Assembly: GCF_029232205.1 (NCBI RefSeq)
Contig: NZ_CP107255.1
Span: 210,001 to 242,000 of the forward strand
Length of the DNA stretch: 32,000 bases
Source: Candidatus Saccharimonadota bacterium
Lineage (GTDB): Archaea; Nanohalarchaeota; Nanosalinia; Nanosalinales; Nanosalinaceae
Direction of reading: 5' to 3'
In this document: positions 1 to 32,000 of the stretch, in pieces
How positions within the stretch are numbered: the stretch's first letter is position 1
How the letters are laid out: every line of letters begins with the position of its first letter
The notes under the pieces: model-generated
The model's input: only the letters and a program-made list of their open reading frames with translations
What the model was told of the DNA's origin: nothing
The model's database searches: none
Made by a program: the position numbers and the translations under genes

Positions 1-452
1 GACAGTCTGTAGGAGTCACAGGAACACCAGGATTCGTAATATACAAGACAGGTTCAAACTCTGGACAGCAGATTACCGGTGCACAGCCATTCAGCCGGTT
101 TGAATCAGTTATCAGCCAAGTTCAAAACTCTGATCCAGGAACCGAGACAACAGGAGAAAACGAACAGGTTGACAAGACCATACAAGTCTCAGGGACAGAG
201 TACAGTTTCTCACCTTCCACAATAAAAGTCGGAAAAGGCCAGACTGTGGAAATAGAATTTAGCAACACAGGCAGTATTCCCCACGACATGAAGATTCCAA
301 GCCTTGGAACAGGTTCAAAAGTTATACAGCCAGGTCAAACAGACTCCTTCACATTTACAGCACCAAAATCAGGAACCTTCCCTATAAGCTTCGAATGCAG
401 CCTCCCAGGTCACGCAGCGAACGGGATGAAAGGACAGCTAAAGACAGGTTGA
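1..452 (+). CDS. DsbA-like thioredoxin-fold domain fused to a C-terminal cupredoxin (type-1 Cu) domain; 5' end outside window
   Basis: Frame 3 is open from nt 3 to the stop at 450-452, so the track ORF 246..452 is only its tail. The visible N-part GVTGTPGFVIYKTGSNSGQQITGAQPFSRFESVI is paralogous to the C-terminus of ORF 10440..11243 (GISGTPGFLIFRTG..TGAQPYSSFESEI). The C-part has the cupredoxin ligand pattern His (IPHDM) ... C-x4-H-x4-M (FECSLPGHAANGM). Confidence 0.8.
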   Translation, partial: QSVGVTGTPGFVIYKTGSNSGQQITGAQPFSRFESVISQVQNSDPGTETTGENEQVDKTIQVSGTEYSFSPSTIKVGKGQTVEIEFSNTGSIPHDMKIPSLGTGSKVIQPGQTDSFTFTAPKSGTFPISFECSLPGHAANGMKGQLKTG

Positions 453-458
453 GAGATC

Positions 459-1046
459 GTGGGGGAATTTGAATGTGACAAGTGCGATAGAGGCTTCAGT
501 TCCGAGGAGGCGTTGGAGCAGCATAAACAGGACTACGATCACAGCAAGCTGAAGGAATGCTCGAAATGCGGTGAAAAATTCAGATCCAAGGAAAAATACA
601 GTGAGCACAAGAAAACGCATTGGGGTCCGGTACGAAGACACATCTTCGCTGACCATTATGTTTTAGGAGGACTAGCTCTGATAGGCCTTGTAATCGCGCT
701 GGGACTGGGCTTAAACGCACTTCCTTCTGGCGGCTCCAGTCAAGAATCCATACCTGAAGATGTAGGCCAGACTGTCAGTATAACCGGAGGAGATTTCTAC
801 TTCAATCCTTCCACGAGCCGGATAAACGATACAGGCAAGATAAGAGTGAGGTTTACCAATCAGGGAGGTGTTAGTCACAATCTCAGACTGACCGGTATCG
901 GGAAGGGGACAAGTGTCATCCCGCCAGGCCAATCTGAAGCATTCACCTTCAACGCTTCAAAAGACGGGGAAACACCTATAGCGTTTGAATGCACGCTACC
1001 AGGTCATGCCGAAAGAGGCATGGTAGGAAGATTCACTTCAACATAG
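459..1046 (+). CDS. Membrane-anchored cupredoxin with two N-terminal cytoplasmic C2H2 zinc fingers
   Basis: GTG start. Fingers are CDKCDRGFSSEEALEQHKQDYDH and CSKCGEKFRSKEKYSEHKKTH (C-x2-C-x12-H-x3/5-H). One TM helix (YVLGGLALIGLVIALGLGL). Cupredoxin domain has His (VSHNL) and FECTLPGHAERGM (C-x4-H-x4-M). Confidence 0.85.
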   Translation: MGEFECDKCDRGFSSEEALEQHKQDYDHSKLKECSKCGEKFRSKEKYSEHKKTHWGPVRRHIFADHYVLGGLALIGLVIALGLGLNALPSGGSSQESIPEDVGQTVSITGGDFYFNPSTSRINDTGKIRVRFTNQGGVSHNLRLTGIGKGTSVIPPGQSEAFTFNASKDGETPIAFECTLPGHAERGMVGRFTST

Positions 1047-1059
1047 AGGAGAACAAAAC

Positions 1060-1671
1060 ATGGAAGAATGCAAATACTGTGATAAAGAATTCGATAAAAA
1101 GAGGAGAAAGCTTCAGCACGAATTGAAAGAACACGAGGGAGAAATGTCTAGCCATGACAGAGATGGGAAAAAGAGAGAATTAAGCAAGTTGAGAGAGAAG
1201 GATAAGACGGCGAAACAGAAACGGAATAGGAAGATAATCTACAGCGGGATTGGTCTAGTATTGCTAGCTGGCCTGGTTTTCGGAGGCTACCAGGTTTCCC
1301 AATACGCTGATTCTCTACAGCCTGAGAAAGATGCCGATAAAGGAATAGGAACTCCTATTCACTGGCACGCAAATTACCAACTCACAGTCTGCGGAGAAAA
1401 CCAGATCCTCCGAGGAGGACCTACTAGAGCACATACACACGGTCAGAGCCAGTTCCATCTTGAAGGAGTGAGAACAAGCGAGGAACAGGCAACTTTAGAT
1501 GGGATTGTAGATAGTTTGGGCGGCCAACTGGAAAATAATTCAGTGATGGGTCAAACCAGCTGCAACGGAGAACCGGCTGAACTCACAGTTAAGGCGAATG
1601 GCCAGGAACTTGAAAATCCGCTGACTTACATCCCTAGGGATGGCGATAACATAGTAATCAGGTTAGAATGA
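1060..1671 (+). CDS. Membrane-anchored protein: N-terminal C2H2 zinc finger, one TM, extracytoplasmic His-rich domain of unknown function
   Basis: Finger CKYCDKEFDKKRRKLQHELKEH, a Lys/Arg-rich linker and a TM helix (IIYSGIGLVLLAGLVFGGY). The outer domain has HWH and HTH His clusters and two Cys. GAGGAG lies upstream of the ATG. The stop overlaps the next gene (ATGA). Confidence 0.8.
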   Translation: MEECKYCDKEFDKKRRKLQHELKEHEGEMSSHDRDGKKRELSKLREKDKTAKQKRNRKIIYSGIGLVLLAGLVFGGYQVSQYADSLQPEKDADKGIGTPIHWHANYQLTVCGENQILRGGPTRAHTHGQSQFHLEGVRTSEEQATLDGIVDSLGGQLENNSVMGQTSCNGEPAELTVKANGQELENPLTYIPRDGDNIVIRLE

Positions 1672-2531
1672 TAGAGAAACTTCTCAACTTCCTCTGGAAA
1701 TACATCGCAGGACCTATAATAGCAGATGCAAAAAACGCCGAAACCGCTGTATGGAACGGAGTGACCGCTCAAACTGGCTACAACCTTTTCAACACCGTAA
1801 CATGGGCGGTACTTGCAGCGTTCTTCGGCTACTTTATTTACAGGGAATTCGACCGGAGGGATATCAGTTTCACTCCGGAAACAGTTGTAGCCTCGGTACC
1901 TTTCATCCTGATTGGCGGGATGCTCCGATTTATCGAAGACGCCGGGGTTCTTGTATTCTTCCTCAGGCCTTTCCTGATAACCCCGATAATCTACTTCGTG
2001 ATAGCCGGAATATACTTGGCATCGTTTGTAGGAGCGATCAAGATCTCAGAAAAGTACGGCAAAAGCCGTGAAAGAGTTCTGGCCGAGATCGGAACACTGT
2101 TCCTGACGCCCGTAGCTTTCTACACTTTCTACCTGTTGTTCCAGTTCGGAATCAACTGGAGCCTACTCCTAATATCCTTGCTTATTCCAGGAGTGTTGAC
2201 CGCTGGATTTTACTGGCTTTTCAGAGATACGGGATTCGGGGAAGCTCCTTACTACCTTATTGCTTTCAGCCAGTTCTTCGGCGGAGCAGTAAGCATGGTA
2301 AGTGTTTCTCAAGGGTATGTGCAGAAACAGTTGCTGGCTCAGTTCTCCACCCAGCTATTCGGAGCACCAGGAATACTGGTAGTTAAGACCGGATTATTGG
2401 CTGCTGTCCTATACATAATGCAGGATATGGAAGACGATGAAATAACTGAAGCCATACTTGTACTTGCGTTAACAGTTGTCGGCCTGGCAACAGGGCTCAG
2501 AGTCCTCCTGAGATTAGTGGCAGGAATATGA
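1668..2531 (+). CDS. Polytopic integral membrane protein, unknown function
   Basis: 287 aa with about 7-8 hydrophobic helices. Translationally coupled to both neighbours by 4-nt overlaps. The internal ORF 1751..2071 is an alternate-frame artefact. Confidence 0.75.
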   Translation: MIEKLLNFLWKYIAGPIIADAKNAETAVWNGVTAQTGYNLFNTVTWAVLAAFFGYFIYREFDRRDISFTPETVVASVPFILIGGMLRFIEDAGVLVFFLRPFLITPIIYFVIAGIYLASFVGAIKISEKYGKSRERVLAEIGTLFLTPVAFYTFYLLFQFGINWSLLLISLLIPGVLTAGFYWLFRDTGFGEAPYYLIAFSQFFGGAVSMVSVSQGYVQKQLLAQFSTQLFGAPGILVVKTGLLAAVLYIMQDMEDDEITEAILVLALTVVGLATGLRVLLRLVAGI

Positions 2532-2713
2532 TCAAAGACAGACACCTCCATAAATTTTCGGACCTGAAGAACTACCAGTTCTACCTTGCCCTAGGTTCAA
2601 CTATAGCAGTTATAGTTCTGTTTTTCGATGACTGGAAGCCAGACATACATTCCGCCTTTGTAATAGGTTTCACCGCTTTGATGATCTGGAAAACCAGGAA
2701 ATCAAATTCCTAG
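2528..2713 (+). CDS. Small two-TM membrane protein
   Basis: 61 aa, ATGA overlap with the upstream gene, two hydrophobic segments. Followed by a hairpin plus T-run. Confidence 0.55.
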   Translation: MIKDRHLHKFSDLKNYQFYLALGSTIAVIVLFFDDWKPDIHSAFVIGFTALMIWKTRKSNS

Positions 2714-2726
2714 GAAAATCCAAGTT

Positions 2727-2750
2727 AAAAAACCTGAGTGGGGGTTTTTT
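2727..2750 (+). terminator. Hairpin plus T-tract terminator of the 459-2713 operon
   Basis: aaaaaacc (2727-2734) pairs with ggtttttt (2743-2750) and ends in a T6 run, immediately after the last gene of the operon. Confidence 0.5.
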
Positions 2751-2809
2751 GAAAAATATATAAGGTATTTTCTTGTCCGGTTCGGAGATACTAGTGCCGG
2801 TCCTGATGA

Positions 2810-2817
2810 TTTAAAAA
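2810..2817 (+). promoter_or_regulatory. TATA box for a leaderless arsR-merA transcript
   Basis: tttaaaaa is centred about 26-27 nt upstream of the ATG at 2840, the spacing expected for an archaeal leaderless mRNA. Confidence 0.45.
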
Positions 2818-2839
2818 TCCTAAATGAAAAGTTATTCAT

Positions 2840-3166
2840 ATGGATTATAATTCATATAGCAAATTTTTCAACGCATTAGCCAGCGAAAACAGACTGAAAA
2901 TACTCGACATACTCAGAGAACAGGACAGAACAGTATCCGAAATATCAGAAATAGCTGCCGTTGAACAAAGCTCGGTCTCACATCACCTTCGATGCCTCAG
3001 GAACTGCGGATTTGTCCAGAGAAAAGTTGACGGCAACAAAAGAATCTATACTATCAATTCAGAAGCGGTGGAAAAACTTTTCTCAGGCGTAGAAGAACAC
3101 ATCGAGAACCATGAAAACGGCATCTATACCTGTGAAATACTCAAAGACGAACGAGGAGAACAATGA
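2840..3166 (+). CDS. ArsR/SmtB-family metal-responsive transcription regulator (probable mer regulator)
   Basis: ENRLKILDILREQDRTVSEISEIAAVEQSSVSHHLRCLRNCGFV is a canonical ArsR wHTH. Cys residues include C-x3-C (CLRNC) and a C-terminal C. 4-nt overlap with merA. Confidence 0.9.
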   Translation: MDYNSYSKFFNALASENRLKILDILREQDRTVSEISEIAAVEQSSVSHHLRCLRNCGFVQRKVDGNKRIYTINSEAVEKLFSGVEEHIENHENGIYTCEILKDERGEQ

Positions 3167-4626
3167 TGACTGACTACGACCTAATCATAGTAGGTGGCGG
3201 TGCAGCAGCCTTTGCAGCCGCCAACAAAGCCAACCAACTCGAAAAACAAACTTTGATGATAAACGACCCCCACGATCTTCCTCTCGGGGGAACCTGCGTA
3301 AATGTCGGCTGCGTCCCCTCAAAGACGCTACTACATCAAGGAGAGGAAAACTACTACCCGAAAAACTCAGATTTCCGAGCTATCAACCTCGAAGGAAACG
3401 CAGACCTCGTAGAAGCAATCGAAGAAACCAACGAAATGGTTGACGGATTCAGGGAAGGAAACTACGAGAAAGTAATCGATAAACAAGACTATGTAGACCT
3501 TGTAGATGGCAGAGCCAAGTTCAAAGATGAGAATACAGTAGAAGTAAACGGCGAAAAATACTCCGCAGACCGATTCCTGATAGCCACAGGAGCATCCACA
3601 TTTGAACCACCGATCGATGGCATAGAAGAAGTGGATTATCTCACGAACGAATCAGTCCTAGAGCTTGACTACCAGCCCGAGAGAGTGGTTGTTATTGGTG
3701 GCGGACCGCTTGGACTCGAATGGAGCCAGATATTCCACCACTTCGACATAGAAGTAGTAGTTCTCGAAAGAAACGACAGATTCCTCCAAAGAGAAGACCC
3801 GCTAATCTCTGAGGAGATAGAGAAACATCTCAGCAACGAAGGAATAGAAATGCACTCCTCAGCAGAAACACAAAAAGTCCAAGAAGAAAACGGACAGAAA
3901 ATCATAGAAGCAGAGATAGATGGCGAAAAACAGGTCTTCAAAGCAGACGAAATCTTTTTAGCAACAGGCATCGACCCAAACACAGACGACCTGAACACGG
4001 AAGAAGCAGGAATAGAAACAGATGACAGAGGTTTCGTAGAGATAAACAATCGGATGGAGACCTCTCAGAACCATATCTATGCTGCAGGCGATGTAACAGG
4101 AGAACTTCCTCTGGAGACTGTAGCAGCCAAGCAAGGAAGTTTCGCAGCCCAGAATATGTTCGAAGACTCGACGGAATCAGAGGATTCCGCTCGATCGAGC
4201 GAACATGAAAGTTCGCCGAGTGCAGTGAAGGAGATTAATTACGATGAAATACCTCACGCCGTTTTTACATCTCCACAAGTTGCCTCAGTAGGTATGACCG
4301 AGCAGGAATATATGGAGGAGTATGATACCTGTCTATGTTCTGCTGTAAGGATGGACCAGGTGGAGAAGGCGGAGGCTATCAAAGACACCAGGGGAATTGC
4401 TCGGATGGTTATCGACCACGAAACAGAAGAAGTCCTCGGATTCCATATAGTAGGACCGATGTCAGCCGATATAATTACCACAGCAACCTACGCAGTCAAA
4501 AACCAGATGACTATAGACGAAATCAGAGACACAACCCATATCTTCCCAACTCTAAGCGAAGTCGTGAAAAAAGCAGCACAGAGCTTCGACGCCGACCTCG
4601 ACGAAATGGCCTGCTGCGTGGAGTGA
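3163..4626 (+). CDS. merA: Mercuric reductase (MerA core, no N-terminal HMA/NmerA domain)
   Basis: FAD-binding motif IIVGGGAAAFAAA, redox-active disulfide GGTCVNVGCVPSK, second Rossmann motif VVIGGGPLGLE. The C-terminal vicinal Cys pair (..EMACCVE) distinguishes MerA from other pyridine-nucleotide disulfide oxidoreductases. Confidence 0.85.
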   Translation: MMTDYDLIIVGGGAAAFAAANKANQLEKQTLMINDPHDLPLGGTCVNVGCVPSKTLLHQGEENYYPKNSDFRAINLEGNADLVEAIEETNEMVDGFREGNYEKVIDKQDYVDLVDGRAKFKDENTVEVNGEKYSADRFLIATGASTFEPPIDGIEEVDYLTNESVLELDYQPERVVVIGGGPLGLEWSQIFHHFDIEVVVLERNDRFLQREDPLISEEIEKHLSNEGIEMHSSAETQKVQEENGQKIIEAEIDGEKQVFKADEIFLATGIDPNTDDLNTEEAGIETDDRGFVEINNRMETSQNHIYAAGDVTGELPLETVAAKQGSFAAQNMFEDSTESEDSARSSEHESSPSAVKEINYDEIPHAVFTSPQVASVGMTEQEYMEEYDTCLCSAVRMDQVEKAEAIKDTRGIARMVIDHETEEVLGFHIVGPMSADIITTATYAVKNQMTIDEIRDTTHIFPTLSEVVKKAAQSFDADLDEMACCVE

Positions 4627-4630
4627 TAGT

Positions 4631-5758
4631 ATGACAGAGCACAAATGCGAGAAATGCGGTAAGACATTCGACTCAGAAAAAGCACTCGAACAACACCAAG
4701 AAGATTATGACCACAGCAAAGAGAAAGAAGACGATAAAGGTCTGAAGGAAAGGATAATGACCTCGAACTACACAGGCTTAGCAATAATAGGCATACTCCT
4801 CGTAGGTCTTACAGTAGGAGGATACTACGCCCTGAGTCCTTCAAACACATCTGCTGGTGATGGATACAGTCATTCACATACTGCTGAGATAGGCAGCCAA
4901 GCACCTGATTCTTCGTTCACTACAGTCAACGGCGAAGAATTCAAGCTCTCCAAATACAGCGGAGAGAAAAGAATGATATGGCTTTACGCAACCTGGTGTC
5001 CAAGCTGTTACAAAGGAGCACAAGTCCTCCAAGCCCGAAACGAACAACTCAAGGATATGAAGATAATCGCCTTGAAAACGAAAGGAAACGCAGGATACTC
5101 AGGACCATCAACACAGCAGTTCGCCGATAAATACGCACCAGAAACCCTGAACAAAGAGAACTGGGTCTGGGGAAAGGCTTCACAGGAACTAACCAACATC
5201 TATAACCCTCAGAACACTCCTGATATAATCTGGCTGGTAAAACCTAACGGAGAGATTTACGCCAAGACAGCAGCACCAGCAGCACGAATCAACCAGATAA
5301 CAAGGTTCGCCCAGAAAAACTTCAACAACACAGAAGAAATCAGCCTCGGAAAAGAAGTAGAAATAATGGGCAGAAACCACATTTCAACAGGCGAACAGGT
5401 CAACAACTACAACTCCAATCCTCCAACATCAGGACCTCACTACCAGAGACCAGCAGAAACAGGGTTCTACAGCAAGAAACTGCCTGACGAAAGACTTGTC
5501 CACAACATCGAACACGGACAAATCTGGATAAGCTACAACAACATCACTTCAGAAACCAGGAAACAGTTAGAACAACTGGCACAGAACTATCCTAAAGCCG
5601 TTATAGTGACAAAGCGTCCAGAGAACAACGCCAAGATAGCGGTAGCCTCCTGGGGAAGACTGATGGAGCTTAACAGCTACGACAAGCAAAAAGTCGTGAA
5701 ATACATCAAGGCCTACATCAACAAATCTCCAGAACCATTTGCCAAACTACCCAACTAA
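4631..5758 (+). CDS. Membrane-anchored protein: N-terminal C2H2 zinc finger, one TM, thioredoxin-like (CxxC) domain plus DUF3105-like domain
   Basis: Finger CEKCGKTFDSEKALEQHQEDYDH, TM helix (GLAIIGILLVGLTVGGYYAL), TlpA/ResA-like WLYATWCPSCYKG. The DUF3105-like segment is YNSNPPTSGPHY...LVHNIEHGQIWISY. Confidence 0.85.
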   Translation: MTEHKCEKCGKTFDSEKALEQHQEDYDHSKEKEDDKGLKERIMTSNYTGLAIIGILLVGLTVGGYYALSPSNTSAGDGYSHSHTAEIGSQAPDSSFTTVNGEEFKLSKYSGEKRMIWLYATWCPSCYKGAQVLQARNEQLKDMKIIALKTKGNAGYSGPSTQQFADKYAPETLNKENWVWGKASQELTNIYNPQNTPDIIWLVKPNGEIYAKTAAPAARINQITRFAQKNFNNTEEISLGKEVEIMGRNHISTGEQVNNYNSNPPTSGPHYQRPAETGFYSKKLPDERLVHNIEHGQIWISYNNITSETRKQLEQLAQNYPKAVIVTKRPENNAKIAVASWGRLMELNSYDKQKVVKYIKAYINKSPEPFAKLPN

Positions 5759-5773
5759 CGAGGCCAAGAAAGA

Positions 5774-6286
5774 ATGAATCGGATAAAAGAAGGATTTTCG
5801 GATTTCAGCAGGTCGGTAAAGACGGTTCTTACGGAGAGAAAGTATCAGGGCATCTTTCTCGGTGTTTTCACCCTATTCTTTACTCTCTACATTTTCACGC
5901 TTCCCGCCACCTACACAGGAGGAATAGTTGGATGGATTTCGCTCCAGTATTTGACGCCTGAGTTAGCCGTGTTTTCATTTGTGATGTCTGTTGAGACCGG
6001 TCTTATAGCATCTTTCATAGCCTACTCCTCCACACTTTCACTTGGAACAGAGCTTGAAACTTCATCAGGTATAGCAGGGAGTATACTGCCTCCATTACTT
6101 TGCTGTTCTCCACTACTACCCGCACTGGGAGCGGTCGTGGCAAGCCTGACACCTCTAGCGATTAATATAGGATATCTTCAGGGCTTGATCGCAGTTTATG
6201 AGACAGAAATTCTTCTTGGAGCAACACTGATACTTGGCTACTCCGTACTGGAAAACTCGAAAACAGTGAGAAAATGTATTAATTAA
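5774..6286 (+). CDS. Four-TM membrane protein with an intramembrane vicinal Cys pair (candidate Hg(II)/thiophilic-metal transporter)
   Basis: 170 aa, hydrophobic. PPLLCCSPLLPALG is a CC-x-P motif inside a predicted helix. It is the last gene of the arsR-merA operon. The function is inferred only. Confidence 0.6.
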   Translation: MNRIKEGFSDFSRSVKTVLTERKYQGIFLGVFTLFFTLYIFTLPATYTGGIVGWISLQYLTPELAVFSFVMSVETGLIASFIAYSSTLSLGTELETSSGIAGSILPPLLCCSPLLPALGAVVASLTPLAINIGYLQGLIAVYETEILLGATLILGYSVLENSKTVRKCIN

Positions 6287-6494
6287 GCAGCTTTTCAGAA
6301 GCTCTATATTGAGAGCGCTCTTAGCAGAGAAAAAATAAGGAGGGAAAGGCTGGTAGCAATCCTACCTATTTTTATTGTCCGCTACCCTCTGTTGTTGGTC
6401 TTCTTAGTCTCTGCTGTCTCCAATTTTCTATACATTTGCTATTATAGGTCCTGCGATGTATTTCCAGAGGAATGATAGAACAGGATTCATGTCT

Positions 6495-8813
6495 TTATTC
6501 GGCCTCGATTCGTGAAAGTCTCATTGCGTTGCCTGTTACGCCTACTGTCATTCCTGCATCTCCTATGAGAACTGCTATTGCAACTGTAACAATCTGTAGT
6601 GGAACTCCAATTGCGAGGAGAAGTTTGACGAGTAGGCTTGAGTAGATGTTCTGTCGTATCACGCCGTTTGCGGTATGGGAGAGTTTGTAGAGGTACGGTA
6701 TTTTCGAGAGGTCATCGCCCATGAGTGCGACATCTGCTGTCTCCAGTGCGGTGTCTGTTCCTGCCGCGCCCATTGCGACTCCTACAGTTGCTGTTGCGAG
6801 TGCGGGTGCATCGTTCACGCCATCGCCAACCATCGCAACGCCGTCATACTTTTCCACCAGTGACTGTATCTTCTCCACTTTTTGTTCGGGTAGAAGCTCT
6901 GCGTGGTACTCTCCGACACCTACTTGCTCAGCGATCGCTTTTCCTGTTCTCTCGTTGTCGCCTGTAAGCATCATGGTTTTGATGCCCTGTTCGTGAAGTC
7001 TTTCGATTGTTTCTGCTGCTTCTTCCCGTACTTTGTCGGCAACCGCTATTAATCCTTCTACACGATCTTCGTTTCCTACTACGATAACGGTTTTGCCCTG
7101 GCTCTGGAGTTCAGGTACTTTTTCATCGAGTAGATCCATGCAGTCGTTTCTTTCGCATAGCTCTCGGCTTTTGGAGCTGATTTCTCCAGAGGTCATGGCT
7201 GTGTGCACATGTTTGAGGTTGAATCCTTTTTCGCTGAAAAGATCGGGTTTACCGGCGTAGTGTTCTTTTCCAGCTAGTTTTGCTTTTACTCCTTTGCCTG
7301 TGATGCTTTCGAAATTCTGGATGTTCTCTGGTTCAATACCTCTGGACTGTGCTGCCTTGATGATGGCGTCTCCAAGAGGGTGTTCGCTCCGAGTTTCGAG
7401 TCCTCGGGCGCATTTCAGGACATCTTCTTCGTTCTTGCCGTTTACTGGTACTATATCGGTGACGGCAAGCTCTCCTTTTGTGAGGGTGCCTGTTTTGTCG
7501 AAGGCGATTGCCTCGATTTCTCCTGTGGCTTCTAGGTGTTTTCCACCTTTGATCAGCACACCGTTTTTCGCTGCGCTTGTGATACCGGATACGACTGTTA
7601 CAGGTGTCGATATTACGAAGGCGCATGGACATGCTAGCACGAGCATCGTGATACCGGCTAGGAACCATGTTGTCCACGACATACCGAGGAGTAGGGGCGG
7701 TACAGTAGCTGTTAAAACTGCGAGCGTTACCATGAATGGTGTGTAGTATTCGGAGAACCGTTCCACGAACTGTTCTCTCTTGGTCTGGCTTGACTCCGCA
7801 TCCTCAACCATCTGAACGATCTTCGATAATGTGTTGTCTGACGAGTCCTTAGTCACTTCTATCTCAAGGTATCCTTCCTCGTTGATCGTCCCTGCGTAGA
7901 CTTCGTCGCCTTGTTTCTTGTCCACTGGCATCGATTCTCCGGTGATCGGTGCCTGGTTGACAGCGCTTTCGCCGTCGATAACTTCTCCGTCCATTGGGAT
8001 TTTCTCGCCAGGTCTAGTTATGACGATGTCTCCGATTTTTACCTGTTCAACGGGTATCTCTGTTTCTTCTCCATCTCTCTTCACTGTGGCGGTGTCGGGT
8101 GAGAGATTCATCAGTTCGCGGAGCGAGTTCCGAGCCTTATCCATAGAGTAAGTCTCCAGTAACTCGGCTACATTGAACAGGAACACCAGGGTTGCGGCCT
8201 CGAAGTAGAGTTCGGCTCCGAACGCAAAGCTGGCTGAAACGGCGCTGAGGATTGCCGTGCTCATCAAGAAATCTATGTCTAGGTTCAGTTTTTTCGCCGA
8301 ATAATAACCGTTACGCAATATTACAGGGCTTCCTGAAGCGATCCCGGCCAGGAAAAGTATCTCGGCGATGAAGAACTCTCTGCCCAGAAATTGGGCTATC
8401 TGGAAGTCCTGTAACACCCCGAACTTGAATAAGAGGCCTGCGCCAAGGAAGATCCCTGCTATCCATGTCTTGATAGCTCTACTGCTTTTCCAGACGCTTT
8501 TTCTACCTTCTTCTTCTATGTCTCCGCCGTTACTTTGGTTATGTCCTGCTCCTTCATTATCTTTATTCTTCACACTGTAGCCTACGCTTTCTATAGCATC
8601 AATTAGTTCAAATTCGGAAATCTTTGAAGAATTGTAGTTAACTGTGACTTTTCCAACGGTTGTTAAAGCGCTATATTCGTTTATACCCTCAATATTGTCA
8701 AGTGAATTTTCTATCTTGGCGGCACAAGATGCACAGTCCATCTCAGGAACCATGAACTCGGCCTCATCTTCTTTCAAGTCCTCATCATGACTTTTGTCGT
8801 GTTCGTCACTCAT
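6495..8813 (-). CDS. Heavy-metal P1B-2-type ATPase (Zn/Cd/Pb-type)
   Basis: N-terminal HMA domain (MDCASCAAKIE), TGES, CPC motif (ACPCAFVISTP), [19 protein letters not shown]7 N-x7-K (NIYSSLLVK) and TM8 D-x-G (GDAG) match the P1B-2 signature. Confidence 0.93.
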   Translation of the reverse strand: MSDEHDKSHDEDLKEDEAEFMVPEMDCASCAAKIENSLDNIEGINEYSALTTVGKVTVNYNSSKISEFELIDAIESVGYSVKNKDNEGAGHNQSNGGDIEEEGRKSVWKSSRAIKTWIAGIFLGAGLLFKFGVLQDFQIAQFLGREFFIAEILFLAGIASGSPVILRNGYYSAKKLNLDIDFLMSTAILSAVSASFAFGAELYFEAATLVFLFNVAELLETYSMDKARNSLRELMNLSPDTATVKRDGEETEIPVEQVKIGDIVITRPGEKIPMDGEVIDGESAVNQAPITGESMPVDKKQGDEVYAGTINEEGYLEIEVTKDSSDNTLSKIVQMVEDAESSQTKREQFVERFSEYYTPFMVTLAVLTATVPPLLLGMSWTTWFLAGITMLVLACPCAFVISTPVTVVSGITSAAKNGVLIKGGKHLEATGEIEAIAFDKTGTLTKGELAVTDIVPVNGKNEEDVLKCARGLETRSEHPLGDAIIKAAQSRGIEPENIQNFESITGKGVKAKLAGKEHYAGKPDLFSEKGFNLKHVHTAMTSGEISSKSRELCERNDCMDLLDEKVPELQSQGKTVIVVGNEDRVEGLIAVADKVREEAAETIERLHEQGIKTMMLTGDNERTGKAIAEQVGVGEYHAELLPEQKVEKIQSLVEKYDGVAMVGDGVNDAPALATATVGVAMGAAGTDTALETADVALMGDDLSKIPYLYKLSHTANGVIRQNIYSSLLVKLLLAIGVPLQIVTVAIAVLIGDAGMTVGVTGNAMRLSRIEAE

Positions 8814-9108
8814 TTGCGTGATCTACACCTGACTCGATTATCTCTTCGATGTGTTTGTCGTTCATACTGTAGTATCGGTGCTTCCCGTCCTTCCTCTTTT
8901 CCACGATTCTCCTGTCATTCAGTTTTCTCAAGTGATGGGAGATGTTGGAGTTGGTCATCTCCAACTGTTCCGTCAACTCGTGGACACATTTTTCTCCTTC
9001 CGAAAGACTGAGCAGTATTTTCAGCCTGTTCTCGCTGGATAGTGCCTGAAATATTTCTGCGGTTTCTTCAAGACCTTCCCGATACATAACATTTGAACAT
9101 TTATTCAA
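8806..9108 (-). CDS. ArsR/SmtB-family regulator (CadC/CzrA-like) of the ATPase
   Basis: ENRLKILLSLSEGEKCVHELTEQLEMTNSNISHHLRKL. 8-nt overlap with the ATPase start. The true start may be the ATG at 9087 (MYREG..), about 26 nt downstream of the TATA-like tttttaaatat. Confidence 0.88.
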   Translation of the reverse strand: MNKCSNVMYREGLEETAEIFQALSSENRLKILLSLSEGEKCVHELTEQLEMTNSNISHHLRKLNDRRIVEKRKDGKHRYYSMNDKHIEEIIESGVDHANE

Positions 9109-9153
9109 ATATTTAAAAAATTAATTTTGCGAAATAAAACCCGAGTCAGGCAG

Positions 9154-9309
9154 TTACTCGACCAATAAAGCAATAATGATAATCAGGGCTGTAATTCCAA
9201 ACAGTATTGCAGTCATTATTGCCATCTCTTTCCATGAAAGTTCGGCGAGAGCGTGATTAAGGTCGTCTCCGCCGTGGAAAACCGAAGGAATCTGGAAAAC
9301 AAGGCTCAT
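9154..9309 (-). CDS. Possible 51-aa single-TM peptide (below the ORF-track cutoff)
   Basis: Hand translation gives MSLVFQIPSVFHGGDDLNHALAELSWKEMAIMTAILFGITALIIIIALLVE* with an ATG start and a hydrophobic C-terminal helix. It fills an otherwise empty gap between two regulators. No homology evidence. Confidence 0.3.
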   Translation of the reverse strand: MSLVFQIPSVFHGGDDLNHALAELSWKEMAIMTAILFGITALIIIIALLVE

Positions 9310-9338
9310 AATTTAGTCTTTGATTTCCCGGTTTTATT

Positions 9339-9746
9339 TCATTCTGAGGCCGCACAGTGCTTACAGCAGTATATTTTCCCGTTTTCTTCGTGGCCGCCGC
9401 TGTAGATCTCACAACCACAGTTCTCACATTCTTCTATCTCGCCCTGGATTGCGGCGTTAAGAATTTCTCCGAATGCATCCAGCTGTTCCCTCACCAAGTC
9501 TTCTCCATCTTCTGTCAACTGGTAGACCTTCTTGCCCCGATCTCCTTTCTCTTCCATCGTAGCGACTCCCTTCTCCGTTAGTTTTTCCAGAAAAGGGTAG
9601 ATGTGGGAGGTTGTCGGTTTCTTGCCCGTAATTCTTTCTATGTCTTTGATTAGCTGATAGCCGTGTTTTTCTCCTGATTCGAGTAGTAAGACTGTGTAGA
9701 GCCGGTTTACATTTGATAAATCGATTTCTTCCATTTTCGAGTTCAC
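9339..9746 (-). CDS. PadR-family transcription regulator with C-terminal Cys-rich (TRASH-like) metal-binding tail
   Basis: PadR wHTH: YTVLLLESGEKHGYQLIKDIERITGKKPTTSHIYPFLEKLTEKG...KVYQLTEDG. C-terminal tail: CENCGCEIYSGGHEENGKIYCCKHCA. Confidence 0.85.
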   Translation of the reverse strand: MNSKMEEIDLSNVNRLYTVLLLESGEKHGYQLIKDIERITGKKPTTSHIYPFLEKLTEKGVATMEEKGDRGKKVYQLTEDGEDLVREQLDAFGEILNAAIQGEIEECENCGCEIYSGGHEENGKIYCCKHCAASE

Positions 9747-9767
9747 ATTTAGATAATCTCAACACAA

Positions 9768-9775
9768 TTTTATAT
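9768..9775. promoter_or_regulatory. Shared, centrally placed TATA element of the divergent PadR / DUF305 genes
   Basis: ttttatat sits 25.5 nt from the PadR ATG (9746) and 27.5 nt from the DUF305 ATG (9799) in a 52-bp intergenic region. It is embedded in the near-palindrome atatcattatat. Confidence 0.4.
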
Positions 9776-9798
9776 CATTATATGACATACCTGTTGCT

Positions 9799-10404
9799 AT
9801 GGATCAGAAAAACTCAAATCTTAGGAATAAAATTCTCTCTTGGATATCGGCTAATAGAACAAAAATTCTGATCGCGTTCGGAATACTAGTTTTTCTCGGA
9901 TTATTTGTCGCCAACAATACCTATGATGACAACAAATCTGTAAGCTCATCTGAATTCAACCGAGCCGATGTTATGTTCATGAACATGATGATCATCCACC
10001 ATGATCAGGCTATCGAAATGGCGGAGCTAGCACCTAATAGAACAGATAACGAGAATATTCTCGAACTTTCAAGAAATATTTCCAAGGCTCAGAGAGCAGA
10101 GAATGAACAGATGGCGGAATGGCTGAGAGAACTCGGCTACCAGAGGCCTAGAAACGGGCATCGAATGGCTGGAATGGCATCACAGGAACAGATGCAGAGA
10201 CTGGAAAACAGTAGCGGTAGAGAGTTTGACCGATTGTTCTCAGAATTAATGATTACACATCATAGAGGCGGTATCCAGATGGCGCAGAGCTTTATTCAGA
10301 GAGGCAGGAACCCTGAACTTATAGAAATGGAGAAAGGAATGGTTAGGGCTCAGACGGAGGAGATTGAGAAGATGAAGGAGTGGAGAAGTAACTGGACTGA
10401 GTAA
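9799..10404 (+). CDS. DUF305-family (ferritin-like four-helix) protein, membrane-anchored or secreted
   Basis: N-terminal TM or signal helix. Duplicated motif FMNMMIIHHDQAIEMA / FSELMITHHRGGIQMA is typical of DUF305, a family often found in copper-resistance loci. Confidence 0.85.
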   Translation: MDQKNSNLRNKILSWISANRTKILIAFGILVFLGLFVANNTYDDNKSVSSSEFNRADVMFMNMMIIHHDQAIEMAELAPNRTDNENILELSRNISKAQRAENEQMAEWLRELGYQRPRNGHRMAGMASQEQMQRLENSSGREFDRLFSELMITHHRGGIQMAQSFIQRGRNPELIEMEKGMVRAQTEEIEKMKEWRSNWTE

Positions 10405-10439
10405 ACCTTAAAAACAACATATCAACATGTGATATGTAA

Positions 10440-11243
10440 GTGTTTGATATGAACGATAAAATTTCATTCGATCTCTCGATAAAAAATGCGGTAGCAGTAA
10501 GCTTCATAGCCGGAATCCTTCTAGGAATAGTTGTCGGAGGTGCAGGAGCATTAACTCTTCAAAAAAGCCCACAGACAATGGAATCCACTTCTACAGATAA
10601 TCCTTCGCCCAGCCCAACAACAGGCGACACACAGCAGGACAGCAAGGATGGAGGAAACACTGTCTCTGTTGCCGACTTGACATGGGAGGATGATCCGGTA
10701 TTAGGTAGCGAGGATGCAGAAGTTACCCTTGTATGGTTCAGCGACCTGAACTGTATGTACTGTCGGCGTTTCGCCCAGAACACATTCCCACAGATCAGAG
10801 AAAACTATGTAAGCCAGGGAGATGTCCGAGTAGTGAAAAAAGATTTCATCACGATGGGAGAAAACTCTGTAACACTGGCAAAAGCCTCGCAAGCCGCATG
10901 GCAGCTAGTCGGAGAAGACAATCCAGAAGTATTCTGGACCTGGTCGGACACGATCTCAGAAAACCAGCCTGAGAGAAAGAGAAACTCCAAGAATGTAACA
11001 GAAGACATAATCTCTACAACTCAAGAAGTTGATGGGATTGACGCAGAACAGCTTCGTGAGAAGATGAAAGAGATTAGTGAAGAAGAAATAAACCAGGACA
11101 TTCAGGAAGGTAAACAGAGAGGGATTTCCGGTACACCAGGATTCCTGATCTTCAGGACAGGATCTGATGAAGCCAAGCAGATGACAGGCGCACAACCCTA
11201 CAGCAGCTTCGAATCCGAGATCAACAAACTCCTAGAGAACTAG
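10440..11243 (+). CDS. Membrane-anchored DsbA-like thiol:disulfide oxidoreductase
   Basis: N-terminal TM helix, CxxC active site (LNCMYCRRF), C-terminal GISGTPGFLIF. The ATG at 10449 is a more likely start than the GTG at 10440. Confidence 0.85.
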   Translation: MFDMNDKISFDLSIKNAVAVSFIAGILLGIVVGGAGALTLQKSPQTMESTSTDNPSPSPTTGDTQQDSKDGGNTVSVADLTWEDDPVLGSEDAEVTLVWFSDLNCMYCRRFAQNTFPQIRENYVSQGDVRVVKKDFITMGENSVTLAKASQAAWQLVGEDNPEVFWTWSDTISENQPERKRNSKNVTEDIISTTQEVDGIDAEQLREKMKEISEEEINQDIQEGKQRGISGTPGFLIFRTGSDEAKQMTGAQPYSSFESEINKLLEN

Positions 11244-11333
11244 CCTCTAGGAGACACCTATTTTTTATTTTTACACTCACCTATCACATACTGATATAAA
11301 GACTTGTGATGAATAACCAAATGTGATCTCAAA

Positions 11334-11609
11334 ATGAAACTCAAAAACAAAATTTCCATAATGCTTGTATCGCTGATTACAACCCTTTCCACAGCTGCAG
11401 CAACTCCAGGCCACGACGAAGGAACGGCCACAGGAATGATGTGGAGCGACGGAGGAAGTTGGATGCACAGTGGAGCAGGCATGATGGGGTATAACATGTG
11501 GGGTATGGGATGGTTCGGACTACTATTCGGACTCGCATTCTGGATACTAGTCATCCTTGGAATAATCTACCTATACCAACAAATCACTGAAAACGAAGGT
11601 GAAGAATAA
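11334..11609 (+). CDS. Small Met/His-rich exported, membrane-anchored protein (putative Cu(I)-binding)
   Basis: Signal-like N-terminus, segment GMMWSDGGSWMHSGAGMMGYNMWGMGW with 8 Met and 1 His, C-terminal TM helix, acidic tail. Confidence 0.65.
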   Translation: MKLKNKISIMLVSLITTLSTAAATPGHDEGTATGMMWSDGGSWMHSGAGMMGYNMWGMGWFGLLFGLAFWILVILGIIYLYQQITENEGEE

Positions 11610-11610
11610 A

Positions 11611-12003
11611 ATGAGCGAATACGGAATAACCGCCGAAGTTGAATACAGCTACTCTGAAGCCATAGAAAAGACGAAAGAAGTTCTCGCAGACCATGGCTTC
11701 GGAGTCCTATCAGAGATAGAAGTATCCGAAAAACTCAGGGAAAAGCTGGATGTAGATTTCGACGACTACATGATACTCGGAGCATGTAACCCGGAAAAAG
11801 CTTATCAAGGCTTAAAGGAAGAGCAGGAACTCGGACTTTTACTGCCCTGTAATGTAATAGTGTACCGAGAAAACGGTAAAACTTTTGTATCGGCGATAAA
11901 GGCTTCAAAAGCACTTGAAGTAGCCGGAAATGAAGATCTGGAGCCGATAGCCGAAGAAGTTGAAAAAGACCTAAAGAAAGTCATAAATGAGGTAAAACAA
12001 TAA
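11611..12003 (+). CDS. DUF302-domain protein
   Basis: HGFGVLSEIEVSEKL...DYMILGACNPEKAY...LLPCNVIVYRENG matches the DUF302 pattern. The ATG at 11611, just after the upstream stop, is preferred over the track's GTG at 11599. Confidence 0.8.
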   Translation: MSEYGITAEVEYSYSEAIEKTKEVLADHGFGVLSEIEVSEKLREKLDVDFDDYMILGACNPEKAYQGLKEEQELGLLLPCNVIVYRENGKTFVSAIKASKALEVAGNEDLEPIAEEVEKDLKKVINEVKQ

Positions 12004-12275
12004 TGGTAAGAAGCAAGAACCAGGCAGGTATAGCTCTAGGAGCACTTTTCGGACTGATGCACACTCTATGGGTTGCAGCAGTAGGAACAGGAATAGGTCA
12101 ACCTATAGTAGACGCTCTTGAATCAGGGCACTTCCTATCCTCAAACTACTCCGTTACTGCTTTTGACCCTGTAACGGCTTTAACAGGAATAATAGGGGCA
12201 GTTATAGCAGGTTATATTATTGGCTGGATATTTATCTACGTCTACAACTTTACAGATAACAAACTAGACAGCTAG
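12003..12275 (+). CDS. Small membrane protein (2-3 TM), unknown function
   Basis: 90 aa, hydrophobic. The start overlaps the DUF302 stop (TAATG), so it sits in the operon upstream of copB. Confidence 0.6.
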
Positions 12276-12297
12276 CTTAAGGAGGTTTCTCAACAAA

Positions 12298-14304
12298 ATG
12301 GAACACGACCACGACGACGAAGACTCAGACCATGACTCAGGTCACGGACACAAACATCACGAAGAAATGTTCAAAAGAAAATTCTTCATCTCAACACTGC
12401 TATCAATACCGGTACTGTACTTCTCCACTTTTGTCTCAGGTCTACTTGGATATACTCCTCCGACATTTACCGGCAGTAACTTAATTGTGCCTGTCTTTTC
12501 AATCATAATTTTCGCATATGGAGGGCTGCCGTTCCTGAAGATGGCAAAGTCGGAGTTTGAAGACCGTCAACCAGGAATGATGATGCTGATCTCACTCGCC
12601 ATAACTGTCGCCTTTGTCTACAGTATGGCAGCTCTCGTCTTACCTACAGAATCAAGCTTCTTCTGGGAGCTCGTAACCTTGATCGACATCATGCTGCTCG
12701 GCCACTGGATAGAAATGCGTAGTGTTCGCCAGGCATCAGGAGCACTAGACGAACTAGCACAGCTCATGCCAGACACTACAGAAAGAATAAACGAGGACGG
12801 AACAGTCGAGGAAGTCAAGGTCTCCGAACTAGAAGAAGGCGACAAAGTTCTTGTCAGACCTGGGGCATCAATTCCAGCTGACGGAGTTGTAGTCGAAGGA
12901 GAATCAGATGTCAACGAGTCCATGATCACAGGAGAATCCAAACCTGTCAGCAAAGAGCCAGGGGACGAAGTGATCGGCGGCACAGTAAACAAGGAAGGAA
13001 GCCTGAGAGTAGAAATCACTGCTACAGGAGACGAAACCGCACTATCCGGCATCATGAAAATGGTTGAAGAAGCACAGGAATCAAAGTCGAAGACGCAGCT
13101 TCTCGCTGATAAGGCGGCCGGATGGCTTTTCTATATAGCACTGGGTTCAGGAGCCATTACTGCAGTAGCTTGGATGATAGCTGTAGGGTTTAACGTAACT
13201 GTAATTGAGAGAGTTGTAACTGTACTGGTTATTGCCTGCCCTCACGCCCTCGGTCTGGCGATACCTCTAGTAGTAGCGATTAACACTTCGATGGCTGCAA
13301 AGAACGGAATTTTAGTTAGAGACCGTATCGCTATGGAGGAATCTCGAAAGCTTGATACAATCATGTTCGACAAGACCGGAACCCTGACAAAGGGAGAGAT
13401 GGGCGTTGTAGAGATCGAGACAGACGGAATAGAAGAAGACGAAGCACTTACACTGCTCGCATCAGTAGAATCAGACTCCGAACACATAATCGCTGAAGCA
13501 ATCAGAAACTCAGCAGAAGAAAGAAACCTCAGCATCCATGACGCTGATAACTTCGAAGCAATCAAAGGAAAAGGTGTCAAAGCCGATGTAAAAGGAGAAA
13601 CTCTCTATGTCGGAGGCCCTAACCTAGCAAAGTCAGAAGGGTTCAAGATCTCCGACAAACTGAACCAGTTTGCTGAAGACGCAGCAGAAAACGCAGAAAC
13701 AGCAATCTACCTGTTTAGAGACGGAGAAGCAGTAGCAGCAGTAGGACTAGCAGATGTAATCAGAGAAGAAAGCCGTGAAGCCATCGAAAAACTCCACGAC
13801 AGAGGTATCGAAGTAGCGATGCTGACAGGAGACTCAGAAGAAGTAGCAGAAGCAGTCGCCAAAGAACTCAACATCGACACCTACTTCGCAGAAGTCCTGC
13901 CCGAAGACAAAGACAAGAAAGTCCAAGAACTACAAGACCAAGACAAAAAAGTAGCTATGGTCGGTGACGGCGTCAACGACGCACCGGCACTCACAAGAGC
14001 CGATGTAGGTATCGCAATCGGTAGCGGAACAGATGTAGCAGTCGAATCAGCGGATATTATACTCGTGCAGAACAATCCACTGGATGTTGTCAAACTGTTG
14101 AATCTCAGCGATCTAAGCTACAGCAAGATGAAACAGAACCTGTTCTGGGCCACAGGATACAACGCCTTCGCAATACCACTAGCAGCTGGAGTCGCAGCAC
14201 CAATAGGAATAATCCTATCACCAGCAGTAGGAGCAGTAGTGATGTCACTTTCCACAGTAATAGTAGCCATCAACGCACAACTGATGAAAAGAAAAGCAGT
14301 CTAA
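12298..14304 (+). CDS. copB: Copper P1B-3-type ATPase (CopB-like) with His-rich N-terminus
   Basis: N-terminal [30 protein letters not shown] motif ([11 protein letters not shown]), [19 protein letters not shown]7 GYN, TM8 MSLST. GGAGGT lies upstream. Confidence 0.92.
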
Positions 14305-14305
14305 G

Positions 14306-14485
14306 GTGATCCACATAGTAGAGAAAACCCAATACCAGGAAGTTGAATGCTTCGAATGCGAAAAATGTGGATTTCACTACGAGGGAAAAGAACTGGCTGA
14401 AAAATGTGAGAAGTTCTGCCGAGAAAAAGGAGTATGCAGCTTTGAGGTAACCACCAAGTCACTTGAAAGAGAAGCAGTAACATAG
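14306..14485 (+). CDS. 59-aa Cys-rich putative metal-binding protein coupled to copB (absent from ORF track)
   Basis: The GTG lies 1 nt after the copB stop. Hand translation: MIHIVEKTQYQEVECFECEKCGFHYEGKELAEKCEKFCREKGVCSFEVTTKSLEREAVT*, with 6 Cys in C-x2-C-x2-C-x12-C-x3-C-x5-C. The track lists only the antisense 14301..14483 ORF, which looks like low-complexity shadow sequence. Confidence 0.6.
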   Translation: MIHIVEKTQYQEVECFECEKCGFHYEGKELAEKCEKFCREKGVCSFEVTTKSLEREAVT

Positions 14486-14527
14486 GATATCGGAAGGCAA
14501 CAACAGAATAATAGATAACTAAACATA

Positions 14528-14551
14528 TTGCAGTGTTTGGGTTTTCAACCC
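14528..14551 (-). repeat. Degenerate copy of the 3' end of tRNA-Gly (candidate distal att remnant)
   Basis: ttgcagtgtttgggttttcaaccc versus 23468-23491 ttgcggtgtccgggatttgaaccc gives 19/24 identities. The match covers the acceptor 3' strand, the T-loop and 2 nt downstream of the tRNA. Confidence 0.5.
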
Positions 14552-14675
14552 TCCTCTATATGCCAACGGGCGTACACGAAGCAAACCAACCCCTAAATAA
14601 CCAGTTCATATCCACAAAAACCAGTGTTTGTAACCAATATCTGCAAATCTCCTATGCGTAGGTGTTTGACCCCTA

Positions 14676-15053
14676 TCAGTTATCCAGGTATTTGTCAGGT
14701 ATATCCATTTTCTCATCTTTGAACAATATACCTGTCATCTCTCCCTTCTTCCGATCCCAGACAGTAATATCAAAACCCATCTTACCAGTCAACTCAGGGT
14801 CAAGCGGAAAGTAGTCAGGATTCCTCTTAATACCTTTATCCAGAGTATTCTCCACTAACTGTCGATACTGGTTTTCACTCCAGTCACGGACATCTCTCTC
14901 AGTACCCACCTGCTTAATAGTCAACCTAACCCTGCTCTGAGCTAAGTTCGGATACTCCTCAGCCTTATCCTCAGGAAAAGGATGCAAGAGCCGAATGAAA
15001 ATCTTGAACCGTGGAAGTTCCTCAGACATAAACAACTCCGCACTATATCGCAT
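14676..15053 (-). CDS. Hypothetical protein (element border gene)
   Basis: 125-aa ORF with no recognisable motifs. Divergent from 15185..15475 across a palindrome-rich region. The start may be the internal ATG (MSEELPRF). Confidence 0.55.
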   Translation of the reverse strand: MRYSAELFMSEELPRFKIFIRLLHPFPEDKAEEYPNLAQSRVRLTIKQVGTERDVRDWSENQYRQLVENTLDKGIKRNPDYFPLDPELTGKMGFDITVWDRKKGEMTGILFKDEKMDIPDKYLDN

Positions 15054-15101
15054 TAAGAAGCTAACCCGTAAGCAATAGACGGGTAGAAAACAAATCTGGA
15101 T

Positions 15102-15149
15102 GGTTTCAATATTGAAACCTGTTTTCTGAACCGTTTCAAATTTGAAAAC
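15102..15149. promoter_or_regulatory. Operator-like palindromes (GTTTC/GAAAC half-sites) in the divergent control region
   Basis: Perfect 18-bp palindrome ggtttcaatattgaaacc (15102-15119). Imperfect palindrome gtttcaaatttgaaaac (15133-15149). It abuts the TATA box tttataa (15151-15157), about 31 nt upstream of the ATG at 15185. Confidence 0.55.
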
Positions 15150-15184
15150 CTTTATAACCCGATATACCGCCCTTTTCAGCTACC

Positions 15185-15475
15185 ATGAGCGGCTACAACT
15201 TCAACAACTACGAAGAAAACAAAGACTTACCAGAGACCCCTACACTGTTGCGAAAATTGGTCAAAGATAAACTGGAAGGCGAAGACTTTGTTTCCAACCG
15301 AAAAATTCGGCAACACATAGGCAAGCAAGAACAAGTCGAACACCTCTCCGAAGACACCGTCAGAACACTGCTCTCAGAAATCCTCAACTGGATGAAACAA
15401 CAAAACCAGGTAGAAGTAAAGGAAAAAGACTCAGGCAGCCACCTCAAAGAAAAACACTGGAAACTAATATCTTAG
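15185..15475 (+). CDS. Hypothetical small protein (candidate element regulator)
   Basis: 96 aa. It is the only plus-strand gene of the element and lies directly downstream of the TATA and palindromes. The antisense ORF 15208..15447 is rejected. Confidence 0.6.
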   Translation: MSGYNFNNYEENKDLPETPTLLRKLVKDKLEGEDFVSNRKIRQHIGKQEQVEHLSEDTVRTLLSEILNWMKQQNQVEVKEKDSGSHLKEKHWKLIS

Positions 15476-15756
15476 TCCTGATTTTCTATATAGTCGAGCT
15501 TTTTCTTGTGAAGTCTATTGGCTCTCTTGAGCCTCGTTACGCTGGTTAATGCCTTGGTCAGCTTGTCTCCGAAGGAATTGTCTCTGTTTCTTTCCTTGCC
15601 GTTTAGCAGGTCGAGTATGAAGTTGAGTTTTCGTTCTTCTCCCCAGTCTCCGATCTCTTCCGCTACATCTTTCAATGGTATATCCTCCTCTATCAGTTGT
15701 TCAGGTGAAAAGGAGTTCTGGTCTCTCCATTCATCCAGTATGTCCCGGTTGTTCAT
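15472..15756 (-). CDS. Hypothetical acidic/basic small protein
   Basis: The ATG at 15756 forms an ATGA overlap with the upstream gene's stop. The track start at 15771 is the alternative. No motifs recognised. Confidence 0.55.
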   Translation of the reverse strand: MNNRDILDEWRDQNSFSPEQLIEEDIPLKDVAEEIGDWGEERKLNFILDLLNGKERNRDNSFGDKLTKALTSVTRLKRANRLHKKKLDYIENQD

Positions 15757-16049
15757 TCGGTCAGCCTCCAATAGGTTGTATCTGATACTTCTTCGCTATC
15801 TGGTTCGTATTTGATTGCTATTCCCAGCTTCTGCAGGTGTTTCAGGGCTTTCTGAACTGTTCTTTTATCGGCGTCTATCGCTTTTTGGAGTTCGTATTCG
15901 GTTTTCGGTCTTTTCTTCAGTTCTTCCTGTATCATGTCTCGTATTAGGTTCTGGCTTCTTCGACCATCTGTCTCGTGCTTGGAGAGTTCTTCTCTCACCA
16001 TTTCCCTGATGAATTCGTGGATTTCGTCAAGTTCTTCCAGCTTAACCAT
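15753..16049 (-). CDS. Small winged-helix DNA-binding protein
   Basis: KTEYELQKAIDADKRTVQKALKHLQKLGIAIKY is an HTH/wing pattern. GGAGGTG lies 13 nt upstream of the ATG. Confidence 0.6.
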   Translation of the reverse strand: MVKLEELDEIHEFIREMVREELSKHETDGRRSQNLIRDMIQEELKKRPKTEYELQKAIDADKRTVQKALKHLQKLGIAIKYEPDSEEVSDTTYWRLTE

Positions 16050-16152
16050 ACTTCAGCATACACCTCCGGGTTTTGTCCGAAGTAACGGATACCTCTTTAT
16101 AAAGCAGTCATAGGTTAAGCACCATATCTGCCGGTCAAAAACTGGATATGAG

Positions 16153-16617
16153 TCATTCGCCATGGGATACCGTCACCTCTTTCAGTTGTTTGTAGGCTTT
16201 CCAGTATCGGCAGTTTTCTCCATGATTATTGATTGCCTGTATCTTGTTTCCACAGCTTTCACAGATACCGTTCTCTACTTTAGGGAAGGAAGTGCATTCA
16301 ACTGGATTTCCTTTTGAGTCTACAGGAACGAAGTATCCGCCACCTGTTATTCTACGGGGTAGCTCAACAAAATACTGTCCACATTCGAGGCAGCGATAAT
16401 CCCAGTCTCTATCCTCATTAGGATCGGCTACTTCTCCTTCCCAGTTTAGCATCCAGTTTCGTAGTTTTTCGTGACGGCTATCTATCTCCCAGATTGCTGG
16501 CGGATTTTCTTTCTCAAGAGGCTGACCGCATCTATGACATTTGTGACCGTAGTTCGTTGCACATTCAGAACAGACAGAATACTTGCCACAGCAATCCCAG
16601 TTAGCTCGCTTATTCAA
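16153..16617 (-). CDS. Multi-zinc-ribbon protein
   Basis: 154 aa with CC, CSEC, CHRC, CLEC and CESC pairs, about 3 predicted Zn ribbons. TTG start in a TTGA overlap with the upstream gene. Confidence 0.6.
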   Translation of the reverse strand: MNKRANWDCCGKYSVCSECATNYGHKCHRCGQPLEKENPPAIWEIDSRHEKLRNWMLNWEGEVADPNEDRDWDYRCLECGQYFVELPRRITGGGYFVPVDSKGNPVECTSFPKVENGICESCGNKIQAINNHGENCRYWKAYKQLKEVTVSHGE

Positions 16618-16859
16618 GGCTCCTCACCTCTTTTCTGCCATTCAACGAAACCGTCTTCTAGGCATCCGTCTGTCCAAACTATCTTTCCGTTTTCCATTCT
16701 TCTACAGTTGCAGGCATCTGGATGACCTGGTATCGGTTGGTAGATTTTCGAGTCTATACCTCTGTAGCGCATTTTTCCTCCTGCCTCGAAATGCCGGGTA
16801 TCGCATCTAGGACAGGTAAGAGTTTCTTCGAGTTCATATCCGCAGTGTTGACAGTTCAT
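16614..16859 (-). CDS. Zinc-ribbon protein
   Basis: 81 aa. CQHC...CPRC forms an N-terminal ribbon, with additional CNC and C. Confidence 0.6.
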   Translation of the reverse strand: MNCQHCGYELEETLTCPRCDTRHFEAGGKMRYRGIDSKIYQPIPGHPDACNCRRMENGKIVWTDGCLEDGFVEWQKRGEEP

Positions 16860-16872
16860 AGAGTTTGTTCAC

Positions 16873-17088
16873 CTATGTAGTATTATTTTCAAGCTGGAGC
16901 TTCGCAACATGGTATGCGTAGTCTTCTCCAACTACCGGCTCTAACTTGATTTTATTCGAGCTATCCAGAGAATAAACAACTTCCGTCCGTGACTCATCTC
17001 CGAGTTCCTTATCCAGATCGGGTAAAGGCATCTCCTGGCTCTCCTGCTGGTTAAGTATGCCGATGGCTTTTGCCTCGATCCTATCCAT
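16873..17088 (-). CDS. Hypothetical small acidic protein
   Basis: 71 aa, 8-nt overlap with the replicase stop, same operon. Confidence 0.5.
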   Translation of the reverse strand: MDRIEAKAIGILNQQESQEMPLPDLDKELGDESRTEVVYSLDSSNKIKLEPVVGEDYAYHVAKLQLENNTT

Positions 17089-20000
17089 TCTTTTTCACCC
17101 TGTACTGCTCACGGCCTGCTTCCTTGCGGGTTTCGAAAACGCTGTTTTCGTGGATAGCGTCGAGAACTTCTACCTTGTCATATTCTTCACTAACGAGATA
17201 CTGTGCGTTCTGGACTGGATTCCAGCCATCGCCTTGGGATGCTTTGTGGATAGTCTTGGCTGGTTCATCCAGTTCTTGCTTCACGGAGTTCACGGATTCA
17301 CTTTGATTCTGCGAAGGGGAGTCCTGGTGTTTATCCGAGCCCTGTTCCTTTTCCTGCCCACCCCCTTCCGTTTCCTTCGTGTAACGGTGAAGTTCATGAA
17401 CCTCTTCATCGTCCTCTTCGGTTTCCTCAATCTCCCTTTTCTTGGCTATCAAGTTGTCTATCTCTGTTTTATTGAGGAACTGGATTCCCTTGGGTTCAAG
17501 TCTTACTCCGCTACCTGACTTTGTAGCTACAAGTTTCTCGGCTTTCAGTTTCTGCCATTTCTCTTTCACGGTTCGTTTGCTGTCGCCGAGTTTCTCTGCC
17601 AGTGCTCCGGAAGTATTCGCCTCTCGACCTATCTCCTTCAAGATAAGCAGTTGATCTGCGGAGAGTTCTTCAACCAGTTCCTCCAGTTTATCCTGGTCAA
17701 GCGTAGTCTTCTCTCGTTCCTCTTCCAATAGGCTCTTCATTCCAAGCCGTTCCATTACCTTCTCGAAAAACTTCTTGACTCGTTCAACATGCTCTTCCGC
17801 AACCGTTACTTTCTCGTCCTCAACTGCGTGTTCAAGGACTGCTTGTGCTACGCAGAGCCGTGTAAGCTTTTCTCTAAATGCTCGGCTGACTACTGGTATG
17901 CTCTGGAAGTTGTAGCCTTTCATCATATTACTGGCTTCGACTCTGATTCTCTCCTTCGCATCATCAGTGTACTGAATATCTTGTGGTTTCAGACTCCATG
18001 CCCAGAGAACATGCTTCTTGTAGAAATCATCACTGTACGGCTTCTCCGAAGCTCTTGCCTGAGCTATCTCGTCCTCTGTAACGTCTTCAGCTAGGAACGG
18101 GATATACAAGTCCCACCGCCTGATGTCAGGCCCCGAACTGAAAGTATTCGTATCCTTAATTGCCTTGGCAGGTTTCGGGTAATGTAGGGAGATGGGTTCT
18201 TTCGGCGGATTCATAGCCCCGATAATCCTGACTCTGGCAGGTGCCGAACCTTTGACGCTGCGGTTTACATTTACTCTCTGATCTTCGAGTATCTCTCGCA
18301 GGTTCTTCATTTCTTCTTCGTGTAGCTGATTTAGCCCATCTAATCCAACCAGTCCCATGTCGTTGAGTGGGAGAACGCCCCATTCGATGACTCTCTGTTC
18401 TGTGTTGATTGTGTAGACCAGTCCTGTTCTGCTGCCTGTTTCTGCAGAGGCGTATTCTCCGAGCCGGTAGTGGTCTTTGGTCAGCTCCTTTATCTGTTCG
18501 GACTTGTATGTTCCTCCGTCTCCGAAGAAAAGTAATCGGAGACTGCCTCGCTGTATCTTTCCCTCGATATTCGGTATGAGAGGAGGGCTGTGTGCGGTAA
18601 GCTGTAATGCTTTTCTGGCGAGCGGTCTACCGACCATGTCCGCAGCTATCATTTCACAGGCGTTCTCAACCGCCCAGTTTTCGTTGTATGCTTCGTGTTC
18701 TTCTTCGTCAAGTTCTATTTCCTGGAAGCTTTGTTCCTCTGGTTCTATCTCATCTCCTATCAGCACCAGCTGGTCATTATTGCTGTTGACGTGGACTTCT
18801 CCTCTGACTTTGACCGATTTAGAGTTCGGTATTTCTTCGCCTATGATGTAGGCTGGTATGCTGTTGTTCTGGTTGGCGTTGAACTGTTCTGTGTCCTGTA
18901 GAAGGTTCTGGAGCTTCATCCAGGATTTATCGAGGTATTCTTCTATGGTGTGATTCCAGCTGTGGTTGTTCTTGTCATCTATACAGTCTGTCCTGCTGTT
19001 CTTCCATGCGACTATGCTTTTCAGGATATTGTGCTGGTTCTTGTTGGAGAGAAGGAAGCGATGTAGCAGTTTCTCCTCCATCATATCTCCTTCCCAAGTT
19101 TTTCCGCACTTCGGACACTCAGCTGTTACTTTCCATGGAATTCCCATTCCCTGCTTCTGTCCCTTAATCTTACCTCTGACAGAAATCCGAATATCCACAA
19201 GGTCTGAATCAACATCAGCAGGGCTGTAAGATCTATGGACATCGAGAAAATGTCTTGCGTCTTCTATCAGTTCTTCGAGATCGTAGCCGTTTTCCGTCGT
19301 CCAGTCGTCTAAATCCGCTTTTTCTGGCCTTTCTTCACTCCATTCGTGGACTATGACTTTGTGCTCCTCTACTAGGCTGTCGCCTGTTTGCCGTGCATTC
19401 TCCCTACCCGTATCGTCGTTATCAGTTACTATCAGAATCTGTCTGTAGTTCTTGGCGATAGCTTTGAGTTCGTTGAGGTGTCCTTCAAAGCTTCCGCAGG
19501 CTGCAGCAACAGTATCGTATCCTGCTTCGTAAGCGGAGATGGCGTCCGGATAGCCTTCCGTCAGTATCAGCGTATCGGAGTTGTCTCGGAGCAGCTTGTA
19601 GATGTCGTTTTCTACAAACTCGTTCCCACTGCTTTTGGCCTGCTGGTATTTCTTGTGTTCTTCCTCTGCGTTGGGATCTCGACACGTTACGAGGTATGGC
19701 TGGTCGTTTCTCTCCAGATGCGGAATCAGGTATGTGCCGTCTCCCTGCCCCGTCATCCCGAAGTGGATTCCTGTTTCTCCAAGTTTCTCGCCGTACTCCT
19801 GTTTCAAGCTGTTGAAAAGTTCTTCATCCATCCAGCCGATCCTCAGGTCTTCAACGGTCTCCTTACTCCAGTTTCTTCTCTCGTCCAAGTTTTGGTAGTG
19901 TTGCCGTTCCAGTTGTTCCTGTGCTTTCTGAACTACTTCTTCCTGTATCTGTCGGATTTCTCTCCTCTTTTCCCGTTGCTCCGAGCTTTTAGCTTTCTCA

Positions 20001-20260
20001 TCAGGTATTTCTATGTCAAGTCCGTGCTCCTGAATCAGTTGTTTGGCTGCTTCATAGTTGCTGACTCCGCCTCTCTGGGCTATGTAGTTGATTAAGTCTC
20101 CACCTTTAGCCTTGCAACTGTGGCATTTCCAGTTTCCTGACTCGTAGATTTTGAGTGCCGGGTCGCTGTCTCCACAGATTTCACAGTTCAGCTTGTTTCC
20201 CTCTACATCAGCAACATCCGAGAAATCCAGCTTTCTCTTGACTTTGTAGATGAGGCTCAC
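17081..20260 (-). CDS. Replicase: DnaG-type primase (CHC2 Zn finger plus Toprim) fused to a complete MCM helicase (OB/Zn N-domain, AAA+, wHTH) with an acidic tail
   Basis: aa 26-60 CEICG..WKCHSCKAKGGDLINYI (zf-CHC2-like). aa 228-286 LILTEGYPDAIS...ILIVTDNDDTGRE (Toprim Glu and DxD). aa 355-500 OB-like region with CPKCGK. MCM motifs: Walker A FFGDGGTYKS, Walker B LVGLDGLNQL, EILEDQRVNVNRS, sensor-1 IIGAMNP, Arg-finger RRWDL. C-terminal wHTH (SGALAEKLGDSKRTVKEKWQKL). Confidence 0.85.
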   Translation of the reverse strand: MSLIYKVKRKLDFSDVADVEGNKLNCEICGDSDPALKIYESGNWKCHSCKAKGGDLINYIAQRGGVSNYEAAKQLIQEHGLDIEIPDEKAKSSEQREKRREIRQIQEEVVQKAQEQLERQHYQNLDERRNWSKETVEDLRIGWMDEELFNSLKQEYGEKLGETGIHFGMTGQGDGTYLIPHLERNDQPYLVTCRDPNAEEEHKKYQQAKSSGNEFVENDIYKLLRDNSDTLILTEGYPDAISAYEAGYDTVAAACGSFEGHLNELKAIAKNYRQILIVTDNDDTGRENARQTGDSLVEEHKVIVHEWSEERPEKADLDDWTTENGYDLEELIEDARHFLDVHRSYSPADVDSDLVDIRISVRGKIKGQKQGMGIPWKVTAECPKCGKTWEGDMMEEKLLHRFLLSNKNQHNILKSIVAWKNSRTDCIDDKNNHSWNHTIEEYLDKSWMKLQNLLQDTEQFNANQNNSIPAYIIGEEIPNSKSVKVRGEVHVNSNNDQLVLIGDEIEPEEQSFQEIELDEEEHEAYNENWAVENACEMIAADMVGRPLARKALQLTAHSPPLIPNIEGKIQRGSLRLLFFGDGGTYKSEQIKELTKDHYRLGEYASAETGSRTGLVYTINTEQRVIEWGVLPLNDMGLVGLDGLNQLHEEEMKNLREILEDQRVNVNRSVKGSAPARVRIIGAMNPPKEPISLHYPKPAKAIKDTNTFSSGPDIRRWDLYIPFLAEDVTEDEIAQARASEKPYSDDFYKKHVLWAWSLKPQDIQYTDDAKERIRVEASNMMKGYNFQSIPVVSRAFREKLTRLCVAQAVLEHAVEDEKVTVAEEHVERVKKFFEKVMERLGMKSLLEEEREKTTLDQDKLEELVEELSADQLLILKEIGREANTSGALAEKLGDSKRTVKEKWQKLKAEKLVATKSGSGVRLEPKGIQFLNKTEIDNLIAKKREIEETEEDDEEVHELHRYTKETEGGGQEKEQGSDKHQDSPSQNQSESVNSVKQELDEPAKTIHKASQGDGWNPVQNAQYLVSEEYDKVEVLDAIHENSVFETRKEAGREQYRVKKNG

Positions 20261-20559
20261 TACTGTTTCACCTGTCGCTTCCTGTTCTTCTCTGGGATTT
20301 TGTCCTCCAGCCGTTCTACTGCGTCTTTTGCGTGTTCTACCAGTTCTTTCGTATCTTTCTGGTTGCTGAGTCTTCCAGAAGTCCGCTTGATGACCTGACC
20401 CCAGTAAAGTGCTGTGGCAGTCATATGAGGCGGTTTATCGGTGTAGAGGCGGTAGACGAACTCCCACTTGAACCGTTCCGTTGTAATTTCGACCACAAAT
20501 CTCTGCCCATATTTTCTGGATTTCTGCATCCTGCTGGTGGTGTCGATAATCTCTGCCAT
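20260..20559 (-). CDS. Hypothetical 99-aa protein (revised start)
   Basis: MAEIIDTTSRMQKSRKYGQRF... starts at an ATG overlapping the upstream stop (TGATG). The track's 148-aa version (to 20706) adds an Arg-rich N-extension that is the out-of-frame reading of the zinc-ribbon gene. Confidence 0.55.
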   Translation of the reverse strand: MAEIIDTTSRMQKSRKYGQRFVVEITTERFKWEFVYRLYTDKPPHMTATALYWGQVIKRTSGRLSNQKDTKELVEHAKDAVERLEDKIPEKNRKRQVKQ

Positions 20560-20726
20560 CAAAAGCTCACCTCTCTCCAGACGCTTTTTTGTCCGAGGAA
20601 CGGTTCTTCGTGGATGTGTTTCCAGAACTGACCGCAGTCCTGACACTTCCAGATGCTTTCGGTCTCGAAGCGGTTGACATCTTCGAACTTCAGTTCTCCA
20701 CCGCATTCACAGTTCTTCTGTGGCAT
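20559..20726 (-). CDS. 55-aa zinc-ribbon protein (absent from ORF track)
   Basis: Hand translation: MPQKNCECGGELKFEDVNRFETESIWKCQDCGQFWKHIHEEPFLGQKSVWREVSF*, with C-x-C...C-x2-C. The ATG overlaps the upstream stop (TAATG) and the stop overlaps the next ATG. Confidence 0.55.
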   Translation of the reverse strand: MPQKNCECGGELKFEDVNRFETESIWKCQDCGQFWKHIHEEPFLGQKSVWREVSF

Positions 20727-20983
20727 TACTGATCACCCTCCATGCTCTCTACGAATGCGTCTACCTGCTTCTTCGCCTTTTCTACTGTTTCTATGTGTAG
20801 GAAGTAGATAGAACGGTGATACTCGATTTCATCAGAGATTTTCAAGATTTGGAAGAGAGCGAAGTCGTTTTCCGGAAGATATATGTCGAACTCATAGAAT
20901 ACATCCTCCAGATAGACGGTTTTGTGAACCTTCTTCCATGTGTCATTATCGTAGACTCTGCAGTTACTGTCCACCACTGACAC
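20726..20983 (-). CDS. Hypothetical small protein
   Basis: 85-aa ORF. GTG start with an adjacent GGAGGTG, so the real start may be one of the GTGs 6-9 nt downstream. No motifs. Confidence 0.5.
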   Translation of the reverse strand: MSVVDSNCRVYDNDTWKKVHKTVYLEDVFYEFDIYLPENDFALFQILKISDEIEYHRSIYFLHIETVEKAKKQVDAFVESMEGDQ

Positions 20984-21033
20984 CTCCGAGAAGAGCCGAA
21001 CTTTTTTGAAGCGATATATTGAGAAACTCCATG

Positions 21034-21564
21034 TTAGAGTTCACCTCTCTCCTTGGCGGGTTGGACGGTGCTCTCGGCGGACGTATTTTCGTCCGCCTTC
21101 TCTTCCACTTCCAGTTGATACACTTGGTCTGGTTCTCTGCTAACGAAGTGTTCGGGATGATCGGCGTTCTCCAAGTCTCTAACGCTGTAATGTTCGATTG
21201 TCTTCTCGTCGAGCTTGACGATGTAGAAATGGCTTATATCCAGATGTAGGTGCTCAGAGCCACAGATACGGACTCCGCAAGTTACAGGTCTAACTGATCG
21301 TACCTCCTTCTGCTCCACTGGATCGGTTTCTAACTCCTTCTCCTTTCTACGCTTGACAAAGTAAGTCCAGGTTGCAGTGAAGTGTTCTAAATCATGTCTC
21401 GGCATCCACTGGAAATATTCCCGAAGTAGAGAGACTACATTCCAGGGGTAGCCGTTCCAGTGCTTATAGGTCAGAACTTCTTCTATTCTTCGCTCTGTCT
21501 CTTCAGTCTCCTGGTTCTTCCAATTTCTTTCCTGCTGGAAGAGAATCTGGCATCTAGTTGCCAT
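21034..21564 (-). CDS. Hypothetical protein
   Basis: 176 aa, ATG start overlapping the upstream gene end by 11 nt. No recognisable motifs. Confidence 0.6.
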   Translation of the reverse strand: MATRCQILFQQERNWKNQETEETERRIEEVLTYKHWNGYPWNVVSLLREYFQWMPRHDLEHFTATWTYFVKRRKEKELETDPVEQKEVRSVRPVTCGVRICGSEHLHLDISHFYIVKLDEKTIEHYSVRDLENADHPEHFVSREPDQVYQLEVEEKADENTSAESTVQPAKERGEL

Positions 21565-21976
21565 TCTTTACCACCTTTTCCTGCAGTTCCTCCCAGTCGT
21601 TGAAGCTATAATTCCTGTCTCGGAGAAAGACGGTGACTGGTTCTTTGAGCTCCTTTCCAAGTTCTCTTACCTGCCGATTCTTGTCGTTGCAGAAAGTTTC
21701 AATCAGCTTCAGGAAAGCCTTGAGTTCATCTTCGATTTCAGGCCGTAGTTCCTCGGCGTCGCTGGCTTTCTGCCATCCGCTTTCAAAACATCGCATGATG
21801 TAAAGTTTAGCTTCCTTCTTGCTGCATCCGTCCTTCCGGACTCTTTCAGCGTACTTTTCCACTGTTCCCCGTAACCAGTTTCTCTGACCTTCTGCCGAGT
21901 TAAGCGGATTGCAGAACTCCTCTCGACCTTCTCCGTTTCCGCTTTCCTCAGTATTGAAGAAGTTATAGTTACTCAC
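21554..21976 (-). CDS. Hypothetical protein
   Basis: 140 aa, GTG start. The N-terminus MSNYNFFNTEES resembles that of ORF 15185 (MSGYNFNNYEEN). Confidence 0.55.
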   Translation of the reverse strand: MSNYNFFNTEESGNGEGREEFCNPLNSAEGQRNWLRGTVEKYAERVRKDGCSKKEAKLYIMRCFESGWQKASDAEELRPEIEDELKAFLKLIETFCNDKNRQVRELGKELKEPVTVFLRDRNYSFNDWEELQEKVVKNGN

Positions 21977-22106
21977 CGATCATCGACCTCGTTTTCTGAA
22001 CTTCTTCCCTCAGAATCGGGTTCTGGAGGTTTTCTACAGCCTCCTCTGAGGCTTTCAATATGACCTCCAAAGCGTCGGCAAGCTTTTCTTCTTCTCTATG
22101 CTTCAC
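21969..22106 (-). CDS. Possible 45-aa helical peptide bridging two operon genes
   Basis: Hand translation from the GTG: (M)KHREEEKLADALEVILKASEEAVENLQNPILREEVQKTRSMIGE*. It overlaps both neighbours. It has only positional support. Confidence 0.25.
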   Translation of the reverse strand: MKHREEEKLADALEVILKASEEAVENLQNPILREEVQKTRSMIGE

Positions 22107-22308
22107 TGCCTGCCACCTCTGATTGAAGAAGATGAATTTTGGAGCTTCCCTTTTGCAGTATTTTTATCTGGTTTTCAGTAGCCATGGACGCTGTTTCGCC
22201 CTGTATAGTAGGGCGGCTGTATCCTGTTGCCTCCACAAGCTCTCTCTGTGTAAGTCCGTAGTCTGCCTCTTGAAGTGCCTGGCAGATTTCACGTCGGATT
22301 CTATTCAT
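22096..22308 (-). CDS. Small wHTH DNA-binding protein (first gene of the leftward operon)
   Basis: LTQRELVEATGYSRPTI is an HTH. GGAGGT lies 7 nt upstream of the ATG. A TATA-like attataag (minus strand) lies about 40 nt upstream. Confidence 0.65.
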   Translation of the reverse strand: MNRIRREICQALQEADYGLTQRELVEATGYSRPTIQGETASMATENQIKILQKGSSKIHLLQSEVAGSEA

Positions 22309-22420
22309 TTTTTGACCTCCTGTGGAGGTCTGGAGTCCCGAAGAGCTTATAATGGGCTGAGCTAAACAGAAAATACAGATGTTGTAAAGGCTCTACGACG
22401 GTTTTAGCCCGTTTTTGTTT

Positions 22421-23398
22421 CTAAGAAAAATCGTGTTCAGAAAATGTATTCCTTAAATCTTCCACCGAGACAGAGAATGCGGATAATTCAGCATCAGTTA
22501 GTTCTCCGTCCTCCTCTAGTTTGAAATGCAACAAATCTCCTTCATCTGAGAGAAAATTAGGGTTGGTCTTCCTACGCCATAAATCGATCTTCTCTAATGT
22601 CTTGACAATTTCTTCAGGGTAACTTTCGACGTAGCTTTCTGTGCCGATTGGATCGCCGAATAGTTCTTTCTCTTTTTTAAGCGTTCTTAAGGCGTCTGCA
22701 TCCATTTCTACAGCCCTAAATAGTTCATCCAGTAGCGTGAAGCACACCTGTTTACCTTCGTCGGTTTCAACTTCCGTAATCAAGCTTTCAGGCGTGAATA
22801 GGTTCTGTAAGTAAGAGTCCAAGTATTTCTTCTCGTTCTCTCCCAGCTTGTAGCATACTTTCTCGAACAGTTCGATTGCAAGACTGGAGATTGCTTTGCG
22901 GTTTATTCTCCAGTACTTCTTGTTGCCGACTGTCTCAATCTCTACAAAGTGAGGTTGTTGCTCAATATCTGTGCTTTTTAGACAGTTCAAGTAGCTTGAA
23001 ACTTTGGCAGGGCTTCGGCCTATTTTTTCTGCGATGTAGTGGTGGCTGGCATATGCTTTTAGATCAAGAACGTAGTCTTGCTTTTCATAGTCATATTCAG
23101 CTGCCTTCACAAGTATTCTGTGGCTTTTTACCGCACTTTCCTTTTTGAACTCCACGCTAAAGTCATCTTCCTTGAGGTATCTTTCCAGCAAGTCTGGTTC
23201 TTCTATTATTTTTTGTATATAATCTGAGTGGCTACCAATTGATAAGCAAGCAAAGGTAGCGTTTACAGATTCTATACTGCCCGTAGAGGTATCAGGGAGA
23301 TTAAGTAGCTCCAGCTTTTCCTCAGTCACCGGTATGTATAACTTCACATGATTACGTAGTTCGACAAGTTGTAAAAATCTGTCACCTATAGATAACAA
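22421..23398 (-). CDS. Hypothetical 325-aa protein with a central HTH-like segment, adjacent to the tRNA/att side
   Basis: HHYIAEKIGRSPAKVSSYLNCLK is HTH-like, and the C-terminus is acidic. No tyrosine- or serine-recombinase signature is visible. Confidence 0.6.
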   Translation of the reverse strand: MLSIGDRFLQLVELRNHVKLYIPVTEEKLELLNLPDTSTGSIESVNATFACLSIGSHSDYIQKIIEEPDLLERYLKEDDFSVEFKKESAVKSHRILVKAAEYDYEKQDYVLDLKAYASHHYIAEKIGRSPAKVSSYLNCLKSTDIEQQPHFVEIETVGNKKYWRINRKAISSLAIELFEKVCYKLGENEKKYLDSYLQNLFTPESLITEVETDEGKQVCFTLLDELFRAVEMDADALRTLKKEKELFGDPIGTESYVESYPEEIVKTLEKIDLWRRKTNPNFLSDEGDLLHFKLEEDGELTDAELSAFSVSVEDLRNTFSEHDFS

Positions 23399-23468
23399 TT
23401 AAAACAGTTCCGAAGAATACGCAAGTAAAAACCTATCTCCCTATCCCGCATCGTATCAATAGTAAGGT

Positions 23469-23541
23469 TGCGGTGTCCGGGATTTGAACCCGGGTCACCG
23501 GCTTGGAAGGCCGGGGTCTTAGGCCACTGGACCAACACCGC
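23469..23541 (-). tRNA. tRNA-Gly (anticodon UCC), no encoded CCA
   Basis: Minus strand GCGGTGTTGGTCCAGTGGCCTAAGACCCCGGCCTTCCAAGCCGGTGACCCGGGTTCAAATCCCGGACACCGC(A). 7-bp acceptor stem, anticodon arm CCGGC/CTTCCAA/GCCGG, T-arm CCGGG/TTCAAAT/CCCGG. Confidence 0.9.
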
Positions 23542-23658
23542 GTCTGGTAAAACTGTCTTTGTCGGTAATTTTCTTAAGTAGTTAGGCCTTTGATTTTCTG
23601 GTTTTTTATTTGGTGGGTGTTGGTTAGTGTTTTCAAGGTTTACTGAGTATTGTTTGGT

Positions 23659-24066
23659 ATGAAAGATCAATTTGATGAAGAGTTCACGGAATCTGCTGTG
23701 GAGGATATGGTTGATGACCTGATTGAATCCAGTGAAAGTGATGGAAATCCTAGGAAGCGTTTTGCAGCTGAAGTGAATGAAGAAGGGCCTGAGAAGCTCG
23801 GTAGGGAGCTTGACGAGAATGAGGTTGAGTTCCTTCTGAACAACAGGACTTCTATGGATAATGATGATATGGAGGAGTTTCTCAGAAGGGATAAAGAGTT
23901 CCAGAAGGAGGATTTCGGCCAGTTTTCAAATACTGAGGAGAAGTTTCTTCTTCAGAACCACTCGTCTATGAGCGTTGATGATATTGCTGAAAAGATTGAT
24001 AGAAGTCCAAGGGCTGTCGAGATGCAGCTTAGGATTATGGGCCTAGGTGACAGCGTTGACAGATAA
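23659..24066 (+). CDS. Acidic protein with two tandem SANT/Myb-like helical repeats (weak call)
   Basis: Repeat 1 is EVEFLLNNRTSMDNDDMEEFL. Repeat 2 is EEKFLLQNHSSMSVDDIAEKIDRSPRAVEMQLRIMGL. The ATG at 23659 is preferred over the TTG at 23650. Confidence 0.6.
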   Translation: MKDQFDEEFTESAVEDMVDDLIESSESDGNPRKRFAAEVNEEGPEKLGRELDENEVEFLLNNRTSMDNDDMEEFLRRDKEFQKEDFGQFSNTEEKFLLQNHSSMSVDDIAEKIDRSPRAVEMQLRIMGLGDSVDR

Positions 24067-24814
24067 GAATAATGCCCGTGAGAAGGCCCTGGAAAGAGCT
24101 AAGTCCCAGTTGAGGGAGGAAGCCCCGAAGGACCAGCTAGTAATCAAGGCTGTAAAACTACTTGATCAGACCAATAACAGTTTCCATGAGGAGTTTGAAC
24201 GTTTCAAGGACTGGTACTCTATTTACTTCCCGGAATTCGTCGAGGAGATCTCCGAGGAAGAGCATATGCTGAAGATTCTCTCCAAGGGAGGCCTGAAGAG
24301 AGAAGAGGTCAAAGGGTTTGAGTCAATGGCTGAGGAGTCTACAGGTAAGGCCTTGAGTGATGCTGATCTTGAGATGCTTCAGAGCTCGTTTGACATGCTT
24401 CAGGAAAAGTATAATTTGATGCAGGATCTTGAGGATTACGTTGAGGAGGCCATGAAGGATAATGCTTCCAATCTTTCTACTTTGCTTGGGCCTTTGCTGG
24501 CTGCAAGAGTTATGTCTGAGGCTGGAGGCCTTGAAGAGCTTGCAAAGAAGCCGGCTTCCACTATTCAGATGCTTGGAGCTGAAAAAGCATTGTTCCGTTA
24601 CCTGAAAGGAAAAGGAACTCCGCCGAAACACGGCATTATCTTCGAGCACGAGTATGTGAATACTCTTCCTGAGGATAAGAGAGGGAAGATGGCTCGTTTC
24701 CTGGCTAACAAGGCCGCTATGACTGCCAGACTTGATATGTATGGTGATAAGGAGAAGGGCCAGGAGTACAGGGAGAAGGCCAGAGAAAAATATCAGGAGC
24801 TTAAAGAGGAGTAG
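24047..24814 (+). CDS. nop5: Nop5 (Nop56/58) box C/D RNP protein, NOP domain only (no N-terminal domain)
   Basis: WYSIYFPEF, STIQMLGAEKALFRYL, PKHGIIFEH, RGKMARFLANKAAMTARLD. GTG (24047) or TTG (24056) start overlapping the upstream ORF. Confidence 0.88.
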   Translation: MTALTDKNNAREKALERAKSQLREEAPKDQLVIKAVKLLDQTNNSFHEEFERFKDWYSIYFPEFVEEISEEEHMLKILSKGGLKREEVKGFESMAEESTGKALSDADLEMLQSSFDMLQEKYNLMQDLEDYVEEAMKDNASNLSTLLGPLLAARVMSEAGGLEELAKKPASTIQMLGAEKALFRYLKGKGTPPKHGIIFEHEYVNTLPEDKRGKMARFLANKAAMTARLDMYGDKEKGQEYREKAREKYQELKEE

Positions 24815-24817
24815 GTT

Positions 24818-25468
24818 ATGAAAGAGATTCAACCCGGAATTTTCTCTCAAAATGATAATCTTTATACGAAAAATCAGGTTCCGGGCCAGCAGGTTTACGG
24901 CGAGTCCTTGCAGGATTTTGAGGGCGACGAGTACAGGGCCTGGCATGCGAACCGTTCAAAGGTAGCTGCCGCGGTTAAGAACGGTATTGATCTAGGTGTA
25001 GAACAGAGCGATGATGTTCTGTATCTTGGTGCAGCCTCAGGTACTACAGTTTCTCACTTTTCAGATTTGCTTGTTGATGGCTTTGTCTTTGGCGTTGAGT
25101 ATTCGGAGACGGTTGGTAGAGATCTGGTTAAGCTCGCTGATTCGAGAGGAAATATTGCACCGATTATTGGCGATGCCAGAAAGCCTGAGGACTACAGCGA
25201 TCTTGTTCCGGAGGTTGAAGTGGTTTTCCAGGATATTTCCCAGCGGGATCAACCGGAGATATTCATCAAGAATGCGGAAAAATTCCTGAAGGATGATGGT
25301 ATAGGCCTTATTGCGGTCAAGGCCCAGTCGATTTCATCTTCTAGAGATCCTGAAGATGTTTTTGATGAGGCTGTTGAGAAGCTTGAGGAAAGATTTGAGG
25401 TTTTAGATCGTACGAGGCTTGAGCCTTACGAGAAAGACCATCTTTTCCTTAAATTGAAGAAAAGATAG
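24818..25468 (+). CDS. flpA: Fibrillarin-like rRNA/tRNA 2'-O-methyltransferase
   Basis: SAM-binding VLYLGAASGTTVSHFSD, IIGDARKP, VFQDISQRDQ. Directly downstream of nop5, the conserved archaeal pairing. Confidence 0.93.
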   Translation: MKEIQPGIFSQNDNLYTKNQVPGQQVYGESLQDFEGDEYRAWHANRSKVAAAVKNGIDLGVEQSDDVLYLGAASGTTVSHFSDLLVDGFVFGVEYSETVGRDLVKLADSRGNIAPIIGDARKPEDYSDLVPEVEVVFQDISQRDQPEIFIKNAEKFLKDDGIGLIAVKAQSISSSRDPEDVFDEAVEKLEERFEVLDRTRLEPYEKDHLFLKLKKR

Positions 25469-26230
25469 TTATTGGAGTTCTGCGGCCTGTTCTTTGGCCC
25501 AGTCATATCCTTCGTCTTCGAGTCTTTCTGCCAGTTCTGATCCTCCTGATTCCACTATTTTTCCGTCTACCATGACGTGTACTCTGTCTGGTTCTACGTA
25601 GTCGAGGATTCTCTGGTAGTGTGTGATCATCAGGATTCCCTGGTCTTCTGAGGCCAGTTTGTTGATTCCTTTTGCCACGATCTTCAGTGCGTCGATGTCG
25701 AGGCCTGAATCTATCTCGTCTAGAATTGCATATTTTGGTTCTAGTACGGCCATTTGCAGAATCTCGTTTCTCTTCTTTTCTCCTCCTGAGAATCCTTCGT
25801 TGAGGTATCTTCTTGCGTATTCTTCGTCCATGTCCAGCAGGTCGAGTTTTTCTCTGAGAAGTTCGTTGAACTCGCTCTGTGGCATCGGGTCTTCTCCGTC
25901 TTCCTCTCTTTTTGCGTCGATTGCTTCCTTCAGGAATTCTGCTACTGAGATTCCCGAGATTTCTGCTGGGTACTGGAATCCCAGGAAGAGGCCTTCTCTT
26001 GCTCTTTCGTCTGTTTCTTCGTGTGTTACGTCTTCTCCGTCAACGAGGATTTTTCCGCCGTTGATTGAGTATACTGGGTTACCCATCAAACTTTTGCATA
26101 GTGTGCTTTTTCCTGATCCGTTTGGACCCATGATGGCGTGTATTTCTCCTGGATTAATTTCCAGGGAGACGCCTTTCACGATTTCTTCTTCCTCTACTGA
26201 GACTTCCAAGTTTTCAACTTTGAGTGTCAT
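25469..26230 (-). CDS. sufC: Fe-S cluster assembly ATPase SufC
   Basis: Walker A GPNGSGKST, signature FSGGEKKRNEILQ, Walker B ILDEIDSGLD, H-loop ITHY. Confidence 0.92.
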   Translation of the reverse strand: MTLKVENLEVSVEEEEIVKGVSLEINPGEIHAIMGPNGSGKSTLCKSLMGNPVYSINGGKILVDGEDVTHEETDERAREGLFLGFQYPAEISGISVAEFLKEAIDAKREEDGEDPMPQSEFNELLREKLDLLDMDEEYARRYLNEGFSGGEKKRNEILQMAVLEPKYAILDEIDSGLDIDALKIVAKGINKLASEDQGILMITHYQRILDYVEPDRVHVMVDGKIVESGGSELAERLEDEGYDWAKEQAAELQ

Positions 26231-26334
26231 ACAATTTAGGTAGGCCTAAAATTTCTTAAGGTTCTTCCAGATTCAGCGGATAGAGATATATTGTTTTTTC
26301 TGTAAATAGTTATTTCCGCAGTAGGTGATACAGA

Positions 26335-26598
26335 ATGGTTGAAATTTACAGGGCTGAGGCCCAGGACTTGAATGAATTTGTTGAAATAGTTTTAGAGTAC
26401 AGGCCTTCATGGGAGGAAGAGTATAACGTGTCTAATTCCGTTAGAGAGGATGAGGACTTCTTCTACCTTGATATTGAAGCTGACGAAGATCTTTCGGAGG
26501 ATATTGTCGAGTTAGGTAATCTTCTGAATGCGAGAGTTACCGGTATTGGCGGTGAGGCCGAAAGATATTTCCTTTCGGTTGGAAAGAATTCACTCTGA
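26335..26598 (+). CDS. Hypothetical acidic protein
   Basis: 87-aa ORF, no motifs. Its 3' end overlaps the convergent sufU by 9 nt. Confidence 0.45.
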   Translation: MVEIYRAEAQDLNEFVEIVLEYRPSWEEEYNVSNSVREDEDFFYLDIEADEDLSEDIVELGNLLNARVTGIGGEAERYFLSVGKNSL

Positions 26599-26946
26599 TT
26601 TTTTCAGTGCTTTCTGAGCTGTTTTCAGGCCCAGCATTGCACATTTGGTTCTCATAGGAGATATCTCTATGTCAAGGGTATCTATTATCCAGTCTCTGTC
26701 AAGTTGTTCTACTTCATCAACCTTTTTCCCTTTGATTTCTTCTGAGAGAATTGAGGTGGCGGAGGTGCAGATTGCGCAACCTTCTGTCTCGTGTTTCATT
26801 TCTTTGACTTCTCCGTCTTCGATTTCCAGGTAGATTTCTGTGTGATCTCCGCAGCTTGAGTTATCGCCTTCCGCACGGAAATCTGTCTCCAGAGTTCCCT
26901 CGTTTCTTGGTCTTTTGTAGTGGTCCAGTATTTCTTCTCTGTACAT
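26590..26946 (-). CDS. sufU: SufU/IscU-type Fe-S scaffold or sulfur-acceptor protein
   Basis: Three conserved Cys contexts: NSSCGD, EGCAICTSA, RTKCAMLG. Directly downstream of sufS. Confidence 0.88.
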   Translation of the reverse strand: MYREEILDHYKRPRNEGTLETDFRAEGDNSSCGDHTEIYLEIEDGEVKEMKHETEGCAICTSATSILSEEIKGKKVDEVEQLDRDWIIDTLDIEISPMRTKCAMLGLKTAQKALKKSE

Positions 26947-26955
26947 TTTCTTTTC

Positions 26956-28140
26956 TCACCTCTTGAATACTTCGCGGGCTTCTCTGACTCCTTCCAGGAA
27001 TTTTTCGATATCTTCTTCGGTGTTGTAGATGTAAGGGCTTGCTCGAGTTGCACCGTTTACATCAAGTTCTGTCATCTGTGGTTGTGCGCAGTGGTGGCCG
27101 GCCCTCACAGCAACTCCATGCTGGTTCAAAACCTCTGCGACATCGTGAGGGTGGGCCCAGCTGGCTGTGAATGAGACCAGGCTGGCTCCTTCTGGAGAAA
27201 GTACGTATACTCCTTCTATTTTTTCGAGGCCTTTGATCATTTTCTCTGTTAGTTTCTGGTCATGTTTCTTGACTTCGTTCATGTCAAGTTTGTTGAGGTA
27301 GTCTATTGCGGCGCCAAGGCCTACTGCTCCTGCGATATTTGGTGTTCCAGCCTCGAATTTTTCCGGTGGGTCCTCCCATTTGGCCTTGTTTTTCTTTACT
27401 GACTTGATCATTCCGCCGCCTACCTGGTATGGTTCCATGCTTTTGAGTACGTGTTTTTTGCCGTAGAGCACTCCTATTCCTGTTGGGCCTAGCATTTTGT
27501 GGCTTGAGAAGGCCATGAGATCTATTCCGAGTTTCTGGACGTCTACTGGCATTCGGGGTACTGACTGTGCTCCATCGAGTAGTATGTATGCGTTGTGGGC
27601 CTTGGCGATTTCAATTATTTCTTTTACAGGGTTTTCTGCTCCGAATACGTTTGACATGTGTGATAGGGAGACGAGGCCTGTGTTGTCGTCTATAAGTTCT
27701 TCTGCTGACTCTACGCTTAGTTTGCCGTTCTGTGTTTCGATGTATTTGATGTCTTTTCCGTGTTTTTGGGCGTTTTTTCTCAGTGGTAGTTGTTCGCTGT
27801 GGTGGGCCATTTTTCCTACTACTATGTCGCCCATGAAGTCCAGTGATTCTGCTACCAGGTTGTAGGATTCGGTTGTGTTTCTTGTGAATATTATTTCGTC
27901 TGGTGTTTCTGCGTTGATGAAGTCGGCTACCTTGATTCTTGATTCCTGGTATAGTTCTGTGGATTCCTGTGAGAGGTTGTATAGGCCTCTTCCTACGTTT
28001 GCGTTTTTCTGTTCGTAGAAGTTTTTGATTGCTGAGGTTACTGTTTCTGGTTTGTGGGTTGTTGCAGCATTGTCAAGGTAGTGGAGGTCTTCCCTGTTCT
28101 GGAATATTGGAAAATCCTCCCTTATCTCATCTGGATTCAC
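26956..28140 (-). CDS. sufS: Cysteine desulfurase (SufS/class V aminotransferase)
   Basis: PLP-Lys motif SSHKMLGPTGIG, catalytic Cys RAGHHCAQP. GTG start. Confidence 0.92.
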   Translation of the reverse strand: MNPDEIREDFPIFQNREDLHYLDNAATTHKPETVTSAIKNFYEQKNANVGRGLYNLSQESTELYQESRIKVADFINAETPDEIIFTRNTTESYNLVAESLDFMGDIVVGKMAHHSEQLPLRKNAQKHGKDIKYIETQNGKLSVESAEELIDDNTGLVSLSHMSNVFGAENPVKEIIEIAKAHNAYILLDGAQSVPRMPVDVQKLGIDLMAFSSHKMLGPTGIGVLYGKKHVLKSMEPYQVGGGMIKSVKKNKAKWEDPPEKFEAGTPNIAGAVGLGAAIDYLNKLDMNEVKKHDQKLTEKMIKGLEKIEGVYVLSPEGASLVSFTASWAHPHDVAEVLNQHGVAVRAGHHCAQPQMTELDVNGATRASPYIYNTEEDIEKFLEGVREAREVFKR

Positions 28141-28215
28141 GCATTATCTTAACTTCTGAATCTTTTTATTTCAACTTAATTATAAAGAAGAAAGAAGGAA
28201 AAAGGAGAGAAGGCT

Positions 28216-29418
28216 CTAGAACAGGCCTTTTATCCTGTTTCTGAAAATAACTGCTCCTGCACCAAGAACCACGATCACAGCGATAGGCATGACTGGAAGG
28301 CCTGATTCTGTTGTTCCCTGCTGTACTTCTGCGCTGACAGTTGTCTCTTCAACATAAGTTGTTGAGTCCTTCACTCCTCTAACTTCAAAGTCCAGGAGGT
28401 AGTTTTTGACTTCTGCACTGTTTTCAGCTGTTACATCGAATACTGCTGTTCCGTTCTGGCCTGGTTCAAGAGTTCCGATGTAGTGGCTTGCAGAACCGTA
28501 GCTGAAAGGAAGGTCTGAGGAGTCCAGAACTCTTATCCGTGTAGAAGAGGCCTTTTCGGATCCTGTGTTCTGTACTGTAATTCTCAGCTGACTGGTTGAA
28601 TCTGTTTCAAGGTTGCTTTCTACTTTTACTACTTCGAACTGCGGTTTGCCTGCCAGGAAGAAGCTGAAGTCGGTGTTTTCAGTTACTCTTGCGCTCGATT
28701 CTCCTGTAGAGTAAGTAATGTCTGATGGGATATGTACTGTGCCTTTCTCTGCATCTTTCTCTATGTCAAAAGTGAATTCTGCCTGTTTTACCTGGCCGGG
28801 CCCGATGTTTCCTATTGCTTGTCGGGTTGAAAAGCTTGAAGTAGCCTGGAATGTTTCCGGCAGCTGGATGTTAACTACTGCGTTCTCAGCGGTCTTTTCT
28901 CCGTTGTTTACAGCTTCGACAACCATCTTTGCGTTCTCTGTGTCTGGTGTCAGCTGTGAGGGAACTGTCTGCAGGTTGGCCAGATTGATCTTTATGTCCT
29001 GGCTCTGAACTGTCACTGGTATTTCTCGAGTGTAAGATACGTCTCCATGGGTAACACGAATTTTCAGATCGTTTACTCCATCGGGAGCATCTTCTGCTAC
29101 CAGTACCTCATATGTCGGAAGCTGTATCCTCTGGCCTGACGCTATATCTCCAATAGCGTATGTTCTTTTTCTGTCAGGCTTTAAACTGAAAGGATATGAA
29201 TCAACTATACCGATCTCTACGTCTTCAGCTGCAGAGTTGCCGTTGTTCCTGATCTTGAAAGTTATCTCCGCGTCCTCGCCTGATTGAACAGGTACAGGAT
29301 CTGTGTTGATTAGAACAGGCTGGAGATCCGGCCCGTTACTGTTAGAGTTTGTCTGTGCAGCAACACCTCCTACTAGAAGAAGGGCTGCCGAAATAAGTGC
29401 TAGTGTTTTTGTCTTCAT
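28216..29418 (-). CDS. Secreted CARDB/S-layer-domain-like repeat protein with C-terminal TM anchor
   Basis: Signal peptide MKTKTLALISAALLLVGGVAAQ. Repeated beta-rich modules (AEITFKIRNNGNSAAEDVEI, MVVEAVNNGEKTAENAVVNI, LRITVQNTGSEKASSTRIRV). C-terminal helix PIAVIVVLGAGAVIF plus basic tail. 4-nt overlap with the upstream transporter gene. Confidence 0.75.
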   Translation of the reverse strand: MKTKTLALISAALLLVGGVAAQTNSNSNGPDLQPVLINTDPVPVQSGEDAEITFKIRNNGNSAAEDVEIGIVDSYPFSLKPDRKRTYAIGDIASGQRIQLPTYEVLVAEDAPDGVNDLKIRVTHGDVSYTREIPVTVQSQDIKINLANLQTVPSQLTPDTENAKMVVEAVNNGEKTAENAVVNIQLPETFQATSSFSTRQAIGNIGPGQVKQAEFTFDIEKDAEKGTVHIPSDITYSTGESSARVTENTDFSFFLAGKPQFEVVKVESNLETDSTSQLRITVQNTGSEKASSTRIRVLDSSDLPFSYGSASHYIGTLEPGQNGTAVFDVTAENSAEVKNYLLDFEVRGVKDSTTYVEETTVSAEVQQGTTESGLPVMPIAVIVVLGAGAVIFRNRIKGLF

Positions 29419-30617
29419 TGTTGAGTTTCACCTTTAGTATTGTTTTCATTCATAGATGTTATCTTGGATAAAGTAAAGCCTGAAGTGCCATTGGCGGTGA
29501 AGTAGCGATCGTAGATTACTAGTGATGCTGGTATAACGGTAAATGCTGCGAGATAGGCCATTGTGGTGGTTAATGTCAGCAAGGTTCCGAGATCTGAGAG
29601 GAATGTTACTCTTCCGACGTTGAGCGAGAGGAATCCAATGTTTGCAGCGATAAGGCCTACAGTCATCGGGGTTATTACTCCTTTGATGGTTTCTGAAAGC
29701 GATTTTTCTATGTCAAGTTCCTCTCTTTCCTCGATGTACCGTGAAATTGGCTGTATTCCGAAGTCAATTGCGACTCCGATACCCATTGTGATTGCACCTG
29801 AGGTTGCAGGGCTCATGTTGAGCCCCAGCCAGCCGAATATTCCGAAACCGGCCGTTACTCCGAATACAAGAGTCAGTAGTGATGTTGCACCGTAGAACAG
29901 CGAGCGGAACAGTACAACTACTACCAGTATCACTCCAAGAAGGGCCGCGATACCCGTGACACTCATTGTTCGCTGTGTCTGATCCTGGAAGGCCTGGTCA
30001 ATGAAAGGCTGACCGGTATAGCTTACAACAAGGCCTGCAGGTTTGTCATGGCTCTGCACAGTATTTCTGATTCTGTTCGCCATCTCCGTTTTCTCTGCTG
30101 TCGATATCTCTACAGTATTTATTCTGATTACGGCAGCTGTGTAATCTTCTGAAATATAGTTGCTCCACCGGGCCTCGCCCAATGTACTGAATGTCTGTCT
30201 TACCTGTGTCTTGCTTGCAGGAATTTCTCCACGGAAGAGATCTGAAGGCCCGGAAGTAGAACTGATCTTGTCTATGGTGTTCAGATCATTTGAAACTGAT
30301 TCCATAAATCTCAATGCGTCAGGATTCCTCAGATCTCTTACCTCGGTAGAGTTAGGATACTTAGGGCTAGATTCGATCAGAATAGTGTAGCTAGTGCCCG
30401 AGTTACTGGAAAACTCTGTGCTTATCACATCGAAGGCCTCCATGGTAGGCATTGAATCAGGAAGAAGATCCTCCTGACTCATCTGAGTTGTCTGTACCTG
30501 TGAAGCCCCTGAGGCAAGCACTGCAGTTATAATCAATGAAAATGCCAGTACTGTTACAGGCCTGCTTTCTACAGTATTTGCGTATCCTTCAAGTGTATTA
30601 CCTATCTTTCCGTTCAC
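29415..30617 (-). CDS. RND/MMPL-like exporter, C-terminal half-transporter (1 TM, extracytoplasmic loop, 5 TM)
   Basis: 400 aa with topology and sequence parallel to the upstream half. GTG start in a GTGA overlap with the upstream stop. Confidence 0.8.
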   Translation of the reverse strand: MNGKIGNTLEGYANTVESRPVTVLAFSLIITAVLASGASQVQTTQMSQEDLLPDSMPTMEAFDVISTEFSSNSGTSYTILIESSPKYPNSTEVRDLRNPDALRFMESVSNDLNTIDKISSTSGPSDLFRGEIPASKTQVRQTFSTLGEARWSNYISEDYTAAVIRINTVEISTAEKTEMANRIRNTVQSHDKPAGLVVSYTGQPFIDQAFQDQTQRTMSVTGIAALLGVILVVVVLFRSLFYGATSLLTLVFGVTAGFGIFGWLGLNMSPATSGAITMGIGVAIDFGIQPISRYIEEREELDIEKSLSETIKGVITPMTVGLIAANIGFLSLNVGRVTFLSDLGTLLTLTTTMAYLAAFTVIPASLVIYDRYFTANGTSGFTLSKITSMNENNTKGETQQ

Positions 30618-31711
30618 TGTTGATCACCTTTCCATCTCTCATACTTTACAATCAATGCAGGAGTAAGAAGCAGTGCGGCAGCCAATGTAAGGCCTTCTCC
30701 AAGCGCCAGTGTAAGACCTAGATCTCTCATGAATGATATTGAGGCGAGCAGTAGGGCCAGGAATCCGACCAGATCGGTTGTTGATGATCCAAGTACTGCC
30801 TTCCCTGTGTTCGGTACTGCTGTCATTATGCCATCTTCAAGACCCTGCTCGTCTGTTTCCTCTACTATTCTTTCTGCGATGAATGAGCCGTATTCTACTC
30901 CGAGGCCTAGAAGCATTGAACCTATCGCGATAGTTGCGATAGTCATTGGGATGCCAAGTAGGCCCATTGCTCCGAGCGCCCAGAGAAGCCCCATAAAGAG
31001 CGGTGCGAATGTTGCTGTTCCGTATGCTGCACCTCTTACAGCTATCAGAAGTAGCCAGATCAGGGCGGAGGCCACAGCAATTATTGTTACGGTGTCTGTT
31101 ATCAGAACATCTGAAAGAACGTTTCTCATCACCGGTGTTCCTGTTGTCTGTATCTCTATGCCAGGATACCGTGGCGACTGTTCTATATTCTCTTCGATTG
31201 TCTTTGTGGCCTCTCTGACGTTTTCCTCTGTCATGTCGTTGCTTAGCTGTATGAACATCGTTGTAGCGGTGTAGTCTCTGTTTGTGAAGCTGGCCTGTGA
31301 CTGTTGCAGCGTCTGTTTGATCTGGGCCTTGGAGTCTGGTGTCTCACTGAAAAGCGAGGCCATGGAGTTTACAGAGCTGATAGATGGCTCATTGTTCAGT
31401 TCATCTTCCAGAAAGTTTAGTGTGCGTATCATCCGCGGGTCACGTACATCGGTGACGTAGTTTTCCTCAAGCTTGTCGTCGCTGGTCTGGAAAAGTACTA
31501 TGATTGAGTTGCTGCTTCCGAAGTTGGCCTCTACCTTGTCCTGTGCTGCGATAGGTGGCAGGCTGTCTGGTAGACTTTCCTGGAAGTTTGTCTGCAGCTG
31601 AATCTGTGGAAGGCCTAGTGAAAGTACTACTGTTAGAAGCAGGCATAGACCGATAATCTTGTCGGTGTGGTCTAGATGCGCTCGGGCCAGAAGATTCAGC
31701 GGATTTTCCAT
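30614..31711 (-). CDS. RND/MMPL-like exporter, N-terminal half-transporter
   Basis: 365 aa: N-terminal TM, about 170-aa soluble loop (QLQTNFQESLPDSLPPIAAQDKVEANFGSS..), then 5 TM helices. Internally homologous to ORF 29415..30617 (QVQTTQMSQEDLLPDSMPTMEAFDVISTEFSS..). Confidence 0.8.
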   Translation of the reverse strand: MENPLNLLARAHLDHTDKIIGLCLLLTVVLSLGLPQIQLQTNFQESLPDSLPPIAAQDKVEANFGSSNSIIVLFQTSDDKLEENYVTDVRDPRMIRTLNFLEDELNNEPSISSVNSMASLFSETPDSKAQIKQTLQQSQASFTNRDYTATTMFIQLSNDMTEENVREATKTIEENIEQSPRYPGIEIQTTGTPVMRNVLSDVLITDTVTIIAVASALIWLLLIAVRGAAYGTATFAPLFMGLLWALGAMGLLGIPMTIATIAIGSMLLGLGVEYGSFIAERIVEETDEQGLEDGIMTAVPNTGKAVLGSSTTDLVGFLALLLASISFMRDLGLTLALGEGLTLAAALLLTPALIVKYERWKGDQQ

Positions 31712-31778
31712 TAGTTATCTACGTTTTGTTCCCCCACATTTAAGAAACTGAATGAACATTCAGTCAGTAGGGAAGTTG

Positions 31779-32000
31779 ATGATGAACGAATCGAAAGAGG
31801 AGATTATGGAGGCCACTTATCGAGCACTCTGTAGCCATGGCTATGCTGATTTAACTATTGAAAAAATTGCTATGGAGTCGGAGAAAGGCAAATCATTGAT
31901 ATATTATCACTATGAGGACAAGGAAGATCTCATGGGTTCCTTCCTGGAGTATATGGGCCGGAAGCTGGAGGATGAAATCTCCGAACTTGAGGATCTTCCT
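31779..32000 (+). CDS. TetR-family transcription regulator (3' end outside window)
   Basis: Hand translation: MMNESKEEIMEATYRALCSHGYADLTIEKIAMESEKGKSLIYYHYEDKEDLMGSFLEYMG.., a TetR N-terminal HTH. Divergent from the RND operon. Confidence 0.8.
   Translation, partial: MMNESKEEIMEATYRALCSHGYADLTIEKIAMESEKGKSLIYYHYEDKEDLMGSFLEYMGRKLEDEISELEDLP

Follow-up and report, generated by a model that had tools for sequence, protein, structure and literature searches.

Why should envelope proteins of a tiny halophilic archaeon, the DPANN organism Ca. Nanohalovita haloferacivicina, carry a eukaryote-style C2H2 finger on their inner end, and what might such a head do there? The window, the 32-kb stretch of its DNA that was analyzed, was scanned in six frames for the pattern CX2CX12HX3-5H. 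Four motifs were found, where shuffled sequences gave a mean of 0.06 and a maximum of 1 (100 shuffles). All four are N-terminal and fall in genes 459-1046, 1060-1671 and 4631-5758, here called genes 1, 2 and 3; the motif starts at residue 4-6 in each, and the second finger of gene 1 starts at residue 34. The placement of the motif in the window is non-random and strictly N-terminal. The three ORFs were present as given by the first-pass annotation, and both the N-terminal C2H2 pattern and the plan it had described (a finger, one TM helix, an outward-facing metal or redox domain) were seen in all of them. A classical C2H2 finger starts genes 1 and 3; a C2H2-like motif starts gene 2. The features of the region are as follows.

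1-452, + strand: 3' part of a DsbA-cupredoxin fusion gene, first gene of operon (i), no finger (read from the sequence)
459-1046, + strand: gene 1, 195 aa; two C2H2 fingers, TM anchor, type-1 cupredoxin (ORF list, Pfam)
474-542, + strand: gene 1 finger 1, residues 6-28, CDKCDRGFSSEEALEQHKQDYDH (motif scan, AF2)
558-620, + strand: gene 1 finger 2, residues 34-54, CSKCGEKFRSKEKYSEHKKTH (motif scan, AF2)
657-713, + strand: gene 1 signal-anchor/TM helix, residues 67-85 (Kyte-Doolittle 2.33; AF2 helix 66-87)
762-1040, + strand: gene 1 cupredoxin, residues 102-194 (Pfam Copper-bind, Cupredoxin_1)
1060-1671, + strand: gene 2, 203 aa; CCHH motif, conserved basic helix, TM anchor, His/Cys-rich beta-grasp-like domain (ORF list, homologues)
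1069-1134, + strand: gene 2 CX2CX12HX4H motif, residues 4-25 (motif scan)
1135-1233, + strand: gene 2 basic linker, residues 26-58 (N-terminal region net +7)
1234-1290, + strand: gene 2 TM helix, residues 59-77 (Kyte-Doolittle 1.91)
1668-2531, + strand: DUF63/AliA-AliB-family membrane protein (Pfam PF01889, 129 bits)
2840-3166, + strand: ArsR-family regulator, first gene of the mer operon (Pfam HTH_5, 63.5 bits)
3163-4626, + strand: MerA mercuric reductase, core only, no NmerA domain (TIGR02053, 506.9 bits; cutoff 454.45)
4631-5758, + strand: gene 3, 375 aa; one C2H2 finger, TM anchor, TlpA/ResA-like CxxC thioredoxin, DUF3105 (ORF list, Pfam, NCBIfam)
4646-4714, + strand: gene 3 finger, residues 6-28, CEKCGKTFDSEKALEQHQEDYDH (motif scan)
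4778-4834, + strand: gene 3 TM helix, residues 50-68 (Kyte-Doolittle 2.08)
4889-5275, + strand: gene 3 thioredoxin-fold domain with WCPSC (Pfam, NCBIfam)
5378-5737, + strand: gene 3 DUF3105, residues 250-369 (Pfam PF11303, 107.2 bits)
5774-6286, + strand: polytopic membrane protein, 170 aa; vicinal Cys pair (LPPLLCCSPLLP), further Cys at the C-terminus (sequence)

Heads and outer domains of the three proteins

The fingers of gene 1 are genuine. They score above the Pfam gathering thresholds (zf-C2H2_4, 29.6 bits; zf-C2H2, 28.1 bits), and, taken as a unit, the two fingers give a gap-free alignment with tandem fingers of PRDM9 and ZNF568, at 31.7 bits per pair. In the AF2 model (pLDDT 70.7) the head forms two beta-beta-alpha units, with strands 4-5 and 12-13 and helix 16-25 in finger 1, and strands 32-33 and 40-41 and helix 44-53 in finger 2; the outer domain is a beta-sandwich. 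The cupredoxin with a full His/Cys/His/Met site that had been claimed for gene 1 was borne out by a match to Copper-bind of 26.6 bits (cutoff 21.2) and by ligands His140, Cys178, His183 and Met188, which do not vary within the family. The complete architecture is retained in orthologues at 42-93% identity.

Gene 3 matches a Ca. Nanohalovita haloferacivicina protein at 100% identity. Its finger is homologous to finger 1 of gene 1, finger 2 being cleanly missing (alignment A1), and passes the zf-C2H2 cutoff of 25.2 bits, at 25.4 bits, only when the head is scanned alone. The CxxC thioredoxin and DUF3105 proposed for its outer part were both recovered, with Pfam scores of 36.2 bits for AhpC-TSA (with WCPSC), 31.6 for Redoxin and 107.2 for DUF3105, and with ResA-like and TlpA-like matches in NCBIfam.

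The head of gene 2 is a type distinct from that of genes 1 and 3. C4, C7, H20 and H25 are invariant in all 20 full-length homologues; the motif scores 13.6-16.4 bits, below the zf-C2H2_4 threshold, and AF2 models the region as a plain helix, not as beta-beta-alpha. The profile and structure checks suggested at the outset thus came out unevenly: profiles recognize gene 1, gene 3 with its head scanned alone, and gene 2 only below threshold, and the predicted folds agree with fingers in gene 1 and disagree in gene 2. The linker is 57% conserved within the gene 2 family. The C-terminal domain is modeled with pLDDT above 90, and five His and two Cys in it are invariant (H101, H103, C111, H125, H127, H133 and C168), in agreement with the His-cluster domain noted earlier; no Pfam family matched gene 2.

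The description of the three genes as paralogous holds for the heads only, the outer domains being unrelated and the gene 2 head of a distinct type. Likewise, the finger peptides of genes 1 and 3 had been called nearly identical with diverged DNA. The DNA has diverged (57% identity), but the peptides share 19 of 32 residues (59%), which is not near-identity. Different codons are used at 15 of these 19 residues, and together the values point to old paralogues under purifying selection.

Topology, conservation and distribution of the head

A single hydrophobic segment is present in each protein (residues 67-85 in gene 1, 59-77 in gene 2 and 50-68 in gene 3; Kyte-Doolittle 1.9-2.3). The 15 residues preceding it contain 3, 8 and 3 Lys/Arg, against 0, 1 and 0 after it. 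This positive-inside pattern, and outer domains of normally extracytoplasmic kinds, support a predicted topology in which all three are bitopic, N-in/C-out envelope proteins. In homologues the head without exception precedes the export signal; nanohaloarchaea have a Sec-type anchor in this role, and haloarchaea a twin-arginine signal. A twin-arginine motif between the fingers and the hydrophobic segment occurs in 24/25 haloarchaeal and 0/45 nanohaloarchaeal homologues, and Pfam TAT_signal matches the H. marismortui homologue weakly. The cytoplasmic position of the finger, first argued from positive charge before the helix, is thus consistent with charge bias, outer-domain types and twin-arginine placement.

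Judged by residue identity, the head is conserved as strongly as the outer domains, which bears out the earlier proposal of selection on the finger module. In the gene 1 family, the two fingers reach identities of 0.74 and 0.65, versus 0.57 for the cupredoxin; in the gene 3 family, the values are 0.71 for the finger versus 0.68 and 0.69 for the outer domains; linkers and TM segments fall to 0.29-0.44. Heads have 1, 2 or 4 fingers. Irrespective of outer domain, their invariant residues (S15, A18, Q21, Y26, D27 and S29 in gene 1 numbering) include non-ligand surface positions.

In every recovered homologue the outer partner is an exported thiol-oxidoreductase, copper- or mercury-handling domain, in a census biased by having been grown from homologues of the three genes; an unbiased exhaustive head search was swamped by eukaryote-like poly-finger proteins. 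Heads of the gene 1/gene 3 type are joined to cupredoxin, Trx plus DUF3105, Trx alone, DUF3105 alone or DsbA, and the gene 2 domain is a further outer partner carrying a C2H2-like head. When a haloarchaeal head was compared with 72,556 plasmids (tblastn), 14 records matched, 12 of them under CDSs annotated DUF3105, thioredoxin or DsbA and two without a listed feature. The head is a portable module recurring across halophilic archaea. No publication was found on the finger-TM-exported metal/redox domain architecture, in keeping with the earlier claim that no such anchored redox protein is characterized.

Operon context

The three genes are spread over two tight, adjacent operons. Operon (i), in the order DsbA-cupredoxin, gene 1, gene 2 and AliA/AliB-family gene, is of the copper/thiol-oxidation type; operon (ii), in the order ArsR, MerA, gene 3 and 170-aa 'CC' membrane protein, is a mercury-resistance operon. 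The DsbA-cupredoxin fusion is cut by the window start (full 366-aa gene at L008:297-1397) and lies 6 nt from gene 1. The DUF63/AliA-AliB gene overlaps the gene 2 stop by 4 nt and accompanies the pair of genes 1 and 2 in L007 and L013 as well; the function of this family is treated in PMC12462473. A gap of 126 nt lies upstream of the ArsR gene. MerA starts at the FAD motif and has a CVNVGC active site and a C-terminal CCVE. The 170-aa protein, with its vicinal Cys pair within LPPLLCCSP, matched no Pfam or NCBIfam family; it always follows gene 3-type genes, its homologues lying directly after those of gene 3 in L009, L010, L011, L012 and L018.

The ArsR/MerA/gene 3/CC-protein cluster is conserved in nanohaloarchaea, on haloarchaeal plasmids and in two other lineages, and the operon with genes 1 and 2 is conserved in copper-related surroundings that lack MerA. 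Operons of the two types are found apart in other genomes.

Possible roles of the head

The best reading overall, a tentative one to which we would give a little less than an even chance, is that of a Zn-structured cytoplasmic docking head, possibly sensitive to thiophilic metals. The head would stay in the cytoplasm and fold around Zn(II), and its conserved helix surface (Ser -1, Ala 3, Gln 6, then Asp-Tyr-Asp-His-Ser-Lys) would bind one shared putative partner, most likely a protein that belongs to the same resistance machinery and sits at its cytoplasmic face. It could be the NmerA-less MerA, one of the Cys-bearing membrane proteins or another head; since genes 1 and 3 share a head type but their operons occur apart, an operon-specific partner cannot explain both. 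Through docking, the exported redox or metal domain would be linked to the cytoplasmic side. A site with two thiolates should be vulnerable to Hg(II), Cu(I), Cd(II) or oxidants, so that docking may be stress-sensitive. Against the docking proposal, the anchored DsbA proteins encoded nearby (10440-11243 and the fusion with cupredoxin) have no finger head and work without one, and the gene 2 head, a putative finger, is modeled as a plain helix.

The reading first preferred, a membrane-tethered nucleic-acid-binding sensor or regulator, is poorly supported. Most finger classes are net acidic (means -1 to -4), although halophile proteins are acidic in general, finger 2 of gene 1 is basic (mean +3.1), and in gene 2 helix position 2 is Lys/Arg and the tail has a charge of +7. 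The residues at helix positions 3 and 6 are non-basic, namely Ala and Gln in 25/25 nanohaloarchaeal first fingers, and all 22 aligned heads have Ser at position -1. Such invariance of base-contact positions, whatever the outer domain, is easier to reconcile with one shared partner than with a variety of DNA targets. Among nanohaloarchaeal proteins of the gene 3 type, most have just one finger, and each operon already encodes its own ArsR, PadR or CsoR regulator. The head is probably not a sequence-specific DNA-binding domain, and a metal-sensing switch or docking tag fits the evidence better.

Whether it docks or senses, a C2H2 head, predicted to be cytoplasmic, recurs on exported copper-, mercury- and thiol-handling proteins of halophilic archaea. 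Among known systems, the gene 1 cupredoxin has weak similarity to the copper-resistance protein CopI, and the gene 2 C-terminal fold matches the transcobalamin beta domain and 3u7z weakly in the PDB (E about 1e-2). Bacterial DUF3105 homologues differ in having only a Lys/Arg-rich tail in place of the finger head.

Zinc-finger heads and exported domains

Genes 1 (459-1046), 2 (1060-1671) and 3 (4631-5758), all on the plus strand, are present as the first-pass annotation described them. A six-frame scan of the 32 kb found exactly four copies of the C2H2 pattern CX2CX12HX3-5H, all at the extreme N-termini of these three genes, against a chance expectation of 0.06 from the shuffled window:

474-542, plus strand, gene 1, first finger
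558-620, plus strand, gene 1, second finger
1069-1134, plus strand, gene 2, motif
4646-4714, plus strand, gene 3, single finger

All three heads had been read as zinc fingers; zinc-finger profiles and structure models supported this for gene 1 but not for gene 2, and the profiles did so for gene 3 only when the head was scanned alone. Gene 1 scores above the Pfam gathering thresholds of zf-C2H2_4 (29.6 against 27) and zf-C2H2 (28.1 against 25.2). Its head aligns without gaps to the tandem fingers of PRDM9, ZNF568 and Zif268 at the canonical 28-residue period, and AF2 models it as two units of beta-hairpin plus helix (beta-beta-alpha) with pLDDT of about 70-80. The gene 3 finger, which like gene 1 conserves the core residues F13 and L19, reaches 20.8 bits within the full protein and 25.4 against 25.2 with the head alone, and it presumably adopts the same fold, given its homology to gene 1 finger 1. 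The gene 2 motif is of a different type. Its C, C, H and H ligands are invariant in 20/20 homologues and the sequence places the Leu one residue out of register; scores are sub-threshold (13.6-16.4 against 27), and AF2 predicts a single helix with pLDDT of 43 at residues 1-10.

In A1, our alignment of the heads, gene 3 differs from gene 1 by a clean deletion of finger 2, and its finger is identical to gene 1 finger 1 at 19 of 32 positions, so that the earlier description of the two as nearly identical was an overstatement. The selection proposed with it stands: different codons encode 15 of the 19 identical residues, and purifying selection on an old duplication is therefore real. Recent gene conversion between the two heads is ruled out by this codon divergence and by a DNA identity of 57%.

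Orthologues conserve the fingers at least as well as the outer domains. Identity in the gene 1 family is 0.74 and 0.65 in the two fingers and 0.57 in the cupredoxin, in the gene 3 family 0.71 for the finger against 0.68 (Trx) and 0.69 (DUF3105), and in the gene 2 family 0.60 for the head against 0.67 for the outer domain; linkers and TM segments drift at 0.29-0.44. Across heads joined to different outer domains, S15, A18, Q21, Y26, D27 and S29 are invariant beyond the ligands and core, and K8, D25 and K30 nearly so. Conservation of this non-ligand surface across different outer domains argues for a specific macromolecular partner common to these proteins.

The outer domain of gene 1 is predicted to be a type-1 cupredoxin (blue copper protein), with H140, C178, H183 and M188 invariant, a Copper-bind score of 26.6 against 21.2 and a beta-sandwich in the AF2 model. 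That of gene 2 is family-less and His/Cys-rich; it has a confident beta-grasp-like model, for which a fold search of the PDB gave weak beta-grasp matches only (E about 1e-2). Gene 3 carries a TlpA/ResA-like thioredoxin with WCPSC, plus DUF3105.

Each protein has one hydrophobic segment, with 3, 8 and 3 Lys/Arg residues before it and 0, 1 and 0 after it in genes 1, 2 and 3, respectively. This concentration of positive charge agrees with the finger-inside topology proposed earlier and, together with outer domains that are normally extracytoplasmic, predicts type II (N-in/C-out) signal-anchored envelope proteins. A twin-arginine motif of the [ST]RRxLL or [ST]RRxFL type precedes the hydrophobic region in 24/25 haloarchaeal homologues, in which the motif and a Gly/Ala-rich hydrophobic region lie about 40 residues past the last finger; it was found in 0/45 nanohaloarchaeal proteins. 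A Tat route was rejected for genes 1-3, all three of which are among those lacking the motif, as was a lipoprotein route, considered on account of the AliA/AliB gene of the operon, there being no Cys or lipobox after any anchor. The export route thus appears to be lineage-dependent, with the fingers invariably on the cis side of the export signal. Because they are always cis to it, the fingers are expected to remain cytoplasmic, and this is the strongest sequence-level argument for that location. The proteins are best described as bitopic envelope proteins with a cytoplasmic, putatively zinc-binding head.

The head behaves as a portable module. In nanohaloarchaea one finger type is found on cupredoxin, Trx plus DUF3105, Trx alone, DUF3105 alone and DsbA, and in haloarchaea a related head of 2 or 4 fingers occurs on 14 plasmids, 12 of the 14 matches falling under a DUF3105, thioredoxin-domain or DsbA-family annotation and 2 having no listed feature. 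In bacterial DUF3105 homologues, a Lys/Arg-rich tail is all that precedes the TM segment. Plasmid pHMA155 of Haloarcula marismortui (NZ_CP039134.1) encodes finger-finger-TRRQLLL-DsbA, followed by DsbB. The RefSeq 'DsbA family protein' CDS at this locus (L015:7001-7987) starts at locus position 7178, although the reading frame stays open back to an ATG at 7001, and two C2H2 fingers and the TRRQLLL lie upstream of the RefSeq start; the head has been clipped. Since annotation pipelines can remove the head in this way, the architecture may be under-counted. As homologues lie on plasmids of the cultivable Haloarcula marismortui, Halobacterium zhouii and Halorussus, the role of the head can be tested by genetics.

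An exhaustive HMMER search with a head+TM profile yielded no outer-domain census: 150/150 of its top matches were long poly-finger proteins with 6-59 matched stretches. A locus search of species genomes with the very narrow pattern QHx[QED]DYDHS found 5 loci only, and two metagenome scans gave nothing usable. Finger-less homologues of about 326 aa (P0032-P0039; TM, DUF3105, redoxin) were also noted, of which P0032-P0036 have a vicinal CC inside the N-terminal TM helix ('AGICCALPLL'), like the CC motif of the membrane protein encoded after gene 3.

These proteins carry no database label beyond 'C2H2-type zinc finger protein', 'DUF3105 domain-containing' or 'hypothetical'. Full-text literature searches returned no paper in which a C2H2 head is joined to an exported DsbA, thioredoxin, DUF3105 or cupredoxin domain, and nothing functional on DUF3105; the earlier statement that a C2H2 head on anchored redox proteins is uncharacterised accordingly met no contrary publication in them.

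Metal operons in the window and at related loci

The products of genes 2 and 3 match proteins of Candidatus Nanohalovita haloferacivicina, a DPANN nanohaloarchaeon (genome about 1.05 Mb), at 100% identity, and the paper describing that genome mentions neither the mer cluster nor the fingers. By intergenic distances the genes form two tight operons with one 126-nt gap between them. Operon one comprises DsbA-cupredoxin (truncated at the window start), gene 1, gene 2, a DUF63/AliA-AliB gene and a 61-aa ORF, with gaps of 6, 13, -4 and -4 nt. Operon two comprises ArsR, MerA, gene 3 and a 170-aa membrane protein, with gaps of -4, 4 and 15 nt. Its MerA scores 506.9 against 454.45 bits with TIGR02053, has a CVNVGC site and a C-terminal CCVE, and is without the N-terminal NmerA metal-binding domain. 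With a genuine MerA and an ArsR whose ORFs overlap by 4 nt, operon two is a mer operon. In Pfam and NCBIfam, no match to the MerP, MerT, MerC, MerF or MerE families was found for gene 3, for the 170-aa protein or for the further membrane proteins with cysteines described below. Archaeal mer operons usually contain merA alone, without merP/merT-type genes (PMC3466566).

The set [ArsR or CsoR]/MerA/[finger-TM-Trx/DUF3105]/[~170-aa FTLPATYTGG...LPPLLCCSP protein] is repeated at several related loci:

Loci carrying the MerA set
L010, second nanohaloarchaeon: MerA set
L009 (Halobacterium zhouii), L011, L012, L016 (Halorussus vallis), haloarchaeal replicons: MerA set with MerB
L018, MAG labelled Bipolaricaulia: MerA set

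MerB adjoins the mer set in the haloarchaeal versions. Locus L017, a Lys-rich and apparently non-halophilic contig, has a close MerA and a gene 3-type protein with other Cys-rich membrane partners. The ~170-aa polytopic protein (FTLPATYTGG..., LPPLLCCSP(L/I)LP, C-terminal Cys) always follows the gene 3-type gene in MerA clusters. No Pfam or NCBIfam family covers it, and it is a candidate for an Hg(II) transporter in archaea. Between ArsR/MerA and the gene 3 homologue lie further small membrane proteins whose TM segments contain vicinal or CxxC cysteines ('AVCCLAIELLGG', 'CASCS', 'CPAC'); those of L009, L010, L011 and L017 gave no family match.

Cys-bearing membrane proteins of the mer loci
~170-aa protein: window 5774-6286; L009:11445-11990; L010:11192-11704; L011:11451-11963; L018:3139-3636
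small Cys membrane proteins: L011:9539-9769, 9762-10004; L009:9536-9775, 9759-10004; L010:9263-9484, 9612-10004; L017:4772-5218, 5759-6199

The ArsR-MerA-[finger-Trx-DUF3105]-[CC membrane protein] cluster offers concrete candidates for the missing transport and hand-off parts of archaeal mer systems. A DUF7128-like head, CX2CX12CX3C, stands alone as a 57-aa protein encoded between ArsR and MerA (L010:6836-7009), the slot that MerH occupies in Sulfolobus. In L017:1561-2643 it forms the N-terminus of a TM protein, the outer part of which is similar to L010:8412-9266. The free and fused forms give a 'Rosetta stone' hint that such heads could act in trans.

The gene 1-gene 2 operon is likewise conserved (DoxX, DsbA-cupredoxin, gene 1, gene 2, MauE/DoxX, AliA-AliB family). 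In two other nanohaloarchaea it lies in a copper-type context without MerA, which holds DUF305/CopM, DUF411, a YHS permease, PadR and a P-type ATPase. The DUF63 gene of the window (1668-2531), now Pfam 'AliA_AliB' (enzymes that lipidate archaeal lipoproteins), has a 4-nt overlap with the gene 2 stop, and its linkage to the gene 1-gene 2 pair persists in other nanohaloarchaea. aliA often adjoins 'predicted metal binding proteins' (PMC12462473), and gene 2 may be such a neighbour.

Two database entries have bacterial names: P0106, a gene 1 orthologue of 93% identity on a 2.4-kb contig under the NCBI MAG name Ca. Halalkalibacterium sp., and P0023 (locus L018), a gene 3-type protein listed as from 'Bipolaricaulia bacterium'. 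Either archaeal contigs were mis-binned here, or genes were really transferred across domains.

A second metal-gene block occupies 6495-14304 of the window:

6495-8813, minus strand, CPC-type P-type ATPase with HMA domain
8806-9108, minus strand, ArsR
9339-9746, minus strand, PadR with Cys-rich C-terminus
9799-10404, CopM/DUF305 protein
10440-11243, finger-less anchored DsbA
11334-11609, Met/His/Trp-rich 91-aa protein
11599-12003, DUF302
12298-14304, ATPase with His-rich N-terminus

Metagenome contigs with an identical gene 3 differ past the first ATPase (L006 against the window and L007), L006 having extra HMA proteins, a second ATPase and a DsbD_TM/CcdA gene in place of PadR/CopM; the metal island is therefore variable between strains. 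Further along, 14600-23600 is a run of minus-strand ORFs without family matches, which looks like a putative integrated plasmid or provirus:

17081-20260, 1059-aa DnaG-Zn-ribbon/Toprim/MCM fusion, in addition to these ORFs
23469-23541, tRNA-Gly(TCC), adjoining the run

An attachment-site repeat and an integrase were looked for in this putative element and neither was found; the genome paper of Ca. Nanohalovita haloferacivicina reports no genomic islands.

Possible functions of the head

The best reading, held tentatively, is that the head is a Zn-structured cytoplasmic docking module, whose thiolate site would also make it sensitive to stress.

A possible but doubtful alternative is that the head accepts and relays thiophilic metals, its CxxC taking Hg(II) or Cu(I) from Cys-pair membrane proteins for delivery to MerA, or that it senses soft metals by Zn displacement. 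By analogy, the relay role would make it a functional counterpart of the MerT cytoplasmic Cys pair or of NmerA. Much of the gene context is consistent with this: gene 3 lies in a conserved ArsR-MerA operon directly before the LPPLLCCSP membrane protein, the haloarchaeal mer versions add 76-81-aa 'VCC' membrane proteins, NmerA is missing in all complete MerA copies, and archaeal mer operons are without known transporters (PMC3466566). The all-Cys DUF7128-like head has the same spacing, whether free or TM-fused; the non-finger homologues P0032-P0036 carry a CC pair in their own TM anchor; and head number (1, 2 or 4) varies like that of HMA domains in P-type ATPases. However, the invariant His pair and hydrophobic core suggest that the Zn site is stable and structural, not a labile one for transfer, and the invariant non-ligand surface residues are unneeded for metal binding alone. 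Moreover, the head is also found on single-pass cupredoxin and DsbA proteins in MerA-less operons, where a metal conduit is not evident, and the Cys-bearing membrane proteins match no Mer transporter family.

It is unlikely that the head is a topogenic or biogenesis element, a finger that folds co-translationally, fixes the N-terminus inside, aids insertion of a weak anchor and is idle thereafter; in haloarchaea, such an element may belong to an extended Tat signal peptide that is cleaved off. There is experimental precedent in yeast, where C2H2 fingers fold in the ribosome exit tunnel, block translocation and lower the hydrophobicity threshold for a downstream segment (PMC8379923, PMC2139883). 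Folded N-domains reportedly hinder N-terminal translocation (PMC8379923, citing Denzer 1995; PMC2139883). The proteins would suit such a device: the N-terminal regions lack a strong positive charge (net 0 in gene 1, -4 in gene 3), the anchors are Gly/Ala-rich with Kyte-Doolittle values of about 1.4-2.3, and in every case the head directly precedes the export signal. A plug, however, needs ligands and core only, yet the surface is invariant and the head is conserved like the outer domains. Finger-less anchored neighbours have short acidic N-tails, and the Lys-rich non-halophile homologues P0049, P0071 and P0073, amply positive, keep the finger. Tat signal peptides insert N-in unaided, and yet the haloarchaeal Tat-type homologues carry 2-4 fingers. 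Nor does this reading explain why the outer domains recovered are all thiol or metal domains.

The first-pass annotation preferred a membrane-tethered one-component sensor or regulator that couples thiol, Cu or Hg status outside to nucleic-acid binding. In a wider form of this reading, the head would control expression by binding DNA or RNA, or else would sequester a (basal) transcription factor, and might first be freed by proteolysis or by cleavage of a signal peptide. The classical tandem fingers align best to eukaryotic DNA-binding fingers, weak zf-C2H2_jaz matches (a dsRNA-binding class) fit the H-x5-H spacing, and the sole characterised archaeal-virus C2H2 protein binds DNA (PMC3541406). 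Two genes upstream of the homologue in H. marismortui there is a divergently transcribed gene for a TFIIB-type protein, the second finger of gene 1 is basic (mean charge +3.1), and gene 2 has Lys/Arg at helix position 2 (20/20 homologues) and a conserved basic tail of +7. Against this, the other fingers are acidic, the mean net charge of finger classes being -1 to -4, a value to be read with the caveat that halophile proteins are acidic in general. The fingers generally lack the basic or polar contacts at -1, 2, 3 and 6 and the basic surface of DNA-binding transcription factors: the 22 aligned heads all have Ser at helix position -1 (Ser15 in A1), 25/25 nanohaloarchaeal first fingers have Ala at position 3 and Gln at position 6, and haloarchaeal fingers have Gly, Thr, Ala or Asp at contact positions. 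Many of the homologous proteins have a single finger, and cupredoxin and DsbA are not typical sensor domains. As the recognition surface is identical despite different outer domains, a regulator would have one target for all. Finally, every operon has its own dedicated ArsR, PadR or CsoR at its head. Sequence-specific DNA binding by the heads is improbable; with the general acidity of halophile proteins, the basic finger 2 and the gene 2 tail taken into account, the regulator as a whole is therefore judged unlikely.

That the fingers are chance motifs or the product of wrong start codons, untranslated or non-functional, as the GTG start of gene 1 and the downstream RefSeq start in H. marismortui might suggest, is effectively refuted by the motif excess, by ligands invariant in dozens of homologues across phyla while adjacent residues vary, by synonymous divergence alongside amino-acid conservation, by an in-frame TGA two codons before the GTG, upstream of which gene 1 cannot start, and by the H. 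marismortui ORF being open from the ATG at the fingers.

Relation to known systems

The ZAS anti-sigma factors (RsrA, RslA, ChrR) have an N-terminal cytoplasmic Zn-thiolate domain, often one TM segment, and an extracytoplasmic domain, and their Zn-Cys site can respond to thiol or oxidant stress. The overall logic is common to the heads; the fold is different. The ZAS zinc motif, HX3CX2C, belongs to a helical domain that binds (ECF) sigma factor; the motif was found in none of the sequences, and zf-HC2 gave no Pfam match. Archaea, to our knowledge, have no sigma factors. ToxR/CadC-type proteins are type II bitopic, with a cytoplasmic N-terminal nucleic-acid-binding fold and a periplasmic domain. 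The layout is shared, but theirs is a basic winged-helix with a dedicated sensor domain, whereas here the fingers are acidic, the outer domains catalytic or metal-binding, and the regulators separately encoded. Should the regulator reading prove true, the heads would correspond, in archaea, to ToxR-type regulators or anti-sigma factors, with a finger of eukaryotic type as their building block.

For gene 3, the comparison is the bacterial Hg(II) relay MerP-MerT/MerC/MerF-NmerA-MerA (PMC3466566, PMC8261052). Like it, gene 3 combines an ArsR-MerA operon, an outer CxxC, a cytoplasmic CxxC and an adjacent vicinal-Cys membrane protein; unlike it, there is no MerP/T/C/F/E match, the cytoplasmic site is a Cys2His2 finger rather than an HMA domain, and the head is also found outside mer operons.

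Zn modules with non-transcriptional roles are known from haloarchaea in the C(P)XCG micro-proteins and CdpC (PMC11241148; bioRxiv 10.64898/2026.07.16.738847), the zinc ribbons of CdpC serving membrane association and FtsZ1 binding (bioRxiv 10.64898/2026.07.16.738847). These are C4 or C3H ribbons, soluble or attached by an amphipathic helix, and not C2H2 fingers on exported proteins; the CdpC zinc-finger membrane anchor was rejected as an explanation, the fold and the mode of membrane attachment being other. C2H2 fingers are almost exclusively eukaryotic (PMC3541406). The archaeal virus protein AFV1p06 shares the classical C2H2 fold with the heads but is itself a small soluble DNA-binding protein without a membrane anchor or metal-resistance context (PMC3541406).

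With the eukaryotic tandem C2H2 fingers (Zif268, PRDM9, ZNF568; PF00096/PF13894) the heads share CX2CX12HX3-5H, the Phe/Leu core, the 28-residue period and a predicted beta-beta-alpha fold. They differ in being archaeal, in having 1-4 mostly acidic fingers with non-basic contact positions, and in being fused at the N-terminus of proteins that continue with an export signal and a redox or metal domain outside the cytoplasm. Fingers of the classical C2H2 type count as transcription-factor modules; strongly conserved, portable C2H2 heads in two archaeal phyla would point to a non-transcriptional, possibly older use of the fold.

Follow-up and report, generated by a model that had tools for sequence, protein, structure and literature searches.

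An unnamed gene pair linked to merA in Archaea and Bacteria, with a possible role in Hg(II) capture and import

The locus described here lies in a window of 32,000 nucleotides (positions 210,001 to 242,000 of contig NZ_CP107255.1) from the complete genome of a nanohaloarchaeon (1,046,959 bases in one contig, 99.95% complete). It is formed by four tightly packed genes encoding an ArsR-type regulator, the mercuric reductase MerA, a protein combining a zinc finger, a transmembrane (TM) segment, a thioredoxin domain and DUF3105, and a small membrane protein hereafter called CCmem (Table 1). These four open reading frames had been proposed in a sequence-only reading, and all are present with the reported spacing: the TGA of arsR is overlapped by the ATG of merA, and the merA stop is followed after 4 nt by the start of the third gene, which a further gap of 15 nt separates from the CCmem gene. 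Upstream, TTTAAAAA may act as promoter of the operon, whose mRNA would be leaderless, to judge from archaeal promoter geometry, and the stem-loop downstream possibly marks the operon end. The RNA runs examined matched only 5-6% of the sampled sequence words. The locus is carried by an integrated element with a Toprim-MCM gene and a tRNA-Gly, and the surrounding island is abundant in DsbA-like and other thiol proteins. This arrangement is best explained as a mercury-resistance operon of four genes, borne by a mobile metal island that has integrated into the genome.

Table 1. Features of the mercury locus (positions in the window).
Feature	Position	Strand	Basis or remarks
TATA-box-like element TTTAAAAA, candidate promoter	2810..2817	+	read directly; 23-30 nt ahead of the arsR start codon ATG
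ArsR/SmtB-family metalloregulator, 108 aa	2840..3166	+	HTH_5 (PF01022) 63.5 bits vs cut-off 22; NF033788 84.8 bits vs cut-off 55
Mercuric reductase MerA, 487 aa, without NmerA/HMA	3163..4626	+	TIGR02053 506.9 bits vs cut-off 454.45
Membrane-anchored exported protein, 375 aa	4631..5758	+	Pfam matches, AF2 model, Foldseek
C2H2 finger (C6, C9, H22, H28) of the 375-aa protein, cytoplasmic	4631-4720	+	
Putative TM anchor of the 375-aa protein	about 4769-4837	+	single hydrophobic stretch
ResA/TlpA-like thioredoxin domain, W-C123-P-S-C126	about 4883-5320	+	Cys codons 4997-4999 and 5006-5008
DUF3105 domain (PF11303)	about 5378-5737	+	107.2 bits vs cut-off 25
CCmem, 170 aa, four TM, unnamed family	5774..6286	+	hydrophobicity, positive-inside rule, MerA linkage
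Stem-loop then T-run	6352..6366	+	consensus scan; 66 nt past the CCmem stop; not above shuffled expectation

The reductase is a genuine MerA devoid of NmerA, as had been suggested. Assignment relied on the TIGR02053 cut-off, a CxxxxC motif, a C-terminal vicinal Cys pair and a Phe or Tyr about 24 residues before it, all of which the protein displays. Its redox pair is C45-VNVG-C50, its C-terminal pair is C484-C485 (ACCVE), and the motif IFPT provides the expected Phe, which is the residue given for this position in archaeal MerA (PMC3466566). The protein begins directly at the FAD fold with no HMA match, and it is the sole MerA above the cut-off in the host genome. The regulator belongs to the ArsR/SmtB family by both models in Table 1. 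Its recognition helix bears C52-x3-C56 and its C-terminal end C98; these three putative metal ligands are kept in the arsR genes adjoining the module from Nanohaloarchaea to Conexibacter. Their layout resembles that of the CmtR site of Mycobacterium tuberculosis, although the protein scores far under the CmtR equivalog cut-off (NF047906, 36.6 vs 150 bits); a search of the literature on CmtR ligands returned nothing relevant. The precedent invoked earlier for regulation by ArsR rather than MerR is documented, since in Sulfolobus solfataricus and Streptomyces lividans, too, merA is controlled by a protein with an ArsR/SmtB fold (PMC3466566). The statement that no MerT, MerP, MerC or MerF is visible could be extended: MerT, MerC and MerF are absent from the complete host genome at E <= 1, this genome also has no member of CcdA/DsbD_TM, and no separate HMA (MerP-like) protein occurs among the window ORFs scanned.

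The AF2 model of the 375-aa protein has a pLDDT of 85.3, with the anchor (residues 35-81) below 50 and poorly defined. Its thioredoxin domain matches AhpC-TSA (36.2 bits) and Redoxin (31.6 bits) over the Pfam cut-offs, aligns structurally with ResA (E 8.6e-9 and TMt 0.76 in Foldseek) and its relatives, and remains far below the cut-offs of the ResA and TlpA equivalog models; it is a member of the ResA/TlpA/DsbE-type class and not of the named orthologue groups. The description as an exported CxxC thioredoxin fold fused to DUF3105 is borne out. Homologues carry an N-terminal anchor or a lipobox, and outside halophilic archaea CCmem is accompanied by a simple thioredoxin-like protein of about 185 aa, either anchored or a lipoprotein. 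DUF3105 is found in only 5 of the 79 clusters (90% identity) formed by the 106 CCmem loci that we collected, a metagenome scan being among the sources, and a MAG labelled Bipolaricaulia (L010) is the sole exception seen outside halophilic archaea. The idea of conserved families therefore holds for the thioredoxin domain, which recurs, and not for DUF3105 and the zinc finger, which are mostly limited to halophilic archaea and, from this distribution, are considered lineage-specific additions and not part of the conserved core. With its conserved histidines and its lack of cysteine, DUF3105 may bind a different metal; in a protein atlas this part retrieved nothing except DUF3105 itself.

CCmem is predicted to have four long hydrophobic helices with both termini inside, following the positive-inside rule. 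The motif PPLLC110C111SPLLP lies in TM3 (Cys pair at 6101-6106), and C168 (6275-6277) is situated in the cytoplasmic C-terminal tail. The protein has no match in Pfam or NCBIfam even at E 10 and belongs to a family of 243 representative clusters, in which Y39, L43, T48, C110, C111, P116, Q136, A140 and E143 are invariant. Of 216 near-full-length members, 206 share a vicinal Cys pair followed by [ST]-P, borne by a helix that runs from the cytoplasmic side into the membrane; among these 206, at least one Cys occurs in the cytoplasmic tail of 193, and 23 harbor a second CC pair there, as in MerF. Two natural proteins among the representative hits (P0137 and P0234) consist of a MerF-like two-helix module fused to CCmem, while a dedicated search for longer fused forms found none, which is weak evidence. 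Structural searches were neutral: the AF2 model is weakest around the CC helix (pLDDT 52-60), fold comparisons brought up no more than generic helical bundles (best E of 1.1 with Foldseek, best Z of 7.7 with VIA-align), a profile search matched none of the solved-structure sequences at E <= 10, and the protein atlas yielded unnamed clusters only. The thioredoxin/CCmem pair has no name in Pfam, NCBIfam or RefSeq annotation, and our literature search found no description of it.

A likeness of the CC helix to the first helix of MerT and MerF had been noticed at the outset, and it stands for motif and topology, not for homology. CCmem, MerT and MerF all have vicinal cysteines with a Pro after them, in a helix that starts from the cytoplasmic side, and a further thiol site facing the cytoplasm. 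Their profiles also show a weak similarity in the same register, hhalign aligning the CC helix, the following helix and the tail Cys of MerT + MerF with those of CCmem (E 7.7e-4) at a probability of only 25%, and TM segments inflate such scores. MerF (PF11431) is defined by its Pfam match, two helices, CC-x-x-P in the first and a CC pair in the tail; this layout is seen in the last two helices and tail Cys of CCmem, which has no Pfam match to it and aligns in hhalign over the CC helix only (probability 14.6%, E 0.0019). MerT (PF02411) is defined by its Pfam match and by three helices, with CC in the first and another Cys pair in the cytoplasmic stretch that joins helix 2 to helix 3. CCmem has no PF02411 match at E 10, gives 2% in hhalign against 21 MerT sequences (loci L057 and L058, from genomes G215 and G113, being excluded from the alignment) and carries its CC in the third of four helices; a single family member has a weak Pfam MerT match in the same helix (E 0.008). 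The invariant motifs LPATYTGG and QG..A.YE are additional to what MerT and MerF possess. MerC (PF03203) gave no match. MerH of Mycobacterium marinum (plasmid pMM23, a Hg(II) transporter according to its record annotation) resembles CCmem by its 171 aa, its CC in a membrane helix and its position directly after merA in an ArsR-regulated actinobacterial operon, whereas its CC lies in the first helix and it has a weak MerC-like match; hhalign gave 2.3%, with only low-complexity residues aligned, and MerH was discarded as a known identity for CCmem. The CcdA/DsbD family requires a PF02683 match, six helices and two conserved Cys, the first in helix 1 and the other in helix 4, whereas CCmem has four helices, a vicinal CC, no Pfam match and 0.9% in hhalign against 19 nanohaloarchaeal CcdA. 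These profile comparisons thus reveal no homology of CCmem to MerT, MerF, MerC, MerH or CcdA.

The association of CCmem with merA was surveyed in the collected loci, which span Nanohaloarchaea, Halobacteria, CPR bacteria, Proteobacteria and Actinobacteria. A MerA with CVN[VI]GC and the C-terminal Cys pair lies within 4.5 kb in 47 of 59 informative clusters, and 4 further clusters have a partial MerA at a contig edge, giving 51/59 (86%). Similarly, a gene for a W-C-[PS]-S-C thioredoxin adjoins CCmem in 65 of 73 informative clusters. The co-occurrence test initially proposed is thus strongly positive for both CCmem and the thioredoxin domain, and linkage to merA is kept over at least ten gene orders, with ArsR- and MerR-type regulators alike. 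True MerA was found in 2 of 70 Nanohaloarchaeota genomes, both with CCmem in the same locus, and CCmem in 2 of 301 Halobacteria genomes, both times less than 3 kb from MerA. The pair is nevertheless present in only about 5% of haloarchaeal merA genomes, which indicates that MerA works without it. The two downstream genes are therefore a conserved, unnamed pair tied to merA and Hg-type regulators in Archaea and Bacteria, and we are highly confident that they form a true Hg-linked module.

This association has exceptions and extensions. MerA is absent nearby in 8 of the 59 informative clusters, and three nanohaloarchaeal MAGs (87-94% complete) encode CCmem and no MerA over the cut-off. The upstream genes checked in MerA-less clusters (L098, L127 and L157) encode MerR-family regulators for which Hg-MerR is the best model, that of L157 reaching 168 bits for a cut-off of 150.85, and P1B efflux ATPases adjoin some of the MerA-less loci. 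Conversely, 17 CCmem clusters have MerT and/or MerF in the same locus. The proposal that the pair takes the place of MerT and MerP thus fits the present genome and the archaeal and CPR loci, but not these 17 clusters nor the MerF-like fusions, which make it an additional mer component rather than strictly a substitute. Eight clusters combine CCmem, MerT and MerA with no thioredoxin gene detected, so that CCmem has a role independent of the thioredoxin. Regarding mobility, one CCmem homologue lies in a Tn3-family mer transposon; tblastn against plasmids retrieved only three haloarchaeal plasmids with the CCmem of the window and none with a bacterial CCmem.

What the pair might do is suggested by what archaeal mer operons lack. 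Reviews list MerT, MerP, MerC, MerF, MerE and MerH as Hg(II) handling proteins; these are absent from archaeal mer operons and anticorrelate with ArsR-type regulators; known transporters are described as missing from both archaeal and ArsR-type mer operons (PMC3466566). Together with the linkage to merA, the transporter-like anatomy of CCmem and a host genome without MerT, MerC and MerF, this leads us to propose, at a probability of roughly one half, that the pair captures Hg(II) and relays it into the cell. The surface-anchored thioredoxin domain would capture Hg(II) on its W-C-P-S-C dithiol as a functional analogue of MerP and would hand it, through ligand exchange, to the vicinal cysteines buried in TM3 of CCmem, a pair that is itself the presumed analogue of the CC in TM1 of MerT and MerF. 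Hg(II) would then reach the Cys of the cytoplasmic tail and the C-terminal Cys pair of MerA, which would reduce it with NAD(P)H to volatile Hg(0), and Hg(II) bound to the three-Cys site of ArsR would release this repressor from the promoter. Like MerT, MerP and MerF, the pair is encoded in mer operons next to merA and includes an exported dithiol partner, which has a thioredoxin fold with W-C-x-S-C whereas MerP has a ferredoxin-like HMA fold with GMTCxxC. With similarly even odds, the pair may represent an unrecognised class of Hg(II) uptake system, spread by mobile elements among Archaea, CPR bacteria, Proteobacteria and Actinobacteria, with a thioredoxin fold as extracellular receptor and no detectable sequence relation to MerT or MerP. 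If uptake is indeed its function, the pair would fill the transport gap in those archaeal and other ArsR-regulated mer operons for which no MerT/MerP/MerC/MerF-type transporter is known. Transport or buffering of Hg(II) by an unnamed pair that is merA-linked from nanohaloarchaea to Conexibacter and to a Tn3-family mer transposon would add a component to a textbook resistance system, make mercury resistance easier to predict from genome and metagenome sequences, those of tiny symbionts and CPR bacteria included, and reveal a new thioredoxin-fold/vicinal-dithiol chemistry for metal hand-off.

Several observations argue against import. Homology to MerT and MerF is not established and no specific fold was matched; an importer devoid of its reductase should be harmful, yet MerA-less clusters and MAGs exist, some of these loci adjoining P1B efflux ATPases; the rarity of the pair in haloarchaeal merA genomes shows MerA working without it; and the thioredoxin domain resembles the reductive ResA/TlpA/CcmG class, whose members are normally redox enzymes fed by a membrane partner. 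The main alternative, rather unlikely, is a thiol-redox relay outside the cytoplasm. In it, CCmem would act as a functional counterpart of CcdA/DsbD and pass reducing equivalents through the membrane to the thioredoxin; during mercury stress the latter would maintain surface cysteines in reduced form or remove Hg(II) from them, protecting the envelope rather than importing the metal. Genes for such thioredoxins typically sit next to the gene of the membrane protein that feeds them electrons (ResA-CcdA, CcmG-DsbD), and here too a Cys-bearing polytopic membrane protein with Pro-flanked cysteines within the membrane adjoins an anchored ResA-like thioredoxin. As the host genome has no DsbD_TM or CcdA, CCmem is left as sole candidate donor; a protective role also fits the pairs lacking MerA, which sometimes adjoin efflux ATPases, better than import does, and the thiol proteins of the island are in line with a redox relay. 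However, known transmembrane thiol-disulfide carriers place two Cys on different helices, a disulfide between vicinal cysteines being strained, and CCmem shows no profile similarity to CcdA and occurs with merA and Hg regulators rather than with cytochrome c maturation genes. Moreover, a dedicated donor should not tolerate the eight mer-operon clusters without detected thioredoxin, the fusions join MerF-like modules and not thioredoxins, and the conserved tail Cys or CC pair mirrors MerT and MerF, not CcdA.

We consider it quite improbable that the pair is a general soft-metal module handling or sensing Cu(I), Cd(II), Pb(II), Ag(I) and Hg(II), for instance by sequestering them at the surface or passing them to efflux pumps, its mer linkage reflecting common mobile islands. 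The three-Cys layout of ArsR would suit it by its likeness to the Cd/Pb sensor CmtR, as would the P1B ATPases, cupredoxins and DsbA-like genes that adjoin the pair in the window and in several MerA-less loci, the His-bearing DUF3105 fused in halophiles and the SCO1/SenC domain borne by one relative. Yet copper and cadmium genes show no linkage comparable to that of MerA across bacterial CCmem loci, the proximity of MerA persists over many gene orders, and the regulators checked in MerA-less loci fit an Hg-specific model best. Finally, that both genes merely hitch-hike with merA, as the integrated element and the Tn3-family transposon could suggest, is very hard to reconcile with a linkage maintained across domains of life, gene orders and two regulator families, with translational coupling, and with the invariant Cys and MerF-like fusions.

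In one related locus (L004), three unannotated ORFs lie between MerA and the thioredoxin-DUF3105 gene; compared with the DUF63 and ZnF203 genes of the window, they proved to be unrelated.

The four co-directional genes of the mer operon (arsR, merA, a 375-aa gene and a 170-aa gene) were confirmed in the ORF list and in the sequence, together with the ATGA coupling and the 4-nt gap put forward by the sequence-only reading. An TTTAAAAA element located 23-30 nt 5' of the arsR ATG is plausibly the archaeal TATA box of a leaderless transcript. The MerA assignment also holds, as the protein reaches 506.9 bits on TIGR02053 (cut-off 454.45), presents the claimed cysteine pairs (C45-VNVG-C50 and, at the C-terminal end, C484-C485) and shows no HMA domain in a Pfam scan. 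The 375-aa protein comprises a cytoplasmic C2H2 finger, a putative hydrophobic anchor and, according to Pfam, a Redoxin/AhpC-TSA domain with W-C123-P-S-C126 and a DUF3105 domain, the latter with conserved histidines and no cysteine. Its AF2 model (pLDDT 85.3) is poorly defined at residues 35-81, the single hydrophobic stretch being the presumed anchor; by superposition, the thioredoxin domain matches ResA, TlpA-like and DsbE-like proteins. The 170-aa membrane protein, hereafter CCmem, has no Pfam or NCBIfam match, even at E 10.

Features of the window and of CCmem loci from other genomes or metagenome contigs (L-numbers); Trx, thioredoxin-like gene adjoining CCmem
Locus	Feature	Position	Strand	Remark
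Window	arsR	2840-3166	+	ORF list, sequence
Window	merA	3163-4626	+	ATG overlaps arsR stop as ATGA
Window	375-aa gene (Trx)	4631-5758	+	Starts 4 nt past merA stop
Window	170-aa gene (CCmem)	5774-6286	+	Preceded by 15-nt gap
Window	P1B ATPase	6495-9108	-	Convergent; range includes ArsR-family regulator
Window	PadR to DUF302 segment	9339-12275
Window	Second P-type ATPase	12298-14304		No HMA domain
Window	Toprim plus MCM-like protein	17081-20260	-	1059 aa
Window	tRNA-Gly(TCC)	23469-23541	-
L004	Three ORFs between MerA and Trx-DUF3105	7203-8810		289, 73, 190 aa
L008	Methyltransferase	2224-3327		CMAS-type
L010	Zinc finger-DUF3105-thioredoxin fusion, CCmem, redoxin	2005-4263		Bipolaricaulia MAG
L017	Methyltransferase	8734-9372		Generic
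L098	MerR-family regulator	3179-3667		MerR model scan
L098	Methyltransferase	5003-5671	-	UbiE-type
L127	MerR-family regulator	3709-4167		MerR model scan
L157	MerR-family regulator	3683-4120		MerR model scan
L163	Tn3-family mer transposon	1033-8555		Also L161, L162, L164-L168

CCmem loci were collected from one scan of species-representative genomes (26 loci, labelled Nanohaloarchaea, Halobacteria, CPR lineages, Proteobacteria, Bipolaricaulia and Conexibacter/Solirubrobacterales) and one scan of metagenome contigs (80 further loci). Relatives of the window proteins, MerT and MerF were located in them by tblastn, and every MerA-like match was checked for the C-terminal cysteine pair. Collapsing CCmem at 90% identity yielded 79 clusters, of which 59 were informative for MerA, that is, with MerA seen or at least 3 kb available on both sides. 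A full MerA with the cysteine pair lies within 4.5 kb of CCmem in 47 of these 59 and a partial MerA at the contig edge in 4; the remaining 8 have no MerA nearby. A thioredoxin-like gene with W-C-[PS]-S-C directly adjoins CCmem in 61 clusters; 4 others have it as a fusion through DUF3105 (65/73 informative clusters). Co-occurrence with merA, a check on the earlier proposal, is thus strong for CCmem (51/59 counting partials) and for the thioredoxin. The gene orders encountered were ArsR-MerA-Trx-CCmem, Trx-CCmem-MerA, CCmem-Trx-MerA, MerA-CCmem-Trx, Trx-CCmem-MerF-MerA, MerA-MerF-Trx-CCmem, MerT...MerA-Trx-CCmem, MerA divergent from ArsR-...-CCmem-Trx, MerT-MerA-...-CCmem and MerR-Trx-CCmem, and linkage kept through so much rearrangement argues for function over common descent of a single block. 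Sampling of whole genomes gives the same picture: among 70 Nanohaloarchaeota genomes, CCmem occurs in 5 and a true MerA in 2, both with CCmem in the same locus, and among 301 Halobacteria genomes MerA occurs in 40 and CCmem in 2, each time within 3 kb of a MerA. A RefSeq plasmid locus likewise carries merB-merA divergent from ArsR, a hypothetical gene, a 'DUF3105 domain-containing protein' and a 'hypothetical protein'. We consider the Trx-CCmem pair established as a mercury-linked module.

DUF3105 itself, proposed earlier as part of the characteristic unit, turned out to be an extra present in only 5/79 clusters, four from halophilic archaea and one from a Bipolaricaulia-labelled MAG (L010); elsewhere the partner is plain, a thioredoxin-like protein some 185 aa long that bears a signal anchor or a lipobox. 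The C2H2 finger is distributed like DUF3105 in the loci whose N-termini were read. The DUF3105-thioredoxin order of the fusion was also found, in L010, reversed relative to the window; CCmem and a second AhpC/TSA-type redoxin come after the fusion gene there. L004 belongs to the second nanohaloarchaeal genome with a MerA, and its three ORFs between MerA and Trx-DUF3105 gave no family match and are unrelated to the upstream genes of the window.

The regulators bear on the same link. The window ArsR has a cysteine triad, C52-x3-C56 within the recognition helix plus C98 close to the C-terminal end, which is the layout of the CmtR thiolate site; the protein scores far below the CmtR equivalog cut-off. 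ArsR genes neighboring the module keep this triad in nanohaloarchaeal, haloarchaeal, CPR-like and actinobacterial loci. ArsR-type control of merA, mentioned earlier for Sulfolobus, is indeed documented there and also in Streptomyces (PMC3466566). Directly upstream of Trx-CCmem in the MerA-less L098, L127 and L157 stands a MerR-family gene that fits the Hg-specific MerR model best in 3/3 cases (above the curated cut-off only in L157, 1/3); this keeps a tie between the pair and mercury even in loci without a neighboring MerA. P1B ATPases with HMA domains are present in L127 and L129 as well. SAM-dependent methyltransferase genes directly adjoin Trx-CCmem in L008, L017 and L098, where no MerA was found within the available flank.

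CCmem could not be placed in any named family. Of 121 relatives from a word-based search, none carries a Pfam domain, and their source names are either "hypothetical protein" or plainly spurious. A complete profile search across 1.84 billion representatives gave 243 clusters at E <= 0.001. Alignments show invariant Y39, L43, T48 (in LPATYTGG), C110, C111, P116, Q136, A140 and E143. Column-averaged hydropathy and the positive-inside rule predict four helices with both ends cytoplasmic, and the third of them, entering the membrane from the cytoplasm, holds the CC pair. A CC[ST] motif with Pro after it is found in 206 of 216 near-full-length members, 193 of these 206 having at least one cysteine in the cytoplasmic C-terminal tail; 90 have at least two tail cysteines and 23 a second vicinal CC pair. 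The AF2 model (pLDDT 79.7, pTM 0.72) is weakest around the CC helix, and structure searches returned no specific neighbor.

Profile alignments of 21 MerT, 6 MerF and 19 CcdA sequences from the searched genomes were compared with CCmem by hhalign. MerT plus MerF gave a probability of 25% (E 7.7e-4) over the CC helix, the helix after it and the tail cysteine, MerF alone 14.6% (E 0.0019), MerT alone 2% (E 0.024) and CcdA 0.9% (E 0.059), against 93% (E 3.3e-7) for the MerT-MerF control; in one member of the family, a weak Pfam MerT match falls on the same helix (E 0.008). The resemblance to the MerT/MerF CC helix proposed earlier therefore stands at the level of motif, topology and context only, and homology may be considered possible. 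MerH of M. marinum pMM23, a candidate by its size and place after merA, proved unrelated on comparison.

The idea that the pair acts "instead of MerT/MerP" fits the host genome, which best hits assign to Candidatus Nanohalobium, a single contig of 1,046,959 bases (99.95% complete) with one MerA over cut-off and no MerT, MerC or MerF at E <= 1, but does not extend to the 17 CCmem clusters in which MerT and/or MerF is encoded as well. Eight of these 17 yielded no thioredoxin gene. One of the 17 is a Tn3-family mer transposon on metagenome contigs, in which no thioredoxin gene was detected either, ordered merT, merA, MerD-like gene, unknown 131-aa ORF, CCmem and DDE_Tnp_Tn3 transposase. Moreover, two natural proteins from the profile search (P0137 and P0234), predicted to have six helices, fuse a two-helix module with CC-x-G-P-F in its first helix to the CCmem N-terminus; in P0137 an Arg-rich stretch and A-C-C-E-P follow, as in MerF (i-E 3e-4 against our own MerF model).

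We favor a Hg(II) capture-and-import relay, in which Hg(II) would be captured on the thioredoxin dithiol, passed to the membrane CC pair of CCmem, then to its tail cysteine and finally to the C-terminal cysteine pair of MerA. This preference is based on the vicinal-dithiol anatomy of CCmem, which matches Hg(II) carriers, its occurrence alongside MerT and MerA in operons that yielded no thioredoxin gene, its fusion to MerF-like modules and the lack of another candidate carrier in the host genome. The main rival is that CCmem relays reductant to the ResA-like thioredoxin, protecting surface thiols; the class of this domain, the absence of a CcdA/DsbD transmembrane domain from the host genome, and the MerA-less loci and MAGs, some next to efflux ATPases, speak for it. 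A mixed model, with CCmem both receiving Hg(II) and keeping its partner reduced, is possible. An import relay would suit archaeal mer operons, which according to Boyd and Barkay lack known transporters (PMC3466566). Neither of two reviews on the diversity of mer genes mentions the pair, and a full-text literature search, with subscription journals outside its coverage and an earlier mention hence possible, found no description of it; what appears to be new is an accessory gene pair, unnamed and widespread, within a mer operon.

The window forms a metal and thiol island with cupredoxins, DsbA-like proteins, DUF305, DUF302 and two P-type ATPases, and the nearby Toprim-MCM and tRNA-Gly genes make the metal genes consistent with an integrated mobile element. 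Right beside the mer operon, the P1B ATPase makes up a second metal module; it has one HMA domain, fits the Cd/Zn/Pb/Hg type best (TIGR01512 over cut-off) and comes with its own ArsR-family regulator. Between it and the second P-type ATPase lie a PadR regulator whose tail is Cys-rich, genes for DUF305, a DsbA-like protein and DUF302, and small ORFs lacking annotation.

Follow-up and report, generated by a model that had tools for sequence, protein, structure and literature searches.

Primase-helicase fusions represent the minimal form of replication engine in mobile elements, and the pairing of primases with helicases has been regarded as partly domain-specific. A gene at 17081..20260 on the minus strand of the window, the 32,000-nucleotide stretch of nanohaloarchaeal DNA analysed here as a whole, raises the question of what a bacterial-type DnaG primase joined to an MCM-like helicase is doing in an archaeal chromosome. 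As argued below, the gene probably encodes a self-contained replication protein, acting as initiator, helicase and primase, of a mobile element of ~9 kb integrated beside tRNA-Gly in the nanohaloarchaeal chromosome.

The gene is one unbroken ORF of 1059 aa. Its start codon, GTG in the window and ATG in two near-identical copies elsewhere, overlaps by 1 nt the stop codon of an upstream ORF on the same strand (20260..20706; listed as 148 aa, with counterparts of 99-130 aa in relatives), which is kept in the related loci L006 and L008. The first-pass annotation had named a sequencing frameshift between two genes as a way in which its reading of a single polypeptide could fail. An assembly or frameshift artefact of this kind has a negligible probability and is refuted by the 1059-codon frame, which recurs without indels in three independent assemblies, and by the 12 colinear homologues, in which the linker at aa 320-350 is kept; nothing was found in its support. 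These 12 homologues are full-length (1048-1080 aa), about 13 relatives share the length of the ORF, and neither a stop nor a gap occurs between the gene copies. The primase, N-domain, AAA+ and winged-helix (WH) modules are all under strong purifying selection (dN/dS 0.03-0.10 between copies); the poorly conserved acidic tail (aa 946-1059; 17081..17425, minus strand) has a dN/dS of 0.28-0.38. All the motifs quoted in the first-pass annotation are found in the protein (CEICG...CHSC, LTEGYPDA, IVTDNDDTGRE, CPKC, GDGGTYKS, LVGLDGLNQL, EDQRVNVNRS, IIGAMNP and RRWDL), and matches to Pfam (MCM, 6e-16; Toprim_2, 2.6e-9), NCBIfam (dnaG, TIGR01391, 1e-23) and PHROG (phrog_47, DNA primase, 2.4e-29) profiles are far beyond chance. 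Current database labels of such genes are 'toprim domain-containing protein', 'hypothetical' or 'MCM2'.

Profile comparison identifies residues 1-345 as a DnaG-type primase, composed of a zinc ribbon and an RNA-polymerase core and with predicted priming activity. The primase-head profile aligns to Aquifex DnaG (2au3) over positions 5-345 (E 4.5e-13), with the KYxxS, EGxxD, DxD and DxD motifs in register, and also matches 1nui (T7 gp4/DnaG comparison). The zinc-binding domain (aa 22-86; 20003..20197, minus strand) aligns to that of Aquifex DnaG and carries C26, C29, C46 and C49, which are conserved in the family as C26, C/H29, C46 and C49; several relatives have His at position 29 and so match the CHC2 pattern literally. 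For the window protein alone, Pfam Zn_ribbon_DnaG scores 19.7 bits, below its gathering cutoff of 24.9. The DnaG RNA-polymerase N-subdomain (aa ~120-222; 19595..19903, minus strand) includes RIGW, IPHL...CR and KYQQ..S motifs, of which the last aligns through K204, Y205, Q207 and S210 with KYINS of 2au3, and a DNAG_N match is present in the relative P0018. In the Toprim domain (aa 229-325; 19286..19576, minus strand), the acidic residues E235, D239, D280, D282, D316 and D318 are in register with DnaG structures and invariant in 12/12 MCM-fused members and 10/10 primase heads. Thus, the two points on which the first-pass annotation had made its primase assignment depend, the identity of the N-terminal region and the alignment of the Toprim acids, both came out in its favor. 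The DnaG alignment stops at about aa 345, where the MCM N-domain follows directly, and the C-terminal DnaB-binding domain is absent.

Residues 340-945 are an MCM fold according to structural modelling, with a Zn/OB N-domain, an AAA+ domain and a winged helix. The model of this region, built from 91 sequences (pLDDT 94.4, pTM 0.90), corresponds to full-length MCM chains from both archaea and eukaryotes (E ~1e-28, TM <=0.66 over ~640 columns), and at the sequence level the profile alignment spans residues 100-600 of archaeal MCM (E 2.5e-39). A full-length AF2 model from 12 sequences, with a pLDDT of <50 in the AAA+ domain, was set aside and the 91-sequence model used instead. The N-domain (aa 346-520; 18701..19225, minus strand) has an OB fold and a Zn site consisting of C382, C385, C426, which are nearly invariant, and probably H432. 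The AAA+ ATPase (aa 540-830; 17771..18643, minus strand) contains Walker A (GDGGTYKS, G580-S587), sensor-1 N684, arginine finger R715 within R715-W-D717, and the h2i/PS1 region. Walker A, N684 and R715-W-D717 are conserved across 149-158 members of the wider clade, with R715 present in 149/149 and N684 in 148/149. A further part, between the ATPase and the acidic tail, lies at 17471..17695 (minus strand).

The first-pass annotation had described this module as a full MCM with clear signatures. The description holds for the OB/Zn, AAA+ and WH parts, but not for helical subdomain A, which is absent (the profile alignment begins at about residue 100 of MCM 8x7t_D) and whose position is occupied by the primase, nor for the catalytic Glu of Walker B. 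The scores diverge likewise: PF00493, the MCM P-loop domain, is matched at 58.7 bits (above its cutoff of 23.3), whereas the cellular MCM model NF040949, with a cutoff of 940 bits, yields a score of 39.9. By score, island location and patchy distribution, the protein does not qualify as an ortholog of the cellular replicative MCM. Cellular archaeal MCM shares with it the Zn/OB N-domain, AAA+ and WH fold as well as Walker A, sensor 1, the arginine finger and an EQQ-like motif; it differs in having subdomain A, Glu in Walker B and Lys in place of Glu607, and in not being element-borne.

The Walker B motif (LVGLDGLNQL) of the ATPase is not canonical. Its dipeptide is D641-G642 (18335..18340, minus strand) instead of the D-E of canonical MCM; G642 is invariant in the family, and the position of the catalytic Glu is occupied by G, S or A in ~149/158 clade members. 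With this normally essential Glu missing, it cannot be taken for granted that the protein hydrolyzes ATP or unwinds DNA processively. The MCM-like module might instead bind ATP with impaired hydrolysis. The protein would then not be a processive helicase; it would act as a scaffold for origin melting or loading, or as a switch, positioning the primase and recruiting the host MCM. Such a role would fit the retention of Walker A, sensor 1 and the arginine finger, which is in keeping with nucleotide binding and sensing. However, the near-complete conservation of R715 and N684, the PS1/h2i region and an AAA+ dN/dS of 0.03-0.08 are what would be expected of an active motor, and in BcMCM, a prophage relative, the D711A change in Walker B does not abolish DNA unwinding. 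In addition, E607 and R611 are fixed exactly in those proteins that lack the Walker B Glu, position 607 being Lys in canonical MCM, and this covariation suggests compensation for the missing residue. Taken with this evidence, a scaffold or switch seems rather unlikely, and an active, element-borne helicase is the preferred reading.

How such a motor would hydrolyze ATP can be proposed only tentatively, from covariation and general AAA+ topology. It is possible that a large, undescribed archaeal clade of element-borne MCM-like proteins has dispensed with the Walker B Glu ([D/E]-[G/S/A]) and may rely instead, as a catalytic solution distinct among MCM proteins, on E607, a relocated acid that pairs with R611 just past strand β2; in Nanohaloarchaeota, this motor would be coupled to a bacterial-type DnaG primase handing primers to the archaeal replisome.

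Several known proteins resemble parts of this architecture. Among relatives of the ATPase module, the best characterized, at 27-31% identity, is BcMCM of the Bacillus cereus prophage phBC6A51 (BC1863), which aligns at 27% identity (E 7e-29) and is likewise an element-encoded single polypeptide joining a primase to an MCM-like helicase, but has an AEP (PrimPol) head, a D711-E712 Walker B and a bacterial host. BcMCM is a 3'-5' helicase that forms hexamers and has ssDNA-stimulated ATPase activity (PMC2715239, PMC3273815). Proteins with a Toprim::MCM-like layout, annotated 'DNA primase/helicase', are encoded by 36 Microbacterium and 2 Arthrobacter phage genomes. In these phage proteins (e.g., OverHedge gp47, 961 aa), the modules run from Toprim through an MCM-like N-domain and AAA+ to a C-terminal wHTH, colinear with aa 223-933 of the window protein (24% identity, E 6e-23). 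They differ in being bacteriophage-borne and biochemically uncharacterized, in having a canonical D-E Walker B, in an N-terminal 200 aa that does not align to the window protein, and in grouping with BcMCM in the AAA+ tree, apart from the nanohaloarchaeal clade; the phage and nanohaloarchaeal fusions probably arose independently.

In phage P4, the single protein gpα starts with a DnaG-type primase, continues with a 3'-5' AAA+ ring helicase and ends in a winged helix that binds the origin (PMC4889955); the helicase is SF3 in P4 and MCM/SF6 here. T7 gp4 and bacterial DnaG-DnaB have the same zinc ribbon and Toprim RNA-polymerase core, but there the primase is coupled to an SF4 helicase of RecA fold that runs 5'-3', and the window protein has no DnaB-binding domain. 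SF6/DUF3987 helicases are found fused or adjacent to DnaG primases, and SF6 has no preference for a primase type (Kazlauskas et al., 2016; PMC4889955). According to a 2016 survey, bacteriophages are the only dsDNA viruses to have DnaG-type primases. The suggestion in the first-pass annotation that this type of fusion was uncharacterized is thus overstated in view of the phage Toprim::MCM-like proteins and the published DnaG-SF6 associations, and the pairing of a DnaG-type primase with a 3'-5' motor, which it set against the usual coupling to 5'-3' DnaB-type helicases, has a classic precedent in P4 gpα. Its central claim of a single 1059-aa polypeptide uniting the two modules is borne out by the ORF, the aligned DnaG domains and the MCM-fold model. 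The protein is a real, uncommon variant of known mobile-element primase-helicases.

The close family is confined to Nanohaloarchaeota, and the gene is present in 3 of 185,579 species representatives. The full-length family profile is matched by 590 representatives of 50%-identity clusters (E<=1e-30), and nearly all of the best 150 of these carry the MCM-like helicase chassis, pointing to a large archaeal element-borne clade in which the chassis is usually stand-alone or AEP-fused. The nanohaloarchaeal-type primase head is also found on SF3 and on two other C-terminal modules. In P0012, P0013 and P0015 it is joined to a D5_N/DUF5906 SF3 helicase, a P4-like layout (D5_N/DUF5906 matches are reported for P0012 and P0015); in the window protein, Pfam detects neither D5_N nor DUF5906. 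A neighbor-joining tree, which carries no bootstrap values, supports module shuffling. A scan of IMG/VR with family-specific peptide patterns, whose reach does not extend to distant relatives, returned no relatives, and the sole match in a plasmid collection was one Bacillus AEP-MCM. No description of this family came up in literature searches on DnaG-MCM or Toprim-MCM fusions and on DnaG-like primases of mobile elements in archaea.

The window is part of a cellular chromosome in which an island is set, and is neither a free plasmid nor a virus. The island, composed of small acidic ORFs, extends approximately over 14305..23468, between the stop codon of a P-type ATPase gene (14304) and tRNA-Gly(TCC) at 23469..23541 (minus strand), which abuts it. 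In L008, the homologous island likewise borders on this tRNA-Gly; contig L006 has a match to it at one end, and one relative adjoins tRNA-Thr. Between two MAGs, identity is 87% across the island but only 69-77% in the flanking housekeeping genes; the island's internal gene content differs between copies. Tyrosine integrases occur at four related loci (L001, L003, L012 and L014), and relatives hold the replication-gene position in integrase-bearing elements. For the window copy, no integrase was detected by Pfam, PHROG or PADLOC among the island ORFs, including the 325-aa ORF beside the tRNA. Att sites were sought by scanning for direct repeats in general, by looking for the 3' half of tRNA-Gly a second time (<=3 mismatches) and by comparing k-mers of the two island ends; no match exceeded 9 nt. 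Neither iterons nor a marked AT-rich stretch emerged from scans for local repeats or from a 150-nt composition profile, and contig L006 has no terminal overlap indicative of a circular or excised form. As this copy has no recognizable integrase, att repeat, iterons or AT-rich origin, its current mobility and its origin are putative.

The same lack of integrase and att site, together with an intact and strongly selected gene, could be taken to indicate a domesticated cellular replication gene of Nanohaloarchaeota instead of a mobile-element gene. The carriers would then hardly be limited to three species representatives; the poor fit to the cellular MCM model, an island more conserved than its flanks and neighboring genes that vary between copies also speak against domestication, to which we assign a very small probability. 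It is likewise very unlikely that the product serves conflict, defense or repair, with Toprim as a nuclease driven by the AAA+ module, as in OLD, Gabija and DRT-associated DnaG-like proteins. A PADLOC match to 'RT-associated DnaG-like' (1e-16) and a reverse transcriptase/bAvd pair, located some kilobases away at one related locus, are in line with that role, but the match reflects generic DnaG homology only, the head has the full DnaG layout, with both the zinc ribbon and the KYxxS subdomain that is specific to primases, no neighboring gene matches any PADLOC defense model, and the relatives occupy the replication-gene position noted above.

For the replication protein of an integrated element, the preferred reading, the following mechanism can be proposed. 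The C-terminal winged helix, possibly together with the Zn/OB N-domain, would recognize element DNA. The MCM-like AAA+ module would form a ring and, by analogy with its relative BcMCM, unwind DNA in the 3'->5' direction. The N-terminal DnaG-type primase, mounted in the subdomain A position of the ring, would synthesize primers, which host polymerases would then extend. As for its history, an element-borne MCM-like chassis, normally stand-alone or AEP-fused, would have gained a DnaG-type head in the nanohaloarchaeal lineage; the same head would also have been joined to SF3 and the two other C-terminal modules.

These observations place a strongly selected DnaG-type primase, fused to an MCM-type motor, in elements of DPANN archaea. 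That the clade at large has lost the Walker B Glu but keeps the other ATPase motifs raises a question about ATP hydrolysis in AAA+/MCM proteins, and, if the proposal of a relocated Glu and primer hand-off is true, the protein would be a natural hybrid of two cellular replication systems, with a bacterial-type DnaG head serving an archaeal replisome. Primase-MCM genes could serve as markers of integrated elements in DPANN genomes. The occurrence of one head on MCM, SF3 and two other modules is a clear case of plug-and-play module assembly across the bacterial/archaeal divide.

The gene under study (primase-MCM; window 17081..20260, minus strand) is an uninterrupted ORF that encodes 1059 aa. It begins with GTG (20258-20260), overlapping by 1 nt the stop codon of the ORF upstream, which suggests translational coupling. 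In the near-identical copies of L006 (a contig encoding a 95% identical protein) and L008 (a Nanohaloarchaea MAG), the start codon is ATG. Full-length homologues form 11 clusters (1048-1080 aa, 44-95% identity), all colinear end-to-end with primase-MCM, including the primase-helicase linker; two more (P0019 and P0173) were recovered later. The first-pass annotation had considered that the ORF might be two genes separated by a frameshift. A frameshift or pseudogene origin is ruled out by these colinear homologues, by the 1059-codon frame, which is free of indels in three independent assemblies, and by pairwise dN/dS values of 0.09-0.10 for the primase module, 0.03-0.08 for both the MCM N-domain and the AAA+ module, 0.05-0.09 for the winged helix and 0.28-0.38 for the acidic tail. 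Every motif quoted in that annotation is present in the ORF.

The N-terminal head of about 345 aa matches bacterial primases at several levels: four Pfam Toprim families at aa 229-325 (best 2.6e-9), Zn_ribbon_DnaG (7.6e-4, under the gathering score), NCBIfam dnaG TIGR01391 (1e-23), PHROG phrog_47 (DNA primase; 2.4e-29, aa 17-336) and, in a PDB sequence search, Aquifex DnaG. Positions 5-345 of a profile built from 10 primase heads of proteins with differing C-terminal modules can be aligned to residues 8-356 of Aquifex aeolicus DnaG (2au3; E 4.5e-13), which comprise the zinc-binding domain and RNA-polymerase core; the profile also matches T7 gp4 and four further bacterial DnaG primases in their catalytic cores. 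The family motifs KYkqsKst, EGypDA, DnDdtG and GyDLDdw are in register with KYINSPDS, EGYFDL, DGDDAG and GYDPDEF of Aquifex DnaG, respectively, with little or no variation at C26, C/H29, C46, C49, E235, D239, D280, D282, D316 and D318. The proposed DnaG-like nature of the N-terminus is thus borne out, with the catalytic acids in register: in sequence terms, the head has all parts of the catalytic unit of a bacterial or phage DnaG-type primase. Primase-MCM lacks the C-terminal domain with which DnaG binds DnaB. The cellular DnaG homologue of archaea differs from this head and is not known to carry a zinc ribbon.

The C-terminal part, or chassis, has an MCM fold. The MCM P-loop family of Pfam matches aa 526-687 (6e-16), PHROG phrog_18685 matches aa 566-840 (1.1e-31), and MCM2-7 and archaeal MCMs were matched in the PDB sequence search; the score against the NCBIfam cellular MCM model NF040949 is 39.9 bits versus a cutoff of 940. 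A first full-length structural model, unreliable in its AAA+ part, was superseded by a model of aa 340-945 based on a 91-sequence alignment (pLDDT 94.4, pTM 0.90). In Foldseek, this model matches archaeal MCM 8x7t/8x7u (TM 0.65-0.66 over 627-645 columns), as well as SsoPfMCM 9nuk and human, yeast and worm MCM3/5/6 (all E ~1e-28). The fit of BFVD entry I1TI69, a viral protein of 560 aa (E 1.2e-26, TM 0.63-0.67), almost equals that of cellular MCMs; all other viral structures are far weaker. At the sequence level, the chassis profile aligns with archaeal MCM residues 100-600 (E 2.5e-39). The model match and profile alignment together indicate that the Zn/OB subdomains, AAA+ domain and helical lid are present; the model also shows a winged helix at the C-terminus. 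Helical subdomain A of MCM is absent, its place being occupied by the primase. Conserved motifs include Walker A (GDGGTYKS), sensor-1 N684, R715-W-D as the arginine finger, and EDQ/EQQ. The description as a full MCM therefore holds for the Zn/OB, AAA+ and winged-helix parts, but not for subdomain A or for Walker B, which lacks its glutamate. Primase-MCM is neither a cellular MCM orthologue nor, by active-site criteria, a canonical MCM.

LDGLNQL of primase-MCM aligns with IDEFDKM of canonical MCM, a register set by the distance to sensor 1 (43 versus 44 residues) and in agreement with the profile alignment; G642 is invariant across the family. The family's AAA+ profile recovers 158 proteins, whose Walker B dipeptide is DG in 107, EG in 12, DE in 9, DS in 9 and EA in 7. 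The nine D-E proteins include BcMCM (of Bacillus cereus prophage phBC6A51), an actinophage protein and five metagenomic Toprim-bearing relatives. In the 149 proteins without the Walker B glutamate, position 607 is Glu in 135 and Asp in 6, and R611 is kept in 137; position 607 is variable in the D-E proteins (Glu in 4/9), and canonical MCM has Lys there. A large MCM-like clade (P0020-P0163), drawn mainly from metagenomic contigs and in part from DPANN and Asgard MAGs, carries [D/E]-[G/S/A] in place of D-E, with E607 and R611 fixed. In AAA+ folds, β2 adjoins the Walker B strand (compare the 'glutamate switch'). As E607 lies two residues past strand β2 in the helicase model, it is plausible that E607 acts as a relocated catalytic acid. 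The BcMCM Walker B mutant D711A retains reduced ATPase and helicase activity (PMC3273815), showing that Walker B changes are tolerated in this lineage.

An exhaustive profile search gave 12,518 matches at E<=1e-3, of which 590 (the best 150 listed) reach E<=1e-30. The C-terminal ~600 residues belong to a large family, mostly of stand-alone proteins of 600-800 aa; the full primase-MCM architecture has only three representatives at the level of 50%-identity clusters, and among GTDB species representatives the close family is confined to three Nanohaloarchaea MAGs. The named chassis members are encoded in MAGs of Aenigmatarchaeota, Micrarchaeota and Odinarchaeota, with tyrosine integrases adjoining. 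One Aenigmatarchaeota MAG carries two tandem 'integrase, small ORFs, MCM-like' elements (L014:2907-13186), the second MCM-like gene being shorter (504 versus 708 aa).

Chassis members with long N-terminal extensions (35/36 match Pfam MCM) bear AEP-type heads (Prim-Pol 6, PriCT_1 4, AEP-TOTE 3, DNA_primase_S 1) or DnaG-type heads (Toprim_2 6, Zn_ribbon_DnaG 6). Outside the nanohaloarchaeal fusion family, the closest relative is P0020, which has a Prim-Pol::MCM-like layout. In a rough neighbour-joining tree of the AAA+ core, made without support values, all nanohaloarchaeal Toprim fusions form one clade within the non-Glu group and the D-E Toprim fusions group with BcMCM, which suggests that DnaG-MCM fusion arose at least twice independently. 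The head, too, has other partners: the nanohaloarchaeal type (in P0012-P0017, 41-52% identity across ~345 aa) is joined to at least three other types of C-terminal module, namely a D5_N/DUF5906 SF3 helicase (P0012, P0013, P0015), a module that lacks a Pfam match and, by regular expression, a classical P-loop (P0014, P0016), and a module with a P-loop and no Pfam match (P0017, P0018, P0073). The locus recorded for head-sharing proteins is L007:4376-7396.

The window is cellular chromosome, encoding Nop56/58, fibrillarin, SufS, an ABC ATPase, an MMPL transporter, two P-type metal ATPases and redox proteins. Two proteins (459-1046 and 4631-5758, plus strand) combine N-terminal C2H2-type zinc fingers with a redox domain, one cupredoxin/plastocyanin and the other AhpC/redoxin plus DUF3105; they lie in a metal-resistance/redox cluster with the two P-type ATPases, DUF305, a DsbA-like thioredoxin and a pyridine-nucleotide disulphide oxidoreductase. 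The primase-MCM island, consisting of small acidic, mostly unannotatable ORFs, is bounded by a P-type ATPase stop codon (14304) and tRNA-Gly(TCC) (23469-23541). Contig L006 as a whole corresponds exactly to the stretch from inside tRNA-Gly to window 14309, with some internal genes replaced; in L008 the island adjoins the same tRNA-Gly and housekeeping genes, with DNA identity to the window of 87% in the island and 69-77% in the flanks.

More distant family members have tyrosine integrases close by, directly after tRNA-Thr in L001; no integrase, att repeat or origin-like repeats are recognisable in the window copy. The element may have been stranded, or its recombinase may be of an unrecognised type. 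A 325-aa ORF (22421-23398, minus) adjoins tRNA-Gly at the position of the L001 integrase; it has no Pfam, PHROG or PADLOC match and no homologue in related loci, and L006 has a 276-aa ORF on the opposite strand in its place. Small Cys-rich ORFs (16153-16617, 16614-16859 and 20559-20726, minus; 14307-14485, plus) contain multiple CxxC pairs, are mostly kept in L006 and L008, and are likely zinc ribbons. A 98-aa wHTH-like protein (15753-16049, minus; weak Csa3/WYL-type HTH matches) is the only other island gene clearly common to the distant element L001, where its counterpart (45% identity) lies immediately downstream of primase-MCM. In L003, bAvd/23S_rRNA_IVP and reverse transcriptase (RVT_1) genes (11563-13298), ~4 kb downstream of the primase-MCM gene, look like a diversity-generating retroelement.

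Domain searches, the head profile and the helicase model agree with the initial reading of a DnaG-type primase and an MCM helicase in one polypeptide. No published description of the DnaG-MCM family, or of a clade lacking the Walker B glutamate, was found in the literature; MCM is mentioned in a 2025 preprint on nanohaloarchaeal viruses, where DnaG and Toprim do not appear. The novelty claimed for this replicase type is nevertheless overstated, as analogous phage proteins and published precedents exist. The same module order occurs in 36 Microbacterium and two Arthrobacter phage genomes, annotated 'DNA primase/helicase'; OverHedge gp47, with a Toprim domain and a sub-threshold MCM match, is colinear with primase-MCM aa 223-933 (E 6e-23). 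BcMCM (AEP::MCM) is the best characterised relative of the ATPase. SF6/DUF3987 helicases are fused or adjacent to AEP or DnaG primases with no preference of primase type, in P4 gpα a DnaG-type primase is joined to an SF3 helicase of 3'-5' polarity and to a winged helix, and among dsDNA viruses DnaG primases are exclusive to bacteriophages (Kazlauskas et al., 2016; PMC4889955). Primase-MCM is best filed with the single-polypeptide primase-helicase replication proteins of mobile elements and, by analogy, would work in the manner of P4 gpα or BcMCM, a DnaG head being combined with an MCM-type motor. Because of these precedents its interest is moderate, and lies in the restriction to Nanohaloarchaeota, the signs that heads have been swapped, and a Walker B glutamate lost across the clade.
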